Assembly (NCBI RefSeq): GCF_000315625.1
Contig: NW_005434574.1
Location: 188,224 to 252,223 of the forward strand
Length of the DNA: 64,000 bases
DNA from: Guillardia theta CCMP2712
Taxonomy: Eukaryota > Protista > Cryptophyta
Reading direction: 5' to 3'
Shown here: piece by piece, positions 1 through 64,000 of the stretch
How the letters are laid out: each line of letters begins with the position of its first letter
Numbering within the stretch: the stretch's first letter is position 1
The notes under the pieces: model-generated
Seen by the model: only the letters and a program-made list of their open reading frames with translations
What the model was told of the DNA's origin: nothing
The model's database searches: none
Translations under genes and position numbers: made by a program

Positions 1-3000
1 GCCTGTGACTCCATCTCCTTCTTGTATTGATCTTGTTCGGTAACTTTTTCTTTCTTCTCCACCTTGTTCTCCACCTTGTTGCTATTCGCATTGGACTCCG
101 TTGAAGCTGTTGTCAAAGTAATCAACATGGGAAGTTCAAAGAATCAATGAGTGCAAGACTTACAGGCAGGGTTCTCATCCGAACTGTCTGATGTATTGTT
201 CCCTCTGAAAGAACAAAGTCAGGATCGTCCTTGACAATGAGGAAAGGAAAATTGTGAGAAGGTTATCTTCAATAAGCATTGGTATCAACATCGTTCACGC
301 TCCTCTTTTCCCGTTATCATCATTGTTGTCCTTGTGCATGATTCAAATCATCATCAACTCAATCTTCATCTCAATCATCTTTCAAGTCAACATAACAATT
401 TGTGCCGTCGTTTCCATAATCACCTTTACCATCATCACAACCATCTTCATCACTTTGACCATCGTCTTCATCATGAACATTGCATAATAATCAACAGCAG
501 CTACAACTTGAGCAGCAGCATCAGCTCCAACAACTTTACCACCACAGCCATCAATCAAGACTAACAACATTATGGAAGATTGTCATTGCAGTGAAAATGA
601 AATTTTAGCTTGATAAACGATTCAAACCTCTTTAGAACTGACGGCAAATCCTTGTAAGAGCCGTAGGACTGGAGTTTACTTGGATCAAGGCCTGATGATT
701 AACAGCCACGATTGAAATCATTACAAAATTCTCTTTCATCTCCTCAACAAGCATGTTTGACATCAAGATAAAGCTTTCTTTCATCTCCTCTCACCGATGT
801 ACTTGAAGTATCTCTCTGCTTCATCTTCTAAGAAATCCCAGTACCTTTGCAAGTTGATGTCAACGGCAGTTGATGTCAACGGCATCTTTTCGAACTCATT
901 CACATCACAAAACTCACTCTTGATCAGTCATGTTTGGTTTCCTTCCTGGCTGGACAATCTCTGACTTGGGTTCTCCACACCACTTTACTCACGTTCTGCA
1001 ATCAGCAACGAGACAATCATCACAGAAGACAACAACACCTCATCGATCTCAAAAGTGTAGCTGCAGTCTTTCCAGAAATCATCTTCGTCTGGTACAGATC
1101 TTCATGTCAAGACAATGTCTCTACGGTGATTACACACCGTTGGTTGTGTTTTGTTCCTCCTTTGGCCAATAAAATGTTTGCTGACCCATTCTCCTCTCCT
1201 CCTCATTCACTCCCTCTAGAAAAGGAACACTAGTGCCCTGTAAGACGGTCAACAGAAAAAGATTGAGATGGGGGAAGAGAGATTGTTGGCTACATCTGTC
1301 ATGGTCTTTGACATCGTGTCTTCATTGTTCTCATCTTCAAAGGACAAAGTAAGATCGAAGACAAGATCCAGCAAGGAAAGTAAAGATGATGGGAAGAGGG
1401 AAAGATATTGGTGGAGTAGTTTATGATCAGTCAGGAGAGTGTTGAAAAGTTTGAATTGATCGCATCAAAGTGAAAAGGAATCGCGGAGCAAAACAAGAGG
1501 AAAGATGATGGAGACAAAGACGCTGGGAAATATCCAAGGTACAAAAGGAACAAACGAAGTCTCATACATGGAGGAGGCATCATACTGTCAGAGCTTGGAG
1601 GGGCATTCTCGTCCCTATGAGACAGAGAAACAAAAATGTCAAACAGCGCTACAACAAGCAACTTGTCATAGAAAACCTCTTCAACGCTCCCGATGATTCG
1701 TCCCCAAGGTTCAAACCAAACTTGAAAACAACGTCAATTCTAGCAGATCTTCCATCCACTCCAGACCTTCTTTGCAAGCTCATTGGCTAGCTCGTCTCCC
1801 TTCTGAATCCCTTCCTTCATTTCATTGTCGACATCCAAACACGGGACTTGATCGTTCTCTTCAACTTCAAAGTTTCCGAATTGATCAAGATCGGGGTCAG
1901 ATGAGAATTCAAAGATATCCCTTCCTTCTCTTGCTCGCTCTTCAACACACAACAACCCCAGTCAGCACCCAACGAGTTTTCGCTGCCAAACTCGAAGTAC
2001 CGAGCTCAGCCCCGTCGTCAGCCTCCACGGGCGACTTCTTCGGATCCTCCTTCCGAACACTCTCCATTGCGACGACATTGTTCGCTTGTTCGTCTCCTTG
2101 ATCAGCGTCTTCTTCTTCATTGACGTCATCATTGTCATCTGTCAATCTCAGTGCCGTCCTGAAACGCCATCATCGGCGATCGGAGCAAGACAACAACAGC
2201 TCAGCGTTTCAACCTCTCGGTGATGTCCTCTATCTGCGTTCCACGGAAGTCTGAAGGACGAACAGCATTCAGCGCCAGGAGAGGAGAGGAGAGGAGAGGA
2301 GAGGAGAGGAGAGGAGAGGAGAGGACAGGAAAAGAGAGGACAGGACAGGAAAAGAGAGGACAGGACAGGAAAAGAGAGGACAGGACAGGAGAGGAGAGCA
2401 AAGAAAGAGAGAGCAGAGCAGAGCAGAGCAGAGGGATGCAGAGCAGAGGGATGAAGGAGATGGAGGAGATGAGATGAGGGGAGGGGAGGGGGAGATATAT
2501 GGAGGAGATGGAGGAGAGGAGAGGGGAAGGAAGAAGAGAGGAGAGGGATGAAGCAGAAGGGGAAGGGAGAGGAGAGAGGTAGGGAAAAGAGATGCATGAA
2601 GGAGGAGAGGTGAGGTGAGAGGAAGGAGGATCAGAGGAAGGGGATGAAAGGGATGAAGCAGCGAGGGAGGAGGAAGTACCGGATCTGTCGATGCCGTCCT
2701 CCCTCAGCTGCCTCGCAATCTCGTCAAAAAGCTCCTGCACATGGGTTGTCATCGAGAGTTTCCTCTAGTACACGAGAATGGAGGGACCTGCTGCTCCTGA
2801 GCAAGCTCGTCATTGTTCTTGCCGCTGCTCTTCAGTCGGGCATCGACATTCTTGACGACCTTGACATGCCCATCACACTATGATCTACAAGTCTATCTCA
2901 TCGAATTCACTTGGTTCAGCTTGAACGGGCTGTCCTCAGGCTTCCCTGCAAGGATGCTCTGCTCCCTCTCCTTCTGGGTGTCCTGCATACATCCACAACC

Positions 3001-3480
3001 TCACATCGAGCCCGCACTTCCTGCGTCAGCACCTTTCCAAGCTGTCTCCCCTTGATCTTTACGAGCTTGTCCTTGTCTGCCCTAGCGATCAGCGTTGTAC
3101 CTTAGCTCCTCTCATCGCATCGCATCGTAACCTTGCTCTAGCACATCCTGTATGCTCCTTGCAGCTCTGTCGATGTCCTCCTCATCCAAGTCGAAGTCGC
3201 TGCCTCCCTCCCCTGCCCCCGCCTGCTTCTCACACAGATCGCATGAGCCGCTAGGAAGGTTCGAGCGTCAGCAAAACCTCAGCAAGGTCCCAAGCATCTG
3301 ACTGTGCTGCTGCTGAACTTCTGTCAGCTCCCTCCCTCTCATCGCCGAATCTTGACTCTGACCTGTTCGAGCTGGTGGATTCTTCGCAGCCTTGCCCTTC
3401 CGTTGGAGCGGCCTTGTACTTGCTGTGCGTTTCCTGCACATGCAATCGTCATCCTTTACCCCCTCCAGACTCACCCCCTC
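1..3480 (-). CDS. Probable multi-exon hypothetical gene(s) with acidic low-complexity segments; structure unresolved
   Basis: Minus-strand coding-like blocks (DDNDDVNEEEDADQGDEQ, HVQELFDEIARQLREDG) separated by microsatellite-filled intron-like tracts; no recognisable domain. Confidence 0.3.
2279..2600. repeat. (GAGAG)n/(GACAG)n purine microsatellite, probably intronic
   Basis: Pentamer repeats read directly. Confidence 0.9.
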
Positions 3481-3503
3481 CTGCCCCTGCCCCTGCCCCT
3501 GCC

Positions 3504-3569
<66 letters not shown>

Positions 3570-3570
3570 T
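3480..3570. repeat. (CCTGCT/CCTGCC)n hexamer microsatellite
   Basis: Read directly. Confidence 0.9.
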
Positions 3571-4364
3571 CTAATCCTTGTTCCTTTCTCTTTCTTTACC
3601 TGAATCAAGTTCATCTCCCCTACCTCGTCGCCCTCACGCTACCTTTCATCCTCCTCCCCTCCTCGCGCTACCTTTCATCCTCCTCCCCTCCTCTGTTCCC
3701 TTTCCTCCTCCTCCATTTCCAGAACCAAGTCTCACCTAGTTCCTCCTCTCAGCCGTAGTGCGCTGTACACGTGTTCATCGACGCGACAGCATTTGCCCAA
3801 CCCAAGAGGCTCAGTCCTGTTGTCTGCAAGAGAGAGGAGGAGGAGGACGATAACGGAGATAACTGCACAGCCATGCGGAAGAAGACATTGGTAGGAAGTC
3901 ATGCCAGCATCGGTTTCCTAAGGTCACATCGAGCCAAGACTCTTCATTCCGATTTCATGCTGTGCTTTTGAGTGAGTTCAATGGACCTGTGAGGCTCTCT
4001 TGTGATATCGATGCTTTTTGGTGCAAGATCTATCGTTGCGACTGCTCGATGAGTTCCCTATCTTAAGAGTTCAAGGTGTTCCTTCCTTTGATTCTTTCAG
4101 GCTCCGATTCCTTCTCCATCTCCATTCTCATCTTCACCACCTCTTCTTGTTCTTGGTTCCTGTTCTTGATCTTGATCTTGTTCTTGTTCTTGTTCTTCTC
4201 TTCCTCCCGCAAGATCAGTTGTCCCGCGCAAGCCCCTTTGTATTGATCTCATCCGATTGAAACCGATTTTCATAAAGGCGTGTCACTGGCACCGGAAACG
4301 GTGATCATGAGTCGGCCCGGACGGCCCGGCCCCGGCGCCCGGCCTTGCGGCAGTTCCTTTCAAT

Positions 4365-4436
4365 CTTTACTGGGTCAAGCCTCCTCGACTCTCCTGATTG
4401 TCCTCGTACTGATTTTTAACTTCACTTTGAGTAAAG
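4365..4436. mobile_element. ~72-bp MITE-like element with CTTTACT...AGTAAAG terminal inverted repeats
   Basis: TIRs at 4365-4371 and 4430-4436; related copies at 8755-8794, 25192-25297, 25506-25568, 38326-38383; absent at the paralogous sites 7280-7300 and 11457-11480. Confidence 0.7.
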
Positions 4437-5059
4437 AAGGACGTTCCGGGTGAGCTCGGCAGGCGGTCGTCGGGAGCCGGCCCGGTACGGTCCATGAGCC
4501 TCGCCGGAGGCGACTGCCAGTCGGAGTCCCGGGCCGGGCCGCGCCGCCGGGGCCAGGCCAGCGTCCATCCGAAGGTGTCGGACTTTATTACGGCACTCAA
4601 AACGTTCTGTCAACTTCCGTACCACCCCTCTCCTCCCCTTGAAAACAACCGTCCGCTCCACCCCTGGCTCCACCCCCCTACTACGGATGACGGCCCCCGT
4701 AGCCTGAGAGGTCGCAAGTCAAAATCAGTCTGTGGTATGAGTGCGGCAAGCAAGCAGCGGGTTCCGGCAAGGGACGGTGCTCGGACTCCGGGACGCCAAA
4801 CCCTCGAAAGCAAGACACGCTCGGAGTCCTCTGAGAGTCTCAAGCACAAGCCTACCTCCATGCACGCGAGCAAGTCAAGTCTGCCACCCCCGACACCTGC
4901 CCTCCTCCTGACGCCCTGCATACACTGCGAGAGGCTTGCGTCCCTTGAGGACGACTGCCCCATCTTCCTTGACCTCAACTACCACCATAACTACACCAGG
5001 AAACAGCCTTCCTGCAAAAACAAAACCTACGCGCGAAGCCAGCTGAAATCCAAACAAAT

Positions 5060-6276
5060 ATGTGCCAGAGCGAACAATCACAACAAACGCTTGAAATAGA
5101 GATCAAAGAATCCTCAGAAAAATTCACCATCGATAAGCCCCCAGCCAAATGCAACGCAGATGAATTGCAAATCGAACCATCAAAGGCAACCAAGGAACTG
5201 AAAATCGATACCGAAGATGTAAAGCTTGGGTTTCAGCGTAGACCCTCCCTTCAGGACGACTGCCCCATCTTCCTTGACCTCGTCTTCCACCATAACATCC
5301 TCAAGCCAAATGACATCGACCGCTGCGGATCCTTCGCCATCCGTCGATCCTCCCTCACCTTCGGCGACGTCCTCGGCCAAGGCTCCTGCGGGGAGGTCAG
5401 GAGCGCCCTCTACAACGGCAGGCAGGTCGCCGTCAAGACCCTGTGCTCGAAGCTCGACGCCCGGTCCGAGGAGGGCAAGGACCTGCTCAAGGAGATCAGC
5501 ATGATGAGCCACGCGTTCCGGCACAAGAACGTGGTGGACTTCTACGGCATCTACGAGCACGACGGGCTGCCGTGGCTGGTGATGGAGCTGATGCCGGGGG
5601 GAGCCTGGAGCAGTACTACGAGGCCAAGAAGAAGTCGCGACGGGACGGGCGCTGGCGGCCCAAGACGAGGAGGGCAGTGTCGTGGGTGGAGGACATCCTG
5701 AGCGCGCTGGCGTACCTGCACGCGCAGAAGCCGCCGGTGATCCACCGAGACATCAAGCCGGCCAACATGCTGCTGACGGGGGACGGGAGGACGGTGAAGA
5801 TCGGGGACTTCGGGCTCAGCCGCATGTGTCCGCTGAGCCCGGGCAAGGCGCCGCTGACACCGGGAGGAGGCAGGGGGTCTGGCGGCTTCTTGTCGGACGA
5901 GTCGTTCATGTCGACGGAGCTGACAGGCACAACGGGGACGTACCGGTACATGGCGCCGGAGATCTTCCGGGGAGAGGGTCAGTACACGGCGGCGGTGGAC
6001 GTGTACTCTTTCTCGCTGGTGATGTGGTACATCTTCGCCGGGGAGCATCCCTTCTGCAACATCGACGGACACTCGGTGGCCAGCATGGCGGCCAAGTACA
6101 ACTTCCGTCCGGCAGTGCTGAGCGAGCGGATGATGCCGTGGGAGCTACAGGGGATGATGAGGCGATCATGGGCGGGGGAGGGGAAGGAGAGGCCGAGGGC
6201 GGCGGAGCTTCTGGAGGAGGTCGAGGCATGGCGAGGTAGGCGCGCGGGGTGTAGAGGTGTCTTCTCATGGAGATGA
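5060..6276 (+). pseudogene. TKL-type Ser/Thr kinase copy 1, frameshifted
   Basis: All kinase motifs present but split over two frames; G6 run at 5596-5601 versus G7 in the other copies. Could be a homopolymer sequencing error. Confidence 0.8.
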
Positions 6277-6654
6277 GGGTCAGGGAAGGAGTGATTTGGC
6301 TAAGGGAGCAAGACCTTGTCTAGTGTACTTTGTGGAGAGGAACTTTTGTACTTGAGTTTTTGAAAGATGGTAGTTTGAATTGGGAATGAACAGTGTGGTT
6401 TGCAAGTAAAGAGTTGTTTACTTGTTCCATCACATGCTTCCAAGATTGCCGCTGTCTCACATAGGCTGATGCACTTGATACATCATGCTTCCGGCTGTTT
6501 GCTGGGTTACAGGTCAGTTCTTTAGTCTGAGTCTGACGACTCACTCTCAAATGTACCAAGCTGTCACAGGTCTCCTGTGACTGAGCCCGGCACCCTGCGA
6601 TCCGATCAGTCCTGAGATGACAGGCTTGTAGCCAGTTGCAGCAGCACCTAGCAT

Positions 6655-7017
6655 GCGCTCAGCCGCATGTGTCCGCTGAGCCCGGACAAGGCGCCGCTGA
6701 CACCGGGAGGAGGCAGGGGGTCTGGCGGCTACTTGTCGGACGAGTCGTTCATGTCGACGGAGCCGACAGGCACAACGGGGACGTACCGGTACATGGCGCC
6801 GGAGATCTTCCGGGGAGAGGGTCAGTACACGGCGGCGGTGGACGTGTACTCTTTCTCGCTGGTGATGTGGTACATCTTCGCCGGGGAGCATCCCTTGGAA
6901 ATATACTTTTGTTGCGGATCATTCTACGCTCAGGGGGACTACAGGCTGAGGGCGGTGGAGCTTGTGGAGGAGATCGAGGCTTTCAGTGCGGGGTCCGCGC
7001 GCTGGATCCGTCACTGA
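6655..7017 (+). pseudogene. Kinase C-lobe fragment fused to 3' flank of the copy-2/3 type
   Basis: SRMCPLSP...GTYRYMAPE...GEHP followed by the sequence found at 10670-10780. Confidence 0.85.
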
Positions 7018-8159
7018 GTGACGAGTCACACACTAGACTCCCGGTCCACGACGGTTGGCAATCATGACTGTCGTGGGGCGGGCCCGGCCTGGCAGTGGAT
7101 TCTCATCGATGAGACAGGATGAGACAGCATTTGGCCCACCCAAGAGGTTCAGTCCTGTTGTCTGCAAGAGAGAGGAGGAGGAGGACGATAACGGGTGGTA
7201 ACTTAGCGCTGACGTTCGGTTGGTAGGAAGTCATGCCAGCATCCGGTGTGACACGCCTTCATGAAACTTTCGGAATCGGTTTCAACAGTACCGGAGGACG
7301 TTCCGGGCCGGCCCGGCGTGAGCTCGTGGGCTGAGTTGTCACTAGTAGAACTGCCGGCCCGGTACGGTCCATGATGAAGCCCCGGGCCCGCCGGGCCCGC
7401 GGGGCAGCCTCCGCTGTACGGCCGGGCCGTGGCCCCACAGCGGACGGTCGCTGCATCAGGTAGGGTTGCAGGCAACTTGAGGCATTCCGTTCGGTGCCAC
7501 GGTGGCGGCGACTCAGTCCCGGGCCGGGCTGCCGGGGCCAGGCCAGCGTCTGATCATCGGATCATGTGTTGTACCCACGGCACTCAGTGGCAGGCTTCAA
7601 CCGGGACGATGTGACGGTAACAGCATCATGCCGAAATAGCGAAAACTAGAAGGACAATATGAAGTTTTATATGAAATACCTCCGGTACCGTGTCGGGTAC
7701 ATTTTGGTACTTCATCAGGCAAAATACCGACTGTTATGCATACTATGCCCAACGTGGCAGGGCGCATCTTGTACCGGGTGGACCTGGCGGCTACTATCGT
7801 AAACTCAGCACGGTACATACAACAGATATACGGTACTACGAGGATGAGGCTTGACCGTACGGTACATTATTAGCAAGATCTTCACTGTGACGACACTATT
7901 CTTAAGTTTGAGTAAATTGAAACCTGGAGAGCAGCGCGTCCATCGAAGGTGACTTTATATTACCGCACTCAACTTGAGCCGTTGAAGCTTGGCTGAGTCA
8001 GCCGGGAAGGGCCCGGGCCGGGCCCCCACCGTCAGTCTCTTTGTTTTATTTTTGTCGTAAACTTCCGACGTGATCGCTCGGTACGTTCTGTCAACTCAGT
8101 TCGGTACCACCCCTCTCCTCCCCTTGAAAACAACCGTCCGCTCCACCCCCCTACTACCG

Positions 8160-8530
8160 TACGGATGACGGCCACCGTACCCTGAGAGGTCGCAAGTCAA
8201 AATCATCTCTTTTTGCCTCCGGAGGCTCTCCTCTCCCCTCCTCTCCCCTCCCCACGGGCCAGGCTAGGCTAGCGGCGAGTTCCGGCAAGGGACGATGCCA
8301 TGATGCTCGGACGCCGACCCCTCGAAAGCAAGACGCGCTCCTCTCAAGCACAAATACTGAGAGAGGCTTGCGTCCCTTGAGGACGACTGCCCCATCTTCC
8401 TTGACCTCAACTACCACCATAACTACACCAGGAAACAGCCTTCCTGCAAAAACAAAACCTACGCGCGAAGCCAGCTGAAATCCAAACAAATATGTGCCAG
8501 AGCGAACAATCACAACAAACTGAATTGCAC
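8160..8530 (+). pseudogene. Truncated kinase 5' region
   Basis: DDCPIFLDL module and MCQSEQSQQT start, then breaks into a scrambled tract. Confidence 0.75.
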
Positions 8531-9498
8531 TGCAGTAGCAGGCATTCCCGGCGTACTCCGGGCTCCCCGGCGACTCAGTCCCGGGCCGGGCTGCCGGGGC
8601 CAGGCCAGCGTCTGATGTTGAGTACCCATGACATCGTTGCACTTGTAACGATAAAGGGCAATATGAAGTTTTATATGTCAAATACCTCCGGTACCGTGTC
8701 GGGTACATTTTGGTACTTCATCAGGCAAAATACCGACCGTACTGTTTATGACGGCTTTACTCAAAGTTAAGTTACTGAAAATCAGTACGAGGACTGTCAA
8801 GTTATGCATACTATGCCCAACGTGGCACTGTCAGGGCGCATCTTGTACCGGGTGGACCTGGCGGCTAGTCGTACTACGGTAAACTCAGCACGCCGGGTAC
8901 ATACAAGCACTCAACTTGAGCCGTTGAAGCTTGGCTGAGTCAGCCGGGAAGGGCCCGGGCCCCCGGGTGACTGTCAGTAAAAACCGTGTCAGTCTTGGAA
9001 GAAGTTTGTTTTATTTTTGTCGTAAACTTCCGACGTGATCGCTCGGTACGTTCTGTCAACTTCCGTACCACCCCTCTCCTCCCCTTGAAAACAACCGTCC
9101 GCTCCACCCCCCTACTACCGTACGGATGACGGCCACCGTACCCTGGGAGGTCGCAAGTCAAATTCATCTCTTTTTGCCTCCTCTTCTCTCCCCTCCCCTC
9201 CTCTCCCCTCCCCTCTCCTCGCCTCGCCTCTCCACTCCTCTCAGTCGGCTGTGGTGAGTGCGGCAGGCTAGCGGCGAGTTCCGGCAAGGAACGATGCCAT
9301 GATGCTCGGACGCCGAACCCTCGACTGCTAGACACGCTCCTCTCAACTTCACAAATACTGAGAGAGGCTTGCGTCCCTTGAGGACGACTGCCCCATCTTC
9401 CTTGACCTCAACTACCACCATAACTACATCTTTCCTAGGAAACAACCTTCCTACAAAAACAAAACCTACGCGCGAAGCCAGCTGAAGTCCAAACAAAT

Positions 9499-10644
9499 AT
9501 GTGCCAGAGCGAACAATCACAACAAACACTTGAAATTGAACCTTCAAAGGCAACCAAGGAACTGAAAATCGATACCGAAGATGTAAAGCTTGGGTTTGTG
9601 CGTAGACCCTCCCTTCAGGACGACTGCCCCATCTTCCTCGACCTCGTCTTCCACCATAACATCCTCAAGCCAAATGACATCGACCGCTGCGGATCCTTCG
9701 CCATCCGTCGATCCTCCCTCACCTTCGGCGACGTCCTCGGCCAAGGCTCCTGCGGGGAGGTCAGGAGCGCCCTCTACAACGGCAGGCAGGTCGCCGTCAA
9801 GACCCTGTGCTCCAAGCTCGACGCCCGGTCCGAGGAGGGCAAGGACCTGCTCAAGGAGATCGGCATGATGAGCCACGCGTTCCGGCACAAGAACGTGGTG
9901 GACTTCTACGGCATCTACGAGCACGACGGGCTGCCGTGGCTGGTGATGGAGCTGATGCCGGGGGGGAGCCTGGAGCAGTACTACGAGGCCAAGAAGAAGT
10001 CGCGACGGGACGGGCGCTGGCGGCCCAAGACGAGGAGGGCAGTGTCGTGGGTGGAGGACATCCTGAGCGCGCTGGCGTACCTGCACGCGCAGAAGCCGCC
10101 GGTGATCCACCGAGACATCAAGCCGGCCAACATGCTGCTGACGGGGGACGGGAGGACGGTGAAGATCGGGGACTTCGGGCTCAGCCGCATGTGTCCGCTG
10201 AGCCCGGGCAAGGCGCCGCTGACACCGGGAGGAGGCAGGGGGTCTGGCGGCTTCTTGTCGGACGAGTCGCCCATGTCGACGGAGCTGACAGGCACAACGG
10301 GGACGTACCGGTACATGGCGCCGGAGATCTTCCGGGGAGAGGGTCAGTACACGGCGGCGGTGGACGTGTACTCTTTCTCGCTGGTGATGTGGTACATCTT
10401 CGCCGGGGAGCATCCCTTCTGCAACATCGACGGACACTCTGTGGCATGTATCAGTGCTGAGAATGACATGCGGCCCGAAGTGCTGTACAGGATGCGGATA
10501 CCGAGAGAGCTACAGGGGATGATGAGGCGATCATGGGCGGGGAAGGGGAAGGAGAGGCCGAGGGCGGCGGAGCTTCTGGAGGAGGTCGAGGCATGGCGGA
10601 TAAGGGATGAGACATCATGCTGGTTGAAGGTACCTTGGAGATAA
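9499..10644 (+). CDS. TKL-type Ser/Thr protein kinase copy 2, intronless
   Basis: GQGSCGEV, VAVK, HRDIKPAN, DFG, GTYRYMAPE, DVYSF motifs. Confidence 0.93.
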   Translation: MCQSEQSQQTLEIEPSKATKELKIDTEDVKLGFVRRPSLQDDCPIFLDLVFHHNILKPNDIDRCGSFAIRRSSLTFGDVLGQGSCGEVRSALYNGRQVAVKTLCSKLDARSEEGKDLLKEIGMMSHAFRHKNVVDFYGIYEHDGLPWLVMELMPGGSLEQYYEAKKKSRRDGRWRPKTRRAVSWVEDILSALAYLHAQKPPVIHRDIKPANMLLTGDGRTVKIGDFGLSRMCPLSPGKAPLTPGGGRGSGGFLSDESPMSTELTGTTGTYRYMAPEIFRGEGQYTAAVDVYSFSLVMWYIFAGEHPFCNIDGHSVACISAENDMRPEVLYRMRIPRELQGMMRRSWAGKGKERPRAAELLEEVEAWRIRDETSCWLKVPWR

Positions 10645-12639
10645 GGTCACAGGACGAGCTGAGTTGGGGGAATATACTTTTGTTGCGTCATTCTACGCTC
10701 AGGGGGACTACAGGCTGAGGGCGGTGGAGCTTGTGGAGGAGATCGAGGCTTTCAGTGCGGGGTCCGCGCGCTGGATCCGTCACGTGTAGAGCTCCAATCA
10801 TGGCATCGCCGATGATCATAAATATGCTTTTGGATGAAGGGCCTGATCGAAACTCTCAGCTGACCCTCTTGTAAAGTTTCGATGACATGAGTCGTGACGC
10901 GGAACTTGGCGACATGGCCCGTCATAACGCAAACCGTAACTTACCCGGCAACTTTCACCATCACCGCAACTTGCCTCTTGATTGACTGAGAAAGAAAGGC
11001 AAACCTTGCCAGTTGGCAATCATCTCTGTCGTGGGGCGGGTCCGGCCGGGCGGGTTGTCGGGGAAGTACTGGAATTAAATCAACCAGATGAATTCTTCGA
11101 ATTAATCGATTGCTTCTAATCCTTGTTCCGTTCTCTTTCTTTACCTGAATCAAGTTCCTCCTCGCGCTCAGTACCTTTCATCCTCCTCCCCTCCCCTGTT
11201 GCCTTTCCTCCTCCCGGAGTCCACCATTTCCAAAACCAAGTCTCACCCAGCTCCTCCTCTCAGTCGTAGTGCGCAGGCTGTACACGTGTTCATCGATGAG
11301 ACAGCATTTGGCCAACCCATGAGGCTCAGTCCTGTTGTCTGCAAGAGAGAGGAGGAGGAGGACGATACTACGGAGGTAACTACACAGCCATGCGGAAGAA
11401 GACGTTGGTAGGAAGTCATGCCAGCATCTTGTGTGACACGCCTTCATGAAAATCGGTTTCAACAGTACCGGAGGACGTTCCGGGTGAGCTCGTGGGCTGA
11501 GTTGTAGAACGGCGCCGGCCCGGTACGAGCCCGCCGCCGGGCCCGCGGGGCCGGGCACTGCGCGCTGAGTAGCACTTCCCGGGCGACCGTCCGACGGTCC
11601 GGCCGCCGGCTGTACGGCCCGGCCGTGGTCACGGCGGACGGTCGCTGCATCAGGTAGGGTTGCAGGCAACTGGCAAGGGCATTCCGTTCGGTGGCGGCGA
11701 CTCAGTCCCGGCCGGGCCGGGCTGCCGGGGCCAGGCCAGCGTCTGATGTTGTACCCACCGGGCACTCAGTGACTTGTAACGATGTAACAGCATCATCAGT
11801 GCCGAAATAGCGAAAACTATAAGGGCAATATGAAGTTTTATTTGAAATACCTCCGGTACCGTGTCGGGTACATTTTGGTACTTCATCAGGCAAAATACCG
11901 ACTGTTATGCATACCATGCCCAACCGTGGCAGGGCGCATCTTGTACCGGGTGGAACTGGCGGCTAGTCGTAAACTCAGTACGGTACATACAACAGGTATA
12001 CGGTACTACCGTGATACAACAGGTATACGGTACTACGAGGATGAGGCTTGACCGTACGGTACATTATTAGCAAGATCTTTACGACACTATTCTTAAAAGT
12101 TTGAGTAAATTCAAACCTGGAGAGCAGCGCGTCCATCGAAGGTGACTTTATATTACCGCACTCAACTTGACTCGCGGGCGGCCGTTGAAGCTTGGCTGAG
12201 TCAGCCGGGAAGGGCCCGGGCCCCCGGGTGACTGTCAGTAAAAACCGTGTCAGTCTTGGAAGAAGTTTGTTTTATTTTTATCGTCAACTTCCGACCTGAT
12301 CGCTCGGTACGTTCTGTCAACTTCCGTACCACCCCTCTCCTCCCCTTGAAAACAACCCCCCGCTCCACCCCTGGCTCCACCCCATGACGGCCCCGTAGCC
12401 TGAGAGGTCGCAAGTCAAATTCATCTCTTTTTCCCTCCTCTCCTCTCCCCTTCCCTCCCCTCCCCTCCTCTCCCCTCCCCTCTTCTCTCAGTCGGCTGTG
12501 GTAAGTGCGGCAGGCTAGCGGCGAGTTCCGGCAAGGAACGATGCCATGATGCTCGGACGCCGAACCCTCGACTGCAAGAAACGCTCCTCTCAAGCAAAAA
12601 TACTGAGAGAGGCTTGCGTCCCTTGAGGACGACTGCCCC

Positions 12640-13851
12640 ATGGAAAGAACCTTCCTGCAAAAACAAAACCTACGCGCGAAGCCAGCTGAAGTCCAAACAA
12701 ATATGTGCCAGAGCGAACAATCACAACAAACTGAATTGCAAATTGAGCCATCAAAGGCAACCAAGGAACTGAAAATCGATACCGAAGATGTAAAGCTTAG
12801 ATTTCAGCGTAGACCCTCCCTTCAGGACGACTGCCCCATCTTCCTTGACCTCGTCTTCCACCATAACATCCTCAAGCAAAATGACATCGACCGCTGCGGA
12901 TCCTTCGCCATCCGTCGATCCTCCCTCACCTTCGGCGACGTCCTCGGCCAAGGCTCCTGCGGGGAGGTCAGGAGCGCCCTCTACAACGGCAGGCAGGTCG
13001 CCGTCAAGACCCTGTGCTCCAAGCTCGACGCCCGGTCCGAGGAGGGCAAGGACCTGCTCAAGGAGATCGGCATGATGAGCCACGCGTTCCGGCACAAGAA
13101 CGTGGTGGACTTCTACGGCATCTACGAGCACGACGGGCTGCCGTGGCTGGTGATGGAGCTGATGCCGGGGGGGAGCCTGGAGCAGTACTACGAGGCCAAG
13201 AAGAAGTCGCGACGGGACGGGCGCTGGCGGCCCAAGACGAGGAGGGCAGTGTCGTGGGTGGAGGACATCCTGAGCGCGCTGGCGTACCTGCACGCGCAGA
13301 AGCCGCCGGTGATCCACCGAGACATCAAGCCGGCCAACATGCTGCTGACGGAGGACGGGAGGACGGTGAAGATCGGGGACTTCGGGCTCAGCCGCATGTG
13401 TCCGCTGAGCCCGGGCAAGGCGCCGCTGACACCGGGAGGAGGCAGGGGGTCTGGCGGCTTCTTGTCGGACGAGTCGTTCATGTCGACGGAGCTGACAGGC
13501 ACAACGGGGACGTACCGGTACATGGCGCCGGAGATCTTCCGGGGAGAGGGTCAGTACACGGCGGCGGTGGACGTATACTCTTTCTCGCTGGTGATGTGGT
13601 ACATCTTCGCCGGGGAGCATCCCTTCTGCAACATCGACGGACACTCTGTGGCATGTATCAGTGCTGAGAATGACATGCGGCCCGAAGTGCTGTACAGGAT
13701 GCGGATACCGAGAGAGCTACAGGGGATAATGAGGCGATCATGGGCGGGGAAGGGGAAGGAGAGGCCGAGGGCGGCGGAGCTTCTGGAGGAGGTCGAGGCA
13801 TGGCGGATAAGGGGTGAGACATCATGCTGGTTGAAGGTACCTTGGAGATAA
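12640..13851 (+). CDS. TKL-type protein kinase copy 3 (conserved ATG at 12703)
   Basis: Same motif set; near-identical to copy 2. Confidence 0.93.
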   Translation: MERTFLQKQNLRAKPAEVQTNMCQSEQSQQTELQIEPSKATKELKIDTEDVKLRFQRRPSLQDDCPIFLDLVFHHNILKQNDIDRCGSFAIRRSSLTFGDVLGQGSCGEVRSALYNGRQVAVKTLCSKLDARSEEGKDLLKEIGMMSHAFRHKNVVDFYGIYEHDGLPWLVMELMPGGSLEQYYEAKKKSRRDGRWRPKTRRAVSWVEDILSALAYLHAQKPPVIHRDIKPANMLLTEDGRTVKIGDFGLSRMCPLSPGKAPLTPGGGRGSGGFLSDESFMSTELTGTTGTYRYMAPEIFRGEGQYTAAVDVYSFSLVMWYIFAGEHPFCNIDGHSVACISAENDMRPEVLYRMRIPRELQGIMRRSWAGKGKERPRAAELLEEVEAWRIRGETSCWLKVPWR

Positions 13852-14274
13852 GAGCACAGGACGAGCTGAGTTGGGGGAATATACTTTTGTTGCGTCATTC
13901 TACGCTCAGGGGGACTACAGGCTGAGGGCGGCGGAGCTTGTGGAGGAGATCGAGGCTTTCAGTGCGGGGTCCGCGCGCTGGATCCGTCACGTGTAGAGCT
14001 CCAATCATGGCCGCGCATCGCCGATGATCATAAATATACTTTTGGATGAAGGGCCTGATCGAAACTCTCAGCTGACCCTCTTGTAAAGTTTCGATGACAT
14101 GAGTCGTGACGCGGAACTTGGCGACATGGCCCGTCATAACGCAAACCGTAACTTACTCGGACTCGGCATTTCATCATCACCGCAACTTGCCTCTTGATTG
14201 ACTGGTTGGGTGACTGAGAAAGAAAGGCAAACCTTGCCAGTTGGCAATCATCTCTGTCGTGGGGCGGGTCCGGC

Positions 14275-14374
14275 NNNNNNNNNNNNNNNNNNNNNNNNNN
14301 NNNNNNNNNNNNNNNNNNNNNNNNNNNNNNNNNNNNNNNNNNNNNNNNNNNNNNNNNNNNNNNNNNNNNNNNNN
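14275..14374. other. Assembly gap (100 N); others at 15626-15725 and 60856-60955
   Basis: N runs. Confidence 0.99.
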
Positions 14375-14795
14375 GTGTGCTGCTACTGGAGGGCGGGGGC
14401 AGAAGGATGGCTGAGGAGGAGATACAGCAGCAGCAGGGGGGCAGGAGGAGCAGAATCAGGAGAGATAGAAGCGATGAAGACGACAATGACAGCGGTAATG
14501 ATGATGCTGATGATACGAGGGGGATAAAGAGGATCAAGGAAGGAAGGATAAGGTGAGGACGAGGACGAGGAAAGGCAGGCAAAGATCAACTTGTTGCAGG
14601 GCAGAGCAGCTTAAAAGGGATGCAGATGTCCCTTGCAAGGTGTGAGCAGCCCGTCTGACTTACAGATTGCTGTAGGAGGAGGGAAACGTCTCGTCGCCTT
14701 TCACGTCGTGGGACAAGGCCATGCTGCTCCCTCTTTGGCTCTGATCGCAAGGAGGAAAGGAGCATGCTAGACGACTAGTGGGTCGAAACGTATCC

Positions 14796-18359
<3,564 letters not shown>

Positions 18360-18789
18360 ATGATGTTGAGCCCTGACAGGATGTGCTAGTTGTACGAGAA
18401 TGGCAATGAGCTTATGTGAGTTCAATGGTGGTACACTGTCAAGAGAGCTGGGGGCTGGTGATTGGAGAAGCTCCTGATAGGCTCAGTTACTTCTGTATAT
18501 AAACTAGAGATGATTTGAACGCCATTCCCATCTCACCATCTAGGTCAGGTTGTACCTGACTCTTGTTGTCCTTCACCCTTTAATCTACAAAAGAATATCC
18601 AAGAAATACTTCTAATATTTACAGCAACTTCTGATTTCCTCCTATCCTCATCCTACCCCCCCCCCCCCCCACTCCTCTTCTGTCTCCTCTCCTCTCCTCT
18701 CCTCTCCTCTCCTCTCCTCTCCTCTCCTCTCCTCTCCTCTCCTTCTCTTCTCCTCTCCGTCAGTCCAACTTTACGTACTCTGCTGAACC

Positions 18790-21700
18790 GCAGCTTGCTA
18801 ACTTGGACAGGAGATATTCTGACGCCCCCAGCAGCTGCCCAGCCCGCTCCTCCTCCTCACCCCTCTTGGACAGGATGGACTCCCACTCCCAGTAAGGGAT
18901 GCCGATCAAGTGATATCCTGCGAAAGTTCAGCACCAGCTCAAGTCCAGCAGGAGCTGAGAAGACCCAGAGCTGCTAGGTGTCGCCAACGGAGGAGCATAG
19001 CTGCCTTGAGTGTCTTCCTGTCTGCTAGGAAGCAGTTCCGATCGTGCACCTGCCCGTTCTAGTCAGTGCTCTTGCTCCTCCGTCCTCTCGCCCGCTCCCC
19101 TTCAACCCCAAAACCTCTTCCCTGCTCGCATTCTTCCTTCCTCGCCCATTGTTCAAGTTCCCTTGCACCCTCACCCTCCTCTCCTCCTTCCCCACCCCCT
19201 CCCTTGCCTCCTTCTCCCTTACTATCACACGACCTACCTCCACGACGTACTGATCGCCAGGTTGCGACCCCTGAAGCAGAAGCACGTCCAGCCGATACCC
19301 GGATTCGACGTCAACTCTCCCTTCGATACAGGGGATCCCTGCAGAAAGAGGGAGGGAGGAAGGTCAGATCGCTGAAAGGGGAGGAGAGGAGGAGTGTAGA
19401 GGAAGGATCGAAGAGAGACGAGGGCAGTGAGAGAAGAAAGGGAGTTGAGAACAGCAGGAGCGATGGAAGCAGCTGTAGTGAACAGATAAGTGGTTGTGAT
19501 GATGATGATGATGATTTTGTTGTTGTTGATTTTGTTCTTGATCTTGTTCTTGATCTTGTTCTTGATGATGATGATGGTGATGATGATGATGGTCTTGAAA
19601 AGTATCCTCACCAGTGCGAGAAAACGTCTCTGCAATTTGCTTCCTCAACCTTCACATGTCATAGTCAAGTCAAATACTCAAATACCCCACCCTTCCTCTC
19701 CTCTCCTCATCCTCCTTCCCTGCATCCCCTCTAACATTCTCTCTTCTCGCCCGTGCTCAAGCTCACTTTGAAGGGCGCAGGTTCACTTTAAGGAAAGAGT
19801 TCTTTGCTCGCTCTTGCAATTCTGAAGTTTACATGTCAGAAGTTTTCAACACAAGTCAAATTCATCCTTCTTCACCCTGCCTCCCCTTGGTCATACTCTC
19901 ATTTCTTCCTTGCTCGGCTCCTCCCCCTTCCTCGCTGCCGTTTCCTCCTACCCTCCTCGTCCTCTCCCTTTTCCTTTCTCTCCTTTTTCCTTTTCCTCTT
20001 CCTCGATCCACTCTCTTCCACACACCTGATCGGACTACATGCATGTCGGGGTTATGTTCAATAACTCTCTTCAACTTTGGGTCCAGGGAGCAAGACAAGA
20101 AGAACTGCCGAGAAGCGATGAGAGGAGGATTGGACCGTTATCACTTCCACTCACGATATGCAGCAACGACAGGTCCATCTCTTGAAACTCGTTGATCAGC
20201 AGCTTGATTTCCCTCATAACCGACTCCTGACACTGTTGTAAGACAACCACCCAGCATGACCGACATGCAAGGTCGAGTACAATCAGCTCCACGTCTTCGA
20301 TCCGGAGCACAGCGATACTCCAGCAAGTCATGCTCGTCATGCCTCCTCGTTTCCACATGTTGTAGCTTCTGCTCTTGTTCTCGCACCCGCGTTCTTTCAA
20401 GCTGCTCTGCAGGTTTCTGGTGATGTTTGCAAGACGATCGTGCGAGATTCGAGGTTGTAAGATGGCGGCAGACCACAGGAGGAGTACAGCGTCCTGCCTG
20501 TTGATGTCGATGCTGCAGGAGGAAGTCAGGGAGCGGAAGAGAAGGAGACGAGAGAAGGGAAGAGGAGTACTCAATGGGGAAGGAGGAGATGAGAGGAGAC
20601 AGGGGGGAGGACGAAGGGGGAAGAGGAGACAAAGAGAGGTGGAGGTGAAAGTGGAGAGGGAAGGAAAAGGGAGTACAAGAAAGACGAGAGAAAGGAAGGG
20701 AGGAGGGAGGAGGGAGGAGGAAGGAGGAAGGAGGAGGGAATCTCAACAAGAGACAAGGAGGAACAATCCTCACCCTTCTGCTTTCCGAAGGAACATCTCA
20801 AGTTGCCCATGGGGCAGAGTTTCAGACAAAGAGGTCATCCCCCATAGTAAGTTGGAGATGCTCGTGACTGAGAATTCGTCTACCGCAAACAATCAACCGG
20901 CATCTTAACAGTTAGATCCGACTTTACCGATCTTCGAGAAGGCCGCCTGACAGATCTGCTGGCACGTGTCGTGCAGGATGCTTCTCACGTTGTTTGCATT
21001 CGAGATGGTCTGATTGTTGTGCTTGCTCTGGTCCAATCTCTCTTCATCACCTAGCGTCTGATTGGACAGCAAGACACGATTTTGCGGCTGCTGCTGTTCT
21101 ACATCTATTTTCCTTGCTTCGATGCGATCATCGACAGGAGATGTTCTGTATAAGATGGCAATGGACCAAACGGTCTCAGATAGTTCTTGCGGACCAAAGT
21201 CTTGAACTCTGAAAACAACATCATCATGGATCGCATTCCAGTACAGAGAAACGGGAAAAAATTCAAGAGGATAAAAGAACCAGAAGAACGAGAAGGAGAA
21301 AGAGAAGGAGAGCAATGGAGGAGGTGGTGGCCGCAAGACAAGGGCGAGAAGTAGAAGGAGGGCTGAAAGAGTTGCAGTGAAGATGGTGGTGGGACTGATA
21401 GGGGAGATGTGGAAACTTACATTGACACAATCCGATGGCATACGATCTTGAGAAAAGTAGGAGAGATTTTGATCCGCAAGTTTGCAAGAGCCCAAAGAAT
21501 GCATGCGACGTTATGAGCTGAGAGAGATTGGGAGATAAAGCTGATACAGGTCACATCAGTGAGAAAAAGAGACGAGGAGATGGAGGAAAGCACGCGAGGG
21601 AGTAGAGGATTGAAAGGAAGAGAATGGGATGGGAGAAATGAAAAGAAAGCCGGAGGGATTGAGGCAAGGGGTAATGAAACTGGGTGGGAGAAGGAGCAAG

Positions 21701-24700
21701 CGAAAGAAGCAAGAAAGACGTTGGAGCGTAGGAAGGAAGGGAGGAAGCAAAGGAGGAGAACGAGGAGCAGGAGAGGAATGGAAGCGAGAAGAGGAGGAGA
21801 GGAGCACTAGGAGGAGACAAGCGAGAGGAGGAGAGGAGCAGTAGGAGGAGACAAGGGTCTACCTGATATGGGCCAGCAGCCTCGCAGCAAGAACAGGCGC
21901 CAGAGCCTTTCCAAGAATGGCGTGAGACCTACACATGCTTGTCAGGATCAAACTTGGGCCATAGAAGAACTCACCAGAGAAAGTCAGAGATGTCCTGAGC
22001 CTGAAACGCCTGCAGACCCGTGTGATCTTCCGAACACTCTCCTTCCTTCAATCTCGTCTCTCCTCTCCTCCAGCCCCCAAGTCTCCAGCTGCAAACTCCT
22101 TCTCCTGTCCTGCCCCTCCCCGATGCTCTCCGAACTTTTTTCCGATGATTTGCCGCAAACCGCTGTATAAGCCTCTCCCTCCTCCCTTCCATGCCTTCAT
22201 ATCACCTAGTCCTCTTCCTCTTCCTCTTTGTCAGCCACAAATCCACATACCTGCACGCACGACAGAGCACGGGCAGACAAACGGATGTAAAGGAAGTCGT
22301 CGGGCTCGTTCTGCAGCAGCCCGTGCGACCAGAGAATGTCGGTCATGTCGCTACACACAAGTCAAGGTTGCCACGATCTTACAATAGCTGACAAGTTGAG
22401 CACCGTAAATTGAAACTTTCAATGTTGACAGCAGCCCGCTCGCTCAGTGCTAGGCAAAGATCCTACAAAGAAACTTTGAAAGGTGGAAAGAGAGGTAGGG
22501 AAAAGACAGAAGGGTATGACGCGATGAGGAAAGTGATTTTGACATGATAGCTTGATCACATCAAGGAGATGAGAAACCGTGAAGGGAATTGGAAAATCCG
22601 GCAAATCTTCAGATGGGGCGAGCATGCAAGCTCTTACCTTGTGCATCCTAACCGAGAGAAGAGCGAAGGAGACGAAGATCGACGATATTTCACTCGCATT
22701 CAACTCGTTGACGTTTTGGAGGAGACCCTGGTTTAACTTACTTTCCCAGGATAACAGCAGAGCAACTCACTCTCGAGATCCCGTCGAGCTTGCCGGGTGG
22801 GAGTTTGAACTCAAATATCGCAATAGACCACAGGAGTCTGCAGAGATCTCTGCCTGTCAAGACATTGACGTCTTTCACTGTTCCTTCGAAAAGATCCTGC
22901 AGGAAAGCTCTGGAGACAAGAGACCCCTCCTCTCCGCCCTCTGATAGTTCGCAAAGAGAGATCGCCCATAAGATTGAACAACACTGGGATGCAGACAACA
23001 GCAACATGTCCTCGTGGACTCTGAGGAAAAAGCGTCAGAGATGCCAGCATGGCGGTATGAACGTCGAGGGTTCACTTGGAAAGCAGAAGCTTGATGATAT
23101 CTGGGGGAGGCTGAACTCTGACGATCGTCAACGATTCAAGGATGTCTACAACAACATGGTCAACAGTTTGAAAGAGCACGATTCATAAAAGTTCATCAGA
23201 GTCAGAATCATGTTCGTAGTTGTCATCATCATTGTCATCATCGTTCTGAGCAATCGCAACCACAGCTGCATTACATGCAAGGTTCTGACTTGAAACATCA
23301 TCCTGCAAATTCGTCATGTCATATCAAATCCAAATCAAGTACCTTGTGAAGCCTTAGCTTCTCCCACATCTCCTCCAAGATGCGCGGAGAAAGATGACGA
23401 TTGATGGACCCAGAAACTGTTGAAAGAGGTTCATTACATATCATAGTCTCCAAAGAAAAGCCTTCTCCTTTGACAACCTTGCAGAATACTTGAAAGCTCG
23501 TTGATGCTTATTTGTTCAGATTCTTGTAGAAGGCGCTTGCACAGCAAATCGAACACTTTATCTGTACAATCGATCAGAAAACCAAACAGTTATGTTGCAG
23601 GTTTGGACCTGCATTGTCCTTGGTCACTTTGGGCATCTTCCTGGAAACAATATCCTTATCGTCTTCGCCAACAGTTTGCTGTGCAATCAGTCAACCACTG
23701 GCAAGCTTAAAAGCATCTACATTCTCAAAGTTGGTAACTGAATCCTTGTCCACGATCATTTGCTGAAGAAGAGAAAAGGCCGCTGGAACTTTCATCGCGT
23801 GAAACAAATTCAACTGTGACATCTCACATGTCAATGCAATGTAAACGACAATGACTGGGCAAGAGGAGGAAGGAGGAGAGGATTACTTGCAAATCAGTCT
23901 AAGTAGGGGACACACAGAAGAAAAACTAGAGTTCTGACGAAGCATGACAGAGAATGCAACAACTCAAAGGCTTTTACAACGGGAGAAGGTCAATGACGTA
24001 GGAGGTTCACCAAGGCATTGTTGTCCACAGACTGGTGAGATCTTGCCCTCGCCACCTGCTCAGACGTCGACTTGTCGATAATCTGAGAGAGAGGGGTCAG
24101 ACAAAAGAGAGGAGCCTTCATGCCTATCGGGCACATCACCTTGTCTGTGGAAGGTTCCTTCTCCTGTGCGATAAGAAAGACAGGCGCTCGCATCCTTTTC
24201 TTCACGGCATGCCTCCTACTGCTACACGCGCGTCAGAAATTATTGGCTGTCCTCATCGGCAATCTGAACACATCTTGTTACTTACTGGTTGATGGATGGC
24301 CGCCGAAAATCTGCAGAGATGTTACTAGAAGAAAGACAGCCAGATGTAACCATAAAGTAGGGGTTGAACAAACAGAAAAACCGAGATTAAATTACTTGTC
24401 GTCTTTTTCTTCTGCATCTTCACTATGATAGTCTCATTGACAATCAACAAGACAGGATTTTCAGAGATGCTCCTCGACATGTCGAACAGACATGTAAATA
24501 ATATGCTCACAGCACTTTTATGTCCCGACATGCAAAAGTTGCCCTCAACACGGCATCGTGCTACCAGGATCACAACCAAACATCTCACTTCGAAACTACT
24601 ACAAGCCTGACTGCACACCATTCCCACCTCCATCATTGCCCTCTGCTCACCCCATTGCTTCTACAACCTTTTGTATCCACTACCTGGCTTGCCGCAACTT

Positions 24701-24937
24701 CCACACAAGATTTTACTTTCCTCCTTCTCTCCCGTCTCTTCCCTCCCCTCTCTTCTCTATCCGCTGTTCTCTCTCCTCTCTGCTCTCTCCTCTCTGCTCT
24801 CTCCTCCTCCACTTTCCCCTCTCTTCCCTCTTCCCTCTCCTCTCTCCTCTCTCCTCTCTCCTCCTCCGCTTTCCCCTCTCTTTCCTTCTCTTACCCGTGC
24901 TCATCGTGCGCACCGCTCTCCGAAAGAGCGGCAGCAT
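18790..24937 (-). CDS. Helical-repeat (OPR/FASTK-like) RNA-binding protein with C-terminal RAP-like domain, multi-exon; ends approximate
   Basis: Repeats FGPQELSETVWSIAIL, LTGRDLCRLLWSIAIF, RQDAVLLLWSAAIL; RAP-like ESGYRLDVLL...YVVE and MLLRWRHLAALG; candidate start MLPLFRRAVRTMST resembles a mitochondrial presequence. Confidence 0.6.
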
Positions 24938-26266
24938 TGAAGTTTGTTCAGCCTGCTTCTTCAATCCGACTGATTCTCGAGGTTGAAACCGATTCAATAC
25001 CAATTGCGCTCGGGCTCGGAAACGCACTGCGGCCCGGCCCCCCGCACACGGTGTCCCGGTCGCGCCGGGCGGCCGCGGGTCCGATCGGGCCGGGGGGGCG
25101 CGGCCCGGTCGGGCCCCGGGTCCGAGGGCCGGCCGCGGCGGCCGCGGCAGCGGTCAGTCCGATTCCGAGCCGCTCGGACACTGCAGTAAGCCTTTACCGT
25201 CAGGCTCTACTCAAAGTTAAGTCAAAAATCAGTACGGTACTCTGTGACGGTACGACTGACAGTGAGGACAATCAGGAGACACGGTCGGTGTCAGGCTCAG
25301 TACTACTAAGGCTACTGCGGCCCGGCCAGCCGCCGCTTGTTCAGTGGACTCGACTCAGCCGCGTCAGTCCGGGACTCGAGGCTTGATCGCACCGCGGCAG
25401 CCCGGGCCGGGCTGTCGGAGCCGCCTACGGTGTACGGCGTACGGCCTGAGCCTAAAATAAGCCAATGACTCTGATCGGAGGTCATGCCAACTTGCAACGT
25501 GACACGGTCAAGCCTCCTCGACTCTCCTGATTGTCCTCGTACTGATTTTAACTTAACTTTGAGTAAAGACACCGTGGCACGGTTAGTGAGCCTCGGAGCC
25601 GCCTTAGTACCGGGTGTACGGCGTACCGTCGGCCTGAGCCTCTAAAATAAGCCAGTGCCACTGAGCGGCCGCCCGATCGGTTGAGAACCGTTGAAAAAAC
25701 TACTAGTCATATGACTGGCAGGTAAATTTTACAAAGTTTTAGGCAGCCTCCGACTGTCACTAGAGTCACGGGCCCGCCTTGTTTTTACACTGCTGATGTA
25801 GAGGTAGAGACAAAATCTTTAGTCATCCTCCTATCAGGTACCGGTCGTCGCGTTCTTGGATGACAGTGTATTTTAACTTTCGGGCATGAACTTGGATAGA
25901 CTACCCACCCTTTTGTAGTTGAAGTGCTTTAAATCAGTGGGTGGGTGCGAAGTTGTCTCAACTTTTTCTCCGTTACATGGCGGTTAAAAAAGTCTGCTGG
26001 TTAACTTCAAAGAGAACTCGGACCCCCCAAGTGTACTGCATGACCACCCCTTTTAGGGGTCCTTTTCAGATCCTTAAGTTGCGCTACTAAACGCATTACT
26101 AAAGAAAAAATCTTTTACTTCAATCCAGTCCGACGCCAAGTAGAGCGTGTCGGAAGTAACAGCAAGTTGAAGATCAAAGTATGAACACAATCATCATCAA
26201 CAACAAAGACAACATCTAGTACTACTACACCAGGAAAGAACCTTCCTGCAAAAACAATACCTACAC

Positions 26267-27508
26267 ATGAAGCCAGCTGAAATCCAAGCGAATATGTGCC
26301 AGAGCGAACAATCACAACAAACACTTGAAATAGAGATCGAAGAATCCTCAGAAATATTCACCATCGATAAGCCCCCAGCCAAATGCAACGCAGATGAATT
26401 GCAAATTGAGCCATCAAAGCCAACCAAAGAAATGAAAATCGATACCGAAGATGTAAAGCTTGGGTTTCAGCGTAGACCCCCCCTTCAGGACGACTGCCCC
26501 ATCTTCCTTGACCTCGCCTCCCACCATAACATCCTCATGCCTGATGACATCGACCGCTGCGGATCCTTCGCCATCCGTCGATCCTCCCTCACCTTCGGCG
26601 ACGTCCTCGGCCAAGGCTCCTGCGGGGAGGTCAGGAGCGCCCTCTACAACGGCAGGCAGGTCGCCGTCAAGACCCTTTGCTCCAAGCTCGACGCCCGGTC
26701 CGAGGAGGGCAAGGACCTGCTCAAGGAGATCGGCATGATGAGCCACGCGTTCCGGCACAAGAACGTGGTGGAGTTCTACGGCATCTACGAGCACGACGGG
26801 CTGCCGTGGCTGGTGATGGAGCTGATGCCGGGGGGGAGCCTTGAGCAGTACTACGAGGCCAAGAAGAAGTCGCGACGGGACGGGCGCTGGCGGCCCGAGA
26901 CGAGGAGGGCAGTGTCGTGGGTGGAGGACATCCTGAGCGCGCTGGCGTACCTGCACGCGCAGAAGCCGCCGGTGATCCACCGAGACATCAAGCCGGCCAA
27001 CATGCTGCTGACGGGGGACGGGAGGACGGTGAAGATCGGGGACTTCGGGCTCAGCCGCATGTGTCCGCTGAGCCCGGGCAAGGCGCCGCTGACACCGGGA
27101 GGAGGCAGGGGGTCTGGCGGCTTCTTGTCGGACGAGTCGATCATGTCGACGGAGCTGACAGGCACAACGGGGACGTACCGGTACATGGCGCCGGAGATCT
27201 TCCTGGGAGTGGGTCAGTACACGGCGGCGGTGGACGTGTACTCTTTCTCGCTGGTGATGTGGTACATCTTCGCCGGGGAGCATCCCTTCTGCAACATCGA
27301 CGGACACTCGGTGGCCAGCATGGCAGCCAAGTACAACTTCCGTCCGTCGCTTCTTAACGATCGGGTTCCGAGAGAGCTACAGGGGATAATGAGGCGATCA
27401 TGGGCGGGGGAGGGCCAGGAGAGGCCGAGGGCGGCGGAGCTTCTGGAGGAGGTCGAGGCATGGCGAGGTAGGCGTGCGGGGTGTAGAGGTGTCTTCTCAT
27501 GGAGATGA
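26267..27508 (+). CDS. TKL-type protein kinase copy 4
   Basis: Full motif set, intact ORF. Confidence 0.93.
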   Translation: MKPAEIQANMCQSEQSQQTLEIEIEESSEIFTIDKPPAKCNADELQIEPSKPTKEMKIDTEDVKLGFQRRPPLQDDCPIFLDLASHHNILMPDDIDRCGSFAIRRSSLTFGDVLGQGSCGEVRSALYNGRQVAVKTLCSKLDARSEEGKDLLKEIGMMSHAFRHKNVVEFYGIYEHDGLPWLVMELMPGGSLEQYYEAKKKSRRDGRWRPETRRAVSWVEDILSALAYLHAQKPPVIHRDIKPANMLLTGDGRTVKIGDFGLSRMCPLSPGKAPLTPGGGRGSGGFLSDESIMSTELTGTTGTYRYMAPEIFLGVGQYTAAVDVYSFSLVMWYIFAGEHPFCNIDGHSVASMAAKYNFRPSLLNDRVPRELQGIMRRSWAGEGQERPRAAELLEEVEAWRGRRAGCRGVFSWR

Positions 27509-28599
27509 GGGTCACGGAAGGAGTGATTTGGCTAAGGGAGCAAGACCTTTTCTAGTGTATTTTGTGGAGAGGAACTTTTGTAATTCAGTTTTGTAAGATG
27601 GTTGTTGGAATTGGGAATGACAGTGTGGTTTGCAAGTACAGAGTTGTTTACTTGTTCCATCACATGCTTCCAAGATTGCCGCTGTGTGTCACATAGGCTG
27701 CTGTACCTGATACATCATCACGAGTCATGCGGCTGCTTCTCAGTCTGGCTGTATCCTGCAGCAAGTCAAGTTGCAGCCGCACTGAGCAGTTGACTCGGTG
27801 ACCTGACATGGCAATGTCAAATAGGTTGCGCTGAGTAGTACAGAACCAATGATTGTGCGGCGGTACGGTGATCGGTCACGCTCGGCGCCGGGACCGGGAG
27901 CCTGCCCGGCCCCGGGCCCGGCGGGACCGTGGAGCCCGGGCCCGAGACCCGTCAGTGACTGCCGATGTGCTGCAACTTCAACTTACGGTACTCGGACCTG
28001 GCAACCGAACGCCGTGACGCTGAGTCCCGACTGGGGCGGGAGCCGGGACTCCGGGAGGCCCCCCGGGCCCCGCACTGCCCGGCCGCCGCCGCGAGTCACG
28101 CCGGTGCCGACTCTCACGGTGTGCTGGCAAGTACTGATGACCCGGATGTGAGCCTAAGGACGCCGCGACCCAACCGTGAACCGTCGTGACCGTCGCCGTT
28201 TCGGATGTCACGCCGAAGTTTCTCGGAACCGTTGAACCGTCACCGTGCCTGGCAGCTCCGCAGTACGGTAGCCCAGTGTGCGGACAGCCTGAATCAGAGG
28301 ATTTATTCGAATAAATGCAGAAAACCATTGTTCTCGGCTGGATTCTAATCGAAACAAATCGTTGGATTGTTGAAGCGACGATGGCAACCCTGAGCTGTGA
28401 GTGGTGGTGCCCAGGAGAGTCGGGGAGGAGAAGAAGAGGAGAGGGATAGATGGGAGAGCGCGAGCAAGAGAGATACATGCAGGGAAGAGGAGAGGGAGCG
28501 GGAGAGGCAGGGAGGGGCAGGGAGGGGCAGGGAGAGGGGAGGGAAGGGCTGGTCAAAAACAGAAATCACCGCTCACTGTCGATCTCATATGAACACAGG

Positions 28600-30260
28600 C
28601 AGCAACTGTAGTTTGACCTACTTCGTCTGGATCGTGTGGTTTTGTCATGCTGTTTTCAACCTCGTCTTCATAGGTATGCAGCTTTGATTTGCCGAAATTG
28701 GTTGATGACATTTTCCTGCGCTTCAGGCTGTGCTATCAAGTCGGTATGTTTCATTTTATGCTCGCGTTTCCTTGATCCTACAATTTGTCGTCGGCATGAC
28801 TCGTTTCATTCAAATTCTCAGTACCAAAGATATCATCAAGTTCAGGTATTCCCTCTTGATTTTCTGAAATCCAATGGATGACCCTGTTTGTAGCAATTTC
28901 GCGATTTCCTGGGCGTAATTATCCTCATGTTCTCAGAAGGAGATTCTTGCACATTGTTTGACATGTTATAGCCCTGCATTGCTTTCGATCATGTACCTTA
29001 CATACTCGGTCATCTACCTCTTAGGAAGATATCTGAAGTCGACCAGGCATGTTTGCTTTCTTTCTCAACTGTGCTTAAAGCTTCACCTGTCACAGTTTTC
29101 ATGCTGGATGGATTTCCGCGGGTTCTTTCTTCCTCATATTTCAGCACATGGTGCTGGGAGACTCTCACTCCACGCTCCGATTCCTCGCTGACAGTGTTCA
29201 TACAGACATACGTGGTGTGGTCAGTGACCATACTTTGCCAGTGAGCATTTGACTGCCGATGTGAACTAACAGGAGCTGACGTCTTGACTTTGCAGTAGCG
29301 GAAGCTCAGGTATAGATTCTTCTGCACTCTCGGCCCGGATGTGAACTATGGATTGAAGAGGCCGTGTGCGACCAAACCATGTACGCAAGTTTGGGTACGT
29401 GATAGCTCCTCAACCCACGTAACCTAAAAACAAACTTTTGCGCAGTGTTTGCAGGATTTGCAATGGGCTCGGGATCACTCTTTTTCTTGTTGTTCACATT
29501 CTATCACTTCAAGTAATGCTATTGTCTCTTCCACTTGTCTCTTTCTCAACTCCTCTTTGTTTTCTGACTAATCCAACACCTGCCCTACCTTCTCTCTTTC
29601 CTTGACTTCCTTCTTCCCGACCTCCTTTCTTCACACTTTGCATTTGCAGGTATGTCGAATCGAGCGACGGCGTAAGTAGAAGCTATGCCATGAAGTACTT
29701 TTGCTCTAATATCCCAAGCTGCTTACACTTTGATCAGATCCATGGGGGGAGTTCCACGATCGGATGCAATATGACGACAGATAGACCTGCATCTTTGTCC
29801 TTATGTCATGTATGATTTGCTCAACACTCTGTCTGCCAGATATAACCAAATGCGGCACAAAGAGATCGACTGTATAAATGGTTTAATTCCCCTCAATCCA
29901 GCGAACTAGAAGGACGATTCCTAATAGAATCAAGAATCCAATAAGAGCTACACTTTGATGAGAAAGATCAAAGCCGAGAACCTGTCAGGCAAAGTCAGAT
30001 CAAAGAACCCTGTGCCAACAAATCCCTTTGAACTTACCGAAAGCAAACTATCCTTTCTTTCCACTCTTACACCAGTAGGCCGCGATAGTGGAGTTCGGCT
30101 CACTCGGTGAACCTGGTCAACGATGGTCACATGTATGGAATTCCCCCTCTTGTGAGAAGAGCTGCCTTGCTACAACCAGACTGCTTTAGTACCTTGCTGG
30201 ATTTTCTACCAAACTTTCATATCATGTCTCACCCAGAGCAATGGCGTGAGAGTCACTGAG
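28600..30260 (+). CDS. Possible intron-rich hypothetical gene
   Basis: CTGAC...CAG acceptors (e.g. 29276-29295), pyrimidine tract ending TTTGCAG at 29649, plausible last exon ...GIPPLVRRAALLQPD...*; no domain recognised. Confidence 0.25.
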
Positions 30261-31029
30261 TCACTCAGAAACGTAGAAAACTCATCTGCTAATCAACGTT
30301 TCCTCATCGTCTCTTTCCTCGTCCTCGTCCTCGTCTCCCTCCCCCCTCGTCCTCCTCAAGGCTCACCGGCGCACGTTGCCTCAGGCTACTGTCATCCATG
30401 GTTGATTGGAGGCTAGCTAATCACCCGGCGTTGCCTCGCATGATCGGCGCCGGCCGCAAGTGCGGCCGCCCGGCCGCCCGGCGGCCGGGCGCGGGCCATT
30501 CCGAAGTTCCGCCGGACTGCCTCCGCCCGGACACTGCGGGCCTAGCCAGGCTAGCCTGGGCCGGGCTACTAGCGGCTGAGCCGTAGTACGGTAGTCACTG
30601 ACATGATCCCGGCTGACGGGCCGGCCCGACTCATGCCATCGGATGCCATCCTGGCCGCAGTCCGACGGGTGACATAGGCTGACCGTCCGACTACCGGGCT
30701 AGGTCAACTCAGTGCCGCCGGGCCCCCCGGGCCCATCATGCCGTCACAGAGTCACGGGCCCGGCCAACTTCGATAGCCGCACTAGTCATTGACCATTCCG
30801 TTCCAATTCCCTTCTGGATTTTTTCTGTTTTCGGAGGGGTCTTTTTCGTACAGGATTTTTATTTCACAGGGTAATGAAAGTTTGTACCACTAGTCTGAAA
30901 TGTTTTCAGAACATTATTGCGCACAACTGTTTCCAAATATGGATTGTCAATGCTTAAAAGTATTATACATAATACAAATCTCCAAAAATAATATAGCGCC
31001 CTGCACTTCGTCTACCATTGCCCATTCGA

Positions 31030-32190
31030 ATGCGAGAGCCGGCAACGGCACGTCGGCGGAGCGTCAGAACAGCAGCGGCGAATGGCATACAGTCTCGACG
31101 AGATGCTGATGATCGACAAAGCTTTTCTGACTTAGAAGGATCTCCGTTATCTGCACCTGAATCTTTGTATGAACCGCTCTGCTTGGAAATCCAAGCAGCT
31201 CGAGAACAATCTCGTTTTGAGGTTCGATGGGTCAATCCTATTATGGATGAGCAGATTCTCCTCACACCAGGTGTAGGCTTATCATATTTTGAAGATGATC
31301 AGGCAAGCATGAGGAGATTTGGTATCATAAAACGTCTTGTTTCGGAAACCAGCGTGGAGGTATACATCTTGTATGACAAGATACTCCTAGAAAAGGTTGA
31401 TCAGAACATAACGAACCATGGTCTTGGCAACAGAAATCTACGGAAGATCATTCAATCGATGTCAGAAAGTATTTGCTATCAATCAATTTACCTTGATGTC
31501 GTTGACATTGATATGATTGAAGATTTGGTAAATGTTCAATACCCAATTTTTCTTGATCCACATGCGCCAATGCCAAGCTTGAAAAATGTACAAGTTGTAG
31601 GACACATTTTCTTCAAGGATGGAGCGCAAAAGTCGTTCTGTGACATTTCTTACTTCAAAATGCCAAATCCTGAGAGAACAATCAGCAGATTCATCTCTGG
31701 TAATGACTCTATTTCATCCTCTGCAGCATATCTTCAAATGATTTCTGACATTGAATCGTTCAAGTTGAGCATGAAGCAATGGCTGAAATCAAGAAGCTCT
31801 GTGTATGAGAAGGCAGGAACCCGTTCTTTGGAGTTCACTTGTAATGTTTCCATCCGCAGCATACTTCGATTAGTTCCTAGGCAAATGTTCAAATTTATCA
31901 AAGTGAAAAGAACCAGTCACAATTATACTTGGGTGTTACCAGCCAATATTGTCAGCAGCAAGGTTTTCAGACAAGCTTTAGATCTGCCTTTAAAGTCAGC
32001 TCCACAACTGCAAGAGAACTTGACGCAGATTTTTCTAGGTTTTTCTCTTCTCATTCAAAGTCGATTACGCATTAACACAACGTTTCCTAGGTGGCCCAAT
32101 GTACATTTCGATCAAGCGTGGCAATCTTGTGCTAGGGTTCGAAACCATTGCAAGCATTGGTGGCATGTTCGGAAAGCTTCAGTGGGATGA
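31030..32190 (+). CDS. Transposon accessory protein with BAH-like domain (3' part may be spliced)
   Basis: Long ORF; LLTPGVGLSY, RFGIIKRL, VEVYILY, ICYQSIYLDVVDIDMIEDLVNV follow the order and pattern of the BAH consensus. Confidence 0.55.
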   Translation: MREPATARRRSVRTAAANGIQSRRDADDRQSFSDLEGSPLSAPESLYEPLCLEIQAAREQSRFEVRWVNPIMDEQILLTPGVGLSYFEDDQASMRRFGIIKRLVSETSVEVYILYDKILLEKVDQNITNHGLGNRNLRKIIQSMSESICYQSIYLDVVDIDMIEDLVNVQYPIFLDPHAPMPSLKNVQVVGHIFFKDGAQKSFCDISYFKMPNPERTISRFISGNDSISSSAAYLQMISDIESFKLSMKQWLKSRSSVYEKAGTRSLEFTCNVSIRSILRLVPRQMFKFIKVKRTSHNYTWVLPANIVSSKVFRQALDLPLKSAPQLQENLTQIFLGFSLLIQSRLRINTTFPRWPNVHFDQAWQSCARVRNHCKHWWHVRKASVG

Positions 32191-35045
32191 TGCACGAGGC
32201 AGGAAGAGGAGATAAGTGTAATACAGATTTATCAATGAACCTAAACCTGATGCAAGGAGATTTCTAAATGCAAACCAATTGCTCAGTTTTCTACTCATCA
32301 TTTTGTGGTCTTCTTGTTCGGCTTCCTCAGCTGACCCCTCCATCATTTCGTCATAAGCACGCTTTTTTGATCCTGCAGCATTTGACTCCATCACTCCCTT
32401 TCTCCAGCAAGGTCTTCCATAAATGCGATGTCGCAACTCTAAAGCTGACATACTCAAGCATCCTAATGTAATGTTCCGCTTGGAAAGATGATAGTGAAAC
32501 ATTTCTGCCACATGACCGGCAGCAAGCATGTGGAAGTATACAGCACTGAATAGTTCCTTGCTTCCACACTCAACCACATACTTCACCACGAATGTGTTGA
32601 TTCTTGTTGCTAAGGTTTCAACGCTTTCAGGAGTAAGCTCTGAAACATGAGTACAAGACAAAGTAGCAAGCACAGAAGACAATTCAGTGAAAATTTCTTG
32701 CCATCGCTGCCTTTCTTCCACATTTTCGTACAACAATACCAAGAGAGGTCCCATGGCCACATTCATCAAGTCATCATACTGTTTCCCTGTCATGTTTGGA
32801 AGTTGCTTCTTGTCATTGAGCTCAAGCTTGTAGTTGATTCCACTCTTGTGTAGGATACTTTGTGCGGCACTGATCCTCTTTTTCTTCTTGGCCGTGAAGA
32901 AAATACTTTTCAAGGCGCAGTGAACAATCCTCATCTTGAGATGTAACATACAAAGAACGAGGCACATACATGTCAACCCGATATCTGACAACTTTTCATG
33001 ATCCCGAGACATTCCATGGTCTTGTTTCAATACAACAACCTTTTGGCCCTTCTTCAACATGCCGGAGGTCTTGCTGGATCTGATCTTTGTAATATCTTGT
33101 CTGTTCAAGCTTTTCCCATCAAACATGCACGTATCAACGATGTTGTTTTTGCCACCATCCATCACCACGTCCTGCATCAGCCAAAACACATCTGGTCGGA
33201 GAGATCTGTCCTTGCAAAACTCATCTACTGTGGTTTCAGTTGCAACTTCGTTGATGTCGAAGATGCAATGGCGCTCCCCATTCTTCACTTTGCAATACAA
33301 GCAACAGGCGTGGTCAGGATTCTTTTGGCTGCCACCACCTGTGCGAATATCTTCAGTTCATGTTTAACACAAAGAGTTGATGAATTACCTGACATCCCCA
33401 TGAGATCCCAAAATCCCTTCAAATCCCCACGAAAATCAATTTCTATTTCAATGACGAGATCAGGTGTGGAATTCGGATCACTGGCTGTTCTATCACGTCC
33501 CCCAATGCAGTTCAAAACCCCATCTTTGTCCTTGTAGAAGTGAAGTCCAGCTTTGATTTTCTTGATCTCTCCGTTCTCACAAGTGACAAACAGATCCTTC
33601 AAGATGCTTTTCAAATCAAAACCATAGACATTCCACAGATTCTTGTCAATATTCTCGATAGTGTCCTTCAGGTACAACAACAAGAAAGAGATATATGAAG
33701 CAGGCGAATTCATTCTGGTCTCCTGGTCAAACATAGAGTTTGCAACGTCAACCGCCTTGTTCCACACAGCTATGAGATTCATTGCAAACTCTGTCTGTTC
33801 TGTACCTGACTGAGCTGATGATCCCAATCTCGTGCTATCGAAACAGAGGGAAAGCACCAAGAATTCTACAAGGTACATGTTTGGATCTTCTCGCGCAAGC
33901 TTCATGAACAACAGTTCGAGCAATTTGAGAATGGAAGCACCATGTCCGCCAGGAAGTTCATTGATTCCGTCCACCATGTCAGTCACAAGCTTCTTCTGCT
34001 TGGCTCTCGAAGTACTGATAGAAGATGTACTTCCAAATATTTTGACTCCGCATTTTTTCATCATGTCATAAACGAATTTCAAAGATTTGTGTGTCAGCTG
34101 TTGACCCATAGTCAAGAGACCAACTTCATCCACGTTGGGAGCTATTGCATCATACAAGCTCTGGATGGCTTTTTTGACTTTGCGATTTCTCTCACAACGG
34201 CTGTCCAAATTCGGTGCAATTGCGTGAGCATATCCTGTCAAAAAATTTTCGAAATGAAACAATGAATCCGGATTTTGCCTCAACGTGGAAAGATGGCCGA
34301 ATGCCTTTCCAGCCTGACTAGAGCCATTAAGCCCAGACATCTGACGAATACCTTTTGACAACAAAGCAGATAATGACCCAACCTCGGAGAAAATGTCTTT
34401 GAGAATTTTTTCCTTCCGATACTCGAACTCCTTGGGGATATCTTCGACATTCATGGGGCACTTATCATTGGGATAATTGGCTTTCCAAATGTCTTCGAAC
34501 GTCAAGTTCAAAATTCTGTCTACGTTTGGCAACAACTCTTTCAGCGCCATATTTTCCCTAGTAAGCATTTCCTTTTCATACTGTAGCTGATTCACCTGAC
34601 ATGACAGACTGAAATATCCCTGTATGGTACTGCCGACAACAGATGCTGGTGAAAACAAATATCCATTTCCAACAAAGCTCATAAATGTGCTGACATCTGG
34701 TCTACCTTTGCAATCAAGGAAGCCTTCCATCCAAGCAAAGTACTCTACTCCCCTCCAGGTTTTCAGGTCCCATGACGGCAAACGACGGTCTGGCCTTGGA
34801 CTGATCTGGTTCAAAGTCGAGGCAACCTGAGGGCTATCCAAATTCATTGGATAGAATTGATGGATGTTTTCCATATCTTGACAATGCAAAGGTCGACGAT
34901 AGAAGCATGGATGGACTCGGAAAGGATCGAAGTTTTCTGCGCGGCATGATGATTGAGAAAACAAGTTTTGCACAAAAACATGAGTTTGTTGGTGGATTTT
35001 GTCCGGGAAAACTTTGTTGAGAAGCACAGGTTTCCACCATTCCAA
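32179..35045 (-). CDS. RAG1-core/Transib/Chapaev-like DDE transposase; 50-nt intron at 33339-33388; true start unresolved
   Basis: Splicing GTAATT...CACAG joins the 586-aa and 373-aa ORFs in frame. Motifs in order: LCFDSTR, FRGDLKGFWDLMG, CCLYC, MLHLKMRI, YFHMLAAGHVAEM, LGCLSMSALELRHR. Confidence 0.85.
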
Positions 35046-36408
35046 TGAAGAGTGAGAAAAGCACCAAAGATCCTCTTTGCAGTTTCAAATTAGAGAAAAA
35101 ATATTGGTTCCTGTGGCCAAACTTTTCCATCCAGGGCTGAGCACAACAATCGAAGCTTATATAATAGTAGGATCCCACCCACCCCATGATCTGTCATTTT
35201 TCACTACCCCCTACCACCAAATTACTATTATTTTCATTAGTTGATGGGGGTTAATTATTTGGTAGGTAGGGTAGTCAACTGCGATTGTGTTTCTCCTACC
35301 CACCCTAGGAAAAGAGAGAATCGAAGGGGTACCGAGCACAATTGTGTGTTTGATGTTAGATCAGATCATGGGGGAACACAGTACAAGTTACCCTACCCCC
35401 ACATAACCTTTAGGTAGGGGTTCCATCAAATTTGATACCGGTACTGCCTATGAAAATATAAGTCTAAAGATGGGTGCTTGATAGGTATTACAGGGTTATA
35501 TCTGTAATGGGGTGGGTAGTCGACCAGCGTGGTATTTTTTTTTCACCCCCCCCGACCCTTCAACAAGTGATTATAGTTCAAGCCAATCTGTACGAGATAT
35601 TCTTCTTAAAATCAACTTGTTGAAGAGGTTAAAAGGGTGGAGTCCAATCCTTGCTCAAATATTTGGCCTACCCCACCTTAAGACATATGATATAAAAACA
35701 AGGGGTAGTCATCGGCTGTCTTGCCTGAGCGGACGGGTGCCTAGAAGATTCAGAAACTTTTTGGTACAAAATTTGTACGAAGGGGTCAGGACCCCTCTGG
35801 TACAAAACATGCAACGATTTGGAACAAGTATTTTAAAGCCCGTACAAACAAAATGGTCTGGTACAATAAATTCCAGAAGGGACTTGGAACGGAATGACGC
35901 CCGGCCAACCGGTATCTGGCGACATTCGCTCAAGCCAGTGCGGCGACTCCCGACACTGTGACGCCACTGTCAACCGTACTCAGGGCGGTAGCTGGCGACG
36001 GGGGCCGCTCACTGACTGAGTGAGCCTTTCCGGATCATGAGCGGCATGCCATGATGATGACACGCCAACGCCGTATGGCTCCGAGCCTTGAAAGTTGTCG
36101 GACAGCCAGTGAGATACACGGTGCCCCGAGAAAGCTTCGACTCGATTGTGACCAAGCAGCCTATAGCAACGAAGAAGATGGCCTTGAAAGTGACGTCCAA
36201 GGCTTACAAAAGGCGCTTTAAAGGCTCAAGTGTTACCCTTAACAGACAAAAATTTCACGTGAGCTCTGCTCCCTATGAGACCTAAAGACTCAGTGAAACC
36301 AAGAGGTATTTACTACAACCTGACAAAACCGAAATACAAAAGTTCCTCTCCACAAAATACACTAGACAAGGTCTTGCTCCCTTAGCCAAATCACTCCTTC
36401 CCTGACCC

Positions 36409-37623
36409 TCATCTCCATGAGAAGACACCTCTACACCCCGCACGCCTCCCTCGCCATGCCTCTACCTCCTCCAGAAGCTCCGCCGCCCTCGGCCTCTCCT
36501 TTCCCTCCCCTGCCCATGATCGCCTCATCATCCCCTGTAGCTCTCTCGGAACCCGATCGTTGAGAAGCGACGGACGGAAGTCGTGCTTGGCCGCCATGCT
36601 GGCCACCGAGTGTCCGTCGATGTTGCAGAAGGGATGCTCCCCGGCGAAGATGTACCACATCACCAGCGAGAAAGAGTACACGTCCACCGCCGCCGTGTAC
36701 TGACCCTCTCCCCGGAAGATCTCCGGCGCCATGTACCGGTACGTCCCCGTTGTGCCTGTCAGCTCCGTCGACATGAACGACTCGTCCGACAAGAAGCCGC
36801 CAGACCCCCTGCCCCCTCCCGGTGTCAGCGGCGCCTTGCCCGGGCTCAGCGGACACATGCGGCTGAGCCCGAAGTCCCCGATCTTCACCGTCCTCCCGTC
36901 CTCCGTCAGCAGCATGTTGGCCGGCTTGATGTCTCGGTGGATCACCGGCGGCTTCTGCGCGTGCAGGTACGCCAGCGCGCTCAGGATGTCCTCCACCCAC
37001 GACACTGCCCTCCTCGTCTCGGGCCGCCAGCGCCCGTCCCGTCGCGACTTCTTCTTGGCCTCGTAGTACTGCTCCAGGCTCCCCCCCGGCATCAGCTCCA
37101 TCACCAGCCACGGCAGCCCGTCGTGCTCGTAGATGCCGTAGAACTCCACCACGTTCTTGTGCCGGAACGCGTGGCTCATCATGCCGATCTCCTTGAGCAG
37201 GTCCTTGCCCTCCTCGGACCGGGCGTCGAGCTTGGAGCAAAGAGTCTTGACGGCGACCTGCCTGCCGTTATAGAGGGCGCTCCTGACCTCCCCGCAGGAG
37301 CCTTGGCCGAGGACGTCACCGAAGGTGAGGGAGGATCGACGGATGGCGAAGGATCCGCAGCGGTCGATGTCATTTTGCTTGAGGATGTTATGGTGGAAGA
37401 CGAGGTCAAGGAAGATGGGGCAGTCGTCCTGAAGGGAGGGTCTACGCACAAATCCAAGCTTTACATCTTCGGTATCGATTTTCATTTCCTTGGTTGGCTT
37501 TGATGGCTCAATTTGCAATTCATCTGCGTTGCATTTGGCTGGGGGCTTATCGATGGTGAATTTTTCTGAGGATTCTTTGATCTCTATTTCAAGTGTTTGT
37601 TGTGATTGTTCGCTTTGGCACAT
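36409..37623 (-). CDS. TKL-type protein kinase copy 5
   Basis: Full motif set, intact ORF. Confidence 0.93.
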   Translation of the reverse strand: MCQSEQSQQTLEIEIKESSEKFTIDKPPAKCNADELQIEPSKPTKEMKIDTEDVKLGFVRRPSLQDDCPIFLDLVFHHNILKQNDIDRCGSFAIRRSSLTFGDVLGQGSCGEVRSALYNGRQVAVKTLCSKLDARSEEGKDLLKEIGMMSHAFRHKNVVEFYGIYEHDGLPWLVMELMPGGSLEQYYEAKKKSRRDGRWRPETRRAVSWVEDILSALAYLHAQKPPVIHRDIKPANMLLTEDGRTVKIGDFGLSRMCPLSPGKAPLTPGGGRGSGGFLSDESFMSTELTGTTGTYRYMAPEIFRGEGQYTAAVDVYSFSLVMWYIFAGEHPFCNIDGHSVASMAAKHDFRPSLLNDRVPRELQGMMRRSWAGEGKERPRAAELLEEVEAWRGRRAGCRGVFSWR

Positions 37624-38851
37624 ATTTGTCTGGATTTCAGCTGGCCTTACTAGATGTTGTCTTTGTTGTTGATGATGATTGTGTTCATACTTTGATCTTC
37701 AACTTGCTGTCACTTCCGACACTGTCAATCTATGATGCTGGCGGAGCTCTTCCTTGTGTACGCGCTGTATGACTTGGTTTGGGCCAGAACGAAAAGTTTC
37801 GAAGGGGGTATTTTGTGTGTAAAAGGAAGGGGTAGTGTTGCGAGGTTAATCTCAAACGCATGTACCAAATTTACAACACATCTGGTGAATTTACTGATCT
37901 CAAAGGGACCCCTAAAAGGGGTGGTCAGGGAGTGCCATGGGGGGTACGAGTTCTCATTGAAGTTAACCACGACCCTTGACTTTAAAGCGGTGCATGGGAC
38001 GTGAGCGATTGAAAGCCCTTTCAGTCACGTACGACTGTGGGATAGGCTGTAACCGCTATGTAACGGAGAAAAAGTTAACCTTCAAGCGCAAAGGCTTCCT
38101 CTTTGAAGCCATCACCTACCCATAGATTCAAGCACTTCAAGGGGAAAAAGGGTGGGTGGTCTATCCCACCTTCTTTCTCGGCCGGATTTAGACCTGCCAA
38201 CGGTAAGTTCAAGATGTCTCACAGAGTCAGTCATGTGTCCGGTACCTCATAGGAAGATGACTAAAGATTTCGACTGCGAACCTTACAAAAAAAAGGAGAG
38301 AGTAGTAGTATTGGTAGCCTCTGGTAGCCTCCTCTATTCTCCTTATTGTCCTCGTACTGAGTTTTACTTAACTTTGAGTAAAGAGATTGGTGTGGATAGA
38401 AGCCCCGGAGAACTCTTACTGGATTCAACGTGTAAAGCGACAGCACGTCGTTCAAGGTTCAACAGCAACGTAAAGAGACTTAGTGCTGTACATGGGGGAC
38501 CGTTCGATGTGATTGGGTAAACAGCCTTGAAAACAGCCTGAAACCACCCTTAATGATATGTGAATCTTATCACCTTCCCTTGCGTCTGCAGGGTGTCAAC
38601 AAGCTGATGAATGGCTTTCACCTCATTCACAACCCGCATCATGCTCCCATGCACCTTGATCGCACACTTCTCAGCGTTCTCCTTACCAACTTATTCACCC
38701 ATGAGCTCGAGCATATCATACCACGCAGCTCCCTGACAAAGTCAACCACACTCTCTTCCCCGCTCTTCCCTTCTCAAACAAAATGGTGTATTGACAAACA
38801 TAAAGAAAAACAATCTAGAAATCACACGTATGTAAACGAAGCTATCTCAAA

Positions 38852-40048
38852 CTATCTATTGCCTAACATCGCCGACAATGCATGAACAAAACAACCGCTG
38901 CGAAAATTGCTCTGCATTCGCCATGCCTCTACCTCCTCAAGAAGCTCCGCCGCCCTCGGCCTCTCCTTCCCCTCCCCCGCCCATGATCGCCTCATTATCC
39001 CCTGTAGCTCCCTTGGCATCATCCGCTCGCTCAGCACTGCCGGACGACACTCGTATTTAGCTGCCATGCTGGCCACCGAGTATCCGTCGATGTTGCAGAA
39101 GGGATGCTCCCCGGAGAAGATGTACCACATCACCAGCGAGAAAGAGTACACGTCCACCGCCGCCGTGTACTGACCCTCTCCCCGGAAGATCTCCGGCGCC
39201 ATGTACCGGTACGTCCCTGCTCTGGCTGTCATTTCGCATTCGATACCAAGATCGAGTTTGTCCGCCATCTCTGAGTCTTGAAGATTGCACGCTCCCCAGG
39301 ATGGGCATCTCCTACTCACTCCAAAGTCCCCGATCTTCACCGTCCTCCCGTCCCCCGTCAGCAGCATGTTGGCCGGCTTGATGTCTCGGTGGATCACCGG
39401 CGGCTTCTGCGCGTGCAGGTACGCCAGCGCGCTCAGGATGTCCTCCACCCACGACACTGCCCTCCTCGTCTCGGGCCGCCAGCGCCCGTCCCGTCGCGAC
39501 TTCTTCTTGGCCTCGTAGTACTGCTCCAGGCTCCCCCCCGGCATCAGCTCCATCACCAGCCACGGCAGCCCGTCGTGCTCGTAGATGCCGTAGAAGTCCA
39601 CCACGTTCTTGTGCCGGAACGCGTGGCTCATCATGCCGATCTCCTTGAGCAGGTCCTTGCCCTCCTCGGACCGGGCGTCGAGCTTGGAGCACAGGGTCTT
39701 GACGGCGACCTGCCTGCCGTTGTAGAGGGCGCTCCTGACCTCCCCGCAGGAGCCTTGGCCGAGGACGTCGCCGAAGGTGAGGGAGGATCGACGGATGGCG
39801 AAGGATCCGCAGCGGATAAGCTCCTTTTTGTGTATTTTATGGTGGGAGGCGAGGTCAAGGAAGACGGGGCAGTCGTCCTCGAGTGAAGATGGCGTTCTTT
39901 TGAGGATTTGCAGTTTTGTTGTTTTCTCCCCGTAATTGATTTCTATGAAACCATACCTGGAGAAGAACGTTGGATCAATCTCTAGTGCCAACATCCTGCA
40001 GTTTGACTCGAAGGACGAACGCTCGGAGCAGCTATCGGTATGGCACAT
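38852..40048 (-). CDS. TKL-type protein kinase copy 6 (divergent N-terminus, activation loop and tail)
   Basis: Full motif set, intact ORF. Confidence 0.93.
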   Translation of the reverse strand: MCHTDSCSERSSFESNCRMLALEIDPTFFSRYGFIEINYGEKTTKLQILKRTPSSLEDDCPVFLDLASHHKIHKKELIRCGSFAIRRSSLTFGDVLGQGSCGEVRSALYNGRQVAVKTLCSKLDARSEEGKDLLKEIGMMSHAFRHKNVVDFYGIYEHDGLPWLVMELMPGGSLEQYYEAKKKSRRDGRWRPETRRAVSWVEDILSALAYLHAQKPPVIHRDIKPANMLLTGDGRTVKIGDFGVSRRCPSWGACNLQDSEMADKLDLGIECEMTARAGTYRYMAPEIFRGEGQYTAAVDVYSFSLVMWYIFSGEHPFCNIDGYSVASMAAKYECRPAVLSERMMPRELQGIMRRSWAGEGKERPRAAELLEEVEAWRMQSNFRSGCFVHALSAMLGNR

Positions 40049-40452
40049 CTGATCGCCTTTGTCTTCCCTTGCAACCCTATGGTACCTAGCTGCGGCTTTT
40101 CCGCGTGCCGTTGATACGCCTCCAAGAGGGTAAAATGAGATGTGGAGGTTTGGTTGGTATCAAAAAAAAGTTAGCTAGTTCATTTTTGTTTTTTAAAAAA
40201 GTTCACACTTTTACTACCAAATGTTACGTACCTTCAACTTTACTACACAAATTGCACCTCTTGGCGGAGCGAAAGGTCAACTGACAGGTCAACTTCGAGA
40301 GTGATCCTAGTTTACTACTGTCTATTCCCTCTCCATATCAGGGTACGGCATATGTCCGGGCCCGGCCTGCCGATCCGGACAGACCAGGACCCGGCCCGGC
40401 CTCTGAACTGACTGTCCATCGAGGGGGGCTCGGTTGCAGATGTCCATAAAAA

Positions 40453-42068
40453 ATGGCCATGGTGGTGCGCTGCGAGGGAGGAGGGGACGCGATGGTTGGA
40501 ATCGACGAGTGGAACCAAAGATGGATGATTGCAAGAGGAAGGATGGAAACGGAGGAGCGGAAAGGAGAGAAGGAGGAGGGAGGGGGGAAGAGAGAGGGAG
40601 GGAAGACGTCGCAAAGGAAGAAAGACAAAGAAGGTGGTGAGGGGATTGCCGATGACTTGAGCGAGAGGATAAAGTCGATTCTTCGGGGTGGAGAGGAGAT
40701 TCCATGGCTTACAGACCTCAAGGTGAGGTTGTGCGAAAAGATCGGTCGGCCGATCAAGATGAACGTGATGAATGCAAGGAGTCTTGATATTGTTCATGCT
40801 CCTTCAAGCATTGGCTGTTTCCTTTCAGGAATTTTGTGCTCAGACCTGAGGAACTTTCTTCTCTTTTTTTGTAGTGGCCGCTCCGCTGCATTGTTGTGTT
40901 GTACATGCAGGTGCGATTGTGAATGCACTTTGTTTTGCATGTTTGGGTAAACTTGTTTTAGGTTGCTCAAGCATAAGTGCTCAAACGAAGAGATCTGGCG
41001 CCATTATCACGCGAGACTGGTTCAGAGAGAGTGCAGGTTGGGCCTATATGGACTTCTCAGCAAGGTTGCTCACATCTTGATAGACAACATGCTCTTTTCA
41101 ACTCAGCAAGTGACTTGTTCGACTGTTACATCAAGAGATGTCAAAGTCGCTGCAATCTCAAGGAGTTGTACGGTATGAGAATGGTAGTGAAGTTGAAAGA
41201 TGCCGTATCTCCGTTTTAAGTTGATGTGCAGGAAGCGAGGAGGAATGTGAATAGCGCGTGGGTAGATGTGTTACAGTTCTTTCCTTGGTGAGGTTGATTT
41301 TCCACAATGATCGTACATGTGAGAAAGCATTTTTTCAGTACTAGACTAAATCCCGGGGTTTCGGAACTAGACATCATGCGAATTGAACAGCACATCGAAA
41401 TTATGTTTCCTCTGGAGGTTTGTGAATATTCGATCTTTTTGATGTTTGAAACGAAGAATGACTTGTCGTTCGAACACTGAACAGCTTCGAGAACTGTACA
41501 GACTAGCCGACGGAGAAGAGTCTGGCTTCGACCGCTTCACAGTCAACGGGCTCTTCAATGGAATGCGATTCTTGCCGTTCCATGGTGAGAAGAGAGATGG
41601 AAGTGGACTCGAGGAAGAATAACAACATGAAACATGAAAGAAGCTTGTGAAGTCGCAACAAGGCAAGAAATCCCGCTCGTGGGCATGCCGAATGTCAGCC
41701 GGTGAACGTCACTCCTTGCATCGCTCCGTGTTGGCATGTGGGGAACTGAAGGGAGTCGTTCCCAGTGAAGATTGTTTGTTCCCCATCAGCTCGCTGGCAG
41801 GGCATGGCGAAGTAGGTGAGCTGATTGCGATAAGTTGTCGTTTCGTCACAAACACGTGTATGTGTATTGCTGCGAAGGCGAATGGTACGGCATTTCCGGC
41901 CAAGGGAAAGTCTTCAAGGCAGCTCGTGAGCGTTTGAGGCGACTTTTCACTGAAAATCAGGTTGCAGGTGTCGGGGATGTTCAAGAGGTCGAAAGGACCT
42001 CTTTCAGAGTTCCTGCGATCGCTGTTGCGATGAAGTTGCGCTGGAAGATGAATGTCCGTCAAGAGTAG
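40453..42068 (+). CDS. F-box plus SMI1/KNR4-domain protein (FBXO3/SKIP16-like), multi-exon
   Basis: Spliced F-box-like LCSDLRNFLLFFCSGRSAALLCCTCR-LLKHKCSNEEIWRHY; then NVNSAWVDVLQFF-TRLNPGVSELDIMRIEQHIEIMFPLE-LRELYRLADG...GLFNGMRFL across short GT-AG introns. Confidence 0.72.
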
Positions 42069-42329
42069 TAAAGATTGTAGAGTCGCGATTGAACCTCCCC
42101 AGTACTGCGCATATTCTCAGTGAAAAAAACGTTGTTGGTCTGTTTATTGTGAGAAGGTGTTCAGCATTGAGGAGGGCAATGGGCAAACCCTTCAGGTGAC
42201 TGAATGTGATGCTGGAATGCAGACAGCGAGCAAGTTGGAGAACCTGCTGAATGGCCAAACCCAGGGGTTGGGGAAGTGACCGAGCGCTCGGTCACATTCG
42301 TTCCATCACTGCGAAGCCATGGTCGGGTC

Positions 42330-42405
42330 AGAACAGTCCGCCTTCAACGATCTTCCCTCACCTTCGGCAGCGTCCTCGGCCAAGGCTCCTGCGTGGAAGT
42401 AAAAC
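42330..42405 (+). pseudogene. Decayed kinase N-lobe fragment
   Basis: QRSSLTFGSVLGQGSCVEVK. Confidence 0.7.
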
Positions 42406-42706
42406 TGCATTGCCGGCCGTCCTCGGGTCAAAAACACGTAAAGTGGACATCAGAACTGAAGAACTCGAAAAGACTGCTTTTCAATACCGTACCAAATCTC
42501 TGTTTCACCCCGAAATTCCCCTATAACAGTACCCCACCCCCCTTGTCAAAACTCGCGGAAAGTCCTGGTCCCCTTGGCATGCGCAAGGACCGTTGGCGAC
42601 TGGCGATGGAGAAGTCAGGTTGAGCACTGAAGATCGTCAAGCCAGGAAGTTTGCATCCTGACAACAACATCATCACTGTGACAAGAGCATCATCGTTGAG
42701 GTGCAG

Positions 42707-43978
42707 ATGATCTCCTATCAAGAGCTCAGAAAGAAGTACTACGTTGCCTGCAACCTCGAATTTCGCCACAATCTGCAGGCTGAGCTTTTTCCTGTACAAG
42801 AATCCCCCGAGCGAGCAGCTTGTAGCTCTCCTCAGGTAGAGACGATCATCGTGCAAGACCAGGAAGAGAAGAAGAAGACTCCGAGAGCTATCAAACCGAG
42901 CGCCCTCAAGAAACGATCCTCCCTCGATCAAGATTGCCCCGTCTTCCTGCAGCTTGCCGAAAAGCACAACGTACTCAAGGAGCAAGACCTTGACCGTTGC
43001 GAGACTTTCGTCATACAGAAGACTTCTCTAATGGTCGGCCACTTGATAGGAAGAGGAGCCTCGGGTGAAGTCAGGAGAGCCGATTACATGGGGAAGAAAG
43101 TTGCCGTTAAGACCTGGCGCGACCTTGGCTCCGAGGAGGGCAAGGACCTGCTCAAGGAGATCGGCATGATGAGCCATGCCTTCCGGCACAAGAACGTGGT
43201 GGACTTCTACGGCATCTACGAGCACGACGGGCTGCCGTGGCTGGTGATGGAGCTGATGCCGGGGGGGAGCCTGGAGCAGTACTACGAGGCCAAGAAGAAG
43301 TCGCGACGGGACGGGCGCTGGCGGCCCGAGACGAGGAGGGCAGTGTCGTGGGTGGAGGACATCCTGAGCGCGCTGGCGTACCTGCACGCGCAGAAGCCGC
43401 CGGTGATCCACCGAGACATCAAGCCGGCCAACATGCTGCTGACGGAGGACGGGAGGACGGTGAAGATCGGGGACTTTGGAGTGAGCAGGAGATGCCCTCA
43501 CTCGCTTAGAAACGGTCTGCTGACCCCGAGGTCTATCGTCATGACTCCGAGGAGCTCGCGCGATCCCAGCCCTTTCGCAAGCGACTTGTTTGGGCCGGAG
43601 CTGACAGGGGCGGTCGGCACTTACCGGTACATGGCGCCGGAGATCTTCCGGGGAGAGGGTCAGTACACGGCGGCGGTGGACGTGTACTCTTTCTCGCTGG
43701 TGATGTGGTACATCTTCGCCGGGGAGCATCCCTTCTGCAACATCGACGGACACTCGGTGGCCGGCATGGCAGCTAAGTACAACTTCCGTCCGGCAGTGCT
43801 GAGCGAGCGGATGATGCCGAGGGAGCTACAGGGGATGATGAGGCGATCATGGGCGGGGGAGGGGAAGGAGCGGCCGAGGGCGGCGGAGCTTCTGGAGGAG
43901 GTCGAGGCATGGCAGGAGAAAAAATCGAGGTGTGAACAGCTTTCATTTCGTCGTTTCTTCCCGCATCGCAAGCGTTGA
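42707..43978 (+). CDS. TKL-type protein kinase copy 7 (divergent N-lobe start, activation loop and tail)
   Basis: GRGASGEV, VAVK, HRDIKPAN, DFG, GTYRYMAPE. Confidence 0.93.
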   Translation: MISYQELRKKYYVACNLEFRHNLQAELFPVQESPERAACSSPQVETIIVQDQEEKKKTPRAIKPSALKKRSSLDQDCPVFLQLAEKHNVLKEQDLDRCETFVIQKTSLMVGHLIGRGASGEVRRADYMGKKVAVKTWRDLGSEEGKDLLKEIGMMSHAFRHKNVVDFYGIYEHDGLPWLVMELMPGGSLEQYYEAKKKSRRDGRWRPETRRAVSWVEDILSALAYLHAQKPPVIHRDIKPANMLLTEDGRTVKIGDFGVSRRCPHSLRNGLLTPRSIVMTPRSSRDPSPFASDLFGPELTGAVGTYRYMAPEIFRGEGQYTAAVDVYSFSLVMWYIFAGEHPFCNIDGHSVAGMAAKYNFRPAVLSERMMPRELQGMMRRSWAGEGKERPRAAELLEEVEAWQEKKSRCEQLSFRRFFPHRKR

Positions 43979-46625
43979 GAAGCTGTCCCTTTCTTTTCCA
44001 GTGTTGTATTTGATAATTATTCCTTTGTTAAGACGCTGATGCATTTAACCCTTTTGTGGAGGTGTGTTTAGAATCTTGTTTTACAGTCTGTCTAGAGGGA
44101 TAATACCATAATCCTCCATTTTCGTTTTGAATACACAAGATTGTTTTGAGGAAGAGAGCTTTACCAAACAAAACTGGGCTGGCCGTAAAAAACAAGAGAC
44201 GAAAGGGTCATCGACGAGCTATACGACGAGCTATAAAGCTATGCGATGTCATAACAAATATTGCAGGAAGGGCATACCTGGCAAGAGACCATCGCGTCAG
44301 AGTTTGTTTTCGTCAAGGAAGTTTCCTTGCAAGCTCTGACATCTTATCAAACCAACTTCGATTCTGAGCTTGTCCTGGTAATGCCGTTTGACTCTTCTAA
44401 AGTGCCACGTCACTACCTAGCTTCAGTCAATCTTCTCTGATAACCTTGAGCTCCTTTGGGCGTGGGACGCATGTGGCGTCCTGATGACCAAATCCGGTCA
44501 GTTTTCTTCGCGTGAAAGCAAGAAAGGGTACATGAGGGCATGGAGGTGGGACCTGTCAGATTGTGAGAAAAAAACATGAAAGTCCATGCTCTTGGTAGCA
44601 GATATCATGAGAGACAATATCATTGTTAGCAAACATCATCAGAGACCCGCCCTTGTGAGTAAACATCATACAGATCATTTTCTTGTGGGCTGACAATTTG
44701 AGGTTTGAATTGCAGATACAATTAGATACAAGAAGTACAGTCGGTAAGAAGCCACAGCATACAAGAAAAGATCACAAATCATTCACGTCATGTAAACTTG
44801 TTTCAAATGTTGCTCACGTCAACACACCGGATAAAGAATCTCCGTCCTTTCCCAGTTCCGTATGCGCATCCCTGCACACTAAAAGCAGAGTCAGCTCTGC
44901 ACCTCCCTCACCTTCTATCCCTGTCTCCAAATCTCCTTCACTTGCTTGCTCCTCCTCTTGCTTTTCTCTTAGCCTGAGCCACTCTCTCTCTCTTCCACTG
45001 TCTCTCCTCTCTATCTCTCTCACCCCCTTCTTCCCTCCTGAGCTCTCCCTGCTACTGTCTCGCTCCCTTCCTCTCTCACTCCCTGCCCTGCCTCTCCTCT
45101 CCATCTCTCCCTGCCACTGTCTCGCTCCCTTCCACGCACGCACATCTTACCTCTCGTTGTATCTGAAAATCCCTCCTCCGATCTAGAGCCTTCAGGCGAA
45201 GCTTGTTGTACTCGCTAATGAGCTATTGGGCCAATGATGAGGGGAGGGAAGGCGGGAGAAGGAGAAGAAGTAGCCAAGGGAGAAGGAGCAGGAGTACACA
45301 AGAGGATGAGCAGGAGTACACAAGAGGAGGAGCAGGAGTACACAAGAGGAGGTGGAGTAGTAGACGAGAGAGGAGGAGCAGGATTACACAAGAGGAGTAG
45401 TACTAGTAGACGAGAGAGGAGGAGGAGGAGTAGACAAGGGAGGAGGAGGCAAGGGAGACGAGCAGCAAACATACTTTGCTCCTCTCTTCCACATCGACAC
45501 TCTTGTTGATCCTCCACGCGCACACGTCGAGCTCGAGCAGGGCATAGTTCACCTTCTCCTCTGTCCTTCGTTACAGTCAGCTTCACCTTGAAATCCCTAA
45601 GGAGATCTGTCCTACCTTTTGAGGGAGTGTGCAGTCTCCTGTATTATTTCCTGTTGCAGCTCGTCTATGCTAGAATCTAGAGTTTTCTAGTAGGACAAAC
45701 TTCAGCATCTGCCATGAATGGAGCAAGCTAACACACCGCCTTGCCACCCAACTTGTTCTCAAGTCTATCAAGGTACCTTGATGAACAAGGTCATGATCGC
45801 AAGTCAGCACACTGAGGTAACTCTTACTCGCTCTCGAAACCTTCGTCCTTCAATCCCCTAGCCAACCGCTCCCATGGATTGTTTCCGAAGCTAAACTTCC
45901 ACATTCAGCACACAGCACCTCACTCACGTATCACCTCAGGAGGTAGGACAGCATCCTCCTCGCTCCTGCTCCCTCCATCCCCTCCTTTGGCGCGACCCAA
46001 CTTTTGATGTGACAATCAAACAAAAAAGATTCGTCGGGCAGCGATAAGCTCATACCTCTTCATCAGAGCTCGCCGATGTCGAAGTACCCCAGAGAGGCCC
46101 TGGATAGGCAAGTCAGCACAAAGGAACTGCCCGTCCTCACCATCCTACCTTTCCTGCACGTAGTGTACCTCTTCTTCCCCCCCCTCTGTTCCCCCTCCTA
46201 CTTCCCTTTCATCTCTCCTCTGCTTTCCTCCCTTCCTCCCTTCTCTTCTATTTCGGTCTTCACATCCTTACTCTCTCCTCCCTCCCTCCTCCTCCTCCTC
46301 CCCCACCACCTCTTGCACTTGCCTGCATACTGGGTCTCCTTTGTGTATCGATCTGCAGCGAATTGACTACAATACTTACTAGTATGTCCTGTATATTGAT
46401 TATGGCACTTTCAGAGTCTTTGAACATTGACTATAAACCTTGATGATCCGGAATGCAGTAAAAAGGAAGAAAGCCATGGCGAGGAGAGAGGGAGGAGAGG
46501 GAGAGAGAAGAGACAGGGCAGGGGAGACAGGGCAGAGGAGACAGGAGAGGAGGGGAGGGGAGGGGAGGAGGGGAGGGGAGGGGAGGAGGGGAGGGGAGGA
46601 GAGCGCAACGGTTCTGGAGCAAGGA

Positions 46626-48118
46626 ATGGTGCCCAGAGGAAAATTCGCTTTCAATGCCATACTCCTGTACTTGCTTCTTTCGCTGCCCCCCTCCCTCTCT
46701 TTCCCTCCATCTACCATCTTCTCGTCAAGGAGTCGCAACGGACTGTCAACTTGTCCCATCATTCGGATCCAACGAGTCACTAGCCTGTCAGGCCAGCGGG
46801 ACGTTGCAAGTTCAGACCTTCTACCGCCTCCTACAACTCAACTCAGCTCCTTCAGCTATAACGTGCATGTCCTCCTTGCTATGATCTACAGCATCTTTAC
46901 CATCCCGCTGGTTGCCGTCCTGAAGCTGCTGGGCGTTATCAGGAGGCAGGAATACCGCTTCGAGGACATGCGGGGCAAGGTAGTGGTAGTGACAGGCTCG
47001 AGCTCTGGGGTAGGGTTGTGTACTGCAGCCAGTCTGCATGCGAGTGGAGCGACGGTGATCATGGCGTGTCGGTCAGTGGAGCGAGGAGAGCGAGCGAAGA
47101 AGGAAATCCTTGAGGACTGGGAGAGACGAGGAGGAGGAGGAGGAGGAGGAGGAGGAAGAGGAGGAAGAGGAGGAGGAGGCAGTCTGGTGGCTGATGTCGG
47201 GCTCGAACCGCACCATGGCGGACAGTTGATCGTGAAGGAGCTGGACACTTCGGACTTTGACAGCGTGAGGAGCTTTACAGCAGACATGAAGGAGAGTTTC
47301 AGCGAGCTGCACGTGCTAGTAAACAACGCGGGGACCAACGGGAAAGACGCCTCGACCCCCCAGCTGTCCAAGCAGGGGAGAGACTATGTCTTTGAGACGA
47401 ACTTCGTAGGACACTTCCTCCTGACCCTGTGCCTAGAGGGGATGCTAAGGAGAGCCCGGGGCCGGGTAGTCAACCTTTCGTCCGTCATGCACCACTGGGG
47501 AACTAAAGATGTGACTCGGACCCTTAAGTCAGCGAGGAGGAAGAACAGCTACAGGGACTCGAAGCTTGCTATGCTGCACTTCACCGCAGAGATCAGCAGG
47601 AGGTGGAAGGGGGACGTCGCTGCTATCGCTGTCAACCCTGGGTTCGTGTCAAGTGACATCTGGCGAGGAGTTTCACGGCAGGGAGTCAAAGGATGGCTGT
47701 TTGACCGCTTCCTCTCCTTCCTCGCTCTCTGTCCAGCTGAAGGCTGCGCTACCTCTGTTGTTGCTGCTGCCATGCAGCTGAACAGCAAGGAAGAGGGGAA
47801 GGCCGGAGGGGGGCAAGCTTCCAGGAAGAAGGAGATACAGAGGACGAGGCATGAATGCTTGTACCTTGTGCCTTACGTTCTTCCTGCGGGGATCAGGTTG
47901 CCTTTTGAGGTCATGGGGCCGTTCATGCGTAAGTTGACGACCGTGATCGACGGATAAAGCTCACTCTGTCAACAGATCCGAGGTGGGCGACACCTAGGCT
48001 ACCTGCTGGGGAAGGTAGGAGATCTTAGCTTGTTCGTGAATGGGCTGATGTAACTGCAGTTGAGATTTCGTCACGTTTTTGGGAGATGTGCGAAGAGGTC
48101 ACGGGGATGAAAGGCTAG
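46626..48118 (+). CDS. Short-chain dehydrogenase/reductase (retinol dehydrogenase/Tic32-like), probably plastid-targeted
   Basis: TGSSSGVG, VNNAG, NLSS, YRDSK motifs; leader MVPRGKFAFNAILLYLLLSLPPSLS-F plus Ser/Arg-rich segment; two short 3' introns leading to FWEMCEEVTGMKG*. Confidence 0.88.
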
Positions 48119-48679
48119 GAGATGAGAGGTAGAAGAGAGGTAGAGGAGAGGAGAGGAGGAGCAGAGGTACGGCAGGGCAGGTGCATGGCATGGCAGGGCA
48201 TGGCGGAGCAGAGAAGAGAGGAGGAGGAGGAGAGGAGGAGGAGGAGGAGGAGGAGAGATAAAATTTGGTCTGAAGTTGCAGGAGCGCAGGCAATTAGAAG
48301 CGAAGAGAGGAGAGCAGGTGACGGCTGGAACAGGATCAAACGTGCAGGACAAGAGTGTTTGCATCGCACGCGATGAATACAAAGAATATTTATCTGTCAG
48401 TGTTTGTGTTGTTCGACTTTTGAGATGTACAAGGGTGAGCACTGGCCTTGCTATCGAGCCATCCTCAAACGGGAAGGTGTTTCCCTCCGTTCGCCGACCT
48501 TTCCCTCATTTCCCTCCTCCTCTGCTCCGATTCCAGAGAAAAAAATCAAATCGATCGTCCTGTCGTGGCGAACGAGGAGTTTGCGGGGAGTTCTCCTGTA
48601 CGACTCCAGCTGAGGAGAACCTTTAAAAACTCTCTGCTTTCTGACACAGTCCTGTGAACCCCCCCGGGAGAGAGGGTCT

Positions 48680-50532
48680 TCAAGGCCAATCAGCGGTAGG
48701 GTACCCTTGGAACTTTGACAGCAGCTGCGCAGTATCGCCGTCAGGCCGCAGGGCTAGTCAAAGTTTCCTACCTTGACAAAGTAGTAGACAGGGGCAGCTG
48801 TCAGCATGTAGCTGTCAATGCGGTCAAGGATTCCTCCATGTCCTGCTGGGGTGTCAGCTGAGGGCAGACTCAATGAGTCCGCTCACCAGGAAGAAGATTT
48901 CCAGTGTCCTGCAGTCAAGTGAGCACGAGGGCGAGGAAGACGCATCGTGCTCTTGCTCACCTTGACTCCAGCATCCCTCTTGAAAAGCGAGACTGTCAAA
49001 TCTCCCAGCAGGCCCAGAGCAGAGATCATGAAGCCGTAGAATGGGCCGGTTATCCACCTTTACCACCTTCAGAGCTAGGCTGCTCCGACCCGTCTCGCTA
49101 CCTGACCCTTCCTCCCCTCCCTCCCTCCTCCCTTCTACTCTCTCATTTTCAGGCAACTATACTATTCCACCTTCCTTATCTTCCTTCTTCAACCTCTCCT
49201 AGCCCTTCCCCCCGTTCTCCTCTTCCTCCTTCTTCTCCTCTTCCTCACTCCAACTTACCACAGGGGCCATCCCATGAGACGAGCTCCAGTGGTCGCAAAG
49301 ATCGAGCAGAGGGCGACCCCTCCGAAGAATCCCTCCATCGTCTTGTTGGGGCTGACCGATATTCCAGTCCAGTCACTCAGCTTCGTCTTTCCAAAGTTCT
49401 TCCCCGCAAAGTAAGCTCCGACATCTGCCGGGGCGTCATAAACCCTCCAGCTGCCCCCCACCTGGGGCAGCGCGGGGGAGCTCACCGGAGGCCGCGATGG
49501 ATATCATGGTCCACCAGGTGACGACGGCGCCTTGGGTGAAGATGTCAGCGGATCCGAGCCCGAGGAAGGAAATCCATTGCATGGTCTCGTGCATCATGGG
49601 GACTGCCATGACCCGGCTCACTTCCTCCGACGGGATCACGCCGAGGGCCCGCAGTCGAACCCAGAAGGAGGCCAGGTATCCGACGTAGAATATGCCCATG
49701 AATGTAGTCTGCACTGAGGAAATTGTCGTCTTCTCCGACCTCTTCAATGTCAGGAGGTAGCCAACGATCAGTATGTACGCCACCGGGAGCACACAGTCCG
49801 TGTAGGCGAACGGGAGGCCGTAGGCAGTCCCGCATGCTGTCATGTACATGCTCCATAGAACGACAGTCCCGCACTTCTTGGCTGGCTTACACTCGTTGCT
49901 GGCCCGCTCTGCCATGCCGTAGTACTCCAGCAGGGCCCTTGAACCAGCCACCCCGCAAACTAGAGCAAAGGCCCAGGTGCCTGAGAAGATCCAGGCAGAC
50001 ACCAGAGCTCCCAGCACGACAGAGGTGAAGACTCTTTTCTGTAGCCCCAGCATCTTTCTAATGTTGGAGTTCTTCTCATACTGTACAGTCCCTGGTTCGC
50101 CCTCCAGCTGGGGCGGCACCTGGGATAGAGACGGGCCAAGAGGGATGGCGGCCATGACGCACATGACGACAACGAGGATGATGGGGAATAGAGAGCCGCG
50201 CAGAGCAGACATCGGGATGATGGTGGAGGCCTAGAGGGCACAAGGCAGGGAAGTCAGCGTTCGAGGAGGAGGAGGAGCAAAAATGTATCTACGTCGGGAA
50301 GCAGCTCTTTGGGGAGCAGGGCGACGGCAGTTTGACGAGTCGGCGGCCGTCGAACAGCGGTTGCTAGCCTCCTCCCGTCCCGCCAGCATGGATGTAATCT
50401 GGTATGAGCAAACCTGTTGAGAGCAAGTGGAGCAGGGGATTGCGGAGCGAGGCTGTGGAATCCTAGACAGTGGGGCAGGATGGAGGCCCCAAGTGCGAGC
50501 AGCACCATCAGACAACCGGGGAAAGGATGCAT
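48680..50532 (-). CDS. cdsA: Phosphatidate cytidylyltransferase (CDP-DAG synthase), probably plastid-targeted, multi-exon
   Basis: [61 protein letters not shown]; hydrophobic segments; signal peptide ending CLG-F. Confidence 0.92.
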
Positions 50533-50941
50533 GCCTGACAACGCAAGAGTCTCTGCCGTGCTAAGAGAACATCTTGTTGCGACCCCCTGTACACGATTTG
50601 TGTTAGCTCAGGACAAAACCTCTGCAGGAGGAGCTCTCGTCACTGTTCTGATTTATGTCTGACGTAGATGACTCTTACTACATAGTACGCATTCAAGTCT
50701 ATGGAGCATCTATAGTCGACGTCAACAACCCTGCCTCTGATGACATGACACTCATTTCACGTGTATCAAGCGTGTAGTTCCTACTGATTCATATGGGTCC
50801 CCTGTCAGCACCAGGAGCCTTTGTGCTCGAGGATGAGCTGATTCCCTCCTTCATTTCGCATGTATTCGATTACGCAAATGATTGATACCTATATCTGTGA
50901 TTGCTTCGGATTCGTCTACTTCAATATAGTGCTCGTGTCTC

Positions 50942-51133
50942 TTCAAAGTCAATGTTGTTCTCGTATGTTATGATCTAGCTGTCATGCACCACTACAACAA
51001 CCAGGTTCAAAGTCAATGTTGTTCTCGTATGTTATGATCTAGCTGTCATGCACTACTACAACAACCAGGTTCAAAGTCAATTTTGTTCTTGTATGTTATG
51101 ATCTAGCTGTCATGCACTACTACAACAACCAGG
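50942..51133. repeat. 64-bp tandem repeat, 3 copies
   Basis: Units start at 50942, 51006, 51070. Confidence 0.95.
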
Positions 51134-51735
51134 ATACAACCTCGTTGGGGCCCCACAACTTGCCTCCCTGCTCTAACATTGTTACGGCCTCCGGACGAAT
51201 ACTTCAGAGCCCCACCCCCTACTCGCCTAAAAGATTTTCAATGGACGGGTAGCAGATAAAAGTACCCGTCCTAAAAATGAAGGACCGGTAGTCTGAATGG
51301 GTAAAAGAGGGGTAGTCTTGACGTGGCATGATTCTGACCGTCCATAGCCGGGTCCTCCAACGTATCGCCAGCCGCCACCGTCCGACCGGGAGGCTCAACT
51401 GATAGGCTGCTCAGTGACTCGGAACTACCGCCGGCCCCGGCCGGGCGGCCCGACCCCGGCCCGGTCGCAGCCGCGGCCTGATCGGAGGCTCCGACTGTGA
51501 GGCCGGGCCGCGGCTGCCGGCCAGGCGCCGCAGTGAGCCCGCCTCTCGGATGAGCACCGGAGTCCCGGTCCGAGTTCGAGTCGACGGTTCCGAAGTTCGT
51601 TTGCCAAGTTGGCGAGCGGCTAGATCATAAATCGGAACTTGCCGAATATGGGCCCGGCATGAATGATGATTGTCCGGGCCTGAAGTTTCTCAGCCCGGCG
51701 CTATCCAACCGTTAGATCGACGGACAACTATCATG

Positions 51736-52868
51736 ATCGCGTCGGATCAGATTGTTGCGTCGAAGGGGGGAGTTATAGACCAAATCGATGACTGGAAGCA
51801 AAATTTGCAAACCCCGATGAAAAGAGATGGTTTCGACGGGGAAACCCCTTGAGCACCCTACCTACCTTTGTCTATGCCCAAAAAGGGGTGCGGGTGCCTC
51901 AGATACAGAGAGAAATGGTTCCACCTTGAGCGTGTGAGAGAACCGCGCGCTGACATGACGAGGCAGCAGCAGGGGCATCAGCATGCTGACCTGTCGCACT
52001 AGCCTAGTAGAGGTGAGGGGATGAAAGAGCTTGAGGAGGGAGTGGAGCTCTGGACGCTGACTCATTTCCAGATGTTGTGTTGAAAGATATTGTGTTGAAA
52101 GATGTTGTGTTGGATCATGAAAGCCTTACCTAGAAAAAGCCATCTAGATCTATGCAGCAGTGTGATCTAGTCATCGAAAGCATGACGACAAACGACACTT
52201 GGCTACTCACTGGGCAAATGCGAGGGAGAGCTCATACGCACAGAAATGCAGTGTAGTGTACTTGAAGAGGATTGACAGGACGTGGTTGAAATGCTCATTG
52301 CGTGATGTGGTGTTGTCAGGCATCGATCATCGTAGGAGAGAGATCCCATCCAATCCCAGCGCAGGCTGGATTTAGTCTTGATGATACCACTAGTAGGTAG
52401 ATCTTGATGCTTTAGTCTTGATGATACCACTAGCAGGTAGATCTTGATGCTTTAGTCTTGATGATACCACTAGTAGGTAGATCTTGATGCTTTAGTCTTG
52501 ATGATACCACTAGCAGGTAGATCTTGATGCTTTAGTCTTGATGATACCACTAGTAGGTAGATCTTGATGCTTTGTACCTCATGCAATATCCACATGTCGA
52601 CATGTTGAGGTGTAGAGAGGAGAAGAATAGAGATGAAATGAAATGGGAATGGATAGTGTCATAGAGATGCATGGGATGCGATGGGGGGGGGAAGGGGATG
52701 GGATGAAAGGGGAGGGTGCGTCTTGAGTTATCTATGCCACCTTTGCTACCAGTGACGCACGGCAGGGCAAAACTCTGCAGCTCAGATCAGATAACGAGCC
52801 CGGCCAGCGTGTCATGCTGACACCGTGGCGGCGGGACAAGGTGTATGCGCAGCGGCTAGATTTCGGAT
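51736..52868 (+). repeat. ~1.1-kb direct repeat, copy 1
   Basis: Matches 54036-55059 along its length. Confidence 0.92.
52371..52573. repeat. 40-bp minisatellite, 5 copies (2 in the second direct repeat)
   Basis: TTTAGTCTTGATGATACCACTAG(T/C)AGGTAGATCTTGATGC. Confidence 0.95.
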
Positions 52869-54035
52869 TCAAAGCAGATTATGCATTAGTCACTCATTTC
52901 ATTGTACCATTGAGTCCATTTTCGGTCCGAGTGACGTGGGCCAAGGACCCTTGACTCGCCTCAGGTCATGTTTGCGGATGAGAACTCAGTCACAACTATC
53001 ATGGCAGCGCGCAGGCTTGAGGGTGACGGTCGGACCCGGAGGTCCGACGCTCACTGAGCTGCATTGGAGTCTGGGGACCGTAATCTTATCATGAGGGCCG
53101 AGATCTCCGGGCGCGGCGCGGCGCCGCGGCCCAGGCTCAGCCCGGTGATGCCAGGATCGGACCGTCACGCTATGCCGGTTACGCCGGCCCTTCAGCTGCA
53201 GTGCGGCCGCCATACTAGCCTACGCCCGACCCCTCAGCCTGGCCACACTGCCCGGGCTCCCGCCTGAAGTCTTTACTTAAAGTAAAGCCTGAACTTGGCT
53301 GGCTTGGCCCGGCCTTGAACCGTGAACAGTGTCCTGCCATGCTGGAGCCTCGGAGTCCGGCGAAGTGACGTCCCTGAGTCGGAGTCCGGCGCTCAGCGGC
53401 TACTACTGCGACAGTGTTACAGTCACGGTACCGGGGTACGGTATCAGCCTGCTGGTACTAAAGCCCGGCCCGGCGGCCCGGGTCGCCGAGTCCCCCGGGG
53501 AGGGGGGCCGGCGCCGGCCTGGGAGCCGCGGCCGCGCTCAGTCACTGGGCCCACATGGAATGGGGAGCGCCGCCGCGTCCGATCACAGTGCCGCTGGCGG
53601 GGCAGGCGGCGGCTCAGCTCGGACTGCGCGCCGCGCGCTGGCACGCTTGATCCGAAAAAAAACCGGCAGGCAGGGGCTGCACACGGTGGTCGTCGGCGGC
53701 GTGCGGCAGCGCCGAACTTGCGAACCGTGAACCCGGCGCGCTGCCTCCGGCGACCGGCCGCACCGGCGGCCGCCCCCGCGGGCCCGGCCCCCTGCCCGGC
53801 CGCGGCCCGCCTCACTGCCTGAGCAGCTGCCGTCTGAGTCATCAACGGGCGTGCTGGTTGCAGGCGAAAGGCTCACGGTCGCCCGGGGGGGGCGGAAGGC
53901 CCTGAGGGCCGCAGGCGCAGCCTGCCCGGCAGTGCTGTACGAAACGGCCAGCCTAACAGTGATCGGACGGCGTTGGTTGGATGAGAGTCGGAACTCGGAA
54001 CTCCGAAGGTTTCAGAAGAAGCGTTCGCACTAGAT

Positions 54036-55059
54036 ATCGCGTCGGATCAGATTGTTGCGTCAAAGGGGGGAGTTGTAGCCAACTTGAAGCAAAAATTGAC
54101 CCCGACTTGTGATGAAAAGGAGTGGTTTCGACGGGGTGGCTGAAAAGGCGACCCCACCCTTGAGCACCCTACCTACCTTTGTCTATGCCCAAAAAGGGGT
54201 GCGGGTGCCTCAGATACAGAGAGAAATGGTTCCACCTTGAGCGTGTGAGAGAACCGCGCGCTGACATGACGAGGCAGCAGCAGGGGCATCAGCATGCTGA
54301 CCTGTCGCACTAGCCTAGTAGAGGTGAGGGGGTCAAAGAGCTTGAGGAGGGAGTGGAGCTCTGGACGCTGACTCATTTCCAGATGTTGTGTCGAAAGATG
54401 TTGTGTTGAAAGATGTTGTGTTGGATCATGAAAGCCTTACCTAGAAAAAGCCATCTAGATCTATACAGCAGTGCGATCTAGTCATCGAAAGCATGACGAC
54501 AAACGACACCTGGCCCCTCACTGGGCAAATGCGAGGGAGAGCTCATACGCACAGAAATGCAGTGTAGTGTACTTGAAGAGGATTGACAGGACGTGGTTGA
54601 AATGCTCATTGCGTGATGCGCTGTTGTCAGGCATCGATCATCGTAGGAAAGAGATCCCAACCAAGCGCAGGCTGGATTTAGTCTTGGTGATACCACGAGT
54701 AGGTAGATCTTGATGCTTTAGTCTTGATGATACCACTAGTAGGTAGATCCTGATGCTTTGTACCTCATGCAATATCAACATGTCGACATGTTGAGGTGTA
54801 GAGAGGAGAAGAATAGAGATGAAATGAAATGGGAAGGGATAGTGTCATAGAGATGCATGGGATGCGATGGGGGGAGGAGGGGATGGGATGAAAGGGGAGG
54901 GTGCGTCTTGAGTTATCTATGCCACCTTTGCTACCAGTGACGCACGGCAGGGCAAAGCTCTGCAGCTCAGATCAGATAACGAGCCCGGCCAGCGTGTCAT
55001 GCTGACACCGCGGCGGCGGGACAAGGTGTATGCGCAGCCTGAGCGGCTAGATTACGGAT
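54036..55059 (+). repeat. ~1.0-kb direct repeat, copy 2
   Basis: Matches 51736-52868. Confidence 0.92.
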
Positions 55060-57054
55060 CATCCAAAGGGCTAATAGGTAAAGTACTTGACATGGGCCAA
55101 GGATCATCATGCCGCAGCGCCCGGCCGCACAGCCGGCTGAGAGCCTGTTCGGTCTGGGCCCGGGGGACGGACTCTGAGCGACCCGGTATGGTACTGGACC
55201 GTGCCTCCGGGCCGCTGTGCAGTGCGGCCCATAAGGCGGCGGCCAGTACCGTACTCAGTGTCTACGGTTTGTCACACGGCACTGTGTCTTTTCGGCTGAG
55301 GCTCTTTCAATGAAGCGAGCCTGAAGAGGCTGAGTCGCCATATTCGATTGTCAGTGTGACTCTGAGGTCACTGACCGTCAGTACGGTGCCAGTCCGACAG
55401 CACTAGAACCGTGAGTACTTGGCCGGATTCCGAAGTTCGGAGTCACAATCATGAGGGCCCGGCCTGTCACCCGGCCGCCCCGGCGGCGCGCGGCGCCCGG
55501 CCGGGCGGCGAGGCCGCGCCGGTTGCCGGTGGCAGTGCCCACCGTGGCACTGGGCCCGGCCGGCCGGGACGCCTTGGCCCAGGCTGCCCCCCCCGGGCCC
55601 CCCGGCGGGACCGATCGGATGATCCCTGAGACCGTGCCTCAGCGGAGAGCCAGTGCCTTTCGCAGCGTTTCACATTGTTGCCCCTCGGGGGCGAATTGTA
55701 TTTTTGCGCCATTACGGGTCGTTTTAGAAGGCTCAAAGGCTGCATGTCAACGTTTCGCCGGGGCCCTCACGAAACGGTGGCAGAAGGTGAAAGGCTGCTG
55801 AAGGTACGCAGACTAAGAGCGATGGTATACGGAGGGAAAGGATTCAATGCTCTGTTTGATGATAGTTTGAAGACATTTGATAGATGAACACCTTCTATCA
55901 ATCTTTTGTTACCAACTTTCGTTGGATCGGCCCAAAAGAAGCAATGGCAAGCACAGTCGGATTTGAAGAAGAACCGAGATCGGCACTTTGTATCACCATC
56001 TATTCACATCAATCTGGGATGCTGCGACCCGATCTACCAAGCATACCATATCCTGCTCTTTGGAAATATTCTATCGTAAAGAAAAAAAACTGCCGTGCTT
56101 TCATTTCGCTCCCACAATACAGCTATGATCAGCAGACAAAAAGATGTTGTCTAGAAGCAGCCTGCTTGAACATTGCCAGCAATGTGGGGAACTCATAACA
56201 GCAATTCATTTCACGATAAAACGTATAGACTCTAGTGCTGAAACCTCCTCAGCTTTCACCAATCACCGCTAGCGGAGATGGGGGAACTAGTAACAATGCA
56301 CACTGCTTTTGCACAGTCTACAAATCTATGACAAAATGTAAGTACTTTGATATACCAATAGGCAACAGTTGATCACATGATTGAAAGGGTTGGATATGCT
56401 CTTCATTGGTGTATCCAGGTCCATGGCTCCTATCCCGCTGCCTTGCCTTCATTGGGTTTCAACACTTTGTCCATCGTCAAGCCGCATTTTGGTCCCCTCT
56501 TCCCCTCCCTGCAATTCAGTGTGACTTGAAAAAAGTACTTTTGAGTGGGAAATACAATGAATATACATCGATTCGTATTGTTGCGTGCGGGCAGGGTTAT
56601 AGCTTTTGTCGCAAAGATCAATATTCTAAAACATATTAAAAAAGATCCGAAGCGATGCCAGTGGAAAACCATTATGGTCCCAACTGACACCTTTTCGGAT
56701 GCACCGTACATGAAACCCAACGTTTCGACGGGAGATTACACAGTCAAAACTATCTCCTGCTACCATATATTGAATTATAAAACCCTATGGAAACAATGTT
56801 CTGAGGGGGACTCGATGTTTCTACAACACACAACGGCAGGCCTCAGTCAATTAAGGGAATTTGCCAGGTTCACAAGCTGAGACTGAGATTGCTTGAAGCA
56901 ACCGTCCACTGATGACAACACTTGATGTGCTATGTACTGTGATTGGACAGCCAGGGCCAGTCTGTCAGTGTGCTGACGTTGAAGGCTCTGATATGAGATC
57001 GAGCGAACCCAACTAGCACGAACTTGATACACAGTCGACAATTTTAACAAACAT

Positions 57055-59290
57055 CATGTATTCTCATTCTCGTCTTGATCGACCCCCTTGTCACCAGCTC
57101 CGGCGTCAGTTCTCTCGGGGAGTTGGACGACCTCTAAGTCTCGACCTGCGAGCATGCCCGTCAGCAACGACAGGGAGAATGGGTTGATGGAGGAGACCAG
57201 GGTCCCTCCCTCCCATCTTGAGAAATTCTTCAAGAGTTTTGAACTGTGAGGAATGAAACTACATCACGTCAGCCCGGCAGTGGAAACGTTGCACATCACG
57301 TCGTGACGCTCGCTACCTCTTTGTAGCTGCTCCCACTCCCGGAGTCATCGCCGCCGTGAGATTCATCCTGATCTGATAATGTTGCAGCGGTATGAGCAAG
57401 GATCAGTGGTAGAGAGGACGAATACCTAATCCTACTTTATACGATCCGAGTCTCTCTGTAAAAGCGCTTTCAATGGGACAGCAGTCAAGGTCTTAATGCG
57501 ATGGTTCACCGCCTCCTTCAAAAAGCCCTTCTCTGCTCACAATCTCCTTGTCAGTCCGGTGTCAGTCTAGCAGGGACAGGAGGGGAAGATTGCCTGCTAA
57601 GACAGACCGCACACTTCCTCCCGTACTTTGAGTTCTCTGGATCGAAAGCTGGGCCCTGCTCAACCGTAAGTTCATGCCATGGCGGAGGATGCTTCCTACA
57701 GAAAGCTTTTCCTCGAGGAGATTGCAGTAGCAGTCTGTGCCGAGATCGTCGGTGGTTTTCTCCTCTTGGAAGATGGAGAGAGTAGCGTCAGGAAGATGGT
57801 GCAAAAAACAAGAATCATTGCACCTGCTTGTCCTCCTCTCACCCTCAAGAGCAAGGGCACCCATGGTTTGTTGTCTGCGAGCACTGCATCAGATGCAGTC
57901 TTGTAGTCCATATTCACTTACAAGTTGGATTACCTCCCTCGATGAAAGGGGCTAAGTTACCCATCCTTTCACCAACATGGTCGGTCCGCGGGGAACACAA
58001 AGAGATGAGAGAATACCTGTTCCGCTCTGCGATACTTGCACTAATCGTAAAGCTGTTAAGGACTAGTATGATACGTAAGTCAGTTCGATGAGAAACACGG
58101 ACATGTTCATATCAACAAACGACCTCAGCAGCCGTTGAGGACAGATGGTGAACAGAAACCAAACGCATATCGCATCATCGTGACTCAACATGACGAGGTA
58201 TCATGAAGAAGTGCGAAGCCAAGGCAAGATGTCAACAAATCATACCATATCATCATATCATACCATATCATACCATATCATGCCATATCATACCATATCA
58301 TGCCATATCATACCATATCATACCATGTCATACCATATCATACCATCATGCTTTCATATCCGAACATTTCAACACTGACTGCAAGGCCTCACCCCCGCAC
58401 AGCAGCCCCGCCACTGTGACCATCGTTGTCATGCTATTCGTCACGAGCTCGCCTCAGCATGAAATAATGAGGACAGAAGTCCTGTATTATTAATACATAA
58501 TCATTTCATTACAACAATGAAATTGAGGCAGCGGTCTCTTCTCCGAAAATGGTGAGAGGGAGCAGGGGGGGCGGGGGGGACTAGAACATGAGCGAGGGAG
58601 CGAACAGAACGCAGGTAGCATGAAGAGGAGAGAGTCATCAGAGCGTGACACAGTTTGAACGCATGGAGATGAAGATTGGAAAACCCGGAGCAGCAAGGGG
58701 GGGGGATGGGGTTGGAGAGAATGAATCTGGCTAGGAACATTCAAACCCCCTTCATGACGAACGCCATGCCTTGACGTGTTCGCAGGTACCGCATTCCTCA
58801 TATTGAGACTCTGCAAGATGCCGGTAGAACGAGTTTCGCTCTGGCTGAACCTTCCTGCCATGATGGACCCTGGGAACTTTGGGAGATGGGGAAACCTGTC
58901 CATCGACCCTGTGAGCTGACAGCGTGCGCGTTTCTGTTCTGACGGCAGGGCAGGAGGAGGGATGGTATACTCCGTACCTTGTGGTGCTGTCGTTCTTCTG
59001 GTTTCTTGTGATTGTTTGCTTGTGATGCCGTTGAGATGCTTGCTTTCGTTTTGTTAAGAACTGTACAACAGGGTTTGCTTTGAGCAGTATGTGTTGTACT
59101 ACCAGAGGCCTTTTGAGGTGAGATCGGCAACGAGGGTCTTGCAGAGGTTGATTCTATAGCTGCAGACAAAGAGCAAGATGCGACGGACGAGCAAGATCAA
59201 CTGAGATTGTTGGGATTGCCATTTTCGATGCGAAAAGATGAAAATTCCAACTCGGAATCTTTTCTTCATGTCTTTGCTCGTCATTCCGTC
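57055..59290 (-). CDS. Probable multi-exon hypothetical gene
   Basis: Exon-like blocks between short GT-AG introns, last exon ...SRWEGGTLVSSINPF...DQDENENT*; no domain recognised. Confidence 0.35.
58240..58346. repeat. (CATAC/CATAT)n pentamer microsatellite
   Basis: Read directly. Confidence 0.9.
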
Positions 59291-60199
59291 TTTCAACGGA
59301 GACGCTGCAAGCTCGTTTCACCGCGGTTTGAAGAAAGAAGAAGATGGAGATGATGATGATGATGATGGAGATGATGATGGAGATGATGATGGAGATGATG
59401 ATGATGATGATGATAACAATAATTGAGATTTTGACTATGCAAGATTCTCTCAGTTCTCTCGCTGCGCGGTGGATGGAGAGCAGACACTGCTGAGACCTGG
59501 GGGAGAGGCAGCTTGGAAGGATATGAGGACTCTCCCACCCGGTTGGAGGAATATGATGATCATGTTTACATGGTTTTGATAGAGATAATGATGATAGTGA
59601 TGGTGGAGATGATTGAGATTATTGAGATGATAGCGATGATGATTGAGATGATAGCGATGATGATAGAGATGATAGCGATGAAAGATATGATAGCTATGAT
59701 TGAGATAATAGTGATGATTTACACTATGAAGATGATGATGGCAATAAAGAGGATGGAGAGGTTGGAGTTGGCAGATGAGGGTCATGGTATTGTGGTGGTT
59801 TAAAGTGCGACGAGAAGCTTGAATTGAAGTTAATAGAGATAGAAATGATGGAGATAGTTGGGCAATGATTGTGGTGGAGATGATTGTCGTTATTATCGTG
59901 ATGATCATTATGAATGCCAGTGATGTTCTTGCAGCTCATCATGAAGAGATCGTTGTTTCCAGTTTGTTGTTGATTTCATGTTTGACAACATTTGCAACGC
60001 AGAGCAGGAGAAGTTGGTTTTCCTCCAAGGCATTTCGCTCACAGAATTGAATCAGCTGTAATTTGAATTGCATCTCATGAAATTCTCCTCACCCTGAGAT
60101 CTTACCGCAGGAGCTCACGAGCATACAGGAAGCATTAGACAAGGTTTTGTTTGGGAAGCATCATGTATGTAAGAGACTGATTCCCATTTGTTCTTGCAA

Positions 60200-62106
60200 A
60201 GAAATATCGGACAGTCGTAGAGTCAGAGATCATACGTCGGCCACGAGTAAACTCGATGTTGAGGTTTCAAAGATATCGGCTGAAGATTATTTCAGGAAGT
60301 GATCATTATTCCTGACGATGAAGACAACGTTGTCCATGGAGTACTCCGGTGGGCCGTCACAACTTCGTGACAACTCAAGAACATCCTTCCGACTTTTCTT
60401 GCAGTGCAGTGAAGAGCAAATACAAGGTGTTTGTCAAACCAGGAACTCACTCTTGGAGGTTGAGCCAACCCCGTGTGTTTTGCGCTTGTGAGTGTTGCTT
60501 GCAGAGGATTCATACCGCTGCCTTTCAAGTCTACGATGCATCTGTTTGCTGCTGGTGAAGACTCGACATTTCAGGTAGTTGGCATATGATGTTTGGAAAC
60601 ATGACGATAGGTTGTCGTTGGCAGGTTGAAGACAGGAAAGTGGCAGGGAAAGTTACCCTCGTCGGGCGTTGGGTATTTGAGCCGACAAGTCAGGTTGGTG
60701 CGCGATGTGGGATGGTGATGACAGCGCGATGATGATTGAGGCGATGATGGTGATGATTGTGTGGATAGAGATGCTCATGAGCCAGAGATGATGATGATGG
60801 AGATGATGATGATGGAGATGATGATGATGGAGATGATGGAGATGATGATGATGATNNNNNNNNNNNNNNNNNNNNNNNNNNNNNNNNNNNNNNNNNNNNN
60901 NNNNNNNNNNNNNNNNNNNNNNNNNNNNNNNNNNNNNNNNNNNNNNNNNNNNNNNTGATGATGGAGATGATGGAGATGATGGAGATGATGGAGATGACGA
61001 CGACGATGAAACCGCCACAAATGATAATGTTATCATGACAGTTCTATATGACTTATTTGTCGCAGGGATCATTCCTGAACCTCACCCTCTCATGGAGAAA
61101 GGGCACCGAGAGTCGTCCGACAGAGGAGGGGGAGGCTGCTGACACGTTTCGATCGTGTTTACTTATCTACGGCTCTCCCTGGCTGATTGAGAACTGTGAA
61201 TGTCTCAGCAGGTGAGCCCTTGTTTGATTTTTCCTGTTCCTGTCAAGCACAACATGTCTTTGAAGTGTATTTGCTCGAACAAGACGGTTTTTCAATTGTG
61301 ATTCTCAACAAATAGACCTTTCTTATCAAATACAACATTCTCACACTGAGTGCAGTGGAGGAGTTTCAATGGCTGTTTGCGGTTTTGGTCAAGCAACGTG
61401 TCGAAGTTGCAGGATGGGGGGGATAGAGAAGGAGTTTCCAGCGTCGTGTGCTCTCTTCGTTAATCAGGGAGCGAAACTACTATTTAAGAGCTCTGTTGCC
61501 AAGTACTCAGCGTTTGGGTTGTACATGGACGGTGCAGGAAGGTCTGCAATGTTGTGAATATATGAAGTGCGTTGTCATGCGTGTTGTGCAGGTGTGTCGT
61601 TGGAGGAAGCGAATTCGTTTGCAACTTTCGAGGAAAGATCTGCATCGATCGCGCTTGTTTTCATGACAATTCCGCTTCTCTCAGGAGTGTGTTTGCGGGG
61701 AAACGCCAAGGTGGCCCTGTGGAGCAGCAGCATGAAACAAAACATGCAGAGCTCACTAAGAGTGTTTGCAAATGAGGTTTCATGTTGCTGTTTCTCCTCC
61801 GCTATGCTCTGAAGTACATCTTAGTATACAGACGTTGAGCTGGAAGACCTTGAGAGCACCGATGGGAAGCTGTGGGAGGACAACAACCGTCCTCGACGAG
61901 TAAGCCCATTGAGCTGAGATGTTCGACACAATCACGATCATGTACAGCTTGTTGAGAAGACTGTGAGATGGCAGCCGTGTGAAGAAGTGAAATCCTTGCT
62001 TGTCGACATGTATGCTCGCATGTCAGAGATGAGCGTTACTCCTCCCTGCCTCTCCCACTCCTCCACAGGTGAAGTTTTTGTCTGTTTGCTCGTTGCATTC
62101 ACACAA

Positions 62107-62205
<99 letters not shown>

Positions 62206-63037
62206 ATGATGGAGATGATGATGATGATGATGATGATGGATGATGATGATGGAGATGATGATGGAGATGATGGAGACCATGAGGTTGATGATGATGATGC
62301 GAAGGTCTGAAGAAGGAGGAAGTGCTGGAGCTGTGCGACGAAGAGAGCATCGAAGAGATGAAGTGAGGAGTGACTTGCCTGGAGGGAACCTGCCATTGTC
62401 ATCTTACTTGTCATCTTACTGCTTTTGATATACTCTGCTCTGCTCTGCTCTGCTCTGCTCTACCTTCCCTCTTCTCTCCTCTTATATTCTCATCTTACAT
62501 TTTCTTGTCGCTCGTCTCCCGTGCTCTCCAATATCCTATTCTCCTTCTTGTCCAATCCTTTCTTGCCCTCCATCTGTCTCTTCGGAGCTATCTCCTCCTC
62601 TTGTTTTCCTTCAAAATTCTCTCCTTGCTCCATCCTTTCCTCTTACCTTCGTCACAGGAAAGCAGAGCAGGTACAACAATCTGAATACTTGCTCAACATC
62701 GGATTTGCGAGCAAGGATGCCACCGAACAAGCAAGACTGACAAAGATCATGAACAACTTTGCAAGACTCGATTCGCCCGACTCAGCGTCCTCGCACGTCT
62801 CGACAACTTCCTTGTCTGAAGACGAGCAAGGCGGGGTCGATCGTGGCAAGCGATCCCGTTCCAAGTCACTTTCACGCTCGAGGGAACGACCAAAGGTAGG
62901 AGGAGGAGTGAAGGAGGAGGAGGATTGAAAGTAAGAGGGAGGGAGGGAGGGAGGGAGGGAGGGGAGTGTAAGAGAGAATCGGAGAGACAGGAACAGATAG
63001 TAGGAAAGAGGGGCAGAGGACGGTGAGGAGGCAGGAG

Positions 63038-63070
<33 letters not shown>

Positions 63071-63870
63071 ATATGATGGTGGTAACTGTTATTTCCAACA
63101 GTATGCGAGGACTGAACCGTCTCTCTCCGCTTCTCGCTTCCATCATCGAACATTTGGGCACGTTTCCTTGCCGAGCAGCAGCATCGAGAGGGAGCCGAGG
63201 AGTAGGAGGGAGGAGGAGCAGGAGGAGCAGGCAGGGAGGCGGTGGAGATTAGAGGAGGGGACATCTGGTGGAGGAGGAAGGAGCTCGAGCGTGCATGGGC
63301 AGGAGCGATACCTGCACAGCAGAGGAGAGGACAGAGGAAGAGGAGGGCGTGCTAGTGTGGGGAGAAGGGGGGGAGGTGGAAGAGGTGGAAGAGGTGGAGG
63401 TTGGGAAAGAGGAGTAAGGAGTTGGGAGGAAGAGGAGGTGGAACAGCGATCGTGGAGGAGACCAGAGGGCCCGCGCGACAGGAGAGGTCGAGACTACTAC
63501 GGTTGGGAAGAGGAGAGGAGGACGAGCTGGAAGGGAGACGGTTGGGAGCAGAGTAGAGTAGAGGGCTGGGGCAGGAGAGAGGGAAGGATGGAGAGGGAGG
63601 ACTGGGAACGGAGAAAGTACGGCGTCTGGGCAAGAAGGGATTGGGAACGGAGAAGGGAAGAGGAGGAAAGGGGAAGAAGGAGGGGGGATGGAGATTGGGA
63701 AGGGAGGAGGGAGGGGGAGGATGGAGAAAGGAGGGAAACTGCAGACCGAGGAAGGAGTGCGTTGGAGGAGGAGGAAGGGAGGAGCCGAAGACAGGAGGGC
63801 ATCGGTCGAGCAGGAGGGCAGGGGGAGGAGGGACACGAGGATACTCTACAGCGGGCGGTCGGATAGAGGA
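60200..63870 (+). CDS. Probable multi-exon hypothetical gene with Arg/Glu/Gly-rich C-terminal region
   Basis: Exon-like blocks (DTFRSCLLIYGSPWLIENCE, VRWQPCEEVKSLLVDMYARM, EYLLNIGFASKDA) with canonical splice sites; no domain recognised. Confidence 0.35.
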
Positions 63871-64000
63871 GAAAGACGAGGGGAGGAGGAGGGCTGGAGT
63901 GAACAGCTGGTTTGGTGCAAGCGGAGAAGGGTGGAAAGAAGACATGGGCAGCATGCTGAAGGATGATGGGGGGAGGAGGAGGAGAATGACGGTGTCAGCT

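Follow-up and report, generated by a model that had tools for sequence, protein, structure and literature searches.

Scar-rich islands upstream of two kinase genes

The window analysed here is a 64,000-nt stretch of the Guillardia theta CCMP2712 genome (GCF_000315625.1; NW_005434574.1, positions 188,224-252,223 of the forward strand). It contains two paralogous kinase genes (9499-10644 and 12640-13851), each with non-coding DNA on its 5' side that is rich in short palindromic insertions, referred to below as scars: positions 7000-9100, with paralogous copies A (7118-8520) and B (8560-9530), and positions 11300-12300, with copy C. Alignment of the two kinase paralogs gave no gaps in 1112 coding bases, whereas the 521 bases aligned upstream showed 31 gap openings under permissive gap scoring. 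Palindromes centred on C or G cover half of the island bases, against a fifth in shuffled sequence, the islands having been picked by that density. The scars cluster in non-coding stretches upstream of genes, and coding sequence is spared.

The insertions follow one fixed pattern

An earlier note on this DNA had described insertions in which a word X becomes X-c-rc(X)-g-X, where rc is the reverse complement. All ten words that it cited lie where it placed them, with flanks that match between paralogous copies. The three-base form is represented by GTG-c-CAC-g-GTG (7494-7504; lone GTG in the paralog at 11691-11693), GTA-c-TAC-g-GTA (8871-8881) and GAT-c-ATC-g-GAT, which carries an extra C-centred addition (7552-7566); the two-base form by AG-c-CT-g-AG (55036-55043; lone AG at 52851-52852); the one-base form by T-c-A-g-T (11796-11800, lone T at 7629; 11168-11172, lone T at 3669) and G-c-C-g-G (11711-11715 and 8892-8896); and the zero-base form by a bare CG insertion (11759-11760). 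Near variants are CA-c-TG-t-CA (8826-8833) and GT-g-AC-g-GT (7611-7618), the latter from a minor class with G at both centres. As expected of hairpin-derived footprints, what is added reads as the reverse complement of the flank next to it. Arms are joined both with overlap and without it, the latter at 7338-7346, where a one-base duplication has two 2-nt palindromic arms end to end (GT-c-AC and TA-g-TA).

The events at 8871, 8826, 8892, 7552 and 11711 are missing from both other paralogs and are therefore insertions; those at 7494, 11796 and 55036 have a single partner and are not polarised. Once the pattern is present it is common to the paralogs, as seen for an ATG form at 8295, 9294 and 12541. 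Together with the strand symmetry of the pattern, the sparing of coding sequence and the precise grammar, this argues against a sequencing or assembly artefact, to which we attach a negligible probability. The paralog alignments hold 18 clean indels 3-16 nt long, and a model of hairpins centred on C and G accounts for 10 of these, compared with five for the next best pair of centre bases. About eight are left without explanation by it, and some unexplained island indels are plain duplications.

Comparison with shuffled controls favours the pattern strongly. With X of three bases, X-c-rc(X)-g-X occurs 32 times in the window, whereas local shuffles gave 1.6 (2-let), 2.6 (3-let) and 2.6 (4-let), a result on which slippage was rejected as the source; the highest count in 180 shuffles was 8. 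With two bases there are 49 occurrences in the window (20-31 in shuffles), and with four or five bases none. Genome-wide figures were obtained by counting six fixed words. The GTG form occurs 407 times, compared with 101 when C and G are swapped; the GTA form 512 times, compared with 103 swapped and 9 with A/T centres, which rules out composition bias; and the AG form 5421 times, compared with 4337. One four-base form shows no excess genome-wide (6 versus 5), and X in the insertions spans 0-3 bases, not four. In these words the order C-left, G-right exceeds the swapped order four- to fivefold and A/T centres about 57-fold, which bears out the proposal of a C-centred palindrome on the left and a G-centred one on the right. 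The centres are independent of the flanks, C preceding and G following X in 2 of 49 motifs. These results confirm that the pattern is exact and far beyond chance. G. theta carries many thousands of insertions of this one fixed pattern, and three-base scars are estimated to number about 10^4 genome-wide.

The centre bases also bear on template switching. Forward-backward-forward switches in replication or repair produce X-rc(X)-X clusters, and the plain duplications among the unexplained indels would suit such switching or slippage in palindrome-rich DNA. Spacers made in this way should, however, derive from the flanks or follow base composition, whereas here the order is biased, the flanks have no influence and the series stops at three. 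The centre-base controls largely refute template switching and slippage, which we consider very improbable.

Known footprints do not predict the pattern unmodified

The earlier note had pointed to RAG, Transib and hAT transposases, which leave flank hairpins whose opening yields palindromic nucleotides. The reverse-complement arms and a predicted RAG1/Transib-like fold (see below) agree with this, but none of the three predicts the pattern without modification. Footprints of the hAT elements Ac/Ds, Tam3, Ascot-1 and Hermes are odd palindromes of the flank-hairpin type, joined by microhomology (PMC5873905, PMC2921059), a likeness that would favour ordinary hAT-type footprints from a family preferring targets with C at the start and G at the end. 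However, hAT elements are nicked one base outside, their palindromes have the flanking base's complement at the centre (PMC5873905), and they duplicate about 8 bp, whereas here the centres are fixed as C and G and 0-3 bases are duplicated. C before and G after X would be required in every case, and it was seen in the 2 of 49 motifs given above and in none of four cited pairs. The flanks refute this explanation, which is barely credible.

RAG1/2, ProtoRAG and HzTransib, which act by nick and hairpin and leave P nucleotides, resemble the present case, as modelled below, in their flank hairpins. RAG/Transib cleavage involves a nick at the border and is not known to leave an unpaired centre base, whereas the scars here have C or G centres with 0-3 duplicated bases. 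RAG/Transib elements have 5-bp duplications and heptamer-like ends (PMC10629977); no 5-bp duplication of this type appears in the motif counts of the window or in the element copies, and the RAG/Transib model does not hold in its original form. Excision of the MULE Muta1 also involves a flank hairpin (PMC5499845), but there the duplication is 8-9 bp and repair mostly precise.

Retention of the last element bases (CA, TG) between short duplications, of the Tc1/mariner type, would fit T-c-A-g-T taken alone, as well as an element with CA...TG ends. In the islands, however, enrichment is confined to X-c-comp(X)-g-X (51/13 and 114/42) and off-diagonal words are not enriched; the middle base tracks X as its complement and is never a fixed A or T. 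These word counts refute such retention, which we regard as extremely unlikely, and support the earlier suggestion that the arms are joined through the inverted target duplication. Tc1/mariner elements do share a nick inside the element, with terminal bases staying at the donor site, but there no hairpin forms, the target is a fixed TA and 2-3 fixed bases remain, in contrast to one base plus target-templated arms here.

A candidate transposon with a predicted RAG1-like transposase

The candidate agent is a 5103-bp DNA transposon at 30794-35896, within a scar-rich island. It has terminal inverted repeats (TIRs) of 25-29 bp starting from CATTCC, termini of the form CA...TG and AC on both sides. 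The transposase gene (32179-34874, reverse strand) has one 50-nt GT-AG intron (33339-33388), and a transcript-derived protein of 881 aa is on record. A convergent partner ORF of 390 aa (31018-32190, forward strand), not RAG2-like by sequence, also has a counterpart next to a distant homolog of the transposase on a contig from a metagenome. The fold model was built from the transcript-derived protein, and the ORF pieces were searched unjoined. The predicted model (mean pLDDT 67) matches the RAG1/Transib fold with E values of 1e-8 to 6e-4 and a TM-score by target of about 0.5, suggesting a RAG1-like catalytic fold with a DDE triad (D346, D484, E796); a C(2)C motif (C508-x2-C511) and paired histidines (H765/H771) are also present. 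The C...G-ended transposon postulated for the window is therefore found, with an enzyme of probable RAG1/Transib-like fold. The MITE with C...G termini is not: the 1.1-kb repeat at 51736-52868 and 54036-55059 has no TIR and does not show the combination of TIR and target duplication that marks a MITE.

The transposase family has about 35 loci in the genome, about 15 of them with long open frames, and 16 exact TIR ends were found. Members of the CMCT clade (EnSpm/CACTA, Mirage, Chapaev, Transib, Plavaka, ESTA as well as Lanisha) have CA..TG ends, a C(2)C motif, paired histidines and short duplications (PMC12730594). The candidate shares the termini and the C(2)C motif and has a histidine pair, but differs in having copies without duplication, no sequence match to any named lineage, and H(5)H spacing in the majority of the family (one distant member has H(4)H), compared with H(3-4)H in CMCT. 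It is not CACTA/EnSpm, its ends reading CATTCC rather than CACTA or CACTG, with no Pfam hit, Transposase_21 being the domain of that group. Four metagenome contigs with homologs are each shorter than 5 kb and lack element ends; a 20-kb contig (L050) was rejected as a relative, being a spurious tandem-repeat match without the three-base C/G motif.

A two-base duplication was seen once among full copies, the AC/AC of the window element, which could be due to chance (1 in 16). One copy (C203) inserted without duplication, as proven by a tandem unit; two others (C68 and C154) show none, and a further copy has flanks from different sites. In the DNA examined we found no element with a three-base or proven one-base duplication, and no site at which filled, empty and scarred alleles all occur. 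Even among Transib elements the duplication is of labile length (bioRxiv 10.64898/2026.08.26.747230). Four of ten element insertion sites have a flank in which C/G-centred palindromes reach or exceed the 95th percentile for the window, and scars are found inside element copies too. Given the excision model set out below, the diverse RAG1-fold family, putatively of the CMCT clade, to which the window element belongs is the most likely agent, with the balance of probability moderately in its favour. The link between this element family and the one- and three-base forms is a candidate one.

A model for the origin of the scars

We propose that the insertions, whose pattern, excess, direction, flank independence, cut-off at three and clustering are directly observed, are probably the excision footprints of C...G-ended cut-and-paste DNA transposons that duplicate 0-3 target bases. 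Since the centre bases are independent of the flanks, they are most likely the element's own terminal C, which a nick one base in from the end would keep on the hairpin of the flank. Target X would be duplicated on insertion. At both ends the transposase would then nick the non-transferred strand, one base in from the element's border, and the 3'-OH on the terminal C would attack the opposite strand at the border, closing the flank into a hairpin whose loop is a single C. Opening of the two hairpins by a host nuclease, 0-3 bases beyond the loop, would give the 3' tails C-rc(X) and C-X, which are complementary because the target was duplicated. Annealing and fill-in would yield X-c-rc(X)-g-X, so that for k bases in X the site gains 2k+2 bases, and islands of G+C-rich palindromes could grow where elements came back repeatedly to the same non-coding DNA. 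Bare CG and c-G-g forms are what a family inserting without target duplication would leave. Genome-wide, GTG words with C,C/G,G centres (123) and those with G,C centres (101) also exceed the A/T background. Independent opening of hairpins on the 5' side was considered as their source, but it predicts about 195 of the GTG C,C word; since 123 were found, several overlapping canonical motifs, such opening is at most a minor route.

With few elements (16 exact TIR ends) and about 10^4 three-base scars, the transposon model needs high turnover. That scars vastly exceed elements, and that no matching element with a one- or three-base duplication was found, would favour an origin without any element: nuclease breaks with 0-3-base staggers, followed by fill-in, addition of a non-templated C, fold-back or hairpin sealing, and joining. 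Clustering would also suit break hot spots. Such an origin, however, requires three undescribed steps, and no terminal transferase is known to add a single C and then seal a hairpin, whereas a C...G-ended transposon with a predicted hairpin-forming fold sits in such islands. We consider element-free breaks unlikely, and excision the better account.

Implications

The scars point to a cutting position that would be new for hairpin-forming transposases. Known hairpin-forming nicks fall at the border in RAG and Transib and one base outside it in hAT elements; if the candidate enzyme makes the scars, its nick would not lie exactly at the border. A nick one base inside would, if true, add a third register and give direct access to the way in which the RAG1 fold positions its cut, and our search found no solved structures of CMCT enzymes beyond Transib/RAG. 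Hairpin footprints are already known, but in the literature searched we did not find a description of this nick register and scar density, an account of CMCT footprints in which the terminal C stays behind on a hairpin, or anything on excision footprints in G. theta.

The scars are a readable fossil record: in a genome where few elements survive, they show for thousands of earlier transpositions how long the target duplication was, which sites were preferred and where the hairpins were opened. The earlier idea of a rule-based local mutator is supported, and footprints may be a main source of non-coding sequence in the G. theta islands. More tentatively, it is possible, though we would not expect it, that a RAG1-fold family with two genes nicks each of its ends one base in, integrates with a stagger of 0-3 bases and is directed to the chromatin upstream of genes, and that the G+C-rich islands before G. 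theta genes have been written by it over time from about 10^5 stacked scars; regulatory DNA would then be continually rebuilt by a rule-based mutator.

Abundance of the motif

Every word cited in the earlier note was found exactly in the window sequence. When X has three bases, the C,G form of X-c-revcomp(X)-g-X (left palindrome centred on C, right on G) occurs 32 times in 64 kb, compared with 1.6–2.6 in local shuffles preserving 2-, 3- or 4-mers. Two-base X gives 49 occurrences against 20–31 in local shuffles, and four- or five-base X none in the 64-kb window. Another 19 three-base cases were present in ~46 kb of other G. theta DNA. In the 87.1-Mb assembly (669 contigs; the window is part of contig C100), the GTG and GTA words occur 407 and 512 times, compared with 101 and 103 for their C/G-swapped versions, and A/T-centred control words 9 and 23 times. 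The two-base word showed a modest genome-wide excess (5421 versus 4337), and the one four-base word tested none (6 versus 5). If the two three-base words are representative of all 32 classes, extrapolation gives about 10^4 intact three-base motifs in the genome. Base composition was rejected as a cause, since it makes a difference that C precedes G, and centres of A/T occur roughly 57-fold less often. In the scar-rich non-coding islands (9.1 kb), motifs with k (the length of X) of 1, 2 and 3 exceed expectation by about 107, 26 and 25, upper-side figures because islands were picked by palindrome density. C,C/G,G and G,C forms, minor classes that take in the near variant at 7611 in the earlier note, also exceed background; independent hairpin opening on the 5′ side predicted about 195 for the GTG C,C word, of which 123 were counted.

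The motif arises by insertion into non-coding DNA

Scars at the main locus lie in non-coding DNA 5′ of tandem protein-kinase paralogs (9499–10644 and 12640–13851). Partial copies of this upstream DNA (A, 7118–8520; B, 8560–9530; C, 11295–12740), together with a 1.1-kb repeat pair at 51.7 and 54.0 kb, permitted an allele-like comparison. A model comprising left flank, C and mirror arm, then mirror arm, G and right flank, with a k-base duplication, accounts for 10 of 18 clean paralog indels of 3–16 nt (best other centre pair, 5), and a stricter indel set agrees. The events at 8871, 8826, 8892, 7552 and 11711 are missing from both other paralogs and are therefore insertions. Thus the motif arises by a mutational process. 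The series spans k = 0, 1, 2 and 3, k = 1 being commonest and k = 0 exemplified by a bare CG at 11759 and c-G-g within a TIR copy; mirror arms overlap fully in some cases and are joined end to end at 7338–7346. Coding DNA escapes the insertions: the kinase paralogs show no gaps and 14 substitutions over 1112 bases, while the upstream DNA has many gaps.

The intron-poor kinase array also includes 5060–6276 (the first copy, with a 1-base frameshift near 5600), 26267–27508, 36409–37623, 38852–40048 and 42701–43978; cores are near-identical, activation loops and C-termini divergent. Within the 1.1-kb pair, one member has three extra units of a 40-bp tandem repeat (52371–52573).

A candidate transposon

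A 5103-bp DNA transposon occupies 30794–35896; its TIRs begin with CATTCC and end in GGAATG, and AC flanks it on both sides. It is inserted in a scar-rich island, and the same holds for 3 of 9 further insertion sites. Its transposase gene has one 50-nt intron, and a transcript-derived 881-residue protein is on record. The predicted fold matches RAG1, ProtoRAG and HzTransib, and CACTA-type models about equally. Its motifs (D346, D484, C508/C511, H765/H771, E796) and the CA..TG ends assign the transposase to the CMCT clade (PMC12730594) or to a position next to it. About 35 related loci (25–64% identity, ~15 with long open frames) occur in the genome; beyond G. theta itself, the searches recovered relatives in Hanusia phi and a few metagenome contigs only. 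A convergent partner ORF (31018–32190, + strand) has no Pfam match and is kept beside a distant transposase homolog; its N-terminal half appears BAH-like by eye. A 64%-identical transposase lineage (stretches L019, L024 and L029, on C307, C389 and C276), whose ends fall outside the sequence examined, has as neighbours an ORF that looks like a CDC7-type kinase and a duplicate of ~420 bp from the partner gene. An internally deleted, partly inverted element copy lies within an inverted satellite (L002, C35:471802–476526).

Target duplications

A non-autonomous 2.4-kb subfamily that shares the TIRs of the window element makes no duplication on insertion, as proven at C203 (tandem unit) and apparent at C68 and C154; the two flanks of the C252 copy derive from different sites. 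This subfamily fits k = 0 and the window element k = 2. Elements with k = 1 or k = 3 duplications were not found in the G. theta DNA examined. Transib relatives are labile in duplication length (bioRxiv 10.64898/2026.08.26.747230), which makes other transposase lineages the obvious place for these. The C203 copy (L022/L016, C203:3368–8786) sits in a 21-bp tandem repeat adjoining a telomere-like TAAACCC array.

The supposed MITE at 51.7/54.0 kb proved to be without inverted ends. A ~70-bp repeat (25499–25568 and 4371–4436; reversed at 8752–8794 and 25192–25290), with about 1000 candidate, mostly solo copies genome-wide, has one end on the minus strand reading CTTTACTCAAAG; two inverted copies bracket 25192–25568 in the manner of a small element with C...G ends and no target duplication.

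Source of the C and G centres

hAT footprints are centred on the base complementary to the one adjoining (PMC5873905). The flanks were rejected as a source here, since C before and G after X was seen in only 2 of 49 three-base motifs. Fixed element bases, left as by mariner, were likewise rejected: k = 1 words are enriched only where the middle base complements X and thus tracks it. The centres are most simply traced to the first base of the element itself. If the element were nicked directly past its terminal C and the freed end then attacked the opposite strand at the border, a flank hairpin with C as its one loop base would result; opening on the far side would leave 3′ tails C-rc(X) and C-X, which could pair because the target was duplicated.

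The scars behave like hairpin-type excision footprints but differ from those of hAT, RAG/Transib and mariner in the features tested. Plant CACTA footprints, modelled with blunt cuts, may include a precedent for C/G-centred scars. The literature searched held no description of such scars in G. theta. The pattern is real, genome-wide and rule-based, and the scars are probably footprints of C...G-ended transposons nicked one base inside the end, with the element described here as a candidate agent.

Follow-up and report, generated by a model that had tools for sequence, protein, structure and literature searches.

A two-gene DNA transposon of probable CMCT type in Guillardia theta, with a convergent partner gene of predicted BAH fold

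The element described here lies in a 64,000-nucleotide stretch of the Guillardia theta CCMP2712 genome (contig NW_005434574.1, positions 188,224 to 252,223; hereafter the window), where it spans positions 30794–35896 (5103 bp), with a GC content of 42% compared with 62–67% in the flanks. It is bounded by terminal inverted repeats (TIRs), the left arm at 30794–30822 on the plus strand and the right arm at 35868–35896 on the minus strand, which together form the longest inverted repeat in the 11 kb scanned around the locus. A first-pass annotation of this DNA had proposed 25-bp TIRs with 24 identical positions, AC on both outer sides, and CAT- rather than CAC- termini, all of which was borne out: the outer 25 nt are complementary at 24/25 positions, the arms in full (29 nt) at 27/29, the dinucleotide AC is present on either side, and the ends begin CATTCC. 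The outer bases CAT..ATG thus provide the CA..TG termini of the CMCT clade. Near the right end, three subterminal TGGTACAA boxes (35757–35871, plus strand) are possible binding sites. Inside the TIRs lie two genes arranged tail-to-tail, whose coding ends overlap by 37 nt (32179–32215). This is the one full-length copy of its own subfamily found across the assembly.

The minus-strand gene encodes the transposase in two exons, at 33389–34874 (counted from the first in-frame ATG) and 32179–33338, separated by a 50-nt GT-AG intron in phase 1 (33339–33388). The prediction that such an intron joins two minus-strand open reading frames proved correct: the reading frame is kept across the junction, two RNA-type contig sets lack the intron and a DNA-type run retains it, and the NCBI gene model GUITHDRAFT_145307 has the same junction. 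Since many intronless relatives match both exons, the two form one gene. A spliced protein of approximately 900 residues had been anticipated; splicing holds, and the length from the first in-frame ATG (34874) is 881 aa. Upstream of this ATG, the minus-strand stretch 34875–35040 is homologous to the N-terminal coding region of a sister subfamily, relative to which it carries a 1-nt indel near 34970–34985. Because of this indel, and because RNA contigs begin at 34937–34965, the window copy may lack about 55 N-terminal residues. The autonomous two-gene layout that had been suggested is supported; the suggestion that the element is possibly intact must be qualified by that upstream indel.

The partner gene, on the plus strand, consists of exon 1 (31030–32038), a 52-nt GT-AG intron (32039–32090) overlooked in the first-pass annotation and indicated by contigs and by the loose ends of raw RNA reads, and exon 2 (32091–32215), which ends in a TAA stop codon. 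Alignment with relatives places the probable start at the ATG at 31030, giving a protein of 377 aa, and the tail encoded by exon 2 matches an intronless sister partner protein. As the 52-nt intron is spliced, the partner ends at 32215; the convergence of the two genes was called correctly, and their overlap, originally placed at 32179–32190, extends to 32215. The 5.1-kb element is transcribed, with the RNA status of read runs X1 and X2 being our guess and the contigs giving neither strand nor level.

All five motifs previously picked out in the transposase (LCFDS, RGDLK, CLYC, LHLKMR and LGCLSMSALE) are present in the order proposed. Exon 1 encodes D346 (33837–33839), a conserved D404 (33663–33665) and D484 (33423–33425), and exon 2 encodes C508/C511, C625/H628, H765/H771, E796 (32437–32439) and H799; these residues are kept across relatives at 20–64% identity. 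Their presumed RAG1 counterparts are, in the same order, D600, E662, D708, C727/C730, H795, H937/H942 and E962. A C(2)C motif, C508/C511, thus follows the second aspartate, and both histidines of the pair before the glutamate are conserved, with a spacing of H-x5-H throughout the family as opposed to the H(3–4)H of the clade. The D-to-E distance is 312 aa, compared with 253 in RAG1 and 206–214 aa in Transib (PMC1131882). The extra length is an insertion of about 90 aa between the CxxC and LH motifs (33010–33276, minus strand) that shows a weak LysM-like pattern (E 0.02–0.3). A de novo TIM-barrel match for the same insertion was discarded as a repeat artefact.

Searches of Pfam and of PDB sequences, exon by exon and with profiles, yielded no transposase match, and none of 19 sequences from the cryptophyte family matched Pfam, so the class assignment rests on predicted folds. 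The protein that was modelled is an intronless relative, P0006 (residues 200–868), which is 22–24% identical to the window transposase and alignable to both of its exons; in the underlying alignment the window exons were entered as separate rows, database gene models supplied some of the others, and the NCBI spliced models of this gene and its sister served for reading only, not as queries. The resulting structure (pLDDT 73) matched the RAG1 core with a Z-score of 21.6 over 436 residues; the HzTransib hairpin-forming complex tied with RAG1 (20.7), and BbRAG1L (19.5), the P element (12.8), ISCth4 (11.3) and Hermes (8.8) followed. CACTA, Chapaev and Plavaka transposases are absent from this PDB comparison set. 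In a search of predicted structures, unnamed clusters from Mucoromycota (fungal), Streptophyta (plant), Cnidaria and a rotifer, CACTA Transposase_21 clusters and RAG1-RNase-H clusters all scored TM 0.52–0.58; viral structures included no relative. Exon 2 alone scored 0.95, by language-model features, against clusters with RAG1 ZnC2/ZnH2 domains. An RNase H-fold DDE core with a RAG1/Transib-type insertion domain, a combination expected of CMCT transposases, is seen in the P0006 fold and the exon 2 score. The RAG1/Transib/CMC-type DDE transposase that had been proposed is supported by these results, including the structural match to RNase H-fold DDE transposases on which that proposal hung. Since HzTransib ties with RAG1 and CACTA-type models score alike, a fair reading of the model is a CMCT-clade transposase and not specifically the ancestor of RAG1.

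For the partner, a fold was predicted from exon 1 and five relatives (six sequences), with moderate confidence (pLDDT 67). The model consists of a BAH barrel plus helices, and the fold can be called for residues 59–210 (31204–31659, plus strand), not for the C-terminal half. Its best match to BAH domains has a Z-score of 10.6 (rmsd 3.3–3.9 over about 123 residues), against 4.6 for the next-best fold; all 27 Foldseek matches at E < 0.001 are BAH proteins, as are the top 19 VIA rows (ORC1, PBRM1, DNMT1, EBS and Sir3). From the sequence alignment, the usual aromatic cage looks incomplete: Y115 is invariant, but only one relative has the Trp that belongs to a typical WFY motif. The BAH fold rules out a RAG2-like kelch propeller. 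A PLD-like identity, suggested by atlas features, was also rejected, as those leads were weak (0.76).

Across the assembly, the element TIR gave 15 matches, against 0 for a reversed control. These include five complete non-autonomous elements of 2.3–2.4 kb, about 98% identical to each other and sharing only their ends with the 5.1-kb element, so that the other TIR-bounded copies expected of a transposon were indeed found. The remainder includes two deletion derivatives (C35 and C154, the deletion in the latter also being visible as a joint in reads) and single ends. Elements with these TIRs have been mobilised recently. The sister subfamily, found on three contigs, begins with CATTCC at its ends as well; its transposase is 53–64% identical to that of the window, and it also carries a kinase gene. 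Exon 2 matched 25 G. theta loci at E below 1e-10, many of them intronless open reading frames of 750–1265 codons that match both exons. At 22 of these 25 transposase loci a tail-to-tail partner homologue lies within about 1 kb, and the one-to-one pairing persists even where transposase identity falls to about 20%. A further 15 or so partner-like loci have no adjoining transposase match. In outside contig sets, the convergent pair was seen in four of five cases, the fifth (L052) ending about 340 nt past the transposase.

Relatives turned up only in Guillardia, in Hanusia and on marine contigs of unassigned origin. When 1.84 billion proteins were searched with a profile, the matches came only from G. 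theta, Hanusia phi and unassigned ENA/JGI proteins, apart from two repeat artefacts; scans of viral, JGI metagenome and prokaryotic genome sequences revealed no relatives, and length-limited word-based homologue searches returned G. theta models only, or nothing.

The junctions of the element are GAC on the left (30791–30793, plus strand) and AC on the right (35897–35898), a 2-bp match that had been put forward as a target site duplication (TSD) typical of the element. This property did not hold up: the five sister complete copies with the same TIR have 1, 0, 0, 0 and 1 matching flank bases, none of the six complete copies shows a clean 3-bp TSD, and one 2-bp match among six is within chance. 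The match at this locus more plausibly reflects a 3-bp duplication that has since eroded (GAC..(G)AC minus one base), or else coincidence. Empty-site searches for the window locus, L036, L039, L040 and the L055 site found none. Of the other copies, L037 lies in a 21-bp tandem array and shows no duplication, L038 is missing 1 nt when compared with 13 identical empty sites, and the flanks of L036 are non-colinear. By contrast, a 4.62-kb CAT..ATG relative in outside contigs, read at its junctions only, has two flanks on each side that match up as GCG/GCG and CGG/CGG; the GCG/GCG flanks are physically joined in one contig, and the reading frames interrupted by this relative stay open if three, not two, bases are collapsed. 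Matching left and right flanks across copies to rescue subfamily TSDs was abandoned because the matches were at chance level.

The window also contains 32 motifs of the form X-c-rc(X)-g-X with X of 3 nt, whereas 60 shuffles averaged 1.3 and never exceeded 4. Motifs with a longer X are absent. Five of the 32 lie no more than 600 nt from the transposon, which itself contains none, and one motif is an insertion relative to a paralogue that carries a single X. Such motifs would fit as footprints of an element that forms hairpins, has C..G ends and makes a 3-bp TSD, were the non-transferred strand cut one base inside the element. The transposon family fits on all three counts, but other CMCT families of Guillardia might do so too, and the link is unproven.

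Taken together, we consider it probable (approx. 0.8) that this is a cut-and-paste DNA transposon, autonomous and belonging to a CMCT lineage restricted to cryptophytes, which works along the following lines. The transposase, with D346, D484 and E796 as its probable catalytic residues and a putative zinc site at C508/C511/H765/H771, would bind the CAT..ATG ends. By analogy with RAG and Transib, excision would involve a nick, with hairpins then forming on the flanks. Insertion would follow with a stagger of about 3 bp, and the junctions may often be eroded afterwards by re-cutting and end joining. The least certain step, which we hold at about even odds, is that the BAH protein acts as a dedicated helper tying the transposase to chromatin, through target choice or end access; a shared BAH fold by itself shows no function.

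The main rival to a helper role is that the partner is an anti-silencing or regulatory cargo gene and not a transposition cofactor, which we rate somewhat below that role. Chromatin factors are common on transposons, VANC and TET/JBP being anti-silencing or regulatory cargo of other elements (10.1101/2021.11.30.470311, 10.1101/2024.04.02.587720, PMC12730594), and the 15 or so partner-like loci with no adjoining transposase match also speak for this reading. Against this, strict one-to-one pairing down to about 20% identity fits a dedicated function, although it does not tell a cofactor from an anti-silencing factor. The junctions raise a separate doubt, namely that the subfamily integrates with no fixed duplication, end joining instead trapping its excised ends at breaks already present; fragments excised by RAG are reported to behave in this way (PMC5339680). 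The tandem array at L037, the lost nucleotide at L038 and the non-colinear flanks of L036 would all suit this reading. We nevertheless regard capture as improbable: the 4.62-kb relative gives two clean 3-bp duplications and, on post hoc inspection, a single short deletion at a microhomology would be enough to turn a 3-bp duplication into the junction seen at L037, at L038 or in the window.

Other readings concern what the element is related to. It could be a true RAGL/ProtoRAG element, or a direct RAG ancestor in an alga, with a diverged RAG2 as partner; the convergent gene pair, RAG1 as top structural match and the RAGL elements known in another alga, Aureococcus (PMC9435367), point that way. 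We consider this very improbable, given that the partner is predicted to be a BAH barrel with helices and not a six-bladed kelch propeller, that both the CAC heptamer and the 5-bp TSD that define RAGL elements (PMC7204232) are lacking, that the transposase has no sequence similarity to RAG1, and that HzTransib and CACTA-type clusters score as well. A better, though still unlikely, case can be made for a very divergent member of a named CMCT lineage (Lanisha, PlavakaB, EnSpm or Transib subgroup I). The nearest predicted structures come from Mucoromycota, Streptophyta, Cnidaria and Transposase_21 clusters (TM 0.52–0.58); Lanisha is a CMCT lineage recorded from moss and, by family labels, probably also present in a mucoromycete fungus and a coral; the ends of PlavakaB read CATCA..TGATG, and its TSDs are 2–3 bp long; and the TIRs and TSDs of Transib are labile (10.64898/2026.08.26.747230). 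This is countered by the absence of Pfam matches in the 19 family sequences, by a profile search that reached only cryptophyte-type relatives, by the differing H-x5-H spacing and 312-aa D-to-E distance, and by the literature searched, in which no convergent BAH partner is described. Going further than the autonomous CMCT transposon that we favour, the element might represent a RAG-like design that was invented independently. Its RAG1-fold transposase would then depend on a convergently encoded BAH subunit, a chromatin reader in place of the kelch-PHD of RAG2, would make its first-strand cut one base into the element, and would be the mutator responsible for filling the Guillardia genome with X-c-rc(X)-g-X hairpin footprints and GC-rich scar tracts. 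As a whole, we think this proposal doubtful.

RAG1 is the enzyme that assembles antibody genes, and the evolution of RAG is usually told as a single acquisition of RAG2 by a Transib element. A separate RAG1-fold lineage that has held on to a different partner, of chromatin-reader fold, through deep divergence would be a natural comparison for why second subunits are recruited and how targets are chosen. As the element is expressed in a culturable, sequenced alga and has non-autonomous derivatives, its cleavage chemistry, TSD length and dependence on the partner are directly testable. If the element does make the abundant hairpin footprints, it would be a major local mutator of the Guillardia genome.

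The CMCT clade unites EnSpm/CACTA, Mirage, Chapaev, Transib, Plavaka, ESTA, Lanisha and RAG1 (Kojima 2025, PMC12730594), with a D-D-E triad, C(2)C and H(3–4)H motifs, CA..TG ends and a 2–5-bp TSD as common traits. The window element departs from these in its H-x5-H spacing and fixed convergent BAH partner, and its transposase has no sequence match to any member family; as for the TSD, it is 3 bp in the 4.62-kb relative, with a 2-bp match at this locus and none at the five sister copies. The element resembles the RAGL and RAG1-RAG2 systems (BbRAGL, AanRAGL) in the predicted fold of its catalytic core (Z-scores 19.5–21.6, at 10–13% identity in the structural alignment). Like ProtoRAG, it has a second gene facing the transposase inside the TIRs, and the partner has a chromatin-reader-type fold, as does the PHD of RAG2. 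The first-pass annotation's term 'ProtoRAG-like' is therefore apt for gene orientation, but not for a partner with a BAH in place of a kelch fold or for ends that read CATTCCG, with neither a CAC heptamer nor a 5-bp TSD.

Fold (Z-score 20.7) and motif order are likewise shared with HzTransib, whereas the single gene, CAC ends and 5-bp TSD of Transib are not found here, the window element having two genes, a longer D-to-E interval (312 aa versus 206–214; PMC1131882) and a different TIR and TSD. EnSpm/CACTA elements are similar in predicted fold (TM 0.53–0.57), subterminal boxes and a 3-bp TSD (here that of the 4.62-kb relative), and the accessory protein of Arabidopsis SPM3 has small beta-barrels (10.1101/2024.04.02.587720); they differ in that the window transposase has no Transposase_21 match and its ends are CAT, not CAC, while their TnpA is encoded head-to-tail or as an alternative isoform, unlike the convergent, BAH-fold partner. 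PlavakaB shares the CAT..ATG outer bases, but the TIR here runs CATTCC and not CATCA, with no Pfam match. Neither this family nor any CMCT element accompanied by a BAH partner is described in the papers searched, which do not extend to Repbase; within that coverage, the two-gene design with a BAH-fold partner is undescribed for the known clade. With Lanisha known here by description alone, our verdict is a new two-gene CMCT lineage that is neither RAGL nor Transib proper.

Five complete non-autonomous copies that carry the element's TIR (L036−L040) form a family of 2.3−2.4 kb whose members are approximately 98% identical, and they share with the element both the TIR and 85−95 terminal bases. 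No transposase or partner coding could be detected in this family. Some TIRs vary, with 3−4-nt insertions in L038 and L040 and a replaced end in L046. Across the G. theta assembly, homologues of the BAH-fold partner (33−36% identity) were found at approximately 15 loci with no transposase match nearby (contigs C2, C4, C12, C28, C41, C75, C103, C113, C169, C183, C307 and others), which are possibly partner-only non-autonomous elements. In the sister subfamily (L048 and L050), an ORF behind the partner encodes a protein kinase and contains an Arg/Glu-rich repeat (L048 365−1849; L050 7199−8620), and a second partner fragment is located beyond the transposase, at its opposite end.

One 332-bp satellite unit was hit by three insertions from two subfamilies, at sites no more than 2 bp apart (L036 1−500; L048 8954−9001; L050 1−74). 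The L037 copy lies inside a 21-bp subtelomeric array and directly adjoins CCCTAAA telomere repeats (437−500 and 2920−3066). The 4.62-kb relative has in both cases inserted into a reading frame (L054 and L055 flanks), and one of these frames is retrotransposon-integrase-like. The deletion derivative on contig C35 is nested between perfect 514-bp inverted arms built from tandem subunits (L041 3206−3719 and 7088−7601), probably another foldback-type element.

A near-perfect 653-bp inverted duplication flanking a gene start in a further stretch (L047 1390−2042 and 4682−5334) bears no relation to the element. In the window, a protein kinase ORF at 36409−37623, part of a local kinase array, has its 3′ end duplicated downstream at 38918−39000.

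Motifs of the form X-c-rc(X)-g-X, where X is 3 nt, were observed 32 times against 1.3 expected (window 4783−55550) and are concentrated in GC-rich tracts; examples lie at 7494−7504, 30251−30263, 30476−30509, 36046−36056 and 51588−55550. The motif at 7494 corresponds to 8 nt that are extra relative to a paralogue near 11690. These motifs look like the hairpin excision footprints that an element with a 3-bp TSD would leave.
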